Under the pieces are notes generated by a model that saw nothing but the letters and a program-made list of their open reading frames with translations, had not been told where the DNA came from and did not search any database. A DNA stretch of 53,739 nucleotides, filler included, from Asterionella formosa (lineage: Eukaryota): the NCBI GenBank assembly GCA_002256025.1. It is 4 parts of 4 records of this genome, joined end to end, with 100 filler letters (N's around TTAATTAATTAA, not from the genome) between each part and the next. Parts side by side here need not be neighbours in the genome. Positions count along the whole stretch, not along the records: positions 13,473 to 26,837 come from NKIB01006750.1; 3 more parts are not named here. One strand, given 5' to 3'. The position numbers and the translations under genes were made by a program. Positions 1 to 53,739 of this stretch are shown here, in pieces (the first letter of the stretch is position 1; each line of letters begins with the position of its first letter).

Positions 1-1902
1 TACCAGTCAGACTGTTCCACCACTGAAAATCACGTCCTTTGTCAGCCCAGTCTCCTCGTTCATGCACATTCAGTGTCAGATATATTTCCTCCTGACACGC
101 CTCTTTCATTGCAAGAGCGGTTGCAGTAACTTCAGCGTTTCCTACCAGTTCCTCTACTGCACCAAAGTTACCTTGCGTAGACCAAAATCCAAAGGTAAGT
201 GGAAGATTCATTGCGGAGCAGATGATATCTGCATCTGCTGGTCCCATTCCGGCTTCGTGACAACCCAAAGTAAGCGTTAAAGCATAGCTTAAACCATGCA
301 TGGTCGTTTTTAGTACCACGTACGTATGTAGACTAGATGACTGCCAGTACCGGTAGAATATCTGTTAAGCATCATTACATACATGACCGGAGAAAAAACT
401 TGCCACCAACATCAGATGTATCGATATCATCGTTCGTCCGACAAAATATGGACGATGCGACTACATGAATACCTCGAGAAGACAAGCAATCCAACAATCA
501 ACCGCATCCGTTAGGCAAAGAATCGCTACTGGCGTCATCGCGGAACTGATTTCGCTTCAAACCGGTCATGATGGACGACGATTAGCATGGTGAAAGGTGA
601 ATTGCCGGAGTCCACTTTTCAGGAGACGAACAAAAACGAGGTGAATTCTAGATATAAATTATTGAAATCTGTATAGTATATAAAATGGTTTCCTTAAGTA
701 GACCCCTTGCCGATTTCGGCAATCCCAGCGCTGGAAAACCGAGGGGCAATTGGCGTCTGTTGTCTTGCCAAAATGCGAACATATGAAATATATAAAATAT
801 GTTTTAATGATGGGCAATATCGGACCTTTGGCAATTTTCGAGGTGAAGATAGGAAATATCCAAAATATATTTTATATGATGGGCAATAGTAGGCTAAAAT
901 TGACATTTATGCTAAATTTGTGGGCAGTAGGTAAGCAAATGACGTGACGATAGCTAGAGCGGGAATTGCCTCAACAATACCCTTCTCGGCGGCTACTTGC
1001 CTTCTCGCAGCGCCGGGGGCGCCACTTGTACGGTCAACCTACTCGCGCCACCCAGCCGACTACACATGTATACTCGCAGGCAAGAGACCACCTCGGGCGT
1101 GTATTGCCTTCAGCATTTGGCGATATGTACATGCTGTAGGCAATGAATAAACATATATTAAATTGGTTTCGATTAATTTATTTAGATACTATTTATTTAT
1201 TACAGAAACAGAGTATATGTTCACATCTAGTATCCAGCTCATTAAAAACGCATTTTTTCGAGTACACTGACACTCACATCATAGAAAGATGCTACGTTGG
1301 CTACGTAATCCTGCACATGCGAACAGAAAAGACACTAGTGGTGCCGGCGAATTCATGCAACTAATATCGGAAATAAGGAGTATCAGAAAATCAATGATTT
1401 CATCATGGCTGCTTCTGTGTTGCAAGCAGAGTGAATGATGATGATGAACCAAAAATGCATAACTTTTCACCACCATAATTTGAAGACTGGCCCATCAAAT
1501 CTCACAGATTTGCAGAAAAGCGAAGCATATTGTTCACTATCCTCGAAATATTATGAGGCGCGCAAGCGCGCAATTTCATCTTTGTTTTACAGTACTTTCA
1601 GTTCACATCTAACCTACATTACAAGAATTTAACGGTTCCAGGCAACAAAACAAGGTAACCAGCCACCTATTTTGTCACTGCATCATGCCCACTTCTTTGA
1701 GGTTATGCAAATCATAATTGAGAACTACTAATTCTCTTCTAATAATAAATTCTTATTCCTATGCTTGTTAAGAGTAAGTGGTGGCTAAAACGAGGCATCA
1801 TGGAAAAATGTGAAGATCAAAAAACCCCAAAATATCTTTGTTTAAAATGTAATAGACTAGTTGTCAATTTGAAGTTTATTACATATGTATTCTATATAGA
1901 TA

Positions 1903-1968
1903 AGGGAATGGCTTAGTCGGTTGAGCATGATGCCATTGATTTGAGGTTATGTGGTTCGATTCCCGCAA
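1903..1968 (+). ncRNA. degenerate tRNA-like sequence (pseudo-tRNA or tRNA-derived SINE head)
   Basis: A-box-like TGGCTTAGTCGG (1909-1920) and B-box-like GGTTCGATTCCC (1953-1964) at tRNA-like spacing; no clean acceptor or anticodon stem; a more decayed relative lies at ~29945-30010. Confidence 0.4.
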
Positions 1969-3000
1969 TATTTTTGAGAAGCAGTTGTTGGTTCTTCGAC
2001 TCGCACACTCCTAACCGTCCTGCATGGTGGTCTTGACTGGTGTACAAGAAATATTCGGTTTGCCCCCTTACATGCAGCTTTGTTTCTATCTATAAATCGC
2101 CACAGTTTACCCTGCTGTAGTTGTTTTGAGCGGCCAGAGAATCTGGTATCATGCTGTCTCCGCCTTGACCGTAACGAATTTCTCAATGGAAAATGAAAAC
2201 AACGCTATGCTATTTGGTAACAATATCTAAATCAACATCGATAATACAATCATAAAAAATTATTTTAATAAGAAGACTAATATTGACAACGAAAATTGAA
2301 GTCGCTGATGGCGCATTTCTTCACGTAGTTTAGGCGATCCACAATTCAAAACAACGAAGTTGCGGCCGGCCAAGTTTCAACACTTTCACAGCATGCAACA
2401 TGCTACTCTACAGTAGTCTGTACTAGGGCAAACCAAATTTTGTTATATTCTCTATTTAGAAGTTACCTAAGAGAGTTTGGAAGGGAAAGCCAGCCTAACA
2501 TTTCCGGTAGGCATGGGATGAATCATTGGGAGTGAGTTAAAACTGAAAAAGTGCACATAAAACTTGCACTACCAGACCTTCCAGCAGGGGGGGGGGGCGG
2601 AGTAACAGGAACTGGTACCAGTATGCCTCTATTCAGAGGAAGTTACTCCATGGATGCATCATTCAGCCATCCCCACTCTTAGGCCCTGTCTTACAGTGCC
2701 CGAATTACAAAGATTGAGTCGCCCGGATACCTGTTGTGTGTTTAATCTTCGTATTTTCGTCAAATTCGTATTTCTTGAACAATCTTCGTTTCCTGAAGAT
2801 TAATCTTCGGGCAAACGAAGATTGTCTCCATCAATCAGAATGGCGGAAACAATATTTAATCGTCATCACATATACTGATAATATAGGATTCGATACTTCG
2901 ATACTTCTATCATTGTAGTATTATTGTCATTATTATTACATATTATCAATATAATAATTCTTACTTTTAATATTTTTATTATAAAATAATAATTTGTAAC

Positions 3001-3590
3001 ATGACGAGTCCGCCAACGCTATTGTCAACCTTCCTGGCACATTATCAACAGTTTTTGCAGCCATGGAAGCAACAATGGTTGTCATTGCAACTACCAGCAG
3101 CCTTGCCAGCTGCGTTGCGAAATGAGCTGGTTTCTCAGCTCCATTTAGAAGTTCAATCTGAAAGAGGGAATCAGCAATCGCCATCCAACAATATCTGCTA
3201 AGCGAAAAAGAAAGAAACGACCTCTGGTTTCAAGGGAAGATTCATGTTGGTTGAAGAAGTTCCTAACAAATGAAAAGCGCATCTTACAATTGGACATGAA
3301 CACATGGGAAGCAAGACTCTTTCGCAAAAATTTTCGTCTTCCATTCGACATATTCTTGAAACTGTATGATATGACTATATCAAACGGTTGGTATGATCCG
3401 CACAGGAAAGATTGCACCAATCTTCTGTGCAAGGACCTTGAGTTGTTGCTCCTCCTGGGTGTTCTCTACACTCTAGCAACCATTGCTTCCCTTTTGTATG
3501 TGTTCATTCAAACTGACATCTCTAAAGAGGTACACCGAAAATGTTTCATTCACTGGACTTCAAAGTTTGAAGAAAAGAAGGATGCTCCTT
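3001..3590 (+). pseudogene. Harbinger/plant-transposon-type transposase, N-terminal fragment
   Basis: FRKNFRLPFDIFLKL...LELLLLLGVLYTL...TDISKEVHRKCF resembles the Harbinger transposase N-terminal/HTH region; stop at 3199-3201; DDE core missing. Confidence 0.55.
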
Positions 3591-3702
3591 TTGCCTCTTC
3601 TCTTCGTGATCTGCCAGCAGCATCTCTCGTCAACTTATATTTACAACATCACTGTCTTTCACATCGGGAACCAATTGTATATTCTTCCGAAAAATCTTTA
3701 AA

Positions 3703-4317
3703 GTAAACAAATAGCACAAAGTTGGATCCCTGTATTCCCAATGATTGGGTGGGCTTGGAACAACCATGATTTCGAGTCTGCTGGTTGATTGACCAGGTAG
3801 ATCTACTCCATCTATCATGATTTGACACATTGGATTCTTCTTGTGGAAATTTTGCTTGTTAATATTGCAGACAAATTTGAAATATGCATCCTTCAAACCT
3901 TGTCCACTTGGAAGTTTGTGCAAATCCTGGGCAATGTTTGAACTAGAAATGATACTCTTTTTAAGTTTGTTTCTAATCTCCTGCCACTTTCTCCATAAGG
4001 TATCGCCAGTCATTCTCGATTTATCCTTGGACCCCCATGCATATCGCAGTTGAGTTCTTATGGCGGTATCACACATATCATCATCAAGGTCTTCATCCAG
4101 CCAGAATTCGAAAATACGCTTCAGCCATACCTCGAAATTTCTTCTCCTCCCTAGATGCAAACCTGTGTTGAAGTTCACAATCAGCAGCAAATATAATGGC
4201 AATCTGCACACTTCGAAGCATGTGCACTTGAATGGGGCTGCCTATCCAATATCGAATATGGTTGCAAAAGGAATGCTCCTCCTCAGTTGAGTATTCCGTT
4301 GGTCCTTGAGTCGCCAT
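3703..4317 (-). pseudogene. putative Harbinger accessory (DNA-binding) protein, frameshifted
   Basis: ATG at 4317 (MATQGPTEYSTEEE) shifts into the 3630..4211 ORF (TGDTLWRKWQEIRNKLKK, Myb/SANT-like helix); convergent with the transposase fragment. Confidence 0.4.
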
Positions 4318-5630
4318 TGTGATAGTAGGGCTCTGCTGGTGGTGGGAGCAGAGGAGTCGCCATTGTGATAATAGGGAGATGCTGGTGGTGGGATCAGAGG
4401 AGAAAGGAGATAGGCCAGCCAGTGTGAAGGCCGACCGCCTTACAACAACAGCAACAATGATGATGGAGCATTGAGTGTTGACGATTTTCATTATAATTAA
4501 TTACTATAATATTCCTACAGACCAGACTACTAATTTTCATGTAGGAATTAAATTTCAATTCTTGAGATCGGCCTTTTGACATATGGATTGATGTACTATT
4601 TAATCTTTGGGACCGTAAGGTGGCAAAAAAATTTCCTGAATACAAAGATCGAAGATTTTGCTGTGATAGCTTCGCAGCCAATATTCGATCTTCGTATTTT
4701 GTTGAAAGGTCTCGTACTCCTTCCGGTCTGACAGGTTCCTCTTATGTAGGACTTACCTGTTATACCACTAGCTAGTATTGTTATCTTCTTTCTGCTGCTA
4801 GCCTTCGTGCTAGTTTTCGCTATTGACCTTACTCTGTCAATTCTCACTGTTTCTTAATTATAAGCTTAAACTAAAAACTAAAGTTTCAATCCCATTCATC
4901 ACACTTCGAGAACCTGTTCTTCGTGTTCTCTTTTCGTTGATGTAAGCCTTCTTCTGATTGATCTAAGACATCAATCTCATTAGCAAGCTTCTTGACATGG
5001 GAACGCACCATTTGACTCATTGGACTATATTCGAGTCCACAGTCCTTGTGACTCATTATAGCCATTGATGCTATATTCTTGACAGTATTTCGGGGACAGT
5101 AAGTTTCAGCCTTACATACAATTGGTGCCCCTGAAGATAGGGACATAAATCTGGAATAGAGTGCTTTCGCCTCCGGAAACCAAACCGCCATTTTTGTATC
5201 ATATTTCGGCGATGATACACCAATGACAACAAATAACAGAATGATAAGAACGGCCCTAAGAATGAGTTAGGGGCCATCCTTTCTTGGCTTACAACATAAA
5301 TTCAGCAGGGCCGGGAGTACCATACCAAGCAACGAAAATTTTTAGCAATATTTATCCTAAATTAAATAATTTATTTAAGCAAAATGACCGAAACTTACAG
5401 ACACTCTTGACTTTAGAGATATTTAAATTGTATCAGAACACATGTACATAGGGTCTTAAGCAAAATGACCGCAAGTTGCAGATCCTGTACCTCAGCCTGC
5501 TAGCTCCAGCTAAATATTTCTCAAGAATGCATCTTGCTTGCATCAGATACATGACATCCCGGTATACCGGCAAATATATTCGATGGTGTCGTATTTACAC
5601 TATTTCTTATAGAAGGGATACGAAGCCATC

Positions 5631-5676
5631 TACTGGTATACCGGTAGCTAGACTACCTGGTACCTGGTACCCGGTA
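5631..5676. repeat. GGTACC/TACCWGG/TACCGG motif cluster upstream of the LRR gene
   Basis: tactggtataccggtagctagactacctggtacctggtacccggta, ~220 bp before ATG 5899. Confidence 0.85.
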
Positions 5677-5898
5677 TGGATTCCGTGCGATATTGTTGTT
5701 ACTCCAACCATCTTGTATGGAAGCGAGTGTGCTGAATAAAAGTCATTTGAAACTACCACTAAGGCGGACTTCTTGATCGTATCATTTGCACGACCATAAA
5801 AGTGCCTTGAAAATTAGGACCACATTCAGGAGCAAAAAGTTCCCCAATCAGCCGAAGCCCTAAATTATCCACAGAACGAACTGCATCTAACGACAAAC

Positions 5899-8869
5899 AT
5901 GTCTTCGAAAGGAAACGGTATGTCGAGAGAACAATGGCGCAATCGATGGAACGAAGGACTGGTCTTGGGGGCTGATCTCAACTCCGTATTGATGAGCCAA
6001 CAATTTCCGGTGCATTTCGTCTTGCGGCGCTGGTCCTGACATTCACTACAACTCAATCTCTCACTCACTCTTCGTTCGACGATTGAACCAGGAAAATCGC
6101 GGAAATCTGTTCCTGCAACTCTCCCAGGAGCTGTCAGTGTTCCATTCGAAGATTCGGAAATTCAAGAACCAGAAGCTTTTTCTCCCTCTAACGCTCCGTT
6201 GCTTCCTGCGTCACCTAAGGATACCAACAAGGCGGATGCAGCTGCCAAGGCGGCTGGGAGAAAAGCTACCCGGTCTTCAGTGCCAGGTGTTACCATGATG
6301 GCTGAGGGAGAGCCACCTTTGGAAGGTCCACACAAGGAATCGACGTCAGCCAATAGGTCCAAAACTTCCAAATCGACAAAAGCGAGCAGCGATCGAAAGG
6401 TGAAGCGTGTTTCCGCCGCGACTGTTCCAGGCGCAGTAACCATGGCTTTTGATGATACCAATGGTGTGATGGAACCCGAAGCCAAGATAACAACCACTCG
6501 AAAGAGCACCAAAGGACCGAACCACGAGCCAGACCTTGTTGATGAGTTTACTTCAAAGCAACAGGGAAAATCACGAGGTCAGGCTGCTACTACCCCTGGT
6601 GTCGTGCGTGTCGATCAGCGCAGAACTACAGTCGCCACTGCTTCGTATGGCATGACCAAGCCAGCTCTTTTGTCGACCGGAGAAGTCGTGATGCCTGGAG
6701 CTGTCTCAGTTACAATCGCGGAATCAGCTGGTCTTCGATCCGCGAGTTCCTCTGAACAAGAAGCAAATCTTGAAAGAAAAAATTCTCCTGTTCCGGCGGC
6801 CGTGCTTCCGGGAGCACAATCCGTTAGTGGAAGACATAACAGGGAACAAGATGCCGCTGAACGACGCAAGGACCCTCGTCCGCGTGCTCGTCGCGATGTG
6901 GATTCCAAGAAGTCCCTTTCGGCTGGTGCTGTAGCGGGCGCTTCTAGCGACGATTCGCAGCGACAGCGAATGGAAGCAAAGATAATGACGATGGAAGAGG
7001 AAATCGATCCAGATAGTGGCGAACTCAAGGCCATCGGAAAGGAAACGACGGGCGACGTTTTCAAGACCGGTGATGAGGTGCAGAGGAACGTCCTGAAGTC
7101 CCGCGATGATGATGAACCGACCATTGGATTGCTTCTTCCTGAAGAATCGCCTGATACCGTCACAGCAGCTGATCATGGCCTTTCTGGAGCTCCTGATGTC
7201 GTTAGTGGAACCACACGTGCACCACATGGCGGATCGAACAGCTTCTATGGCAACATCACCGACGAAGGCCTTGCAGTCGCTATTGCCGTTGAAGAAGAAG
7301 AAGAAGAGGAGCTGTTTTTCCCTGCTGCAATTGAGTATGACCCTGATTCCAAGCCGCCCATTCATAAAAATCGTCGATTCCGGGTATATGCCATCGGATT
7401 CATCCTCCTTTTCATTGTTGTCGTTATCGGTGTTGTCGTAGGTGTTGTTGCCGGAGGAGGTGGAAGTAATACCTTTCCGCCCTCTGCATCTCCAACGGCC
7501 AGTCCTTCGTCAAGTTCAGAAGGAATGTATAGGCAGCAATTCATTGATGTTGTTGGTGACGCCGTGATGCTGAAAGGAAGTCCTTACGACAAGGCCGCCA
7601 ATTGGATGATCTCTAACGACTCCGCAAAAGTGAGAAGCGACGCTCCAAACTGGAGGCAGCGATATCTCCTTGCATTGTTCTACTTTCTTACTACCGGCAA
7701 TGGCAAAAATCCATGGCGAACGTGTAACCCCCCTGTTGACACCGAAAATGATTCCTGTGAATTCGATCAAATTTCTCGACAGGCCGATGATTCTTTAGTG
7801 TACATAAAGAAACCTGCTGTCCGTTGGCTAAGTGGCAAGCACGAATGCGAGTGGGTTGGTATTATTTGTGATGAGACCTTAACTATTCGTGTTCTTGAAG
7901 TTTGTAAGTACCGAATTTTTTGTTTGATCGCCGTTGCATTTCCATTCTTAATCAGTGTTCACAATTTATTTCTGAGCAGGGGGTCAAAACATCACTGGAA
8001 CGCTTCCAGTGGAGATCGCCTACATTACGTCCCTTCAGTCCATTTCTCTAGCTTTCAACGAGTTTACTGGAACTCTCCCCACCGAGTTATCTGTCATGAA
8101 ATATCTTCTCAACCTTGAGGTGCATTATAACATGCTCACTGGAACACTTTCAAGCCAACTCTGGGCGTTCAATGCGCTGCAGGGCTTCAATGTTGGCGGC
8201 AATTTGCTGTCGGGCACGATTGGAACCGACATTGGACGAATGACAGACTTGAAGGGCCTTCACTTGTTTGAGAACATGTACCATGGCACACTCCCTACTG
8301 AGATTGGCAACCTCGGGGATTTGACTTATTTTCGTCTTTTTGATAATTCTCTTAATGGGACTATTCCTACTGAGGTGGGAAGACTTACTTTATTGGAAGA
8401 GATGTTAATGAATGATAACATGTTTTCCAGCAATATTCCATCTGAGATTGGACTCTTACAAAACATTGGTGATCTTCGTCTTCATCACAATGGTTTCAAT
8501 GGCACGATCCCCGAAGAATTCTACAATTTTCCCTATATTTACCAATTTGACATCTCCAATGCACCTGACATAACTGGAACAATTAGCACCAGTATCGGCA
8601 AGCTCACGAGCTTGGAGGTCCTGCGTCTGTCGAGTACCCGTATTTCGGGTACTATCCCCAGTGAATTGGGATTGTGTACCCGCTTGGTATTAGCATGGCT
8701 TCACCGTACTGAATTGACCGGATCGATGCCTTTGGAAGTTTGCGTCCTTAATCAGCTTCAGTATTTGCAAACGGACTGCAATCCAGATACTGCACCTGCT
8801 GTCTCGTGTTTACAAGGCTGCTGTACCTCGTGCTGCGACCGCACCACTCAGCAGTGCGTCATACTTTGA
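5899..8869 (+). CDS. single-pass transmembrane leucine-rich repeat protein (diatom type); exons 5899-5917, 6092-7903, 7980-8869
   Basis: Introns 5918-6091 (GTATGT..CCAG) and 7904-7979 (GTAAGT..GCAG) join the ORFs in frame; disordered N-terminus with PGAV repeats; TM helix AIGFILLFIVVVIGVVVGVVAG; QRYLLALFY...ECEWVGIIC cap; plant-type LRRs (LTGTLPTEIG); Cys-rich C-terminal CCTSCC. Confidence 0.9.
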
Positions 8870-9086
8870 TAAATCACGCGTCCCCTCTCTCAGGAATTGC
8901 AAATGGAACAAAGGAGGGAACAACTACCATGTACACCAAGTTATATTCCTACGTACTAGTGTTTTCATGTTAAATTTTCTGATGTTTAGAAACTTGTTAT
9001 ATTTCCAAATCAAACCATCATGTCGTTATATAGTTTGCAATTATTCTATGGCGAGTATAGAATTGATCATAGAATAAGGTTGCACC

Positions 9087-11411
9087 TCACCCTAGAAAGA
9101 CCCCACCACCCATTGTTTTTAGATCGTCGGTTTCAAAGCCGCCTACCTGAAGTTCTTTGGTCAGTTGCTTTCGCAAGGGACAGCGAGACTTACGGTACCA
9201 CCATAATTCAAACAATTCAAGTGTTATTCTTCCATTGCTTTCCTTGTCCATTTCTGAAAAGACAACGCTAAGTTCCTCGTCGTTGAGTGGAAAGCCAAGC
9301 ACAGATGCAAGTTCGCCAATTTCGGTCCGATCGAGGTACCCATTTTTGTCACTGTCAACTGCAGTGAAGACATCAGCGACGCCTTTGTAAATTCCTTCTC
9401 TTAGTTGTGCACCTGCTTTGTTGGAGATGCGACCGGCATACGAGCTTATATAGATGGTGGCGGCCTCAACCTGCTTCGCCTTGACTTCATTGCTCCAGCC
9501 TAACTCCTCGGCCATAATATTTGATACAACTGGAATGGCTTCCATTGCAGCATCCTTGTTGAGAAACGCAAGACGGGTTCTTCGACTCAAAATATCTTCA
9601 ATAGTGCAAGCGTACTCACGGCATGCATAAACCACTTCAGCATCAATGTACGGATAATTTACGGCAAGTGGGATTCCAAATCGAGGCCAAGCTTGACTCG
9701 TCGGCTTTGCATACTTGCAAACCTCCCAAGCACGCACACCGTACGTGTTGACAAGGTGTTTGGCCACATCCTGGGACATGCCATACTTTTGAATAAGCTG
9801 AATGGCAAGAGTATCTGAGTAACCTTCTCCACCCCCAAAGAGTGTAATATCTAGAGTCCTGCATGGCTTCCCGTCAGCAACACGATCGATTGCTTCTTCC
9901 GCCATTTCCCTCCATGTTGTCCACTTTCCTCCAGCAATAAAGATGATGCCAGATTCTGGGTTTTCCGAAATAACATGATCTCGTGACACTGGAGCACCTG
10001 GCGGTGCATGGGGATCGGCTGCCAATGGCCTCCAACCTCGCCACGCACTTAAAACATCAGACCGTCTGACTTGCAAATCAGGTCGTAAGTACTTGCTACA
10101 CTCGTTCAGTATCCACTCCACTTCGTCTTCTGGTGGACTTGGTGATGTTTCTGCTGTGTTTTTAGAGTCCGTAGTTCCAACTAGAGTATGCCCTTGCCAA
10201 GGCAAAAAGAAGAGAAATCTTCCATCAGAGGTGTTATAATCCAAGAGGCCCATGTTGGATGGACAATAGTATCCAGGAAGTACAATATGAGTCCCAGATG
10301 CACCCCTCACAGCGGGCTGCATGTCTTTCCCCTTGGTCTCCATTTCCCTCAATTCGTCCGTGAACGGTCCCCCACAAAAAATGATTCTCTTGGCTTTTAT
10401 AGTGAATTCATCGCCTGTCATTTTATCCAAGGCTTTGATTCCTGTCACCTTGAGAGAATTTTCCTCTCTGATGGTTTCCGTCATTTCTACGTAGTTGGTA
10501 ATGTGAGCCCCATGTTCTGCTGCGCTCAATGCAATTGCAAGGTTAGTTCTCGCATCATTGTGCTGTGCTTCACAAAAGACTGCACAATATTTTAAATCTT
10601 GATGAACCAGCTGAGGAAAAGCCTTGCGTGCCGCGCTCGGTGTTAAAATGTATGACGGTGGACAGTGAAAGCCCGACATGCTGTCATATACCTTCAAAAC
10701 AAAGGGTGCCAAAATGGGAAAGAATGAAAACAGCGGATGCCCAAAGGGAGCAGGTGTAGCATACCAAGATCGGAACGGAATAGCGATTGGAATCCAATTG
10801 CACAGATGCCCCTGTTTCTCCATCATGTACCGTCGTTCTCGGTGACAGTTGATCACCATCTTGATTTCCCCCACGAATTCCTTCATGGAACCGACTGGGT
10901 TAGTCACGGTGTTGACGGTCAAGAGGGAGGCAGCAGCGGTTGCCATGTACCTGATACCAGCCCAAATGAGTTTCGTAGACCGGCTGGACGTTTCCGATGC
11001 AAAGTCTCCCCGTTCGATGCAAGCAACCTTCAATCCGCGAGTCGCGGCATCAAAGGCACAACCCGCCCCTGTGGCCCCACCTCCGATAATCAATACGTCG
11101 TACTCTTCATTGGCTTGTAATCGCTGTACTTGCTGAGCGCGAGAGGGAATTCCCTCAGGCCCGTCCACTGCTCTGGGGAAACTGATAACGGATGTGTGTT
11201 CCAGGCCAACGTCGCGAGCGCTGGAAGCGGCGAAGCGTCTGTTTTGCTGCTGTTGGCTTTTCCAAGAACTGCCGGTTTTTCCGGTAGAAAAGCATCGTTG
11301 ACTCTGTTTGACAAGTAGCAGTCTAGACCCTGACGTGAAGGCGTATACCTGCATCGTTAGTATGACCAGGAGGAGATAGTATGTGCTATGAACAAGGACC
11401 GAACGAGGCAT
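9087..11411 (-). CDS. GPD2: FAD-dependent glycerol-3-phosphate dehydrogenase with C-terminal EF-hands
   Basis: DVLIIGGGATGAGCAFDAATRGL, ETSSRSTKLIWAG, DGRFLFFLPWQG, GGKWTTWREMAEEA, RRTRLAFL motifs; EF loops DSDKNGYLDRTE and DKESNGRITLEL; intronless, 774 aa. Confidence 0.95.
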   Translation of the reverse strand: MPRSVLVHSTYYLLLVILTMQVYAFTSGSRLLLVKQSQRCFSTGKTGSSWKSQQQQNRRFAASSARDVGLEHTSVISFPRAVDGPEGIPSRAQQVQRLQANEEYDVLIIGGGATGAGCAFDAATRGLKVACIERGDFASETSSRSTKLIWAGIRYMATAAASLLTVNTVTNPVGSMKEFVGEIKMVINCHRERRYMMEKQGHLCNWIPIAIPFRSWYATPAPFGHPLFSFFPILAPFVLKVYDSMSGFHCPPSYILTPSAARKAFPQLVHQDLKYCAVFCEAQHNDARTNLAIALSAAEHGAHITNYVEMTETIREENSLKVTGIKALDKMTGDEFTIKAKRIIFCGGPFTDELREMETKGKDMQPAVRGASGTHIVLPGYYCPSNMGLLDYNTSDGRFLFFLPWQGHTLVGTTDSKNTAETSPSPPEDEVEWILNECSKYLRPDLQVRRSDVLSAWRGWRPLAADPHAPPGAPVSRDHVISENPESGIIFIAGGKWTTWREMAEEAIDRVADGKPCRTLDITLFGGGEGYSDTLAIQLIQKYGMSQDVAKHLVNTYGVRAWEVCKYAKPTSQAWPRFGIPLAVNYPYIDAEVVYACREYACTIEDILSRRTRLAFLNKDAAMEAIPVVSNIMAEELGWSNEVKAKQVEAATIYISSYAGRISNKAGAQLREGIYKGVADVFTAVDSDKNGYLDRTEIGELASVLGFPLNDEELSVVFSEMDKESNGRITLELFELWWYRKSRCPLRKQLTKELQVGGFETDDLKTMGGGVFLG

Positions 11412-11719
11412 GAATATAGTGTGCGAGTGCTGATGGATCGGCCGAGATTATTACCTGCCAGCAGCGTTTTCACAGGGTTCACATGTGTGCATGCAATGAT
11501 ACAGAATTTGTGCGATGTTGGCATTCTTTTTCACGATGGTGACGCGGCGACGAGTACGAATCACAACTATACAGTAGTTGCATATGATGCCGCAGCCAAT
11601 CCTCACAGCAGCATCTGGAATGCGTGCGAATCAGCCAATCAGCAGCCAAGAAAAGCAATGCATTGACATACTTCTATTATGCATATAAATTGGCTATTGA
11701 ATAGAAAAAGCTATTACAA

Positions 11720-11857
11720 GTACCGGTATATACATACCGGTAGCATAACTACTGGTATGCCGAGATAATTGTTTGCTCCAAGACAATTGATTTTCATGTC
11801 GTCATGATGTCACCTACTACCAGGTACTCTGGTACCAGGTACCTGGTACCTGGTAGT
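11720..11857. repeat. GGTACC/TACCWGG motif cluster upstream of GPD2
   Basis: taccggta x2, tactggta, and taccaggtactctggtaccaggtacctggtacctggta, 300-450 bp upstream of the minus-strand ATG. Confidence 0.85.
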
Positions 11858-11989
11858 GACTCTCCCTTGATCATGATGTTTCATCATGGTTGATGCACCT
11901 TGCATGCTTCATCTACTCATTTTAGTTACTCTTTGGCACTTTTTGAAAATATTTACTAGTCATTCAGACTAACTCACAATCATACCTGC

Positions 11990-12480
11990 CCCTGTCACCA
12001 TCTCAATCAGTTACTCTACATTGACCCTTGCTTTCTTGACTGAATCCCAATGACAAGCCTGCAAAGCACGGAAAAAAGATAAATCATTTATATTCAAATC
12101 ATGAGAATTTGGCAACTGAGGTGCATGTGAGTTAGATATTCCATTCCATGATACTTCCACCATCAATGATGAATCTTTGACATTCTGGGCCAAAATGAGT
12201 TGTTGCATTATCATGTTGAAGGAATACTGTTCTGGATTCAAGAGTTCCATCATTAGGCCATATAGCATGGATCACCAGAATTACCTTGTTCATGATATTA
12301 GCTTCTTTGTTTCTAGAACACGCCTGTCTCTATTTGCCGCTTTCCTCATCACCACCATTGCCCAGGTAGCATTATATCTTGGTCTCAAAACAGCACTTTA
12401 AAAAACATGAGGGACTTTTTAATACAAGATTTGTGACTAACATTTCTTTTGAGAGGTAACTCATCTTGCGCCAAATAGAA
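11990..12480 (-). pseudogene. Tc1/mariner-superfamily transposase remnant (plant/oomycete mariner-like)
   Basis: QLPNSHDLNINDLSFFRALQ resembles QPPNSPDLNVLDLGFF; an upstream frame gives SAVLRPRY (KVMFLxAVARPRY-like); multiple frameshifts. Confidence 0.7.
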
Positions 12481-13247
12481 TTTCTGTGTATCAGCCAGTA
12501 AAAAACAAAGAATCACTTCTCAAGAACTATGTGAACATCACAGTAAAAATTATCATAGAAACCAAACTTGCTGGGATTGAAGGGTTCTGATTGACCTGAT
12601 CTGGGTGTTTCAACTGCAAATGATTGATAGCATAAGACATGCCTTGATTCCATTACTGTTAGGCTGGAACACTTCCATTTGCTTTGAATTGACATAATTG
12701 AAAACAATAATAGTAGCACAAATACCAAACTTCTGGGATAATGAAGAATGATATGTTTGGCGCTGATGGTGAGGTATCAACTTGACAGTTGTTATAATGC
12801 ATATCAGTGGGTGAGTATTTTATTCCTCTACCACACTTAGTATATTTGACAGTGCCTGCTGGTAGGATTCACTATCTCCCTCTATCTCCATTTGTGCTGA
12901 ACGAAGAAGGGAGCGAGCACTGACTTCGAAATTTTTAGCCAAACAAAGGTTAAAACCAAGATTTACAACGAACTGGCCATCCATTTCATCATTGCCATCA
13001 TGGTCTCTTTTGAGGTTAATAAGCGAGTAATCGACGATTGATAGACTCACATCTAAGCCGCGTATTACGTGAAGTGACCATCACATAAATAAGCCTAGTT
13101 GATTTTGAATGCATCACATGAATTAGTTGAATACATCAAAATACGTAGTTGAATATATCTATATATTATCTGAATACATCACGTTAAATATTTGATCAAA
13201 GTATCATGCATGCATTCCTGATCATCACTATATTATGTGATCACGTT

Positions 13248-13372
13248 CACATAATTATTTGAAATACTTCACATAATTATTTGAAATACTTCACATAATT
13301 ATTTGAAATACTTCACATAATTATTTGAAATACTTCACATAATTATTTGAAAATACTTCACATAATTATTTG
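13248..13372. repeat. 22-bp tandem minisatellite (CACATAATTATTTGAAATACTT)n running into an assembly gap
   Basis: About 5.5 near-identical units, truncated by Ns. Confidence 0.95.
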
Positions 13373-13472
13373 NNNNNNNNNNNNNNNNNNNNNNNNNNNN
13401 NNNNNNNNNNNNNNNNTTAATTAATTAANNNNNNNNNNNNNNNNNNNNNNNNNNNNNNNNNNNNNNNNNNNN
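13373..13472. other. assembly gap spacer N44-TTAATTAATTAA-N44
   Basis: Identical 100-nt structure at three positions; artificial six-frame-stop linker. Confidence 0.97.
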
Positions 13473-13990
13473 CCTTTCCTTCTATTTCTATATTGTACTT
13501 GCTCGACTTATTGCTGTAGACTATTTGTAGCTGCTCCGAAACGGAGAAGGCCATTGCGGCACATCTCAATTTTGACTCACTACGGCGACATGCAAGGTTA
13601 AAATATGCAACAGCTGTTTCTGAACGAAATAACGGATTCAATTCCTTATTGTCAGCTACTCATCATCCTTTCCTTCTTTTTCTATATTGTACTTGCTAGA
13701 GTTATCGCTGTAGACTATTTGTAGCTGCTCCGAAACGGAGAAGGCCATTGCGGCACATCTCAATTTTGACTCACTACGGCGACATCCAAGGTTGAAATAT
13801 GCAACAGCTGTTTCTTAACGAAATAACGGATTCAATTCCTTATTGTGAGCTACTCAGCATCCTTTCCTTCTTTTTCTATATTGTACTTGCTCGACTTATT
13901 GCTGCAGACTATTTGTAGCTGCTCCGAAACGGAGAAGGCCATTGCGGCGCATCTCAATTTTGACTCACTAGCTACGGCGACATGCAATGC
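13473..13990. repeat. ~195-bp tandem repeat, about 2.7 copies
   Basis: cctttccttct...ttgtagctgctccgaaacggagaaggccattgcggc recurs at ~13473, ~13668 and ~13861. Confidence 0.92.
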
Positions 13991-14404
13991 TAAACGATGC
14001 TCAACGAGGACCAACAGTGCTTTATTTCCAATCTGGCAGGCTATTGTAATCTCTACAATCAACAATGACTTAATTATGTGTCTACAACATCAACTACTAC
14101 TACTACGTGTGCTGAATTCTACAGTGTGAATCTTCCTCTTGCATGTGTTTTTCTTTGCCAGTTCAGATCAAAGTGATATGTCGGAGCGGAAAAAATAATA
14201 AGTGTATCAGAATTGGCGACTCTTTCGTTCATTATATGGTGAAAGCAGCATAATATTGCGGCAGAGCAGCATAATTTCGCTTTTAAACTGTTGCGATGGC
14301 TAGTTGGTCAACATATATTGTCACGAACACACATAATTATTGGTGTGATCACATAATTATTCGATAAGTGAAATAAATTTTTGTTTAACCCGAATAAATT
14401 AGGG

Positions 14405-14482
14405 AAAAAGTAGCATAATATTTCAAAAAAGTAACATAATATTTTAGAAAAGTAACATAATATTTTAAAAAAGTAGCATAAA
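14405..14482. repeat. ~21-bp AT-rich tandem repeat (AAAAGTARCATAATATTTT), possibly a TE subterminal repeat
   Basis: Four imperfect units; related GCATAAT motifs at 14246-14277. Confidence 0.8.
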
Positions 14483-15839
14483 TACGTCACTTTACACATA
14501 AATTCGAAAAAGTGCCGTAAACGGCGTCTTAGATGTATGGAAATATAATTAAAATATGTATTGTTTCTTTTAGCTTCCTTCATTTAAATTTCTTGGTAGG
14601 AGAATGTACCAGTGAAAGTTATGTGGTTTGGCTCATCATCCTCTCCAGTCCTCACTCTGATTCTTGCAACAACGACAAAGCAGCCATGTCGAGAGGAACG
14701 AATGTTTGTGATAAAATCTTCATTTGTCGTTCAAGTCATCATATGTCTTTGATGAATCATCATCTACATTGTACAGTATGTTCGTACTATGCAGTCCATT
14801 AAGAGCTTGAAAAGAAATCCAATGAAAACAAAATGGTTCATCACACAATTTATTTCCGGTCTGTCACCAGAGCATCAATCAGTGTTACAACCTCAATCAT
14901 AGCTAAACAACATCCATTATAGAACAGTACAATCTACTTCTCCATAACGTCGTCTCTCTAACAAGAACGTAATACATCTACAATTGAAACGCAGCATAGC
15001 AGGCGATATGCACAAAGAAGCATGAGACTGTCTATTTATAGTAACAGAATGATTCTGGTTTCGTAATTTTCATGTCTCATTAGATTTTCTTTGTCATCGT
15101 TCTAGTTCCTTACCTTTGAAGACAGGAGCGTAGCTATTCTTTGATGTATCTGGAATATTTCAATGGATGGCAGCAGTTGGTATTAGGGTATCAGACATAA
15201 ACCTCGACAAAAGCACTAGTAGCTTGTAGATGTTCATGAAAAGCGAGACACTTTGCTTGGCTTATCGCCCACCAGCCAGTCTATACTGCAAAAATGCAAG
15301 AAGCACAAGTTGAATGCCCATTTATGGATTCAAGTTCAGTAGTGCGACAATGTAACATATTAGAAACCGGAAGTCACATTTCATCTCATTACGGTTTTCA
15401 TTAGCTTTACTAGTATTGATTGAGAGGAAGCAATGGTAGAATGGCTGCCAAACGGGCGGGGGCAAACACAGAGAATCCTAATAATTTTTCTTCCGAATGA
15501 TTGCAGACCCTTTTTGAATGTCACTTGCTACAGAAAATGTAGAACAGCCGCCAGTCCATGATCTGTTGATTGTTGCTTTAATTAAATCAGCCACTGACTT
15601 GTAGGTACAAGAATTGACACAAAAGAAATTGAAAAAACTCAACAGGTTGTGGAAAACTATGAACTCATCATGCATTGTATATATTTGAACTATGTATAAT
15701 CAAAATTGATATTAGTATACACAGGATGTGCTGTATAATGAGCGGTTTAAAGCTATGCAAATGTTCAACTGTGTATACATTTAAACTTCTTACAAATCTT
15801 AATATATATGTATTCATGGCTGAAACATTTGAAATCATG

Positions 15840-16132
15840 TTTTCATGTTCCTTGTCATGCATACACTTTGCTCCTGAATTGAAGGATTACCACAGATGAT
15901 GACGCAGAAAACGAAAGTGATAATAAAGCACAATGAGCGATACTTGCGGCTTAGAAGAGAAGGGCGGAATCAATTGATGGTAAGTCAAGAGCGAATGCCT
16001 TTCATGTTCCTTGTCATGCTGCATCCACTTCCTCAAATGAAGGATCTCAAGCAACACATGATGCGAAAAACTGAAGTGACAATACAGCACAATAAGAATG
16101 AGTGAATATGATGGAGAAGGGCGGAATCAACA
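15840..16132. repeat. diverged ~160-bp tandem duplication
   Basis: ttcatgttccttgtcatgc...agaagggcggaatcaa occurs twice (starting ~15842 and ~16001). Confidence 0.8.
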
Positions 16133-17069
16133 AGCTGTGCATAGTATCACGGTTTGTCAAGAGCATATGCCAAGATGATCAATTGTTGAGATTACAATTA
16201 CGGAATGACTCGTCCCCTTTCAGTGATTCAATAGCTCCTTTTCGATTTGATGGCTGGCCAACCATCAATGTTAACAAAAGAAATCGGTAAGTGCTGCATA
16301 TCAGCCATCTTTGGATCAATCCACAACTGTTAGAAAAACTGACACATATGTGTTGCTTCTTTCAGGATAATGGTAGACAAACAGTATTTGTAAGTTCCAA
16401 AGAGCAGTGTTGGAGCCCATTTATTGATCGATAATTTGCTTCTCATTCAATCTTTGACTGACACATTCTTCTACAGAAATATGCATCAGTTACTTCCTCA
16501 ATTTTTGGTAAGTGAAGCAAGATAGAAGCGAAATGAATGTTGTTGTGTAAGCAAAACATGAACAGCTAACAATGAATTGCTTCTCTTTGTTAGATGGTTG
16601 ATTGGAACAACGAAACGGATTAAATAGTACTAATAGGAAAATGCGTGAATGCAAACTCAGATCCGTCAGGAGTAAATGGAACAAAGCAAGCAGGGGAACA
16701 ACGGCAAGGCAACCAGTACAACAACCTTCAGAATTGGATTGGGGGAGGGGGAGGTGGAAGTGAAAGCGGCACCAACAATCATTGCGATGAGAGCATTGTA
16801 GAACATTCTGTAGCCACTTAAGATATGATAGAATCATAGAACCATTCTTAGCTAAATATAGTTCTAAATATCGATCAATTTCATCCTATTTTAGACAGTG
16901 ATATCGATGAGAATTACGATGATGCTAAGATAGATGTATGACAAAAGTATACACATCATATGACCATGTTTAACTAATTATATGATGCAATGGTATTATA
17001 ACTATGATAGTCTCATCATACTTCAAGCTTTGTAAAAGGTTACTGCATGGCTGATCATAATTATATGAT

Positions 17070-17176
17070 ACATTGATCATATTTTTGATCGACAAACTAT
17101 CATATATGTGAAAATCCTGTGCCACTTAGCGTACAATACCCTTGATCATATTTTCATGACATTTTTTTTTACAGAC
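17070..17176 (-). mobile_element. terminus of an unclassified DNA transposon (homologous to 36316-36425)
   Basis: Reverse complement reads gtctgtaaaaaa...gatcaagggtattgtacgctaagtggcacaggattttca...gatcaaaaatatgatcaa, matching 36316-36425; TGATCA-rich subterminal repeats. Confidence 0.7.
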
Positions 17177-17179
17177 GCA

Positions 17180-18208
17180 AGTAACCTGACAACACCACTT
17201 AGTGCAAATTTTTGTATACAAATTTGCGACTGACACACTTGTTTCATTGATGCATCACACGACTGCCTTCAGGGATGCAAAGACAATCTTTTGCTAACAA
17301 TTGTTACCAGTCCCGCTTGGTTTCTTTCTATGTATCATATTTTTACCTTTAACTAGTTTTATAAAGACAATCTTGTATTGAGCAATTCGATTGGTCTATG
17401 TTGATGTATTTTTACAATTCAAACTCTTGCTGGCACACATCGGGCATGGAGCTAATTACAGTTACCATCAAATCTTCCTTGGACAAAGTCTTTTGATCAT
17501 CTGGATGATACACGAGCTTGAGGAGTCTATTCCTGGTCTTGAGACAGTATACGAAGTCCATGAAAAATGCTGAATGGTTTTGTCAAGTATCAAAGCATCC
17601 ACTGATGCTGACACTGAAAGCTATCCTGAATAAGGCAGTCTTCTGTCCATATCACCATGGCGTCATCAAAACTTTTATAGGGCTTATTATCTGGGAGTAC
17701 TTCAACGTTCTTCCATTCAGAAAAGGCGATTTATGTAAGGCACCTTTTGAGTAGAAGAGGGTTTTTCTTGCTGGAGGTTAGGCATGGAATTAACTCACAG
17801 TAACCAACAAAGCTTCAACTGAGCTTCCGTGAATCTCATCTTGGCTGGTTGAAAGACTCAAGACTTTCGAACTGGTACGAATGCATAAAAGGTGCTATTC
17901 TTGATGTTTAGTAGGTTGAAATCCTTGATCAATGGGACCACTGGGACCTGAGAATACATCAACATTGTTAATTCTAATTTGATTCTTTTTGAAATCAAAG
18001 TGAAATATCTCACTAGAAGTGGTAGCATTTTTTGAATAAAAGAGCTTATTACTTCATCCTAGTGTGCAACTCATTCTCCTACTAGGCTGACACTTAAGTA
18101 TTCAATAGGTGTTAGTAGTTGAGTTTTCTCTTGGTAGAGTTCTGATATTATCTATGAAACACTAACCCTATAGGTGTACCGGTATGTGTAGTTGACCGCA
18201 ATCGCTCA
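17180..18208 (-). mobile_element. Gypsy-family LTR plus 5' internal region (copy of the 47984 family)
   Basis: Begins TGAGCGAT at 18208 (minus strand); shares cctatagggttag, agaactcta and attagaattaacaatgttgatgt blocks and the downstream internal repeats with 47984-48780. Confidence 0.75.
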
Positions 18209-18243
18209 CCTGGTTTGTCTACATAGCTACTGGTAGCCAGGTA

Positions 18244-19876
18244 CCAGAAAAGAACTGCTGTGACCCACTGAGTTCTCCTATTCGTTTGATTAGTTCGACT
18301 AAACCTTTTCCATGCCTTGCGAGAATCAAACTTCCAGGTCTTGTTAACCAAAGGATTCAGCAGGTTGTGGATATGTCGGTATTCTCATTGAAGGTCGAGG
18401 TACTGAGATACGATCCCTTTTATGTTGACAAAATTTGCCGGTAATGGGTCACAGCTGTACTTAAATTTTTATCTATAATTGTATATAATTGTATATACCA
18501 TTATGATCACGGATTACCCCGTTTGGTTTTCGCAAAATTATTTTGAAGAATTTTCGCATCCAGTATTTATATCACAATCACACACAAATGCATTCAGCCA
18601 CATTAAATGCTTGCGCTTATCAACACCACTGCAATGTCGCCCTCATCCCTAGTACTAAGCTCCTGCCCTCCCACAAGCACAACATCAAGAGGCCGAATTG
18701 GATATGGAGAATCCTTTTCTCCACGGCAACAAGTCTCCAAGTATCTTGCCAACAAGTTCTGTTTGGTTATTGGAAGCGGCGCATCGCCGTTGCGCCTGTA
18801 CCATGTCACCATTGTTTTCAGTTCAGCTAGTACTACGTTGTAGCTTCTAGCTTCTTTCCAGTCTCTCTGATGGCCTGTGCCTTCTGTGACAATTAAAAAA
18901 ACCGTTGACTCAATTTCTGCTCCTTGTTTTGTTCCTGGATTTCATGCCACCAGCGTTTGATTTCCAGCATATGCTCAAAAAGCGGTGGTCCTAGACAAGT
19001 GTTTCCAACAGCAAAGTGCAGTCCTGCGGTCATTCGTTTGTGTTTGTCGATTGCTGCTTGTGCTGTTTGCTTTCTTTTCCTGGCATGATGTTCTGCTGAA
19101 TCATTACCATTTCGCACATCTTCTCACTTTATGTATTCAACGATTTGATTTGTAAGAGTTCCTGAAAGTCCTTCTCGCAGGTCGAGCTGGTCAGGTGTAA
19201 TAGAGTTGCTGCCTGTTACTGTGTGAGATTCTATTCAATGGGACAACACACACCAAATTTCGTCAGCTGCATTTCAGGATTCAACAAACAATTATAGTTC
19301 AAAGGTCCCCAGCCTCGCTCTGCTACCGCTTTTTTGTTTGTGCGTAATCTCGCAAAACCTTTCTCCCAAGAAGTGAATTTGCAAGTTGCAGTCCCTCTCG
19401 GCATGTGATGGGCGACTCTTGGCATGTGATGGGCGAACGCATTTTACTCAACTGATCAATGAGCTCCACAATGTAAGGTTCCACTTCACGCATAGGTGAG
19501 AGGCGTTCTGTGTTTGTTCCTTGATTGTTTTTTCTTTTTGCACATGTTCTAACTGTTTCGAAATTAATATTGACAGTAGGAGGAATACCAAGCGCCTCCT
19601 TTTCTCTCAGTATTATACAGGTAAGTGTATTTCTCTTTACTCGTGATTCTCCTCCTCCTCCTTTTTCTTTTTCCTCTTCTCTCACCCCTCATATATTCTG
19701 CTGCCGAATTGGAAATACATTCTTTCACTTTTTCTTTGGATGATCACCATAGGGCAGGGTTGTAGTGGCAGAAATGGTGCTGCTGCATTTGGTAGGGTCA
19801 AACCGTGTTTTTCTCCTGTTCAGTGGGTCACAGCGGTTCCAATTTTTTTTAGTGGGTCGCAGCAGTTTTTTACTGG
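18244..19876 (-). mobile_element. pogo/Tc1-like DNA transposon, internally deleted, with TA-flanked CCAG...CTGG TIRs
   Basis: TA|CCAGAAAAGAACTGCTGTGACCCACT (18244) and AGTGGGTCGCAGCAGTTTTTTACTGG|TA (19876) are imperfect inverted repeats; fragments EVEPYIVELIDQLSKMRSPITC..EGLQLANSL (CENP-B-like HTH) and KAVAERGWGPLNYNCLLNPE; DDE core deleted. Confidence 0.75.
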
Positions 19877-19912
19877 TACCAGGGTGCCTACTGTACATAC
19901 GGGATGACAGTA

Positions 19913-21156
19913 CCTGCAAGTTGCGGTAATTTTGCTGAAACTAAAAGTTAAGCTATCTTTATCCGATATTAAGGTAATATCGCTAGGGTTGTAGAAAAAG
20001 CGTGGAACAGGGAGCTTCCTACTATGAATTCTCATGATTCGAGTGTCCATTTGAATATTTGAATTAAATAGGAATCGGGGCCAGATTGATAGAGTTCCAT
20101 TTTAAAAAAATTATAAAATTTAAACGTTTAGACTTTTTCTACATTACTGAATTTAGGCATAATTTTGCTCAATGGCAAAACACATGCATATATAAATTAG
20201 GAGCATGCCATAATGTATGCTCATGGCTCTTGTTTATACGTTCATAATGAATCTGTGTCGCTGAATGTAGTTTCAATATCACTCCACGCACAAAGGTATA
20301 TACCGGTATGAAAATCAGTGCCGGAGTCCCAGAGTAACGGTATTTCGGTACTCGGAGCACCAGGTAGTAAATAATATTGGTCCATCATGATGGAGGACAG
20401 GATGTACTACCGATAGCAGTGTACCAGTACTGATTTTACCAACCATTTTTTAGCACATCTAATATGTGTGGCTCAAGTGTGGCTGGCGAGATTTTACAAG
20501 ACCGGGATACTTCAGCGAATCTGGAGCAGGTGAATAAATTCAATTCAACCAATCAGAATATGTGTAGGGACGCGGGAACTTACCCTGGAGTCTTTTCGGA
20601 CTGAGAATTATTCAGTGAAACATACCCACGCAAGACTCCAAGTATACGAGAACGTTTTTGCACATACAAATTCTGATTCCAATATTTTGGCACCTGTTGA
20701 AAAAGCCGATCGGGTCGACTTTTTGAAGGATGATTGCTCTACATCTACGGGGTTTCATGAAGAATGAAATAGATAGCCGTGCACCCTATAACGTCAGGAT
20801 TTAACTTCTGCAGAGAAGTGGCAGTTATCCCTCGTAGATTTTTTCAAAAGCTTGATGGCCCCCTTTTTTGACTATTTTTTGGATAGTTCCGATTCTAAGA
20901 GGGATAACTGCCACTTCTCTCTAGAAATGAGATCCTTACCATATCTTTTTATAGATCATACCCCTAAGTCGACCCATGACTGTATCTAAGCATAAGCAAA
21001 GTGGTCGTATTGGTGAAAGCTAATTTTACCTTTAACTATTTTACTTCGTTGCTCGTGCTGTGTGGATTGAAGTACATAATATAATTATTTTGGAAAAAAA
21101 CAGACCTCGTGTTACCTACCGGTAGTTTAATTAGCAAAATTACCGCAACTTCCTGG
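19913..21156. mobile_element. non-autonomous TIR element, TA-flanked, CCWG termini
   Basis: TA|CCTGCAAGTTGCGGTAATTTTGCT at 19913 and AGCAAAATTACCGCAACTTCCTGG|TA ending at 21156; no coding capacity; a related TIR lies at 5459-5481. Confidence 0.7.
20796..20936. repeat. long imperfect inverted repeat (arms ~45 bp, 22-bp perfect core)
   Basis: agagaagtggcagttatccctc ... gagggataactgccacttctct. Confidence 0.9.
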
Positions 21157-21490
21157 TACCAGGTACCAGGGTACCTGGTGCCTACCTGATCGAGTATCGA
21201 TGTACCAGGTACCAGGTATGTAGGAGAAATTGTACTCTATCTTAGGTGCTGGAAGACCGGGTCGTACCTGGTACCTGGTACGAGGTACCCTGGTACCTTC
21301 AAGATTCTTGATATTTACAACCAGGTACCAGGGTTACAGGTACCGGTAGCTGGTTCCAGGTACCTGGTACCAGGTACCAGGTACCATCGTGAGCAACACC
21401 TTCAGCAAGTGTACCGGTACCTGGTGCTGGTACATTTTACCGGTACCAGGGTACCCTGGTACCAGGTCGACTACCGGTACTCTACCAGGA
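21113..21490. repeat. largest (GGTACCW)n / TACCGG array, upstream of the HIBCH-like gene
   Basis: Dense tandem and inverted ggtaccag/ggtacctg units, e.g. ccaggtacctggtaccaggtaccaggtacc; ends ~120 bp before ATG 21611. Confidence 0.92.
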
Positions 21491-21610
21491 TAGCAACATT
21501 CATTACTTGACCCTCTCTCTAACATAATCATATGCCTCGTCCCTAAAGGTTGAGCTCCTCCTTGTTCTCGCCAGGGCCCCCGCATTCGCTTTTACGCTCT
21601 CATTTTCATC

Positions 21611-23176
21611 ATGCACCGCGTCCTGATAGGGCTGACTCCCCACAGACGCCTGCTGTCGACACAAGCACCATCGTCATCAAATACGCTGTCGACAATGCTC
21701 GCCGAGAGAAAGCTCGTAGAGCCAACTCCAAAATCCGTCTATAGAATTCCCTGTGGAAGCCAACCGGTGGGAAATGCGTCGGCTGTCATACGCGATATTG
21801 GATGTTCTCGACGAGTTTTTCTTTTGGATCCTGCGCTAGATTCAGAAGAGCTGGAAGGTCTTGCTCATCGCATCAAGATCTTGACCAAAAACTCTGGAAT
21901 CAACAGTGTCCTCATTGCCAACGACGATTCAGACGATAGGGCCTCCAATTGCATGCCGGCACACATTAGCGATAAAGAAAATGATGATTTTTTAGCAGAG
22001 ATGATGGGAATCAGGGACTTCCACCAGAAAACAAAGCACGTCAGTCAAGGGTACGATCCTCTAAAGGTATTCACAACTGGAATGTACCGAGACAAACCTG
22101 CACTTCACGAGTTGTTAGAGGGACTTACAAAGCTTGCTAGGGCTTGTAGAGGAGAGGATCAACGCACCAAGGTGCCCGTAGTGACTGTGCCTCATGGAAG
22201 AATCACTGATGGAGGATACGCCATTTGTCTGGCATCCTATGTGTTGGCCACGGACGAAACGTCGTTTAGCATTTTGAACCCTTCTCGTGGACTCGCATTG
22301 GACCCTATTGGCCTTTCCCACATTCTGCCTCGACTTGGTTGGGATTTTCAACAACACACTGCCAGATACCCTGGATGTGGTATCCTCTTGGCGTGCTCGG
22401 GCATGGAAGCCAACTGCCACGACATGCTATATACTGGTCTCGCCACAAACTATATGAACTCCATTCGCCGACTTGGACCACTGGAGTGTGTTATTGCAAG
22501 TATATATCCATGGAATCAACAAGCACTGTTCAAGCCGGAGAAACTGATATACGGCCAAGATCCGCTTCCTTTTGATGAAAACGAGCCTGCTCGTAATTGT
22601 CAAATCGCGAATGCAGTTGAAGCTGCATCGACATACTCGGTTTTTTGCACCATTTTGGACGATAGCGAGCCTCCAAATGAGGACGACCCAACGACAAATC
22701 TAGACTACTTTCCTTATCTTGGCACAGATCAACCAACTCCGTTGATTGATCGAGCCATTGTCTTTAAGGAAATCTTTCAGGAAGAAGGAACAATTCATGG
22801 TATTGTCGAACGCTTCAAAGAAGAAGCTGGCCGAACACCTTCTCAGGTGCACACAAGGGCCAATATTGAAGCAGCTGCCATGTTGGTGCAAGGTTTTCAG
22901 AGTCAATCGCCCTTGGCCCTGACTGTTGTATATGAGCTCTTGAAAATGGGAGCCCGAAATACTCAAACCCTGGATAGTTGCATTGAACGCGAAACCAGAA
23001 CTCAGATGAACATGTATGCAAAATCTGATTTTAAGAAGTGGGCAGAACACGTATTATCCAAGGGACCAACTGTACCATTCAAAGGGTGGACCCACAAAAG
23101 TCTGCAGGAGGTTCACCAGGACGAGGTGGCTGAGATCATTGATGCTTCGAAGGAGTTACCACCTCTCATGAAATAG
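21611..23176 (+). CDS. divergent 3-hydroxyisobutyryl-CoA hydrolase-like (crotonase/ECH_2 fold) mitochondrial protein
   Basis: Mitochondrial-like presequence (MHRVLIGLTPHRRLLST); HGRITDGG..VLATDETSFSILNPSRGLALDPIGLSHILPRL, GLATNY, QSPLALTV and CIERE...SDF align with the HIBCH family. Confidence 0.8.
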   Translation: MHRVLIGLTPHRRLLSTQAPSSSNTLSTMLAERKLVEPTPKSVYRIPCGSQPVGNASAVIRDIGCSRRVFLLDPALDSEELEGLAHRIKILTKNSGINSVLIANDDSDDRASNCMPAHISDKENDDFLAEMMGIRDFHQKTKHVSQGYDPLKVFTTGMYRDKPALHELLEGLTKLARACRGEDQRTKVPVVTVPHGRITDGGYAICLASYVLATDETSFSILNPSRGLALDPIGLSHILPRLGWDFQQHTARYPGCGILLACSGMEANCHDMLYTGLATNYMNSIRRLGPLECVIASIYPWNQQALFKPEKLIYGQDPLPFDENEPARNCQIANAVEAASTYSVFCTILDDSEPPNEDDPTTNLDYFPYLGTDQPTPLIDRAIVFKEIFQEEGTIHGIVERFKEEAGRTPSQVHTRANIEAAAMLVQGFQSQSPLALTVVYELLKMGARNTQTLDSCIERETRTQMNMYAKSDFKKWAEHVLSKGPTVPFKGWTHKSLQEVHQDEVAEIIDASKELPPLMK

Positions 23177-23579
23177 GCGAATTATCGATAAACAATGGTT
23201 AATAGAAGCTTTTCAACACACTATCTGTCCGCTTTATCTTCCTTGTTTAAATCGGACTGAACTCTACAGCATGTAGTATAAAGAAGTAGTAACGTGGCCT
23301 TATCGATTGGCTTCAACGGGAGTTTGCTCGTTTTACCATGATATTTTGGATATAGCTTCGAACTAGCGATGCATGACAATTCAACTAAAAGGCAACATAA
23401 TGATGTAGGGATACATCAGACGCGAGAAAATTATGCACTCCAGTTAGAATCTGATTTTCTTCGCCCGTGCAAGTCAACGCTAGTTCCCATTATGAGTAAA
23501 AAGGCGACCATCTCCGTTGTCACTAGACTGCAGTAGTAAAAAATGAATCAAACGAAAGAACAAGATCAAATCTTGGCTT

Positions 23580-24194
23580 TTAAAAGTCCAAATCGTCAAG
23601 CTCAAACAATCTTTCTTGTTGCGGCTCCGACGACACCAGCTTTTTGACCTGTAATGAGATCAGTGGGACAACATTCTCCTTCCCGTCGTCTCGGCGAACG
23701 ACGCCGGGCACATCATCGAAGTCCACTTTCGATCCTTTTTGCGTAATCTCCCCGTCTTCATTCATCATAACGTAAAATGGTACGCTCTTGAATCCTAGTA
23801 TCTGCTTTGCTTGTTCCTTGTGCTGTGATTCCATGAAATAGTGCTGCAAATGGTTCCACCGTAAATCATCTTGCTGTTCAAGAATTTCTCGAGCACCATC
23901 AAGCTTGTCGCAACAAATCGACACAAAATGTATGTTTTCGTACCTCACATCCTTTGCCATTTCATCCAGCTTGTCGAGCGCATCAGGGCATCGCGTGCAT
24001 GTAGTAGTCCAAAAGTCTGAGTAGGTGAGGGAATGTTAGGAATGAAAAATAAGTGAAATGAACGAGAACTGACAGGAAAACGCACCAATCACTGTATTTC
24101 TTCCCCGGAATGCATCAATTGTGTTGGTGATTTGAGCTGTGTGCAGTGATACTACTGGAAGGTCAGGAAGGGAGGAGATTGAACGGACCGTCAT
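23580..24194 (-). CDS. thioredoxin-fold (TlpA/redoxin-like) protein, 181 aa; exons 24194-24086 and 24016-23580
   Basis: Intron 24085-24017 (GTGCGT..TCAG) yields VIDFWTTTCTRCPDALDKL with a CxxC motif; cis-Pro region SVPFYV. Confidence 0.88.
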
Positions 24195-24456
24195 GTTTCG
24201 AGGAGTTTGGTGTTCGAATTTTTTTCAAAAATGTCGGTGGCAAAAAAATGAGAAAACGGAAGTGATTTTCAGGGATACTGTACTCTACAATTTTCTATTC
24301 AGTGTATCCTACATCTTCACTTGTAAATGCGACTATTATAGCTGGCGCGAATCGTGAGTTTGGCTGTGCGCCACATAAACCTGCCGGTAGTCTACCATTC
24401 ATGCTCCCGGTAATATCTGTCTGCGCGTTGAAGTGTTGCGCATACATATGTACATC

Positions 24457-24585
24457 TGTACCTGGTACCTGGTACCTGGTACCGAATACAGCAAAAGAGG
24501 GCATAATCGCAGACGAGCACGCTCCGAAGTAAAGCAAAGGTGACAATTAGCTACCGGTACGACCTGGTACGACTACCGGTAGTAG
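24457..24585. repeat. GGTACC/TACCWGG cluster upstream of the thioredoxin-like gene
   Basis: gtacctggtacctggtacctggtacc and ctaccggtacgacctggtacgactaccggtag, 260-390 bp upstream of the minus-strand ATG. Confidence 0.88.
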
Positions 24586-26076
24586 CCATGTGGCGTCACA
24601 TCTACATCATACATATGTTCTGCAAGGCAGGAGTTGTGACGGTTAAAGGACTACCAGTAGGCAATGGCAGGAGAGGGTTTTGCATGTACGGATTGGCTGG
24701 GATGTAGCTAAATTTCTCATTGTTTTGCGGATTCAAGAATGGAATTGGACTACCGGTATGTGAAGGCTTCTACCGCATTCAGTCCAAATTTTTCGATCCC
24801 CTGCCACCCCCCACATGGGCAGAACAGTGCAAACCACTATCTTTGAGTCTGGTTTACTTTCACCACAATGTAGTCAGTCACACTTCATACACATGGAACA
24901 CTTCAGCTCCGGCCGCTTAGCTCCTATATGGAGAACATGGTCATGTGCAACAGCCTTGGATGAGGAAGAAATAGGCATGAATTGTCATCAGTGTCTATAC
25001 AAGCACAAGTGCAATTTCTCGTTTGTAGTCATGTACTTTAAAAGTTAATTGTGAAACATACACATGGAAAACTTCACATGATGTACAAATTCAAACAAGA
25101 TGCCAGGGCACATACAACACATTTTACCCTTCAGACTTAAAAATTGTAGGCTTATCCTCTATTTTCTCCCTATTTTGACTCCATCAAGAATTCAGGGGTA
25201 TAGTCAAAGTTGTAACTCAACAAAAATTAAAGAATTTGTGGTAAGCATTTCTTGAGCCCCTTCCCTGTAACTGCAAGAGTGATCCCTGAAATTGGTTACT
25301 CCCGCAAATCCCATAGCTACTTGTGATGAAGTTGTAATCCAGACAACATTTTGCTTATGTCATGCTTTAGAGAATTTGGCATTAGTAAATTCCTAGGTAA
25401 ATTAGTAAATCTATGATAATACATTTCTTAACTATCTTAAACAGCCAATGATAAACATCATGAAATGCAGCCATGGCTGGCAAAAAATCAAAGAAATGAG
25501 CAAGCCAGAGACCATGACGGAAGCTGAAAGCGGCACCTGTTGTTTGTAAACTGCATCTAAGAAGGCAAGTCTTTCGTTGAGATGTGAATGCAAATGGCTG
25601 GGGCGCCAGTAATTTCTCACAGGAGACACCTTGCTAGGTTGTGTAGTTTTGCGATGTTGATTTCAATCAATCATTGCTCTATCTACAAACCTAAAAATTC
25701 ACGTCAACCATAATAAAAGCCTCTATTAGACTAGCAGCTGCAGTTAGAATTGTGGCTTCAAGGAGTAGCTCTTTGCCATGCTGTATCCAATGAAACCATC
25801 ATGGTCAGCAGGCAGTCATGACATACCATAAGTGGGGTTAATTAAATCAAAAGGCAGTTTGCCATAGGAAAAGATGAACAAGCTAAAATAAAATTTTCAT
25901 GTAAGTGTCACTTTTTACTACACGTTTTAAGTACCGGTAGGTGAAATACTACCGGTAGAGCAATGCTCGAGTTTGTTCTACACATGTGAAGTGCTCCATG
26001 TGTAACTTACTTACCGGTAAACAGGTAGTACATAGCTATCATTACAAGTTTTACAAAATTCTACGAGTAAAGGTAC

Positions 26077-26250
26077 TGGGCGCGCTCTGATAATAAAAAA
26101 TTATTATATCATGTGTGTATTATAACACAAATTATTTTGGCGATTTGATACATAATAACGTCGTCACGCTCTGATAATCAAGATATTTTAGATTAGTCAT
26201 CTGACATTTTATAGAAATTTAACTTTAATTTATAACAGTTATATTTTCAT
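26077..26250 (+). mobile_element. dispersed repeat / transposon terminus (homologous to 53564-53739)
   Basis: tgggcgcgctctgataataaaaaattattatatcatgtgtgtattataacacaaattatt... shared with 53564; the sharp common left boundary suggests a TE end. Confidence 0.75.
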
Positions 26251-26592
26251 AGCGATGCATCCTCTTGCCTGGTGGTTATGCAGCCTCTTGTTCATTATCC
26301 ACATGAGTTCCATAATTTAACCACCAGTATCAGTCACTGACCAGCATGTCGGCTTAGTCTACCTCTCCTCATCTCCTGATGACAAGGATGATGCCATGAG
26401 TGAACTTAAAAAAAGAGACAGAGACATAGAAATTTCAGCTTTTCTCAAGAAGCAAGTCTTTGTTAGTCGAATCAGGCAAACAGAACTTTCACAACAAGGT
26501 ATTGCTCTCCAAGAACGACTTTTCACTCCTAAACAAAGACAGTCAGAGGAACATGCATTGTTTGTTTGCCCATGCTATGGACTGAGCCCATC

Positions 26593-26825
26593 CCATTCCC
26601 GCTTTTCAACGACAAGTTCATATCAATCCCCATAGCGATGGAGGTGAAATCAATCAAGTTTTCGATGAAATTAAAAATCAATTTCATCATAGGCAAGAGC
26701 GATTGACAGTACGCCCAACTTATTCCCGACTTTCAACGACAAGATTTTTTGTATCAATTCTTCCCATGGGGACGGAGATGAATTCAATCCAGTCTTGATG
26801 ACATTGAAAATCAATTTCAACAGCT
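26593..26825. repeat. diverged ~127-bp tandem duplication
   Basis: attcccg(c/ac)tttcaacgacaag...aaaatcaatttca occurs twice. Confidence 0.75.
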
Positions 26826-26837
26826 GCGAGAGAAATT

Positions 26838-26937
26838 NNNNNNNNNNNNNNNNNNNNNNNNNNNNNNNNNNNNNNNNNNNNTTAATTAATTAANNNNNNN
26901 NNNNNNNNNNNNNNNNNNNNNNNNNNNNNNNNNNNNN
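26838..26937. other. assembly gap spacer
   Basis: N44-TTAATTAATTAA-N44. Confidence 0.97.
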
Positions 26938-27099
26938 AGTAGGTGAACAAGCAAGGAATCTGCTGGACTGAAGATATATGTGTTAGCCATATCACAGGAT
27001 TTACTGAAATCAATAAACAAGCTTCCCCTGAGCGTCAATTGATCATATCTTTGCTGTAAGACTCCAAATTTCGACCTGGCTTGTAAGGATACACAAAGA

Positions 27100-27406
27100 A
27101 GTTTGAATCTTGATGTTTAGTATGTTGTTATCCTTCATCAATGGGACCACTGGAACTTGAGAGGACATCAACAATATTAATTCTAATTGGACTCTTTTTG
27201 AATTCAAAGTGAAGTATCTAACTAGAAGTAGTAGTATTTGTTGAATATATGAGCTTATTTGTTAATCCTTGTGTGTAACTCGTTCTCCAAGTCGACACCA
27301 AAGTATACAATGAGGGTTAGTCGAGTTCTCTCATTATTGAGTTCTGATACATATATGATATAACACTAACCCTATATACATCTGTATTGATGCGCAAGAT
27401 CGCTCA
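27100..27406 (-). mobile_element. Gypsy-family LTR copy plus adjacent internal sequence
   Basis: Minus strand begins TGAGCGATCTTGC at 27406; ends ...gatacttca followed by ctttgaattcaaaaagag; homologous to the copies at 47984, 49660 and 18208. Confidence 0.8.
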
Positions 27407-27722
27407 CCAGGTACCCACCCTGGTACCAGGTACTTACTACCGCTATAATGATCTTCAGGTTGCAACCATCAGCCACAGGTGGAAATCAGGGCAGGCACCC
27501 GGTAGTTCTATTTTCGAATACCGGGTACCGGTATACTGGCCGAGACGTTTTAGCTCAGTCTTGATTTCTTCAGATTTCTCTCTGCTGATTCGTGATCCGA
27601 ATATTGTAACTTCGCTGAACACAACGCTATCGTTTACTGTTCGTTTGCCTTTGGTCGTTCTCTTTGATAAATCCCATTACGAGATTATTAAACGCTGTAG
27701 TGCAACAAGTACAAGAGGCATC

Positions 27723-29897
27723 ATGACTATTGAGGACTGTAGGTGATGTGAATCAAGAACAGAAAAGGACGCGAGAAAATGTTTTGCGATCGTGACAAAC
27801 CTCATCATTGCGCCCTTCATTTTTTCGTTCCACAGCAGATGATGAGGCCACTTATATTGAGCCCTCAAGGGCGTTGCTCCAGCTTCGAAACGCAACCAAT
27901 GAGATTTATAGAAATGCGGAATCAAATCCCAACTATTTCGAGGAATTGAAGACTGGAATGTTTCCTTTGCACATGGCATGTCGTTACAATCGTCCACTCT
28001 GTGAACTTGAATTATTGGTTCAACAAAATTCAGATTCTGTCAAGGCAAAGGCGAATGATGGAAGGATTCCTTTGCACTATGCATGTGAGAATAATGCTCC
28101 ACTTGAAGTTTTGGAATTCTTGGTCCAACAGTATCCTGATTCTGTCAAGGAAACTGCATTTGATGGTAGTCTTCCTTTGCACTGTGCATGTTTGCATACT
28201 GACCCACTTGAAGTTTTGGAATTTTTGGTCCAACAATATCCTGATTCTGTCAAGGCAGATGATCTATTAAAGTTAGCATTTGAACATAGTGCACCAGTTG
28301 AAGTGTTGGACTTTTTTATCAAACAATATCCTGATTCCGTGAAACAACTGGATGGTTTTCTAAGACTTCCTTTACACTACGCATGTGGAAGTTATGATAA
28401 TGAACCATTAGAAGTGGTTGAATTCTTGGTCCAACAGTATCCTGATTCTGTTACCAAAACAGATAGGAGTGGATTGCTTCCATTACATATTGCATGTGAT
28501 AATAGTGTATCCCTTGAAGTGTTGGAATTCTTGGTCCGACAGTATCCTGATTCTGTCAAGGAAAAGTCGAATGATGGAAGAATTCCTTTTCACTTTGCAT
28601 GTGAGAATAATGCACCCCTTCAAGTGTTGAAATTCTTGGTCCAAATGTATCCTGATTCTGTCAAAGAAAAGCATAATTGGGGCAGACTTCCTTTGCACAT
28701 TGCATGTGACAATAATGCACCACTTGACATTTTGGAATTTTTGGTCCAACAATATCCTGGTTCTGTTAAAGAAAAGGACAAGGAACTAAAACTTCCTGTG
28801 CACTATTCATGTAAGCAAAATGCACCACTTCAAGTATTGAAATTCTTAGTCCAACAGTATCCTGATTCTCTCAAAGAAAAGGACAAACATAGAAGACTTC
28901 CTTTGGACTTGGCATGTCTGAATAATGCACCACTTCAAGAATTGAGATTCTTGGTCCAAGTGTATCTTGATTCTGTCAAAAAGCAAAAGGATAATCTTGG
29001 AAGACTTCCTTTGCACTTTGCATGTGCAAAACATGCAACTCTTGAAGTTTTGGAATTCTTTGATCCTGATTCTTTCAAGGAAAAGGATGTTCTTGGGAGA
29101 CTTTTTTGCACCATGCAGTTGAAAGAAATACACTACTTTAAGTGTTGGAATTTTTGGTTCTACAATATCCAGATTCTGTCAACACAAAGGCGAATGATGA
29201 AAGGCTTCCTCTGCACTATGCATGTGAGAGCCATGCAACACTTGAATTATTAGAATTCTTGGTCAAAAAGTGTCCTGATTCTCTCAAGGAAAAGGATATT
29301 CGTGGGAGACTTCCTTTGCACTTTGCATGTGAGAATAATGAACGTCATGAAGTGTTGGAATTCTTGGTCCAGCAATATGCTGATTCTGTCAAAGAAAGGG
29401 AAAATTGGGGCAGACTTCCTTTGCACTTTGCATGTGAGAATAATGCACCACTTCAACTGTTGGAATTCTTGGTTCAACAATATCCTGAATCTGTCAAGGA
29501 AAAAGAGAAGGATCTCAATCTTCCTTTGCACTATTCATGTAAGAAAAATGCACCACTTCAAGTGTTGAAATTCTTAGTCCAACAGAATCCTGATTCTGTC
29601 AAGGAAAAGGATAATCATAGAAGACTTCCTTTGCACTTAGCATGTGAGAATTATGCATCACTTCAAGTGTTAAAATTCTTGGTCCAATGGTATCCTGATT
29701 CTGTCAAGGAAAAGGATGATCTTGGAAGACTTCCTTTACACCATGCATGTGCAAAACATGCAACTCTTGAAGTTTTGGAATTCTTGGTCTATCAATATCC
29801 AGATGCTGTGTTGCTTGTAGACATGTTTGATAGATCATCATTGACTTATGCAACCAAAGAAAATTTTGGATTCATGCTTTTTAGCACAATGCAGTGA
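27723..29897 (+). pseudogene. ankyrin-repeat protein (~18 repeats), disrupted by a frameshift and a stop; exon 1 27723-27738, intron 27739-27835
   Basis: Repeats of GRLPLHxACENNAPLEVLEFLVQQYPDSVKEKD; GTAGGT..CACAG intron is in frame; -1 frameshift at ~29101-29107 and TAA at 29139-29141. Confidence 0.85.
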
Positions 29898-30784
29898 TCA
29901 ATAGAACTAAGGCAGTCTGATTTATAATATTTTCTATTATTTTTAAGGGGGTTTGCTTAGTTGGTTAGCATGCCTTCATAGGTGGCAGGTTTGAATGCTG
30001 CATTCTCAACCAGTCTTTTTTATGTAGTCCTTAGGGTTCTGGGGGTGGATAATGAATTAAAAAGATTTAAGTCCCCATTGTACTGTATGGAAGAATAAAA
30101 CTGGTGCTGATCCCCGTGTTCCAGCACTGAAGTTACCATGTTTGTGGGGATGATTGCAGGTTAGTAAGTAATGTTGGAGGGTAGGTAGTGTTAAATCCGA
30201 AGAAAGCTCGTGTTGTTACCTTCTATGGGATCAAAAATTGATTTTACAAACAATAATCCATCAATAGGCCTATCCATCAGCCTTATGAACTGACCAGAAT
30301 GGGGGATAACACATAGATGCTATATAAAACGTTCATCATTCCAATAGCCTCTAATTGTCTAGCAATTGTTGTTCCAATATTGGCCTCATCCATGTTACTA
30401 AAGGAGTTTTAGTTATTCATCTGGTGCAACCATCATTGATGATGCATGATACATGATTTATGATTTGCATCCAAGTACCGAGTAACACATCGCAAATCAT
30501 AAAATAATTGATCAGGTTTTTTTTTTACTATATACATAAAAAGGAAAAGATGGACAACAATCGCCTCTAAGTATTTACGCCTACTACACGTTTCCGTACC
30601 CGACATACCGGAAAAAAATTCTATTTGTACATGTCAAGTGCTCCATGTGCAAGGGTTGACTATCAATTTCAGATCTTAAGATTTGGTATGAGTACCGGAA
30701 ACGGTATGTAGGAGCACCAGATAACATTACCAAATAGAAATTCGGTAGGATAGAATGCTCAAACTCACATACAATTCAATCTAG

Positions 30785-30920
30785 CGACCTCTTAGGAAAT
30801 CGATTACGTCAAAAAACATACCGAAGAGGAAGATGACACACTTTGTTGTGCAACCTCTTAGGAAATCGATGACGTCAAAAACATCCCGAAGAGGAAGATG
30901 ACACATTTTTTTGTTGTGTG
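30785..30920. repeat. ~67-bp tandem duplication upstream of the LRR gene
   Basis: acctcttaggaaatcgat(t/g)acgtcaaaaa..ccgaagaggaagatgacaca occurs twice. Confidence 0.9.
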
Positions 30921-31022
30921 GTATCATTTTACAGTTTTTCCTCAAATTTTCAACATCAAGGGTTGATCGTCAATTTCAGATCCTAAGATTTCGGAGAGGT
31001 TGCTCACTCAAGTTGGATATAT

Positions 31023-32600
31023 ATGGTATTGTCAATCCATTGCAAAGTGAGAATGAATTTGATCCTGTCATGCGTTATCATCTTTGGTTGCGGCGCTGCA
31101 GCCAAATGGAACGTCCGAAGTTTCCTGCATGGCCTTCAGAACTCCAGTACTGCAGATTCGAACCTCCTTCGTCACGATGGTGATGGCATGCCGAGTTTGT
31201 CAATCCCTAGTTCTCCGTCAAGAGACTCACCCAACACAGTTCCAACCCATAAAGCGGTGCATGACAAAGTGGAAGGAAATGAAACATTGACACATAACAA
31301 CACACAAGTTACAACACTGACTAATAAAACGCTAGATGCATTTTCATCAATTATACGACGAGTTGCACTAGAAGCAACAACACAAACAACCAAAGCCCCA
31401 GTAACCCAAAGGCCTACCTGGGCACCAGTGACACAAAGGCCCACCTGGGCGCCAGTAACCCAAAGACCTACCTGGGCACCAGTGACACAAAGACCTACCT
31501 GGGCACCAGTAACCCAAAGACCTACCTGGGCACCAGTAACCCAAAGACCTACCAAAGACAAAACAGAAACCTCAAGACCCACTGGGGCACCAGTGACACG
31601 AAGACCCACTGGGGCACCAGTGACACGAAGACCTACTGGGGCACCAGTGACACGAAGACCCACTGGGGCACCAGTGACACGAAGACCCACTGGGGCACCA
31701 GTGACACAAAGACCCACTGGGGCACAAGTGACACAAAGACCTACTAGGGCACCAGTGACATCAGCTCCAATGACACCAGCTCCAATGACACCAGCTCCAG
31801 TGACCACTCAACCAACTAGTTTTCCTACCCTCCAGTGCATGAGCACCCAGTCAGTGGTTGTTTTGTTTGGACAAGCATATCCTTGTGACACAACTATTTT
31901 GTACTCCAATTATTTCACTGGCACTCTTCCCACAGAGATTGGACTCTTGAAAAGTCTCAATCGACTATGGTTATACAACAATTATTTCAATGGCATACTT
32001 CCCACAGAGATTGGATTCTTGACAAGTCTCACAGATCTATTTTTGGTCTCCAATAAATTCATAGGTACACTTCCTACAGAGATTGGACTCTTGAAAAGTC
32101 TCAAGATTCTATATTTGACCCTCAATACTTTTACCGGCACACTTCCCACTGAGATTGGACTCTTGACAAGTCTCACTGGTCTAGAATTGGACTACAATTC
32201 TTTCAAAGGCACACTTCCCACAGAGATTGGACTCATGACAAGTCTCACTGGTCTACACTTGTCTAGAAATACTTTCAATGGAACAATTCCCACAGAGATT
32301 GGACTCATCACAAGTCTCATGTCTCTATCTTTTGCCTCCAATTCTTTCACTGGCACACTTCCCACAGAGATTGGACTCTTTACAAGTCTCCAGTATCTAA
32401 TATTGAATGACAATACTTTTAATGGCACACTCCCCACAGAGATTGGACTTTTGACAAAACTCAGTTATCTACTTTTGTCTTCCAATAAATTTACAGGTAC
32501 TGTGCCAGCAGAGATATGGCCTGGACTTAAAGGAAGTCTCATTCGACTAGATTTGAGCAACAATTTATTCACTGGTTCAGTCCCTACTGTTTGCTGCTGA
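31023..32600 (+). CDS. secreted or surface LRR protein with a mucin-like Thr/Pro stalk
   Basis: Hydrophobic N-terminus (MNLILSCVIIFGCGAAA); 9-aa repeats APVTQRPTW and APVTRRPTG; ~10 LRRs of 24 aa (FTGTLPTEIGLLTSL). Confidence 0.9.
   Translation: MVLSIHCKVRMNLILSCVIIFGCGAAAKWNVRSFLHGLQNSSTADSNLLRHDGDGMPSLSIPSSPSRDSPNTVPTHKAVHDKVEGNETLTHNNTQVTTLTNKTLDAFSSIIRRVALEATTQTTKAPVTQRPTWAPVTQRPTWAPVTQRPTWAPVTQRPTWAPVTQRPTWAPVTQRPTKDKTETSRPTGAPVTRRPTGAPVTRRPTGAPVTRRPTGAPVTRRPTGAPVTQRPTGAQVTQRPTRAPVTSAPMTPAPMTPAPVTTQPTSFPTLQCMSTQSVVVLFGQAYPCDTTILYSNYFTGTLPTEIGLLKSLNRLWLYNNYFNGILPTEIGFLTSLTDLFLVSNKFIGTLPTEIGLLKSLKILYLTLNTFTGTLPTEIGLLTSLTGLELDYNSFKGTLPTEIGLMTSLTGLHLSRNTFNGTIPTEIGLITSLMSLSFASNSFTGTLPTEIGLFTSLQYLILNDNTFNGTLPTEIGLLTKLSYLLLSSNKFTGTVPAEIWPGLKGSLIRLDLSNNLFTGSVPTVCC
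31395..31810 (+). repeat. coding 27-bp minisatellite (two sub-arrays) plus 15-bp TPAPM repeats
   Basis: gcaccagtaacccaaagacctacctgg x~6, then gcaccagtgacacgaagacccactggg x~6. Confidence 0.95.
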
Positions 32601-34859
32601 TTTCATAGTAGTGGCCCATATGTGTAATGCACAGAATATAAACAACAATATGTAGATTGGACAATTTATAATATTTAATTTTTAGGGAGAAGTGAACAAG
32701 CTGTTTTATTTGTTTAACCCATTCAGCTTGCATCACCTTTTATATACCTATGTAGGTATTGCAAAATGTTTTGGTTGGAACATTACTAATGTAGCGTATG
32801 AATAGGCAGACTATTTTTCAGTACATAATATGCAACAATGTCACATTGCATGTACATTGCATGACTGCTCCTGCATGCTATTTTAAATCAAGGACATTCC
32901 AATTGGAGAATGTCAACTGCAAATTCATGACATGCCTAACTAAATGACATTGAAATTTTATAATGGACAATACCACAATCTCCCAAAAATTTGTCATCAA
33001 GAAGTTGAGAGCTATTATCAGCAACAAAGCCTCCCCTGGCTGCAATGAAGCACATCCATGATACCTTTCAAAGAACAGTAAACCATACAGTTCATTCTAA
33101 ACAACATAGTGGGAGTACCGGTACATATTCTACCATGGTATTATACTATTGATCTTCAGCCAGGTTGCAACTATCAGCCACAGGCGGAAATCAGGGCAGG
33201 TACCCTAGAATTCCAAACTTTCTACCTTCGCTAAACATTTAACTGAATATGCAAAATAACTCTTGCCAGGTATTTTACCATCATATCTTTTCACTACAAT
33301 AACCCAGGTCAATGATAGTGACAGGAAATTTCAGGAAACACAAGAGGGGAGGATGGAATGTGGGGGTATTAATCTGCTTGACAATATTTTTGCTGACGAA
33401 GCATCATACACTTTGTTACGACCCTAGTATAGTGCTAAGAATGAGGAGCATAAGTAAGTGATACAGTTGAGAGAATTGAACAGGTGTCCTCTTATTATCG
33501 GTATCAACGAAATGTGAAGAAGCCAATGGAAATGCACAAATTTTAAGAAGGTGTGCATACAATGGGGATCCAACCAAGAATACCAGTATGAAAGTGATTT
33601 GAGTGGCAGCAGCAATGACAATGCTGAGACTCATCAGAGTCATCAGCAAATGATAAAGAAGAATCAGCCGCAACAAGTACCAGTATCGAAGGCGCTGAAT
33701 ATCTGTAAGAGAAATCCAGCCAATATCGATGAAAATACCAGGTTCGAAAAAGGTGTGCGATTATAAACAAATGGAGATAAAGAGAGGGAACTTAGTAAAG
33801 CTGTGACAAGTACAAATACCAACAACAGTTACAACACAATGCAGCTCAAATTATATAGAATGCAGGAGTTCAGAACTTGCAGTCGGAAACACAAGAAATT
33901 CATGAGACACTAGCACAAATGTTCACAATGATGAAACAACTCCATCAACTGCACCTGACAACTACCTAATCAAGAGAAATTGAACCAAAAAAGTAATAAA
34001 CAGCATGCCACTTATGCATCTAATTTGGACCGCACTGATGATGCAATTCAGGTGATGAGTAGCTTATGCGATTTTCCAAATGGACTAGAAGTATATTAAG
34101 TTGCTCACGGAACAATATTTCAAGAAACATACAACAAAACAGGTCAGAAGAGGCCATTCAAAACAACAAAGTATCACCAACAACAGCGATAAGGGGAAGA
34201 GAGAATTTGAAGGAGAAATAAATGAATACAGGGCGGTATAAACTATGATCGTCAGTGGTCACAACACTGGGGGGAGGGGCTTCCAGGGGGAGAAAGGCGT
34301 CACGACAATGATGTTTGCTTTATTTTCTAGAACATGAACGTAATCACAAGCCAGTATGTTCATGTACACGCCGAAATTCAAAGTAACCAGATGCAAATGG
34401 ATAGTCAATTGACAGGAACGTGTGAAATGAATGGCAATTGGCGATTTAAGGTTTTCGGGATAAATGGGAAAAGAGATTATCAACAGGAAACACGGAGCTT
34501 AAGTTTAGTTACACATCATTTAATGAAGGCACAGACGCGCTGTGACAACGTGGAGGGGTTGACATGTTCTGTACATCACGTTTTCACTCATGAGTACTAT
34601 AACGTGGCTCAGATAAGGAAATGGGGAGATGGATAAGATTGTGTTTTAAAGGGACAGCTGAGTTCTACTTTTTAGTGATAAGAGCATACCGAGTAAGTCA
34701 AAAAACATATTCAGGACTAGGTATGGAGACGGCTTATAGTATGCACCATGAATGGAGGAAACTGAAGGTATTTCGGAGCACAAACTGAAATCCAAGATAG
34801 GAATTTTGGAAGTGATCTATGTCACAGGTACAATTCTTTCAAGAATACGGTGATGAGAA

Positions 34860-36315
34860 GATTGTAATGCTTGATGCAAAGAATGCGGACTTTGATTATG
34901 CAGGCTTTTTAACATTGGTATCTGACACGCAAATGGTAGACCTCCATGAGGATTTACACACAATAGATATGCCAACGACGTAAAAACAAAGCAAGAACCT
35001 ACAGCACAACATAGCCAGTGCGGGACTTGACTGAAATGGGATCTTGATTATTTTCAACAGCAAAAAGACCCGCAAAATCGGCATCGACATAACAATCCAC
35101 CCTTTGTGTGTTTGTTGGCTTCAACAGAAGCCCCATGGTTTTTGTTTTCTGCAAAAAGCGAAGAATGCGGCAAACAGCAATAGCATGAGAATGACGTTGG
35201 GCATAGGAGAATCTAGTGGCTTGATGAACAGCATAAGCGATATTCCCAGGTACATTGAAGAATGAGTGTTGCAATCTCCATTTGCATGGCTTTAATGTAC
35301 TCTTCTGAATTTTCGCCATGAATAGCCTGATGAAACGTAGGAAAATCAGGGTCAACCTTGCGGCGTGTTTTGGCTGCATACACTCGAAGGTCAATAATGT
35401 TGTGAATACCTGTGTCAAAACAGGTAAGTAATTCTGCTGAATATGCCAGTTGTTTCTTGTAGAAACTGTCATGCTTGGTTTGATCCAGCATGGTCAAATA
35501 TATTTTGTCAATATATTTTGTACAATTATAATGACCCTTATTTGTTCTTTCAGATCGTCAAACTGCTGGCACTGGTGGTGAAGAGTGGGGTGAACTTGCA
35601 ATAGGATTGATTGCTCATAGAATCTGGTATGTGTTTTGTGTGTACACTATCAGTGCTGAGTGGGACAGGTGTTTTAGGAGGAGGTATTGGAGCAGATGCT
35701 CCCTCTAAAATGCCGATATTTTGTTCTGCTGGTGTTGATGGTCCTTCAGGTGGTAAAGCTGCCATAATGAAGTGTGTAGGGGAAAATGTGGTACAAATCT
35801 GCTGTTGTCGATGCAGCTCCCTCTGTTTTTGTGCTTGTTTATCTGAATTGAGCCAGTCGTCTTGAAGATGTATTGGTGTTTCAGTGTTTGAATCGTTTGG
35901 TATGTAGGTTGTATTTTCCAGACACAAATCGTCCCAGTATTCAGGAGGTTCTTCACCTTTTCCAATTGACGCCACCGTGGAGAAACTGTCGTCAAAAACC
36001 ACATGATATTGAGTGGTAATACTTCCAATTTGCAAATTAAGGACCAAGAGGACTTCACTGGAGTGAATGGAGCTAAATCCAAGGAACACACCTCGTCGTC
36101 ATCGTGGTTGCCATCTAGGCAATTTCTTCCCAGACTGAAGAGTTGGGTCAAGAACATACACTGGACATCCCCAAGTGTGAAGATCTCGAAGACGATGTCT
36201 GGGAATTGTGCTTCCAGTGTAGAGATCAGCTGAGCAAAGGAAATGATTATTTGGTGCATGATTGTAAAGGTGCACAGCATAAGTAACTGCCATAGGCCAA
36301 AGTGTGCTGTCAATT
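34860..36315 (-). mobile_element. Ty1/Copia (CoDi-like) pol remnant: integrase C-terminus, deleted RT, RNase H start
   Basis: LWPMAVTYAVHLYN, WGCPVYVLDPTLQSGKKLPRWQPR, FLGFS..QYHVVFDDSF, AMQMEIATL, IAYAVHQATRF and CYVDADFAG..SRTGYV; frameshifts. Confidence 0.92.
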
Positions 36316-39300
36316 GTCTGCAAATAAAAAGTATCATGCATATAGGATCAAGGGTATTGTACGCTAAGTGGCACAGGATTTTCATATATATGATAATTTT
36401 TGGATCAAAAATATGATCAAGGTATCTTGTAACTATGATGATTTATTAATATTTTACCAACCTTGAAGTATAATGATAATAAGAACATTATCATCACACA
36501 ATGCATATAAACTGATCAACAACATTTCCCATCAATATCATAAACCTTCTCATATTATTTTCACTTCTCGTGATTGCCCGATGCAAATTATAACTACAAC
36601 ATATCCTAAAACCAGCTCAACTCCATGCTATCATGTGAATTGTTTCGTCGTTAATCTATCGTAAACATGATCATAATTCTAATCACAAGCATTGTAAAAA
36701 AATTGAAATGGATTGTAATTTAACTATCAAATTTAGCAATGCTATCTATTAATCTACATGCCAGTGACCCAACGATTCTCTATCTACTCGGCTCAATGTA
36801 TATTGTTCCTGTCTTGCCAATTTCTTCCTCTTTTCTGAATCTTGTGCCAAGCAATGCCTTACTGATGCTGCGTCTCTTTCCCTGCTGTTAGTGTCATTCT
36901 GAACTTGCCGACTATTCCGTTGTTTGATCGGTTTTATTTTACTATGCATGCAGTTACAGTAACAATGAGAAGGAATGATTTGTTAGCAAGTAGTCATGTT
37001 ACATTGACAAAAGAACACGCAATTCCATCGTATCTTCTTGCTTCACTTACCACAAATCAATGCAACTGATGCATACGTCTGTAATAGTAACTGGTCAGTA
37101 AATTCTTGAATAAGTAAGTTTCGGGTATCCAATGTTGTCGAATAAAACTTACCGGTTCATTTTTGTCATATTAACTTTGAGAGAAGGTAAACGTTTTGTC
37201 AGTTTTGTTCCAACAGAAGTGAATAGGTCCAACGAGCGACAAGAACACTTACGCAATTTGGTTTGGTTTTACATTGGTGCTCCCCAACAAGCGAAACGAG
37301 CTGTTTAATCAACTGAGAAAAAAGGAAATGTGGCTGCGTTTAGTTAACAATTTGTTGTTGTCCTGCCTCCTAACGATTGTCATCCAAGTAGCTACCACAT
37401 TGATGGTTTCATTACCTTAAACATTCTCCATCCTTCGAAGGCGCAATGTGTCGAAGTCACAATGTTTTTCGTTATGTATTGCGTAAACTTTCTTTTCTTG
37501 TCATGTGCTTTACTACGACCTATCTTTTCATGAAGTAGCAGGCATTGTTTGTTAACATGACAGAACGATTTCAAAATTATTTGCCATGAATATAGTAATA
37601 AAATTTGTAAATATAAATATATATTTATGAAGTGTAATACATTAATAAAATTCAAAGGCGCTCTCGATATGGAACATCTGATATGGTTGAGATGATCATA
37701 CTCGCATATACATAATTCGACAATACTCAATGCACTATATGTCTATTGTTTTCCACGACTACGTGTACCGGTATTATTTCTGAAATTTGTTTGCATCGAT
37801 GTGTACCGCTATTATTTCTGAATTATTTAGACCATTCAATTGGTGTAAGTCATAACCGCAAGGGTTTTGGTAGTGGGAGCTCTTCATGTGTACCGGTACA
37901 TCATATGACAATAAGAATATATCATATATAGATACAGAGTACCAGTAGCAGGTAGTAAGTGATATACTGGAGTTAGTCGGAGTAGTAAACTAGCAACAGA
38001 ACACCATATGTTCAGGACTGTTGCTACTGCAGTGGGACAGTAAATCATCATAGTTTTAGGATCATATGATCATAAAACTAAAAACCAATAGTCGGAGTAA
38101 TAAGCAAGCAACAGAACACCATATCTCTATGACTTTTGCTACTGCAGCGGGACATTAAATGAATTTAAGATCATCAAACTTTTAGGAAGACAACGACAAC
38201 AGTTATCAAGTAGTACAATGCCTTCAAGAAACCATAAAGAGGTTCATGGAAACAAGCGACATGTGGCAAATACTGCCGGTACGGAACAAAGAAGCAAGTT
38301 CCAAAATGAGTTAACAAAGAGAAAGCGAACAGGCGATTATCCAAAACAACCCAATCGGCGATTGGGAGACGTTGGAAGTAATACCCCATCGTCGATGGGG
38401 ACACCATCAGCTACTAGTATAAAGGATCCCGTAATTGCAACTGACAGCGATGATGACGTTTCTACTTCAGTTATTGATACAAGAAAATTGGCTCCTGTCG
38501 ATGATACCATTAATAACTCCCGGATGCAGATGGACGACATGGTACCATATCATAAATTTTCTAATCGCACGGACCAACAAGTACATGAAAAACTGAGGGA
38601 AAAACATTTTGCACTTGCCAAAGGTTATTTTTAATTGGTCGATGAACTCAATCACTACAAAGGGTTCGGTTCAAAACTCGTCCATACGAGGTTATCAAGA
38701 CTCTTCAATTTTAGCAGCCTTATCAGAACGTCGTTCTCGCTTAGCTAAAATTGAACCATCAATTGCTTGTCACAAAGGTTGTGAGTTTTTTTGCTTTCAA
38801 GACCAAGAAGTTTTGCTGTGAACATGTAAGTTTGATGTTATAGTTTGTGAATTGCAGGTACTGTAAAACAGAATATCAATCTCATGTGCTTTTTTCTGGT
38901 CCCAAAAGAGAATCAAACATCCCGCCCTATCTGGTCCAAGTAATATGAAAGGCATTTCCAATCACAAACAGGATTGGTTTGCCGAAAGTTGCTTAACTCG
39001 GCTATACACAGTGAAACCGGAGTTAGGCAAAGAAGTGGAGAGTGACCAAGAGCTTGCCGATTTCATATGGAATGGTTCTGATGCACTACTTCCAATGAAT
39101 CAGACTATTAAACGTACTAACAAGGCACGTTTAGATTACATCAAATCAAAATTTGGTGGCATGTGCATTAAAAAGTTGAGCGAAAGAATGTCAGAACGTA
39201 TTAAATAATCAATTTAATGGAATCTTAAGTAAGTTCTTGCAGGGAGATGCTCCGAAAGCATGATTTTTTGAGTTGGTGATTATATTTTTATCAAATATGT

Positions 39301-40299
39301 TTCAATTTAAAAATGCTAACATAATTCATGACACACCAGCTGGTCTAACAGAATGTAACTAACTTCCAGACTATGGGTATTGATGACTATATAAGGTAGG
39401 CGTTGACGCTTTATCGTTTTGCGCAGTCAAAGGACATTGACAGGGGAAGCCATGGATACCAAGTCTGGCGTGATGTTCTTGCTCCGGTGTATTTTATAGG
39501 CAGGACAAGCTGTGGAGAAACATTTTTAACAGGAGACAAATCTGGTGTGACCAAGCCAAATTTCAACTCAGTCTTCTGGCACAGTGTGAATTGCAAACAC
39601 GTTTTGTTGGTTTGCTGATCAATGCCAGTACAGAAGCATTTTGCTTCTTGGTGCTGAAAGGAAAATTCCGATTGCAACAAAAATATTTGGGTTTCAATCC
39701 AGATAACCATGATATTTCAGAGAACGAAATTCGTCATTCTACCGATTTTTTCGACATTGGTGCGAAACCACTTATTAAAATAGTGTGAGTAAGGGAAGAA
39801 AGTTCAGTTTCAAATGGTCTCACTGATCAATGGACTGATGATATTGATTTAATCGTTCATTATAAGGAAATCTACACTGGACTTTCACAAAAGAATTCGA
39901 TCTGAATATGGAAGGAATCCTAGTGGAATCGCTACTCCCACCACAAATATCATCTACCCACACTCATACTTCTCATTTTCCAACTTAAGTAAAGAAGATA
40001 TGCATCAATTTGTTGAATTACTTCAACCAAATGTTCCTGAAAAGAATATTGATTATAATGACCGCATTAATCAACGGGACATTGATGACGATGTTGATTT
40101 TGAATGGATCTAATAGAATCCAATGCATACTTATTAGTTACATAATAATTATAGTTAGTGTGAGACTTCTACAATGCAAGCCATATCATAGATGATAGGA
40201 AAACATTGATTCTGCTCTATACTACTATTACTATTAGTGCCGCCTGTACTACATGTAGCGGTATACCTCCATTTTTACTACTATGGTGGAGTGATAATT
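36316..40299. mobile_element. large decayed unclassified DNA transposon or repeat adjoining the truncated Copia integrase
   Basis: Left terminus matches the reverse complement of 17070-17176; fragmented ORFs (38218-39788) and a ~116-bp duplication at 37975-38160; right end not identified (gap). Confidence 0.45.
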
Positions 40300-40399
40300 N
40301 NNNNNNNNNNNNNNNNNNNNNNNNNNNNNNNNNNNNNNNNNNNTTAATTAATTAANNNNNNNNNNNNNNNNNNNNNNNNNNNNNNNNNNNNNNNNNNNN
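40300..40399. other. assembly gap spacer
   Basis: N44-TTAATTAATTAA-N44. Confidence 0.97.
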
Positions 40400-41405
40400 T
40401 ATCTGCAATCCACACATTTGGATCCATCAATATTGCTTGATCAGTAGGAAATGTCATTCCACACAATAGAAATTCAACTCTTGATCCATTATCAACTGCC
40501 GATGCTGCAGTTTCTGCACTTCTGGACTTAAAACCCTCTGGCCTTTTATGTTTATTTTCTTCCTTCTCCCAACAATTTGCTTCTTTGTGCCCAACTTTTC
40601 CACAGTTGTTACATTTTCCATTGAACTTATCACCATTTCCTTTAGGTCTTGTTCCTTTTCCATCTTTATGCTCTTTATCTGGACACTTATTGGCTTTATG
40701 TCCCTTTTTCTTGCAATCATAGCAAACACCTCCAAATGCACTCAATGATATTTCAGCAGTATCATTGCCATCATTTGTCTTTGGGGTTTTCCTTTGTCTC
40801 CAAAATTGATTCATCGCAGTCTCTAAATCATTTAAAGTTAGATTATCACCACAAAGTCTCTGTTCCGATGTAAGTACTGCATGGTATTCTTCTGGTACTG
40901 CATCAAGTATGACAGCAATCAAATCACCTTCATCTATCTTGACCCCTGGAGCATTGCATTGATTCTCAATACTACTCACTTGCTCAAACAATGTAGCAGG
41001 GTCTTGGTTTTTCTTCATGGCCACTTTATTGAGCTTCTGCCTGAGCTCAACTCTTGTAATTGTGTCTTGAGGTCGATACTTCTTGTTCAGAGCTTCCATT
41101 ACCAAATAAGCAAGCCCACCTGGCCACTCTGGAGTCATCGCCTTGTAAACCAATCCCATTGTTCCTTCAGATGTGAAAGCCATTGACAAATTAGCCAATG
41201 CTTTCAACCTGCCATCATCAGTTGTTTCATCAATCAACTCATCTTCTCTTGCTGGCATCATAGCCTGTGGAGCTAATGCCTCAGCAAATCTGCTAACAGT
41301 GGTAAATGCTCTAAATCGAGTATTCCACATTTGAAATTTCTTGTGGTATCCATCAAACATTGGAAGTCTCACACTCATCTTGTCACTATCCTTGGATCCA
41401 TCCAT
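40400..41405 (-). CDS. Ty1/Copia gag(-pol) polyprotein N-terminus, truncated by the gap
   Basis: Open ORF with a gag core, two CCHC knuckles (CYDCKKKGHKANKC, CNNCGKVGHKEANC) and the protease start WIAD at the gap edge. Confidence 0.92.
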
Positions 41406-41481
41406 TGTGACTTACAATCTTTTGTTTTCTTTCTTTCACCGACAATCAGCCTCTGGGTCCTAACCTTTATACTTCGAAGTA

Positions 41482-41706
41482 TGTTGAAGGGCTCCAAAGA
41501 CTACCTTACTCAAGTCAAGATCTCTCAGATTGTGAACTAATTGTAATTATATCTAAACTATCAATCCTGCCAACTGGTCCTGCCAAACTTAATCCTGTCA
41601 AATTCAATCTTACCAAATACAATTCAAGACTTCTACTCCAACTAATTTTGATCCCACTGTCAGTCCCATGAAACATTTCACGACTTGACTCATCAGACTC
41701 TCAACG
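41482..41706 (-). mobile_element. Copia 5' LTR (~225 bp)
   Basis: Minus strand CGTTGA...TCAACA (one change from canonical TGTTGA); followed by a palindrome and the PBS-like GGTTAGGACCCAG, then the gag ATG. Confidence 0.7.
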
Positions 41707-43473
41707 TCACCCGGAGTCTTTATAGCCTCCAACATCCGCCTCATGTGTTGTTGTGTTAACTTTGGCGTCCATCCTGTCATGTTGTTGTTCGTCCAGATCT
41801 TTCGAAATCTTGAAGTATGCACATATATATTGTCTTGCTCGCCTTGAAAAATGTCTTATCCTTTTTGTTGTTAACACTTTTTCTGTTGACATGCTCTCTC
41901 ACACCACAGACCTGAATTCTCTTTACCCTTTTTCCTCTTCAGAGAAACCCGATGGTAAAAATTTCTTGGCGCAACTCCAAGAATACTCGATTCCCTCTCC
42001 TGCAAGTTCACAGTGACATTTCGGCGTTCGGTCAACAAGTACTCCCATTTCCTTTCCCATTGACTGCAATAGTGTCTCCTCTTCCTCGAAATCAAGACAG
42101 TTTCCCTTCAGCGACTTCAAAGAAAAATCTTTCTGCACAAATCCAAATGTATCTTTTGCTTTAGTCTCTTCAATTCTTGGTAAGTTGTGTTCTTGCGCCT
42201 TAGACTGTATTACTTGCTTCTTACCCTTTGCTAACATTCCTCTTTGCCTTAGTTGTTTAAGGAGCTCATCCTTTGTGTATTGTCTTGTGATTGTTTGCCC
42301 TTCCAGTACCAAGTCATGGCGCTTTTGATCTTGTTCAGCTTCAGTCATCCAGAATGGTCCGGTGTCATCTATTCTGAATAACATTGATTGCATTGATTGC
42401 GTTTTTTCCAGCTAAGGTAAGTGAGGTCCCAGGTAACCATGTGTTTGCCATTTTCCTCAACCGTTTTTGGGCACCTCCATAGGACTTAGTCATTAGTTCC
42501 ACATTTAAGCCATCTTCTTTCTGACGGTCGTGCCCACAGGAGTGATCAAAAAGAAACAAGAAATCGAATTGAGGGTAGAGTACTTTGAGAACATCAATGC
42601 AATCTTCGAGCTGCAATACCATGTGCTGATAGGACCAGTAGCCTTCTGATTTTGCCCCATATTCGAATTCTCTAACAAATGGTGTTCTGATGATTCATCA
42701 CTCCCCCCTAGCAATAATAGTCTACTAGTTGCTTCTTTCTTGCCCTCTTCTTCTCCTTCTTGTTGTTCACTTGTCCTTTTCCTTGAATTTAATTCATCTC
42801 CTAGACCAGACTTAGTAATTTTACTATTTGAATCAAAGGCAGTATGTAGAGTAACTTCTTTCTCTAATAGTTGAGGTGAATTACTACTACCACTACTAGA
42901 TGAATTTACATGGTGACCATCACGAAAATTTTGACCATCATTACCCCAGTTTCCATTTCTTAGTAGTAGCCTCTTCAATGGAACACATTTCTCTTCCCAT
43001 TCAGATGAATTATCATATGTAGGAAGCATAGGAACCGCTGATACTGTCTTTCCTGTAATGTAAATAATTCTTTGCCTACTTTTGACTTTCGTTTGATACT
43101 CATGTCGAAATACCATCACCTTCTTGCCTGTGGAAATTGTGACCTCGTTTGACTCCAAAGATTGATTTGGAAAAACCTTATTGAGATACCTTATCAATCT
43201 ATTAGTATTAAATTGTATGTTATCGCCAAAAGAGTACTTTTCGTGAAGATATTCCCTGAATTGATCGACCGGCAACCAAACACCATGAATGGCAGGGTCA
43301 CTGATGGCGGCCATAGCAGATGTTGCTATAACTTTTTGAATATCATGTGAAAAGTGATTCCCCAAAAGCATTTCACTCATGAATATACAAACGAATATAA
43401 AAGCCTTTGGGGAATCACTTTTGCACAGGAAACGGCGGCGATATTGAGCAACATGGTGAGCCGATCGAAGCAA
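41707..43473 (-). pseudogene. IS630/Tc1-related DDE transposase remnant with internal deletion
   Basis: FEYGAKSEGYWSYQHMVLQLEDC, FLFLFDHSCGH, TPKCHCELAGEGIEYSW and RHFSRRARQYI in successive frames; N-terminal region 43473-42690 is joined out of frame. Confidence 0.75.
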
Positions 43474-43852
43474 ACAAATCGGCGCAATATACCTTCCTAC
43501 GGTAGGGATAAGGATAATATTTTGTACCAGCGCTACGTGGGCTACTATAATTATTCTTTTGATGCAACCAGCCTAGGGTTCCGTGTGTTGTGGCAGACAC
43601 CGGCAAGTTATGTGTTGGGGACAAGGTCGAGATTGTTTCACGACAATGCACAGATAGACAATTTTGTGTGGCGTACTAACTATAGAAGTAATTGACATCA
43701 TGTATATTTGCCTATGTAAATATATTTGTATCAAATAAGAAGCCAGCATCATCATCATCCAACAACATCCAAATTCCAAATTCGCAGTTGGTCAATTTGT
43801 GTGACAAGGCTTTTTGACTACTGCAAGGCATCTCTTACCAATTCCTTTCAAC

Positions 43853-44973
43853 ATGTCAGGAGCATTTTCCTTTTCAGCCCCTCGATTTACTATTGATGAT
43901 GAGAGGCGAGAAGTCGATGGCATGAGTCTCGATGAACGAGAAGAAGTACGCCGCGACCTCTACGGTACCTACATACTGCCACTTGAAACAGATGAACGAA
44001 TCGCTCTATCTTTGGCTGCAATGCAAGAATGCATCACTCTACTACCTGAGAAGGAAGCGTACGAAATGGCGACTCAGCGCTGTCCTGGACTTTTTACTAC
44101 AGAATCGGCGCCCATTCGATTCCTCCGCAGTGAAAACTACAATCCAGAGGTACGTCAACGAACTGATGAGAAGATTGTGAGAGTTGGATCGACCTAGTAT
44201 CAACCAAGCTCAGACAAAGACTGACTTCCCCTCGTTCATTTTTACAGCAAGCAGCCCTTCGAATGATCATGTATTGGAAGGAACGCATGTTGCTTTTTGA
44301 CGATCGTGCATTTCTTCCCCTGACTCTTGAAGATGGTGCGCTAAGACCAATGGATGTTGATGCACTTGCTTGCGGTCACATTGAAATCCTTCCAGATGAT
44401 GACCATAATCGACTGGTTCTTGTTCATGATCGAAGTAGATTTCGGATGAAAGGTCTTGATCAAGAAAGCGTGGTAAGTGTTTGTTTGTCCTGACGTTATA
44501 GTCCATTGCTTGGTTCCGTTCTCACCACGTTTTACATTATTTTCACTCAGCTCCGTTCAATTTGGTATGTAATTCATGCAGCATTAGAAGCCAAGGAAGA
44601 ATACTGCCGAACCGGGGTGGTCTATGTGATCCCGTCGATGCACACTATCCCTCATCATTTTTCACGAAAACACATCAAGCGTCTATGGTTCTCTGTTCGA
44701 GAATGTTTTCCGGTGAAATTGAGAGCCATTCATGCTTGTCATCCATGCTCTATGACAGATCATATGCTACCTGTTATCAGGCAGGTAATGGGACGAGATT
44801 TACGTAGACGTTGGCAAGGCCACACTGGTACCAAGGAAGATGTGTTGAGCAAGTTAGAGGGGTTTGGCTTGAAGTCAGCGAATTTGCCCCGCAGCATTGG
44901 AGGAATGTGGAACCACACGATATTTCAATGGATCGAAACCAGACGGCATCATGAACAGCTGCAAGCAAGGTGA
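43853..44973 (+). CDS. CRAL-TRIO/Sec14-like lipid-binding domain protein, 314 aa; exons 43853-44149, 44248-44472, 44551-44973
   Basis: Two phase-0 GT-AG introns (44150-44247, 44473-44550) join the ORFs; RFLRSENYNP..AALRMIMYWKER, FPVKLRAIH and LPRSIGG motifs. Confidence 0.88.
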
Positions 44974-45779
44974 ATGGGGTAGGACTCATGAACCCTTTGT
45001 GAGGAAGGGACAAATTGCATGTTACTGCTAAACTTCATCTGATACCGAATTTTCAAAGTGAATTGTTCATGTTTTGGAAAATCTTGTTTGCTCCCTTGCT
45101 AATATCATATTTTCAATGAACTGATGGCACTGCCATGTACAACTATACCACTAATAGAAGTGAAGTCAGCTGTCCAAGCTATAATGCATGTACAAAACAA
45201 ACTTTGGATAGAAGCAACATAACAACACACCGTAATTTACACAAAATAGGTTTCATCTTAAAGGGCCAATCTTAAAACAGATACAAAAATCAAAAAAAAT
45301 GTGTTGCTCGGCCCAATTTGTTGTATCTCACATATCCAGGGATATGTTGCTTCCAGCAACACATTTTTTGTTGTTCCAAAATGTGGATCTGTGTGTATCG
45401 CTGCAGATACATTGTTAAGCAACACTAATTTTATAAATGTAATATATGTCATGTAATTAAATTAATCAACAAAGACACCATTTTGATCTCTAATGGCAAC
45501 AACAGAAATGAATTTTGGGAGGAGGGATTCTCAGCAGCAATTATTATTATCACTAGCCACTCATGCAATAATACTCTTCATCACTTGTAAACGGCTTGCA
45601 CAATGGCATCATTTGAATCTTCAGACAATGAAACGTACTCTGCAGCAAGGAAAAAAGATGACTAGTGGGTTGCAAGTATCACTCCTGCTGATTTTTTCAT
45701 TGACAACGAAGGCTCTTTGATGACAATAAATGGCATGCTCATTCAACAGATATTGCTACAAGTAATCATGTCTTCCATT

Positions 45780-46700
45780 GTATTTGCATTCTTTTTAAAA
45801 TCGCCGGATACAGAAACAAAGTAAAGATTATAATGATTACACTCATGAAGAATTGGTTAAAGACTCTTGATCTTTGAGGCATGATGGGGTACAACAAAAA
45901 GTCATCAAAGAAGCAAAGAGGTATCTGAAAAGAAATGATGCTCCCTTTATTCCTGAATCATCAACAAGGTCATCTCCTCGCCTAAAGAAGTATCTGAAAA
46001 GAAAAGGCGCTCCCTTTACTCCTGAATCATCAAAAAGGAAGTCTCCTCGCCTACTAATAGCAAAGCAACTTTCTACTACCAGTGAAGATATTGCCAATGA
46101 CTCATGTACAGATTCCGAATTATCTCCTTCCCAATTGTCTGCATTTCCACCATCTCCAGTTCCTGCTGATATTTTATTGAATGACGATTCTGAAAGATCC
46201 CACCAGATTATTAAGAAACAGGGACGAACTCCCAAGAATCAGAGGAAAAGAAATGCTGCAACTGCTCCCAAATATATTAAGAAGCATGGCACATACTATC
46301 GAGTAATTAATGTCTTCTTCGAGCAAGCGAGGATGAGAAACATCGGCAAGATATTTTGTGTCTTGGGAATAATCCAACTATGTGTGAGTTGGATGCAAGG
46401 AAATTTTTCCATAAAGCAGTTTGGGACAAGTTATTGGATTCCCACATAGACATAGACAATGCTGGATCCATGGCATTCAAACACACCCAGTTTGAATACC
46501 ATGGAATTGATGAATAACTATCCCCTCACTTTTGAAATGTTGGATAGCAAACAATTTCCAGAGGTTATGGAATTTATAAATGCGCATTATAAGATCTGTT
46601 TCAATGATAACAAAGTATCTGGTCAACACAATAACTTTGACAATTTCACTCAAAACTGGCCTTATTGTTTGTACTATCATTTATACCTAATTCCTTCCAG
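45780..46700 (+). pseudogene. putative Harbinger accessory protein remnant
   Basis: Fragmented basic ORFs convergent with the Harbinger transposase; contains a 69-bp duplication (45918-46053). Confidence 0.4.
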
Positions 46701-46720
46701 TTATACTTTGTATGCTACAT

Positions 46721-47823
46721 TTATCCTATTTCAATCAGTTCACGCATGACATCGGCGAAGCACATTACCCGGAGGTCGCCTAAACCCATTGTTGGTGACA
46801 ACATCAAGAATAATTTGCCAAATCTGTGAAATACCTTGCAATACAGCATCCAACTTCCTGACAGTTGGAAGATAAACCCAGGAGCATTGGGCATTGGATC
46901 AACAAGCTCCAAACTAGTCAGAAATTCCATTCCACTAGCAAGTTCTTTCTTTTTATCATCATCCATGAGTAAGCAAAAATTGTGTAAGCGTGCCCAAGCA
47001 GAAAGAATTGCAACTGATTTCTTCATCCTGAAGGACAATGATGTCCTCAGGATCCTCCATTTATTGGTGAGCAATCCAAACCTCATCTCAATTCTATTGC
47101 GTAGTTGTGGAAGGAAATAGCAGTTGTATGCATCTTTGTTTGTTGATTCCCTTTGAATTCCAACAAATGGACAGAGCACTTGATCAGTAAATGTGTAAGC
47201 AGCATCACCTACTACTATGTATTGTCCTACTAGAAGAAGGTTGGATACAATCTTAAAAAGTTTTGTTCTTTCAAATGCCTTCTGATCTGGACATTTTCCT
47301 GGTGCCACAACACCAAAGTATAGGAAACAACAATTGCTGTCACAAAGAGCTTGAACATTCAATCCATATGACATATAATGCCCAGACCAATATGCTTGAG
47401 TGAAGCCATCACAATCCTTTTTTCTTGGTTTAGAAATAGTCTGTAAATATCCATCTATAGCACCAATGCATCCACAAAATAGTTGCTGCTCGTTTTTTCA
47501 AGGAATCCATTCATCACTGTTTGTTTCTCCTTGTTTGTTGTAGGGAATTTTACTGATAATGCTATGCAGGACTTCACCGCATCAAGGAATGTTTTAGTGA
47601 GGATGGCATAGACAGATGGATAAGAAACTCCATAGACATGACGAATGTCTATGAGGTTTCCGCCTGCAAGCCAGCGAAGTCCGATGGCAAGGATCACCTC
47701 AGGATAAATATGCTGATTTGAGATGTATAAACCGGAACTTGCATTTGATTTAACAACATTAACTGTGATGGAAGGTCGAAGGAGTTCCAGTACCGGTAGT
47801 TGATTGAAAGCTTCAAGAGACAT
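46721..47823 (-). pseudogene. PIF/Harbinger (DDE_Tnp_4/HARBI1-like) transposase pseudogene
   Basis: LAIGLRWLAGG, CGCIGAIDG, GLNVQALCD, GDAAY, RIEMRFGLLTNKWRIL and ARLHNFC motifs; frameshifted. Confidence 0.92.
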
Positions 47824-47983
47824 TGTTGGGAGTTTTGAACGGTAAAAGACAGTTATTTACTGTATGGAAAACATGGCTAAATTTGTCATTTACCGCAACT
47901 TTGCCCTTGATATACCAGTACAACAATAACATCGGATTACATTTGTTTTACCAGGTACCTGGTACCCCGCAGGGGGGGGGGGT

Positions 47984-49855
47984 TGAGCGATCTTGCTCAA
48001 CAACAGACACACCTATAGGGTTAGGTTTACATAGATACATCAGAACTCTATCAGGAGAGAACTCGACTAACACCTATTTGAATACTTTAGTGTCCACCTA
48101 GGAGATCGAGTTTCACACAAGGATTAACTAATAAGCTCGCCATACACTACTACTTCTATTTAGATACTTTGAAATCAAAACGAGTCAAATTAGAATTAAC
48201 AATGTTGATGTATTCTTCTCAAGTACCAGTGGTCCCATTGATCCAGCAACAGTTTGAATTGTAAAAAGAAAGCAACACAGACCAATTGATTTTCTCGGTT
48301 TCGACTTAGTTTGAGAGTCAATAATCATTCTAAGATCGTCACAAGGACCCAAAGCATGGATTCTACCATGATACAAGAGCGCTGAAGGCAATCATGTGAT
48401 AGTCAAGAAAACAAGCGTGACTGGTGTCAATTTTCTAACACAAAATCGTCTATAAATAGTTAAAGTTGAATCAAGAAGCTAAGCGGGACTGGTGTCGAGT
48501 TTTAACACGAAATTGTCTTTATATAGTTAAAGTTGAAGGCAATCATGTGATGCATCAAGAGACCAAGCGGAACTGGTGTCAATTTTTTAACACGAAATTG
48601 TCTTTATATAGTTGAAGTTGAAGGCAACCATATAATGCATCGAAAAACCAAGCGTGACTAGCTAGTGTCACTATTAACAAAAGATCGTCTTCGCATTGCT
48701 GAAGTCAATTGTATAATGCATCAAGAAAACAAGTGTGTGAATTTAAGAAATTTTTACACAATATTTTTACATGAAGCGGTTGTGTTAATGCACATGCAAT
48801 CATGATCGCAGCCAGCCATGCATGCAGTTGTGAACCAACAGTCAAACATAAGGTGGCCCCTCAATTTTATCTTATTACTAACACTTTCACTGCTAAACCA
48901 GTTACTGTTCCTCTTGCATGGAATTTTTTGCAGAGCAAACTATCATAGTGACACAGCTAATCCTATTCATGTTTTCTGCCTTGCATGCATGTTTCTACAA
49001 ATCCATGGGTTAGCCCCCCCTATGACTATATCTGGTTAGGGTACTGTGCCGAGGGCCATACATGCCGAATTTTATGAATCTGCCAAGGAAAATTTAGTGA
49101 TCATGAACCCTCCTGTTGGGCAGCTAGTGGCCATTGTGCCTAAAATCCAGCAGAATGCTGAACAGATCGCCTTAAAGTAAAACAGTCTACAAGTTATGTT
49201 AAAGGCTCATCCTCCAATCAATGAATTTCAAGGCTCAGATTATTGTGGATGCATGTTTTGCAGCTGCATCATATGCAGCTCGAGCTACTATTTATAGTGC
49301 ATTGCATATTTCACCAGGAACATGGGTTTTTCAACATGATATGATAGTAAATATTCCTTTGATTAAAGATTTTCAATTAATATTGGAATATCAATGTCGA
49401 CAAGTGATTATTGAAAAATTTCTACATCGTGCTAATTTCCATCATTGTTCTTATGATTACAAAGTTGGTGATGAGATTTTAATTCTGTTGGATAATCCTA
49501 CTTCCTTGGATGACCATTGATGAGGTCCTTATTCTATTATTCAAGTATATGCCAATGGTACAGTTACTTTTCAATGAACCATGCATATTACAGAATGAAT
49601 TAATATTCATCATTTCAAACCTTTTCATAGGTGAAAGGTTTTCCCTTGGTGTGGGAGAGTGAGCAATCTTGCTCAATTACAGACACACCTATAGGGTTAG
49701 GTTTACATAGATATATCAGAACTCTATCAGGAGAGAACTCAACTAACACCTTTTTAAATACTTAAGTGTCAACATAGGAGATCGAGTTGCACACAAGGAT
49801 TAACTAATAAGCTCATATAATCAACAAATACTAGTACTTCTAGTTATATACTTCA
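47984..49855 (+). mobile_element. internally deleted Ty3/Gypsy element with two ~190-bp LTRs (47984-~48168 and 49660-49855)
   Basis: Direct repeats TGAGCRATCTTGCTCAA...tacttca; integrase C-terminal relic (YAARATIYSALHISPG..YDYKVGDEIL..PYSIIQVYANGTV) followed by a PPT (GTGGGAGAG) before the 3' LTR; ~75-bp internal tandem repeats at 48385-48740. Confidence 0.85.
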
Positions 49856-49859
49856 CGGG

Positions 49860-50078
49860 ATACCTGGTACAAATAGTTCTGCCTCCTTCGATCGACTCTT
49901 ACTGGTACACACTGCCTTCCTGCTAGGCATATATCATAGTACTGGGTACCGGGTATCTAGAACCCGGAACTATACCACTAGGAGTACACACTACACACTA
50001 CCTAGTGCCAGTAACTGCCAGTACCAGGTACAAATACCGGTATCGGTACCTGGCAACAGTACCAGGGTACGACTGGTA
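49860..50078. repeat. GGTACC/TACCWGG cluster upstream of the SP-RING gene
   Basis: tacctggtac, gggtaccgggta, agtaccaggtacaaataccggtatcggtacctgg, gtaccagggtacgactggta. Confidence 0.85.
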
Positions 50079-50129
50079 TTTGTCCCGTATGGTGTTCAAA
50101 AAACTCCAAAAACGAAAAGAAGTCAGTCA

Positions 50130-52388
50130 ATGCAAGGAGACGCGCAACCACATCACACACGTAGTACATGCTACTTTCCCAATGCTCGTTTAACAGACGA
50201 AATGGCCTCATCCATAGCGCAAGAATCTCTTTCGAAAGAAGAAAGGGAGGCATGGGAAAGCATTTTGGAAAAAAGGAGACCGGAATGGGCACAATTGAAT
50301 CCAAGCGTTCTTGATGGAATTATCAGCCTACCCTGGAGTAACTTGACCACTCAACCTCCGCTGCTATCCTCGAAGGAAAAGCTTGATTGGCTCATATCAA
50401 AGTACTTTGCGCGTTCCGTCGATACCAAAGTAGCTCCTTCCGAAAGAAGGTACGCGTGGTTGTTAGTCAAGAAACTCTTGGAGAAATCAGATCAAGCGTG
50501 GCGCCAGCACAAAAACAATCAGGAGGAGCTCGCTCTAATAGACCTAGAAACACCTTCTAGCAATACGCTAAATCTGGCAACTTCGAATACTGTAATTAAC
50601 TCGCAGAATGCTGATCTTTCTGGTACCACCCAATTTCGGACAACTGACATTCGTTTGCCGGAAGGCGGCGAAACAACGCCTCTTTCGGCAACTCAAGCTG
50701 CTGCAAAGCCACCACCTCCTTCCTCCGCCAGTAATGTAGCGCTTCGTTCGACAACAACGGCAGCGGCGAGTGTAAGCGCCAATCCGGCCTCAAGTGAGAC
50801 CAACGTAGAAGCTGCTGGGCGCTCATCATTGGTCGACAGCACGACATTAGCAGCTACCACGTCGCATAGGCTTCCTGAAACTCATTCTTATGTACGGATA
50901 AAACACGACAAAAGTAGCCCTACAGATAAATTGCCTTCGAGCTCTGTACCCATCAAGTCAATCATCGCTACAAATCAAAAGCTGAACGGCAAACATTTTG
51001 CTAATTCCAGCCAGTCCTACATGGGAGCCGCACAATCATCGGCTTCAGCCTTTTTTGTGGCTCCAACGAATGGCTCTCACCAGCATCACATGTCCAAGCC
51101 ACACGAGAAGGAAGTTGCTGAGACACCACCACCTAGATTGCCGACTTATTCAAGAGTTTGCACACCTGATCTCGTATCTCATCCTGTTCAAAACCTTTCG
51201 TCGAGCCCAGTGACTATATATTTCCCAAGAGACGATAACAAATATTATGGTGGTCTTACTGCTCGACCGATTATCAAAACCGTTCACAAACCCCAAACTA
51301 TGACAGAAGAAGCTATGAAACAAGTCAATTCTCGACTCGCAACTTGGGATCCTTATTGGAAAATGGAAGAAATTCTTGTCCTGCAACAAACCTGTCCACT
51401 TGATTCATGTGATCTGAGAAAAGATTCAGAGGTTCCAGTTCATCGAGTTGTAAGTTGCAAATTCAGTCTGACTCTGGATCAAATGGCTCAAGTGTCTGGG
51501 TGGGGAATACCTCGTGGCAACAAGCAATATGAGCAGGGTGAGACAAGACTGATAATACGAATGCTTCCAATACTAGAGCCAGAGAGGACGGCCGAGAAGG
51601 GGAAGAAAGCACGGGCTGACTTTCATATTTGGCCCAAAGGAACGTTGCTCTCGATCTGTGGCGCAGCCACTCAAATCAACCAGCGAAAGCAGCAGGCCCA
51701 CAATAAGGAATATTGGCAGGGACTTTCATATTTTCTTGACGCAACTTCCAATGTTATTCCGGATCTCCGCATGCGGCCCGAAATTTCCATTGACGCTTGT
51801 TGCTTTGAAAACAAGCCCTACGCATTATGCATTGCTATTTGCAAATTTCAGACACCAAAGGTACTGTTTGAAAATTTAATGACAAAGGCAATTGACATGC
51901 TTCCAATGAGGTTGGCCTTGCAGAATGCTCGCCAGATGACTGCACAAAATATGGTTGTCTTGGACGAAGCTGAAGACGAGGGTCAAAATGGCTCCTTTAT
52001 CTTTAAGTTGACTTGTGCCCTGTCCTCCAGCCTTATGCGTACTCCCGTTCGTTCAAAGCGTTGCAAACACTTTCAATGCTTTGACTTGGAAAACTTTCTT
52101 CAAATGAACCAGCATGTGTCAGGGACCAGATGGGAGTGTCCAGTTTGCAACAATGAACTTATTTCTGCATATGAGTTAGAACACTGTGCGTTGACCAAGA
52201 GATTACTGGATCAATACAAAGACGTGGCAAGTGCTCAGCGAGACAGGGTCGAATTCTTCGCTGACGGAACATGGAAGCTCTTGGTCGAAAAGGGAAAGCG
52301 ATATGGCAAGGTGCAAGGCAAAGACAATGAAACCCGCTCAAATGCAGCAAAGAGAGCAAAGGTAGTTGAAGTCATAGACCTTCTATAA
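50130..52388 (+). CDS. MIZ/SP-RING zinc-finger protein (PIAS/Siz-type SUMO E3 ligase-like)
   Basis: LTCALSSSLMRTPVRSKRCKHFQCFDL...WECPVC; C-terminal basic NLS and SIM-like VVEVIDL; start may be Met at 50202. Confidence 0.88.
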   Translation: MQGDAQPHHTRSTCYFPNARLTDEMASSIAQESLSKEEREAWESILEKRRPEWAQLNPSVLDGIISLPWSNLTTQPPLLSSKEKLDWLISKYFARSVDTKVAPSERRYAWLLVKKLLEKSDQAWRQHKNNQEELALIDLETPSSNTLNLATSNTVINSQNADLSGTTQFRTTDIRLPEGGETTPLSATQAAAKPPPPSSASNVALRSTTTAAASVSANPASSETNVEAAGRSSLVDSTTLAATTSHRLPETHSYVRIKHDKSSPTDKLPSSSVPIKSIIATNQKLNGKHFANSSQSYMGAAQSSASAFFVAPTNGSHQHHMSKPHEKEVAETPPPRLPTYSRVCTPDLVSHPVQNLSSSPVTIYFPRDDNKYYGGLTARPIIKTVHKPQTMTEEAMKQVNSRLATWDPYWKMEEILVLQQTCPLDSCDLRKDSEVPVHRVVSCKFSLTLDQMAQVSGWGIPRGNKQYEQGETRLIIRMLPILEPERTAEKGKKARADFHIWPKGTLLSICGAATQINQRKQQAHNKEYWQGLSYFLDATSNVIPDLRMRPEISIDACCFENKPYALCIAICKFQTPKVLFENLMTKAIDMLPMRLALQNARQMTAQNMVVLDEAEDEGQNGSFIFKLTCALSSSLMRTPVRSKRCKHFQCFDLENFLQMNQHVSGTRWECPVCNNELISAYELEHCALTKRLLDQYKDVASAQRDRVEFFADGTWKLLVEKGKRYGKVQGKDNETRSNAAKRAKVVEVIDLL

Positions 52389-53563
52389 ATATCAAGTGTA
52401 ACAATCTACCTGACATTGCTAATTTGAGACAACAGCAGACATTTCAAAACATTCAGGAATGATTCAGATATTAGTCAAGGACTTTGATATGTTCCTACAG
52501 CAACATGGCTCATCCGTCATTTTTGATGTTGAAGTCAATATCGTAGAATATCAATATCATATGTTGCAATATTGAGGTTTCGACTGTTCTGTTGGACCAT
52601 TTCAGTCAAATGCTACATAGAACCTACTTTCTACCTTATTTTTGCTTCATTACAAAGTACAAGGATCAAGTGGAAAGGACTGCTGAATGTACTCAGGAGA
52701 ATCCTGTAAAATGTTAAAGCATTCACTCTAGTAGTGAAAAGAGTGTCTTGTTCATTGTAATGATGATTAATGGTACTATACCTACTGTTATATCTCTTTG
52801 AAAATCCTGTAGTCTAGTTGCACAATAGCATACTGAGAAAGCAATGCTGTCACAGCTTATAAATGCAATTCACAGGGGAATCTGTTGGCTAAATGAGCTG
52901 AATATACATGCACCAAATTGGAACAACTTTTCTACACAAGTTTTCTGGGATTTTATTTTCGATGACCTGCCTTGCCTTAAAAATAGTAAAGACTCGATTA
53001 CAAGCTATGGGAAGGTGCATGGGAGTACTAGTCATCCGAATGTCAAAAGCGAATTTGTATGAGAAGGAATCAATTATTCTTGTGTTTTTGCAAAGAAGCC
53101 CTACTATCAAGTTTCTTGCTCAAACAAAAACAAGGGGAAAGGTACTAACCTCAGACCTATGGTGAAAGTAAGCATGTCAAGTGACAAAGCATTAACATCA
53201 ACATTATTAACAAGGAGTACGGCATTATAGCTATACTTGCATACTTCAACTTCAAGAGCTGTAAAGATCTTGAAAAATGATAATATGAGAGGATACAGAA
53301 CAATTTGACACAATCCCCATTAACATTTTCGACCTGGTCGAATGCTTCAAAACAATAGCCAGGTACTATGGCCCATATTACAATATACCTTTCTTGAAGG
53401 GTGATAAAAGCAATGGTACAACCTAAAATGTTTTGAAGATTTTGAACTGAAAGCCAACTCGAGTAAACTCACGTTTTGGACTAAATATGCTAGACACGAA
53501 CACAATTAATGAAGCAATAAAATAGTGATTAATATTTTAAAAAGGTTAATTAAAATTTTATAG

Positions 53564-53739
53564 TGGGCGCGCTTTGATAATAAAAAATTATTATATCATG
53601 TGTGTATTATAACACAAATTATTCTGGTGATCTGCTACATAATATCGTCCTTGCGCTCTGATAATAAAGATATTTTAGATTACTTCTCTGACATTATATA
53701 TATTTTTAACTTTAATTTTCAACAGTTAAATTTTCATAT
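53564..53739 (+). mobile_element. dispersed repeat / transposon terminus (homologous to 26077-26250), cut by the window end
   Basis: Collinear similarity over ~175 bp with 26077-26250. Confidence 0.75.

Follow-up and report, generated by a model that had tools for sequence, protein, structure and literature searches.

The DNA analysed here, referred to below as the window, is a 53,739-nt stretch from Asterionella formosa (GCA_002256025.1). It consists of four pieces of about 13.36 kb each, joined by three spacers of the form N44-TTAATTAATTAA-N44 (13373-13472, 26838-26937 and 40300-40399); because the window is a composite, distances that span a spacer are meaningless. Pfam searches indicated eukaryotic sequence with long intron-free ORFs, the products of which include a glycerol-3-phosphate dehydrogenase with EF hands, an enoyl-CoA hydratase-like protein, ankyrin and LRR proteins, a MIZ finger protein, a copia-type gag and a PIF-type DDE protein. 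The public sequencing runs that contain window sequence are labelled as algal, freshwater or lake metagenomes, and when run contigs were aligned to the window, the region from 13.5 to 21 kb was a high-depth repeat. Additionally, two tandem repeats lie within coding sequence, namely 13 copies of a 27-base repeat inside the LRR-protein ORF (31398-31760) and about 13 copies of a 105-base ankyrin repeat inside another ORF (28009-29809).

At positions 18177-18184, the window reads TACCGGTA, in the context ccctataggtg TACCGGTA tgtgtagttg. This word lies in the first of four copies of a repeat of about 300 bases that were found by self-BLAST of the window and that, given the piece structure, sit on three separate pieces. 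The first copy (17899-18209, plus strand) carries the insert and has the 3' end GCTCA CCTGG, and the second (27108-27407, plus strand) ends in GCTCA CCAGG TA, after which more short TA-flanked words of this kind, hereafter called units, follow. The third copy (47984-48243) and the 5'-truncated fourth copy (49659-49856) are on the minus strand. Pairwise identity among the copies is 79-83%, reaching 93% between those at 47984 and 49659. In a MAFFT alignment of the four, the sole difference at the insert point was a gap of six columns, with CCGGTA (18179-18184) present in one copy and absent from the other three. The original prediction that only the 18-kb copy carries these extra bases was therefore confirmed, as was its statement that removing them restores the spacing, since the gap comprises exactly those six columns (AGGTGTATGTGT after removal versus AGGTGTGTCTGT). 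Moreover, an independent 326-base contig from run X2 (record 19) matched 17953-18278 with no gaps and two other letters, which indicates that the insert allele is real and shared and is no assembly slip. The identification of the repeat as a Gypsy LTR was not confirmed, because no gag, RT or integrase domain adjoins any copy in a Pfam search of the window ORFs and the homology of the 18-kb and 27-kb copies extends further upstream. Two of the copies form direct repeats 1.7 kb apart, and this pair could be a small non-autonomous element. A TACCTGGTA unit (49861-49869) is located just past the breakpoint of the truncated fourth copy, as if the rearrangement had stopped at the unit.

Expected word counts were taken from 100 dinucleotide-preserving shuffles of the window. 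TACCGGTA was observed 23 times (0.28 expected), TACCWGGTA 22 times (0.23 expected) and TACCAGTA or TACTGGTA 12 times (1.17 expected), and none of the 100 shuffles attained any of these counts. The enrichment of the first two is approximately 100-fold, and the unit words are the most enriched 7- to 9-mers of the window, where units occur at a density of about 1.2 per kb. When all TA-x-TA words that occurred five times or more, with 1-7 bases as x, were surveyed, the only standouts by sequence were CCGG (113-fold), CCWGG (100-fold), CCAGGG/CCCTGG (111-fold, n = 5) and CCAG/CTGG (11-fold); the remaining high-ratio words were plain trinucleotide or A+T-rich repeats. The units comprise 23 CCGG, 22 CCWGG, five CCAGGG/CCCTGG and three CCSGG forms, and the window contains no CCTGGG/CCCAGG unit. 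The 3+3 form TACCWWGGTA occurs once; TACCATGGTA, also observed once, does not stand out in the window, and TACATGTA is not enriched there (1 observed versus 1.03 expected). The recurrence of CCGG, CCWGG and CCAG/CTGG words in the non-coding DNA is thus strongly non-random and is confirmed against the shuffles; the proposed class of GC inserts is not, as TAGCTA reached only 1.9-fold (16 observed versus 8.4 expected). Two other enriched words, GGCACCAG and GCACCAGT, owe their enrichment to the 27-base repeat in the LRR ORF; GGCACCAG and CTGGTGCC were tried as mutated units and rejected, both belonging to that coding repeat.

Among the words that differ from TACCGGTA at one position, TACCAGTA (seven occurrences) and TACTGGTA (five occurrences) are the most frequent, and both correspond to CpG transitions. 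The CpG observed/expected ratio is 0.67. In addition, three copies of a related locus (L029, L014 and L021, described below) differ as CCGG versus CCAG/CTGG at three unit positions. Because of the neighbour counts and these three differences, we read the CCAG/CTGG class as decayed CCGG, and the best reading of TACCAGTA and TACTGGTA is that they arose from TACCGGTA by CpG transition. The predicted CCAG/CTGG inserts therefore do recur and are enriched, but they are best read as CpG-decayed TACCGGTA and not as an insert class of their own.

Altogether, 66 unit matches fall into 37 clusters, and the flanks of the units are unrelated whereas the insert is constant; hence the unit does not belong to any longer repeat. 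None of the 62 main-type unit matches lies in the Pfam-supported ORF intervals, which make up 25% of the window. CCGG units are mostly solitary (21 solitary and 2 chained), whereas CCWGG units are mostly chained (18 chained and 4 solitary). Tandem Repeats Finder reported period-7 arrays at 5654, 11818, 21155, 21202, 21264, 21320 and 24458. The densest unit field, with period-7 arrays of the form (GGTACCW)n, occupies 21157-21479, starting from the right end of the element E1 (see below) and lying upstream of an ORF that starts at 21554. The array at 24458-24581 contains three CCTGG units (24458-24483) and two TACCGGTA (24552 and 24574), and at 11721-11855 two TACCGGTA, one TACTGGTA and a period-7 array are located upstream of the minus-strand glycerol-3-phosphate dehydrogenase ORF. 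A chain TACTGGTA-TACCGGTA...TACCTGGTACCTGGTACCCGGTA is found at 5631-5676, and further units, at 49861-50069, precede the MIZ zinc-finger ORF, whose first ATG is at 50130.

Six long ORFs, on the appropriate strand in each case, have a unit cluster 60-720 bases upstream (5631-5676, 11721-11855, 21117-21479, 24459-24758, 27424-27533 and 49861-50069). This arrangement suggests promoter-biased insertion or a regulatory side effect.

Searching the window for TACC...GGTA pairs with inverted similarity over 24 terminal positions identified two elements, both on the plus strand. E2 (18242-19878) reads CCAGAAAAGAACTGCTG...CAGCAGTTTTTTACTGG between flanking TAs, with 21 of 24 positions matching in its inverted repeats and with CCAG...CTGG ends, and a CCAGG unit stands outside each of its TAs. 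E1 (19911-21158) reads CCTGCAAGTTGCGGTAATTTTGCT...AGCAAAATTACCGCAACTTCCTGG between flanking TAs, or CCTGCAAGTTGCGG...CCGCAACTTCCTGG as aligned, with 22 of 24 positions matching and with CCTG...CTGG ends. Pairs that reached 21/24 numbered four among 4744 candidates, two of these being array-versus-array matches, and 20 shuffles yielded no pair of at least 21/24. No Pfam domain was detected inside E1 or E2, and E1 is a non-coding, high-depth repeat. In run X1, the summed contig depth over E1 and E2, which is not a copy number, was higher than in the adjacent gene region by a factor of hundreds; this fits E1 and E2 as high-copy repeats. Two degenerate E1-type end repeats (5378-5396 and 5459-5477, minus strand) are spaced 80 bases apart and precede the chain at 5631-5676 by about 150 bases. 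Extra degenerate copies of the E2 end repeat occur inside E2 itself (18441-18462 and 19822-19838), which suggests nested or tandem partial copies.

Pfam searches of 112 window ORFs, a set that excluded 84 further short ORFs of 70-149 aa, revealed no IS630-Tc1-mariner or other TA-duplicating transposase. The sole DNA transposase found was a PIF/Harbinger-type DDE ORF (46721-47497, minus strand; Pfam DDE_Tnp_4, E 1.8e-19), and no convincing inverted repeats were seen around it. The original prediction of a TA-targeting family with CC(W)G...C(W)GG ends was partly supported, as TA-flanked inverted-repeat elements with such ends exist in the window and in related contigs. The proposed comparison of inserts with element ends agreed well, the unit spectrum matching the CC(W)G ends of E1 and E2. 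In the contig alignments, no joint pairing an element with a footprint was seen among the best 15 of 375 joints, and no indel at a unit among the best 12 of 85 indel rows; these rows were filled with other genomic copies.

Metagenome contigs were scanned with the 18-base E1 repeat, which gave 34 loci, and these were then compared by BLAST. Seven (L002, L014, L018, L020, L021, L022 and L029) shared similarity beyond the repeat, four (L006, L017, L026 and L028) shared about the length of the repeat only, and the 23 seed-only loci were treated as chance. The E1 relatives in six independent contig loci start CC(W/G)GC-AAGTTGCGG. Counting E1-family ends with L014 and L021 omitted as same-locus copies of L029, we found a CCNG start at 11 of 12 ends and a TA outside at 7 of 12; four of the 12 share this TA with a 7-base unit, and units lie no more than 10 bases away at two more. 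Among copies that do not differ in the neighbouring 18 bases, the third base (W) of the E1 ends is variable. The core of the E1 repeat, 18 bases long, is itself identical in the seven marine-labelled contigs with extended similarity, and the runs of the window carry freshwater labels. The marine-labelled L029 contains 26 chained units in 2.4 kb, and motif matches number 21 each in L014 and L029. From these contig sequences, we take the E1 family and the units to be common to related organisms.

L029, L014 and L021 represent the same locus in three copies, which share 94-97% identity over 1.3-1.8 kb; their indels were read by eye over alignment columns 301-1618. The copies differ by 13 indel events, eight of which are units. 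Specifically, TA is expanded to TACCGGTA in L021; an imperfect 6-base unit occurs in L014 only and is derived, because both other copies lack it; CCGGTA was added at two different, neighbouring TAs of AAGCATATTTATTTG, one in L029/L014 and the other in L021; L021 carries a 13-base CCAGGTA+CCGGTA; and the alignment further contains one CCAGTA and two 7-base differences inside arrays. The two CCGGTA inserts in AAGCATATTTATTTG are independent of each other. The five non-unit indels comprise three of 5 bases (two being tandem duplications), one other of 5 bases and a 4-base CATA. All eight unit indels fall in columns 1097-1570, in and around the small E1 copy, and none occurs in columns 301-1096, which are 99% identical.

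The outgroup copies of the small element, L020, L018 and L002, contain neither the 13-base chain nor a chain of 15-17 bases that reads TA-GC-TA-CCGG-TA-CCAG-TA and onwards. With three outgroups free of the chains, the longer alleles are derived and represent insertions. The reverse order, in which the longer allele would be ancestral, is thus contradicted by the shorter form in all three outgroups, and the view that TA-duplicating inserts are derived and constant in content holds across the repeat copies, the L029 locus and the outgroups. Self-alignments of the window gave 10 indels of at least three bases outside the coding repeats, which is too few for a spectrum; one of them is a 4-base insert of the TA-GC-TA type at 13968-13971, within a single copy of a tandem repeat of 194 bases (CACTACGG versus CACTAGCTACGG). 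Together with those in L029/L021 (columns 1508-1520), the small TA-duplicating inserts of other kinds are TA-GC-TA, TA-CA-TA and TA-TGA-TA, and CC...GG ends do not explain them.

On balance, with a little better than even confidence, we read the 6- and 7-base units as excision footprints of cut-and-paste transposons, each consisting of TA, two or three end bases from each side, and TA. The transposons would integrate at TA, duplicating it, and would have 5'-CC(W)G...C(W)GG-3' ends; TA-flanked elements with such ends are present. By analogy with Tc1/Tc3, mariner and Sleeping Beauty, a departing element would leave on each flank the TA and the outer two, sometimes three or four, end bases. End joining would then connect TA-CC, TA-CCW or TA-CCAG to GG-TA, and the observed spectrum is what TA and the outermost two to four bases of CCAG...CTGG ends would give. 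Afterwards, the central CpG of TACCGGTA would decay to TACCAGTA or TACTGGTA, a step supported by the neighbour counts. Footprints would also create new TAs flanked by GG and CC, which may serve as preferred landing sites and be revisited, and 7-base units may grow by replication slippage into (GGTACCW)n, often at element ends; both steps are partly supported. The polarity of insertion is evident at the level of the aligned copies, and the link between units and transposon ends is well supported, whereas the excision step is one that we infer. Against this origin stand the E1-family ends, of which just 7 of 12 have TA outside, and the near absence of the 3+3 footprint TACCWWGGTA; in addition, a single process would not obviously predict the split between solitary CCGG and chained CCWGG units.

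The ends of E1 allow a different reading, which we regard as rather unlikely but the strongest of the alternatives. E1, and perhaps E2 and the repeat of about 300 bases, would cut symmetrically around the W of CCWGG and generate a 3-base CWG duplication, possibly through a PIF/Harbinger-like enzyme, while some other process writes the units at TA; E1 would then be a user and not the source of the units. The E1 ends are described no less well by a CWG duplication in a pre-existing CCWGG than by TA plus CCWG ends. Read on one strand, W is equal on both sides in four of the five E1 loci with both ends (the window, L020, L018 and L029, with L002 unequal) although it varies among copies, and in the L029 copy, small indels coincide exactly with the W region of either end. 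Two copies of the repeat of about 300 bases end in GCTCA-CCTGG and GCTCA-CCAGG, at other genomic copies of E1 the flank consensus terminates in GGTACCAG (place 19910, with an agreement of only 0.4), and the DDE ORF at 46721-47497 is of the PIF type. However, the presence of units at plain TA sites is left unexplained, E2, albeit a single case, carries CAG at its left and CTG at its right end, which follows the inverted-repeat pattern and forms no direct duplication, and a literature search gave no CWG duplication for Harbinger. We rank the excision origin higher because one assumption, TA-specific elements that prefer GG-TA-CC, covers both the origin of the units and their adjacency to elements, whereas a CWG-duplicating element needs a second writer. 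The two are not mutually exclusive, since units left as footprints could also be used as landing pads.

Processes that dispense with an element account for parts of the pattern. Plain replication slippage of a minisatellite with 7-base (and 6-base) units, involving no enzyme-specific step, agrees with the period-7 arrays, which span 2.4-9.6 copies, with array lengths that differ by 7 between related copies, and with the 14 gap letters in the X2 contig over 21181-21379 (1 in the adjacent 4092-base contig); W is identical in 16 of 22 neighbouring pairs of 7-base units. The shared W and the gap letters indicate that slippage contributes to the arrays, but as a full explanation it is improbable, because of the 50 chains in the window 40 consist of one unit only, solitary derived units arose at plain TAs with no adjacent copy, and W differs in 6 of the 22 pairs. 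More improbable still is templated end joining at random breaks, with an abundant nearby motif being copied: a second CCGGTA lies within 100 bases of 14 of the 23 TACCGGTA but not of the other nine, the nearest template for the unit at 18177 is 261 bases away, and unit boundaries always lie at a duplicated TA. Equally hard to credit is the idea that the palindromes are selected transcription-factor sites made by hairpin (P-nucleotide) repair or by point mutation. The clusters upstream of long ORFs would suit such sites, and the text of a study of Phytophthora infestans (PMC3597505) describes TACATGTA (M93) and TACCGGTA (M94) as over-represented promoter palindromes and reads them as transcription-factor sites. 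The units nevertheless arise by insertion of 6-7 bases and not by substitution, and they also occur inside transposons (20301 and 21117). The hairpin-type repair put forward in the original prediction was not sustained, as P-nucleotide inserts copy their flanks, whereas here the insert is constant and does not mirror the varied flanks. The units may nonetheless have a regulatory side effect.

Reading the units as excision footprints places them beside well-known systems. Footprints left between TAs are textbook knowledge, with Tc1/Tc3 keeping two and mariner and Sleeping Beauty three terminal bases per end. As in these systems, the TA is duplicated, the insert would consist of the outer bases of TA-flanked elements (CC joined to GG, or CCW to GG) and the size classes are short, clean and discrete. 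Unlike in them, the density here is far higher, the units form chained arrays and the 3+3 class is almost absent. The P-nucleotides of hAT-type hairpin footprints and of V(D)J joints are mirror copies of the adjacent bases; the units resemble these as short palindromic additions at a repaired break but differ from them in being constant while the flanks differ. For rice DNA transposons, the text of Roffler & Wicker (2015, PMC4423477) gives 8 of 94 excisions as "perfect", the rest carrying deletions (about 18 bases) or fillers (about 13 bases). That record of cut-and-paste excision likewise came from comparing close relatives, but the scars described here are uniform 6-7-base units. In the Phytophthora study (PMC3597505), which concerns another stramenopile-type genome, genes are likewise preceded by an excess of the identical word TACCGGTA and of a second TA-NNNN-TA palindrome; that second word, TACATGTA, is unenriched in the window. 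The main text of that study does not contain the stem "transpos" and gives no indel evidence. Microsatellite-associated MITEs, for example those of pineapple (PMC8449440), similarly have short tandem arrays attached to the ends of small inverted-repeat elements, but here the array unit consists of TA and the element's own end bases and is also found singly at plain TAs. Literature searches returned no account of TA-CC(W)GG-TA units or of (GGTACCW)n arrays, and a three-unit array had no match in 2.9 million viral contigs.

If the units are footprints, they would document past transpositions in the thousands and would be the predominant origin of short insertions in the non-coding DNA of this genome, as 8 of the 13 indels between close relatives were units. 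Being concentrated upstream of genes, they could reshape promoters, and they can mislead motif discovery that treats over-represented palindromes as regulatory sites. The contrast between clean, uniform scars here and messy repair in rice, as reported in the text of PMC4423477, would bear on end joining in these algae. We further suggest, tentatively and with well under even confidence, a self-reinforcing cycle in which the TA-CC(W)GG-TA scars of one family multiply the GG-TA-CC sites preferred by the same and possibly other families, so that (GGTACCW)n builds up in the promoters of freshwater and marine stramenopile algae. Were this cycle to operate, the published Phytophthora palindromes TACCGGTA and TACATGTA would likewise be transposon scars of this kind, and scars that generate their own preferred targets would represent an unusual positive feedback in transposon ecology.

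Follow-up and report, generated by a model that had tools for sequence, protein, structure and literature searches.

Why do dense arrays of a short palindromic repeat, GGTACCW, stand just upstream of most genes in a stretch of the Asterionella formosa genome, and what made them? We analysed the whole stretch (the window; 53,739 nucleotides, filler included, in four parts from assembly GCA_002256025.1), and our answer, held with modest confidence, is that the arrays are stacked excision footprints of Tc1/mariner-type transposable elements and also hot spots for insertion. GGTACC is the most over-represented hexamer of the window, with 42 copies compared to a mean of 4.87 and a maximum of 11 in 100 dinucleotide-preserving shuffles, and the leading heptamers are without exception variants of this motif family. 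Longer forms are in still clearer excess: TACCGGTA occurs 23 times (0.28 expected) and TACCWGGTA 22 times (0.23 expected). TACCSGGTA occurs only 3 times (0.12 expected), so that the middle base of the 7-base unit is nearly always A or T. The arrays and related sites are as follows.

21157 to 21490, unstranded: main array, at the HIBCH-like gene; TA-x-TA, where x is mostly CCWGG, CCGG, CCAGGG or CCCTGG.
19877 to 19912, unstranded: piece of the HIBCH-like array between elements C and B (below); TA CCAGGG ... CAG TA.
5559 to 5677, unstranded: array upstream of the LRR gene; 11 hits; the frame opens at 6040 and the first ATG of the long frame is at 6295.
11721 to 11855, unstranded: array upstream of GPD2; 15 hits; GPD2 is on the minus strand, ATG at 11411.
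24384 to 24582, unstranded: array upstream of the thioredoxin-like gene; 16 hits; the gene is on the minus strand.
27407 to 27534, unstranded: array upstream of the ankyrin gene; 11 hits.
47949 to 47967, unstranded: short array; lies about 100 bp 5' of a DDE_Tnp_4 ORF (minus strand, 46721-47856); 6 hits.
49861 to 50066, unstranded: array upstream of the SP-RING gene; 11 hits; the first ATG of the frame is at 50130.
25932 to 26020, unstranded: three dispersed TACCGGTA sites; no Pfam-supported gene downstream.

The original prediction had placed arrays 5' of six gene starts, and six clusters (5559-5677, 11721-11855, 21117-21489, 24384-24582, 27407-27534 and 49861-50066) match its intervals, with a seventh at 47949-47967 upstream of the DDE_Tnp_4 ORF; its gene identities also hold by Pfam (LRR; DAO, DAO_C and EF-hand for GPD2; ECH_2 for the HIBCH-like gene; thioredoxin-like; ankyrin; zf-MIZ). 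Seven of eight dense clusters (at least 6 motif hits each) lie within 600 bp upstream of one of nine Pfam-supported genes. These nine 600-bp upstream windows make up 10% of the window, and random placement put seven clusters in them in 0 of 20,000 trials. As had been predicted, arrays are absent from coding sequences and gene 3' ends, with 0 of 8 clusters in a CDS and 0 of 8 in 600-bp downstream windows, and single motif hits are distributed similarly (n=180; 127 upstream, 5 downstream, 14 in CDS). The predicted exceptions were found as well: two of the nine genes lack arrays, the second LRR gene having 2 upstream hits and the CRAL-TRIO gene none. TACCWGGTA is restricted to promoter arrays (22 of 22 sites in upstream windows), whereas TACCGGTA is dispersed, with 11 of its 23 sites outside the nine upstream windows; this difference is not predicted by a simple footprint model. 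The three TACCGGTA sites at 25932-26020 surround position 26002, where a TA-flanked element whose ends read CACATGG has its right end. Scanning the window for Rfam families and tRNAs gave no match, leaving small RNA genes beside the arrays unsupported.

The largest array contains 55 motif hits within 21117-21489. Of the predicted interval, 21113-21490, the array part stands, and the first 44 bases (21113-21156) prove to be part of a transposon, at its right end; the array itself begins with the TA at 21157. Two elements are inserted in it, and it resumes on their left sides, at 19877-19912 and at about 18215-18243. RNA contigs from two studies start at 21532 and 21544, 43-55 bases behind the last unit of this array. 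RNA depth over the arrays was set aside as evidence: it comes from other contigs and says nothing about the HIBCH-like locus. At the thioredoxin-like gene, RNA contigs ending at 24016 and 24017 suggest an extra upstream exon.

The arrays are strings of the form TA-x-TA in which x is CCWGG or CCGG. When the arrays of the window are split at TA, 22 of 144 strings are CCWGG and 15 are CCGG, accompanied by related strings, bounded by a duplicated TA target as in a Tc1/mariner footprint. Next to TA, the first base of the strings is C and the last is G, the same as in the element ends described below. With CCGG and CCWGG set aside, the short strings found between TAs consist of a prefix of CCWG followed by a suffix of CWGG in 15 of 73 cases inside arrays versus 172 of 1363 outside in the window, and in 649 of 1299 inside versus 1753 of 5980 outside in the metagenome loci; after letter shuffling, the mean number of strings that fit this rule is 8.8 (window) and 557 (metagenome loci), and the highest number 13 and 578. 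The 3+3 product with all bases kept, TACCATGGTA, is rare, with one example at about 33131. The predicted hairpin potential was borne out, DNA folds of four array pieces giving z-scores of -3.2 to -5.3.

Two complete elements lie inside the largest array.

19913 to 21156, unstranded: element B, 1244 bp, non-coding; TA, then CCTGCAAGTTGCGG ... CCGCAACTTCCTGG, then TA; inserted at an array TA.
18244 to 19876, unstranded: element C, 1633 bp, non-coding; TA, then CCAGAAAAGAACTGCTG ..., then TA.

Element C is inserted between CCAGG-TA and TA-CCAGGG of the HIBCH-like array. Its terminal inverted repeat matches at 24 of 30 bases and its sole frame, of 121 codons, has no Pfam hit; that of element B matches at 23 of 30 bases, with a longest open frame of 77 codons. 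Read inward from their two ends, B starts with CCTGC and CCAGG and C with CCAGA and CCAGT, so that both have the form TA-CCWG...CWGG-TA, and the bases between array TAs match the end bases of resident elements (B and C, and two of four family A ends). B and C have the features of MITE-like non-autonomous Tc1/mariner elements: they carry terminal inverted repeats, are flanked by a TA duplication, encode no transposase and exist in many copies. Element B has many look-alike contigs in DNA runs; in run X2, 41593 contig pieces match, mostly to the B and C repeats, a depth that is not a copy number. Contigs of other runs lead from an array, through variable letters, into element B at its left end, and an 86-bp relative of B adjoins an array in metagenome locus L021. 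We considered CCTGS as a 5-base target duplication of B and dropped it, because look-alike contigs of other copies match on through CCTGC (19910-19916) and TA/TA flanks suit both B and C. A joint from 19838 to 21152 in runs X2 and X6 could be a B-less allele but was set aside, its shorter side being only 28 bases and its flank a repeat. No Tc1/mariner-type transposase domain was found by Pfam in any ORF of the 53.7-kb window; the window is a small share of the genome, and the absence carries little weight.

A further family, A, lies beside arrays.

17789 to 18214, plus strand: family A end, copy 1; ends ...CGCTCACCTGG, then array remnants.
26999 to 27411, plus strand: family A end, copy 2; ends ...CGCTCACCAGG, then TA and the ankyrin array.
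47972 to 48246, minus strand: family A end, copy 3; a C/G run lies between it and the array at 47949-47967.
49659 to 49856, minus strand: family A fragment (copy 4); meets the SP-RING array at its inner break.

The CCWGG end is present in only two of the four family A ends (...CTCACCWGG), with TA directly after one of them. Read in the other direction this end is CCAGGTG, identical over 7 bases to the start of the Mos1 5' repeat given in PMC2642840. CCWG-ended elements of three families are now seen in or against arrays. Peculiar to copy 1 is a surplus of 6 bases, CCGGTA at a TA, which leaves TACCGGTA at 18177-18184; the surplus is read from an alignment in which copy 1 is longer than copies 3 and 4. 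Metagenome locus L112 has the same short form as copy 4, next to a different array. It was rejected as an orthologous SP-RING promoter, for its array part does not align and the locus is another one.

Since the resident elements are TA/TA-flanked and CCWG-ended, the array unit corresponds to a TA duplication plus 2-3 element end bases, the form in which Tc1/mariner excision footprints are known. A TA-targeting cut-and-paste element would duplicate its TA target on insertion and, on excision, would leave behind 2-3 bases of its end at either side, from which end joining would make TA+CC+GG+TA (TACCGGTA) or TA+CC(W)GG+TA (TACCWGGTA). Every round would lengthen the site by 6 or 7 bases and supply another TA, again set in GG-TA-CC, such that a site once used would offer more targets and grow into a (CCWGGTA)n, or (GGTACCW)n, patchwork, and the arrays would remain landing sites in use. 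Mariner cuts are described as staggered by 3 bases (PMC4505599), in vivo footprints as consistent with 5' breaks that lie 2-3 bases within the element (PMC2642840), and plant mariner-like elements as leaving 1-4 bases (PMC9632168). A pile-up of insertion and excision footprints was one of two alternatives in the original prediction, and it is the one favoured by the TA plus CCWGG or CCGG units, the TA/TA-flanked CCWG elements, the family A end, the independence of W (below) and the copy 1 surplus. From these patterns we infer that the units were probably made by excision, through many events or through several units added per repair event, that the elements probably prefer gene 5' flanks for insertion, and that the arrays may affect transcription. 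No allele pair (element versus scar at the same site) was seen among the contigs of public runs; the closest cases are the 6-base surplus of family A copy 1 and a TA-GAC-TA indel in another species. Several considerations count against the footprint model: about 35 or more units in 330 bp would need very many events or multi-unit repair, the array is self-complementary and so lets the flanks of an insert mimic an extended inverted repeat, and few elements are found in the loci of other species. An element preference for a pre-existing array would likewise place inserts at array TAs.

The arrays are not confined to this lineage, as one alternative of the original prediction had it: at least one further eukaryote has contigs with similar arrays, and 94 of 132 metagenome loci returned have a GC content of 0.38-0.50 and the same kind of array. 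Gene sides in a second eukaryote face away from arrays in 26 cases and toward them in 16 (p=0.16), a weak 5' bias that is not significant; accepted ORFs there contain 0 of 30 array groups, and of the 12 two-sided cases 2 have convergent genes on their two sides. The (TA-C/G)n part in this second eukaryote indicates partial copying (473 neighbour pairs same versus 238 different), and some (TAC)n stretches are pure over as many as 23 units. One locus of another eukaryote, compared between two samples, is 99.85% identical over 4 kb, and its sole indel is of 5 bases, TA to TA-GAC-TA. Complete TA-flanked CCWG elements were represented in the metagenome loci by one doubtful case of 148 bp (L052), and a general TA-flank search of these loci found no further CCWG family; both searches required near-perfect ends within 2-kb flanks and are weak evidence. 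Elements also adjoin arrays in L021 and L112.

Several other origins could produce such arrays. If the arrays were heptanucleotide microsatellites, grown by slippage or unequal exchange with the aid of hairpins and decayed by point mutation, neighbouring units should copy each other. Tandem Repeats Finder does report period-7 arrays (5654, 11818, 21155-21466 and 24458), the hairpin folds are strong, the other species has (TAC)n runs that reach 23 units and 473 of 711 neighbour pairs that are the same, and a review proposes that joined target duplications seed repeats which slippage then expands (PMC9659126). However, across the window and the 94 metagenome loci of GC 0.38-0.50, 87 pairs of adjacent units share W and 71 differ in it (p=0.23), compared to 26 same and 4 different in 19 high-GC control loci with true tandem copies (bacterial look-alike repeats). 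The W pairs thus lack the copying between neighbours expected of slippage; W is independent between neighbouring units, which argues against slippage, and the units seem mostly to have been made one by one, as neighbours do not share W. Runs of perfect units are also short (n=124; 101 of 2 units, 19 of 3, 3 of 4 and 1 of 5), periods of 6, 7 and 8 occur side by side, and TACCGGTA palindromes often stand alone, making a microsatellite origin improbable. We give an equally small chance to palindromes born of other break repair, for instance hAT-type hairpin opening with P-nucleotide additions or repeated template switches in gap repair, in place of mariner-type staggered cuts. Hairpin opening would yield perfect palindromes such as these units, and several units per repair event would ease the problem of event number; however, the complete elements in the arrays have 2-base TA duplications and not 8-base ones, and beside TA the strings have C first and G last, like the element ends. 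That the arrays are assembly artefacts of repeat-rich, metagenome-derived sequence is hardly credible. Contigs do break within arrays, the window is pieced together, and none of the DNA contigs listed spans the whole 21157-21490 array, so that its inner order is without independent confirmation. Yet two DNA runs, each from a different study, have contigs that match array edges without mismatch (X2 at 21438-21694 and 24454-24743; X6 at 21374-21884 and 24476-24773), and the same kind of array recurs in the 94 metagenome loci.

Selection is the remaining alternative, and one we regard as unlikely: the arrays may be a cis-regulatory or boundary element of independent origin, with TA elements merely preferring them or being tolerated there. 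They could act as TACC(N0-1)GGTA palindromes for a dimeric DNA-binding protein, or as a nucleosome-excluding or insulating structure. Position fits this, with 7 of 8 clusters within 600 bp upstream, none in a 3' flank or CDS, and all 22 TACCWGGTA sites in upstream windows; the sites are palindromic with a free middle base, the other eukaryote's arrays are intergenic (0 of 30 in ORFs; 26 sides away versus 16 toward), and the RNA contigs of two studies that start 43-55 bases past the largest array add a weak hint. A selected element nevertheless leaves the CCWG starts of the resident TA-flanked elements unexplained, and half-site spacings of 0, 1 and 2 together with many partial strings would be unusual for one protein. 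Moreover, 11 of 23 TACCGGTA sites lie outside upstream windows, some of them within repeats, 2 of 9 genes have no array, and in the second species the orientation bias has p=0.16 with 2 of 12 two-sided cases between convergent genes. A promoter or insulator role may also be a later use of footprint scars, the evidence for it being array position and the two RNA contigs.

Read as stacked footprints, the arrays resemble known systems in part. As with Sleeping Beauty, which leaves TAG(T/A)CTA, and Mos1, whose cuts are staggered by 3 bases, TA copies flank a few end bases with an ambiguous A/T in the middle (PMC2874221, PMC4505599, PMC2642840). Tc1/mariner scars are single and lie at single donor sites, whereas here dozens stand head to tail upstream of genes; new elements have inserted among the array units, again unlike known Tc1/mariner scars, and excision is read here from sequence alone. 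Plant mariner-like elements and Stowaway-type MITEs (Osmar5, Ppmar2) leave 1-4 end bases between TAs and reinsert near coding regions (PMC9632168); stacked footprints are absent from the plant mariner-like account as far as it is given there. Elements B and C are like plant MITEs in being non-coding, TA-flanked and matched by many look-alike contigs, but at 1.2-1.6 kb they are longer than typical MITEs, and only the L021 relative is short, at 86 bp. The arrays share with transposon-born tandem repeats a short repeat that originates at a cut-and-paste excision site (PMC9659126), and differ from the model described there, in which one seed is copied, in that neighbouring units do not share W. 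Like promoter-proximal clusters of transcription factor sites or insulators, they lie about 50-700 bp upstream of starts, have palindromic units and cluster; unlike these, their unit matches transposon ends and their orientation bias in a second species is weak.

Single excision footprints are textbook knowledge. Within the parts of the open-access literature covered, we found no description of footprint arrays that front most genes and still receive inserts, and the motif strings occurred there only in primers and barcodes. A further reading, which we consider doubtful, is that the scar stacks, made of palindromic, hairpin-prone GGTACC units, may reinforce themselves as landing pads, directing mariner-type elements into a strip just upstream of genes where they do no harm, and may have been co-opted as a promoter-proximal or boundary module. 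If so, much of the promoter DNA of this diatom lineage would have been written unit by unit by transposon traffic. If the footprint reading is true, it would offer a testable route from transposon traffic to lineage-specific repeats with a 6-7-base periodic structure, would explain the randomness of the repeat's variable base, and would provide a marker of past transposon activity at diatom promoters. For annotation it carries a warning, that a palindromic "promoter motif" in strong excess can turn out to be a mutational scar.

The window is eukaryotic, and its longest reading frames have Pfam matches to LRR, DAO/DAO_C/EF-hand (mitochondrial glycerol-3-phosphate dehydrogenase), ECH_2 (HIBCH-like), thioredoxin-like, ankyrin, CRAL_TRIO, zf-MIZ, DDE_Tnp_4 and copia gag. 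Two among the Atlas clusters nearest to the dehydrogenase are mostly Bacillariophyta, and, apart from one algal sample, the public runs matching the window are metagenomes from lakes and fresh water. Identical 100-base spacers (44 N, TTAATTAATTAA, 44 N) occur at 13373-13472, 26838-26937 and 40300-40399, about 13.4 kb apart; this pattern suggests that the window consists of four ~13.4-kb pieces with a six-frame stop linker between them, or is masked there, and neighbourhood across the three spacers should not be trusted. The stretch that we compared with public contigs, 19000-26800, falls inside one piece.

GGTACC is the window's most over-represented hexamer (42 observed versus 4.87 expected), and every top heptamer is a shifted form of a single motif family. 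TGCATG is likewise over-represented (44 versus ~11 by base composition). Counting GGTACC, TACCGG, CCGGTA, TACCWGG and CCWGGTA (W, A or T), we found 180 matches, clustered at 47949-47967 and at the six places 5' of genes where the original prediction had put them. Around nine Pfam-supported genes, with 600-bp windows up- and downstream, seven of eight clusters of at least six matches lay upstream and none lay downstream or in coding sequence; 0 of 20000 random placements reached seven upstream clusters. Of the single matches, 127 lay upstream, 14 in coding sequence and 5 downstream (n=180). The predicted weakness before the second LRR gene and CRAL-TRIO was borne out (2 and 0 upstream matches). 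RNA contigs of two studies match the HIBCH-like gene without mismatch and start at 21544 (run X12) and 21532 (run X16), 43-55 bases past the last unit of the largest array (21157-21490), where DNA contigs continue across; these starts weakly hint at a transcript start. Summed contig depth, which is not copy number, is far higher over arrays than over the neighbouring gene, so other contigs with similar arrays must be numerous in the same run.

Split from TA to TA, the window's arrays yield 144 strings, including CCWGG (22), CCGG (15), empty (10), C or G (5) and CCAGGG/CCCTGG (4).

Palindrome counts in the window
TACCGGTA: observed 23, expected 0.28
TACCWGGTA: observed 22, expected 0.23
TACCSGGTA: observed 3, expected 0.12

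All 22 TACCWGGTA sites lie inside the 600-bp upstream windows; 11 of the 23 TACCGGTA sites lie outside them, some within repeats. The arrays also fold into hairpins as predicted (z = -3.2 to -5.3), as palindromic repeats must.

To the left of the largest array, the DNA differs from ordinary intergenic sequence. Two elements there, each bordered by a TA at either end, have no frame with a Pfam match: element B (19913-21156; inverted ends matching at 23 of the first 30 bases, starting CCTGC/CCAGG) and element C (18244-19876; 24 of 30 end bases matching, starting CCAGA/CCAGT), which has array units immediately outside both flanking TAs. Four end pieces belong to a repeat family, A; two of them read ...CTCACCWGG, and one is followed directly by TA and then by the ankyrin array. 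Read inward, the family A end is CCAGGTG, the same seven bases that follow TA in the Mos1 5' repeat, as given by an oligonucleotide in PMC2642840; the putative CCWGG end of family A rests on two of four ends and this likeness. From the element positions, therefore, the order 5' of the HIBCH-like gene is family A end, array remnant, C, array remnant, B, array, gene. In metagenome loci, an 86-bp relative of B lies immediately behind an array (L021) and a short form of family A adjoins a different array (L112), and in other runs, contigs continue from array sequence through variable letters into the left end of B. Elsewhere in the window, the coding sequence of a DDE_Tnp_4 (PIF/Harbinger-type) transposase at 46721-47856 (-) continues from one frame (47455-47856) into another (46721-47497), with a short array ~100 bp upstream and TACCGGTA inside the upper frame at 47791; it may belong to a mobile copy or to a gene kept by the host. 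A further TA-flanked element (24890/25061-26002) has CACATGGA... ends rather than CCWG, with three TACCGGTA sites around its right end, and a 45-base block, 93% identical at 27456-27500 and 33161-33205, has motif matches beside each copy and no Rfam or tRNA match.

We scanned metagenome contigs for TACCWGGTACCWGGTA and obtained at least 132 loci, 80 of those listed having up to 2 kb of flanks. Among those listed, 94 have a GC content of 0.38-0.50, many with dense arrays; apart from L021 and L112, none of those listed has repeat sequence in common with the window, so the remaining listed loci belong to other organisms. The ORFs of these other loci of GC 0.38-0.50 are eukaryotic (among them LRR, 34-44% identical to the window's, HSF, globin/HSP90, endonuclease V and DUF6818/DUF6824), and the Atlas cluster nearest to the endonuclease V is mostly Oomycota. 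Their arrays mix TACCWGGTA with (TA-C/G)n: among 1984 strings in the loci listed, 429 are C or G, 400 CCWGG and 31 GAC/GTC, the last common in the species of L050 and L075. Neighbours in (TA-C/G)n were the same in 473 pairs and different in 238, and the C/G choice is copied between neighbours only partly. At L041:1996-2870 and other loci of GC 0.42-0.46, a gene-upstream patchwork of TACCWGGTA, TACTAGTA and TAGTAGTA extends over hundreds of bases. For orientation, an ORF was accepted if it reached 200 codons or had a Pfam match, and four duplicate and two bacterial-looking loci were excluded; among the listed loci, none of 30 array groups lay inside an accepted ORF, 26 gene sides faced away and 16 toward (p=0.16), and two-sided arrays were divergent (6), tandem (4) or convergent (2). 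The arrays are intergenic in a second eukaryote, and a 5' bias there is not established. Two samples of one locus (L046 and L067, ~L046:2154-2207) differ by a 54-base tandem duplication outside the array. The search pattern also matches pure heptamer tandems, (TACCAGA)n in L003 and (TACCTGT)n in L073, and sites within ORFs of high-GC contigs; such high-GC or bacterial-looking loci (L003, L073, L007, L014, L035 and others) are unrelated and served solely as a copied-unit control.

Insertion of a Tc1/mariner element targets a TA, which is duplicated in the process. Passages in published work describe a 3-base stagger in the Mos1 cut (PMC4505599), in vivo footprints compatible with 5' cleavage 2-3 bases within the element (PMC2642840), end joining that leaves a footprint between two TAs, TAG(T/A)CTA for Sleeping Beauty (PMC2874221), and 1-4 bases left behind by plant mariner-like elements (PMC9632168). 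An element starting CCW and excised by these rules would leave TA-CC-GG-TA or TA-CC-W-GG-TA, the two dominant palindromes in the arrays, and each insertion/excision cycle would lengthen the site by 6 or 7 bases and supply another TA, giving the observed array period. The middle base would be set anew in each unit, which slippage does not predict. Adjacent units in the window and the 94 loci of GC 0.38-0.50 had the same W in 87 cases and a different W in 71 (p=0.23), compared with 26 and 4 in 19 high-GC loci of true tandem heptamer copies; W is newly set in every unit, as the footprint model predicts. Perfect-unit runs are short (101/124 of two units, 1/124 of five), and together with the independence of W this makes slippage an improbable source of the arrays. 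Compared with copies 3 and 4, copy 1 of family A has 6 extra bases, precisely at its TACCGGTA, and in our own reading the surplus would be CCGGTA at a TA. In the other species, L050:1281 and L075 are 99.85% identical over 4 kb, with a single 5-base indel, TA versus TA-GAC-TA. Strings other than CCGG/CCWGG that fit "start of CCWG + end of CWGG" were commoner inside arrays than outside or in shuffled sequence. We therefore think it somewhat probable that the arrays are stacked mariner-type excision footprints, TA + CC(W)GG, in the 5' flanks of genes, at insertion hot spots that three CCWG-ended families still occupy.

Several observations weigh against such footprints. We saw no scarred empty allele of any inserted element in the contigs of public runs, no Tc1/mariner-type transposase in any ORF of the 53.7-kb window, and very few fully retained TACCATGGTA products in the window. 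To reach the unit number of the largest array, a strong hot spot or the addition of several units in single repair events would be needed; flanks mimic inverted repeats because the array is self-complementary; and the footprint model does not account for finding TACCWGGTA only in promoter arrays but TACCGGTA dispersed. A pre-existing array preferred by elements would equally yield inserts at array TAs, but would not explain why the unit matches the elements' own ends. That match is likewise left unexplained by an independently arisen promoter or boundary element under selection, a possible though doubtful alternative that the upstream position of seven of eight clusters favours. Another repair route is about as improbable as slippage. 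An artefact is very improbable: no DNA contig examined from public runs spans the whole largest array, but array edges are matched exactly by DNA contigs of two runs. Excision footprints thus remain the best-supported of the originally proposed alternatives, through unit structure, element ends and W independence. We found no description of such footprint stacks in the open-access literature searched; a passage in one review proposes that target duplications joined after excision seed tandem repeats (PMC9659126). The putative scar origin of the arrays and any present function, such as a possible regulatory use, are separate questions.
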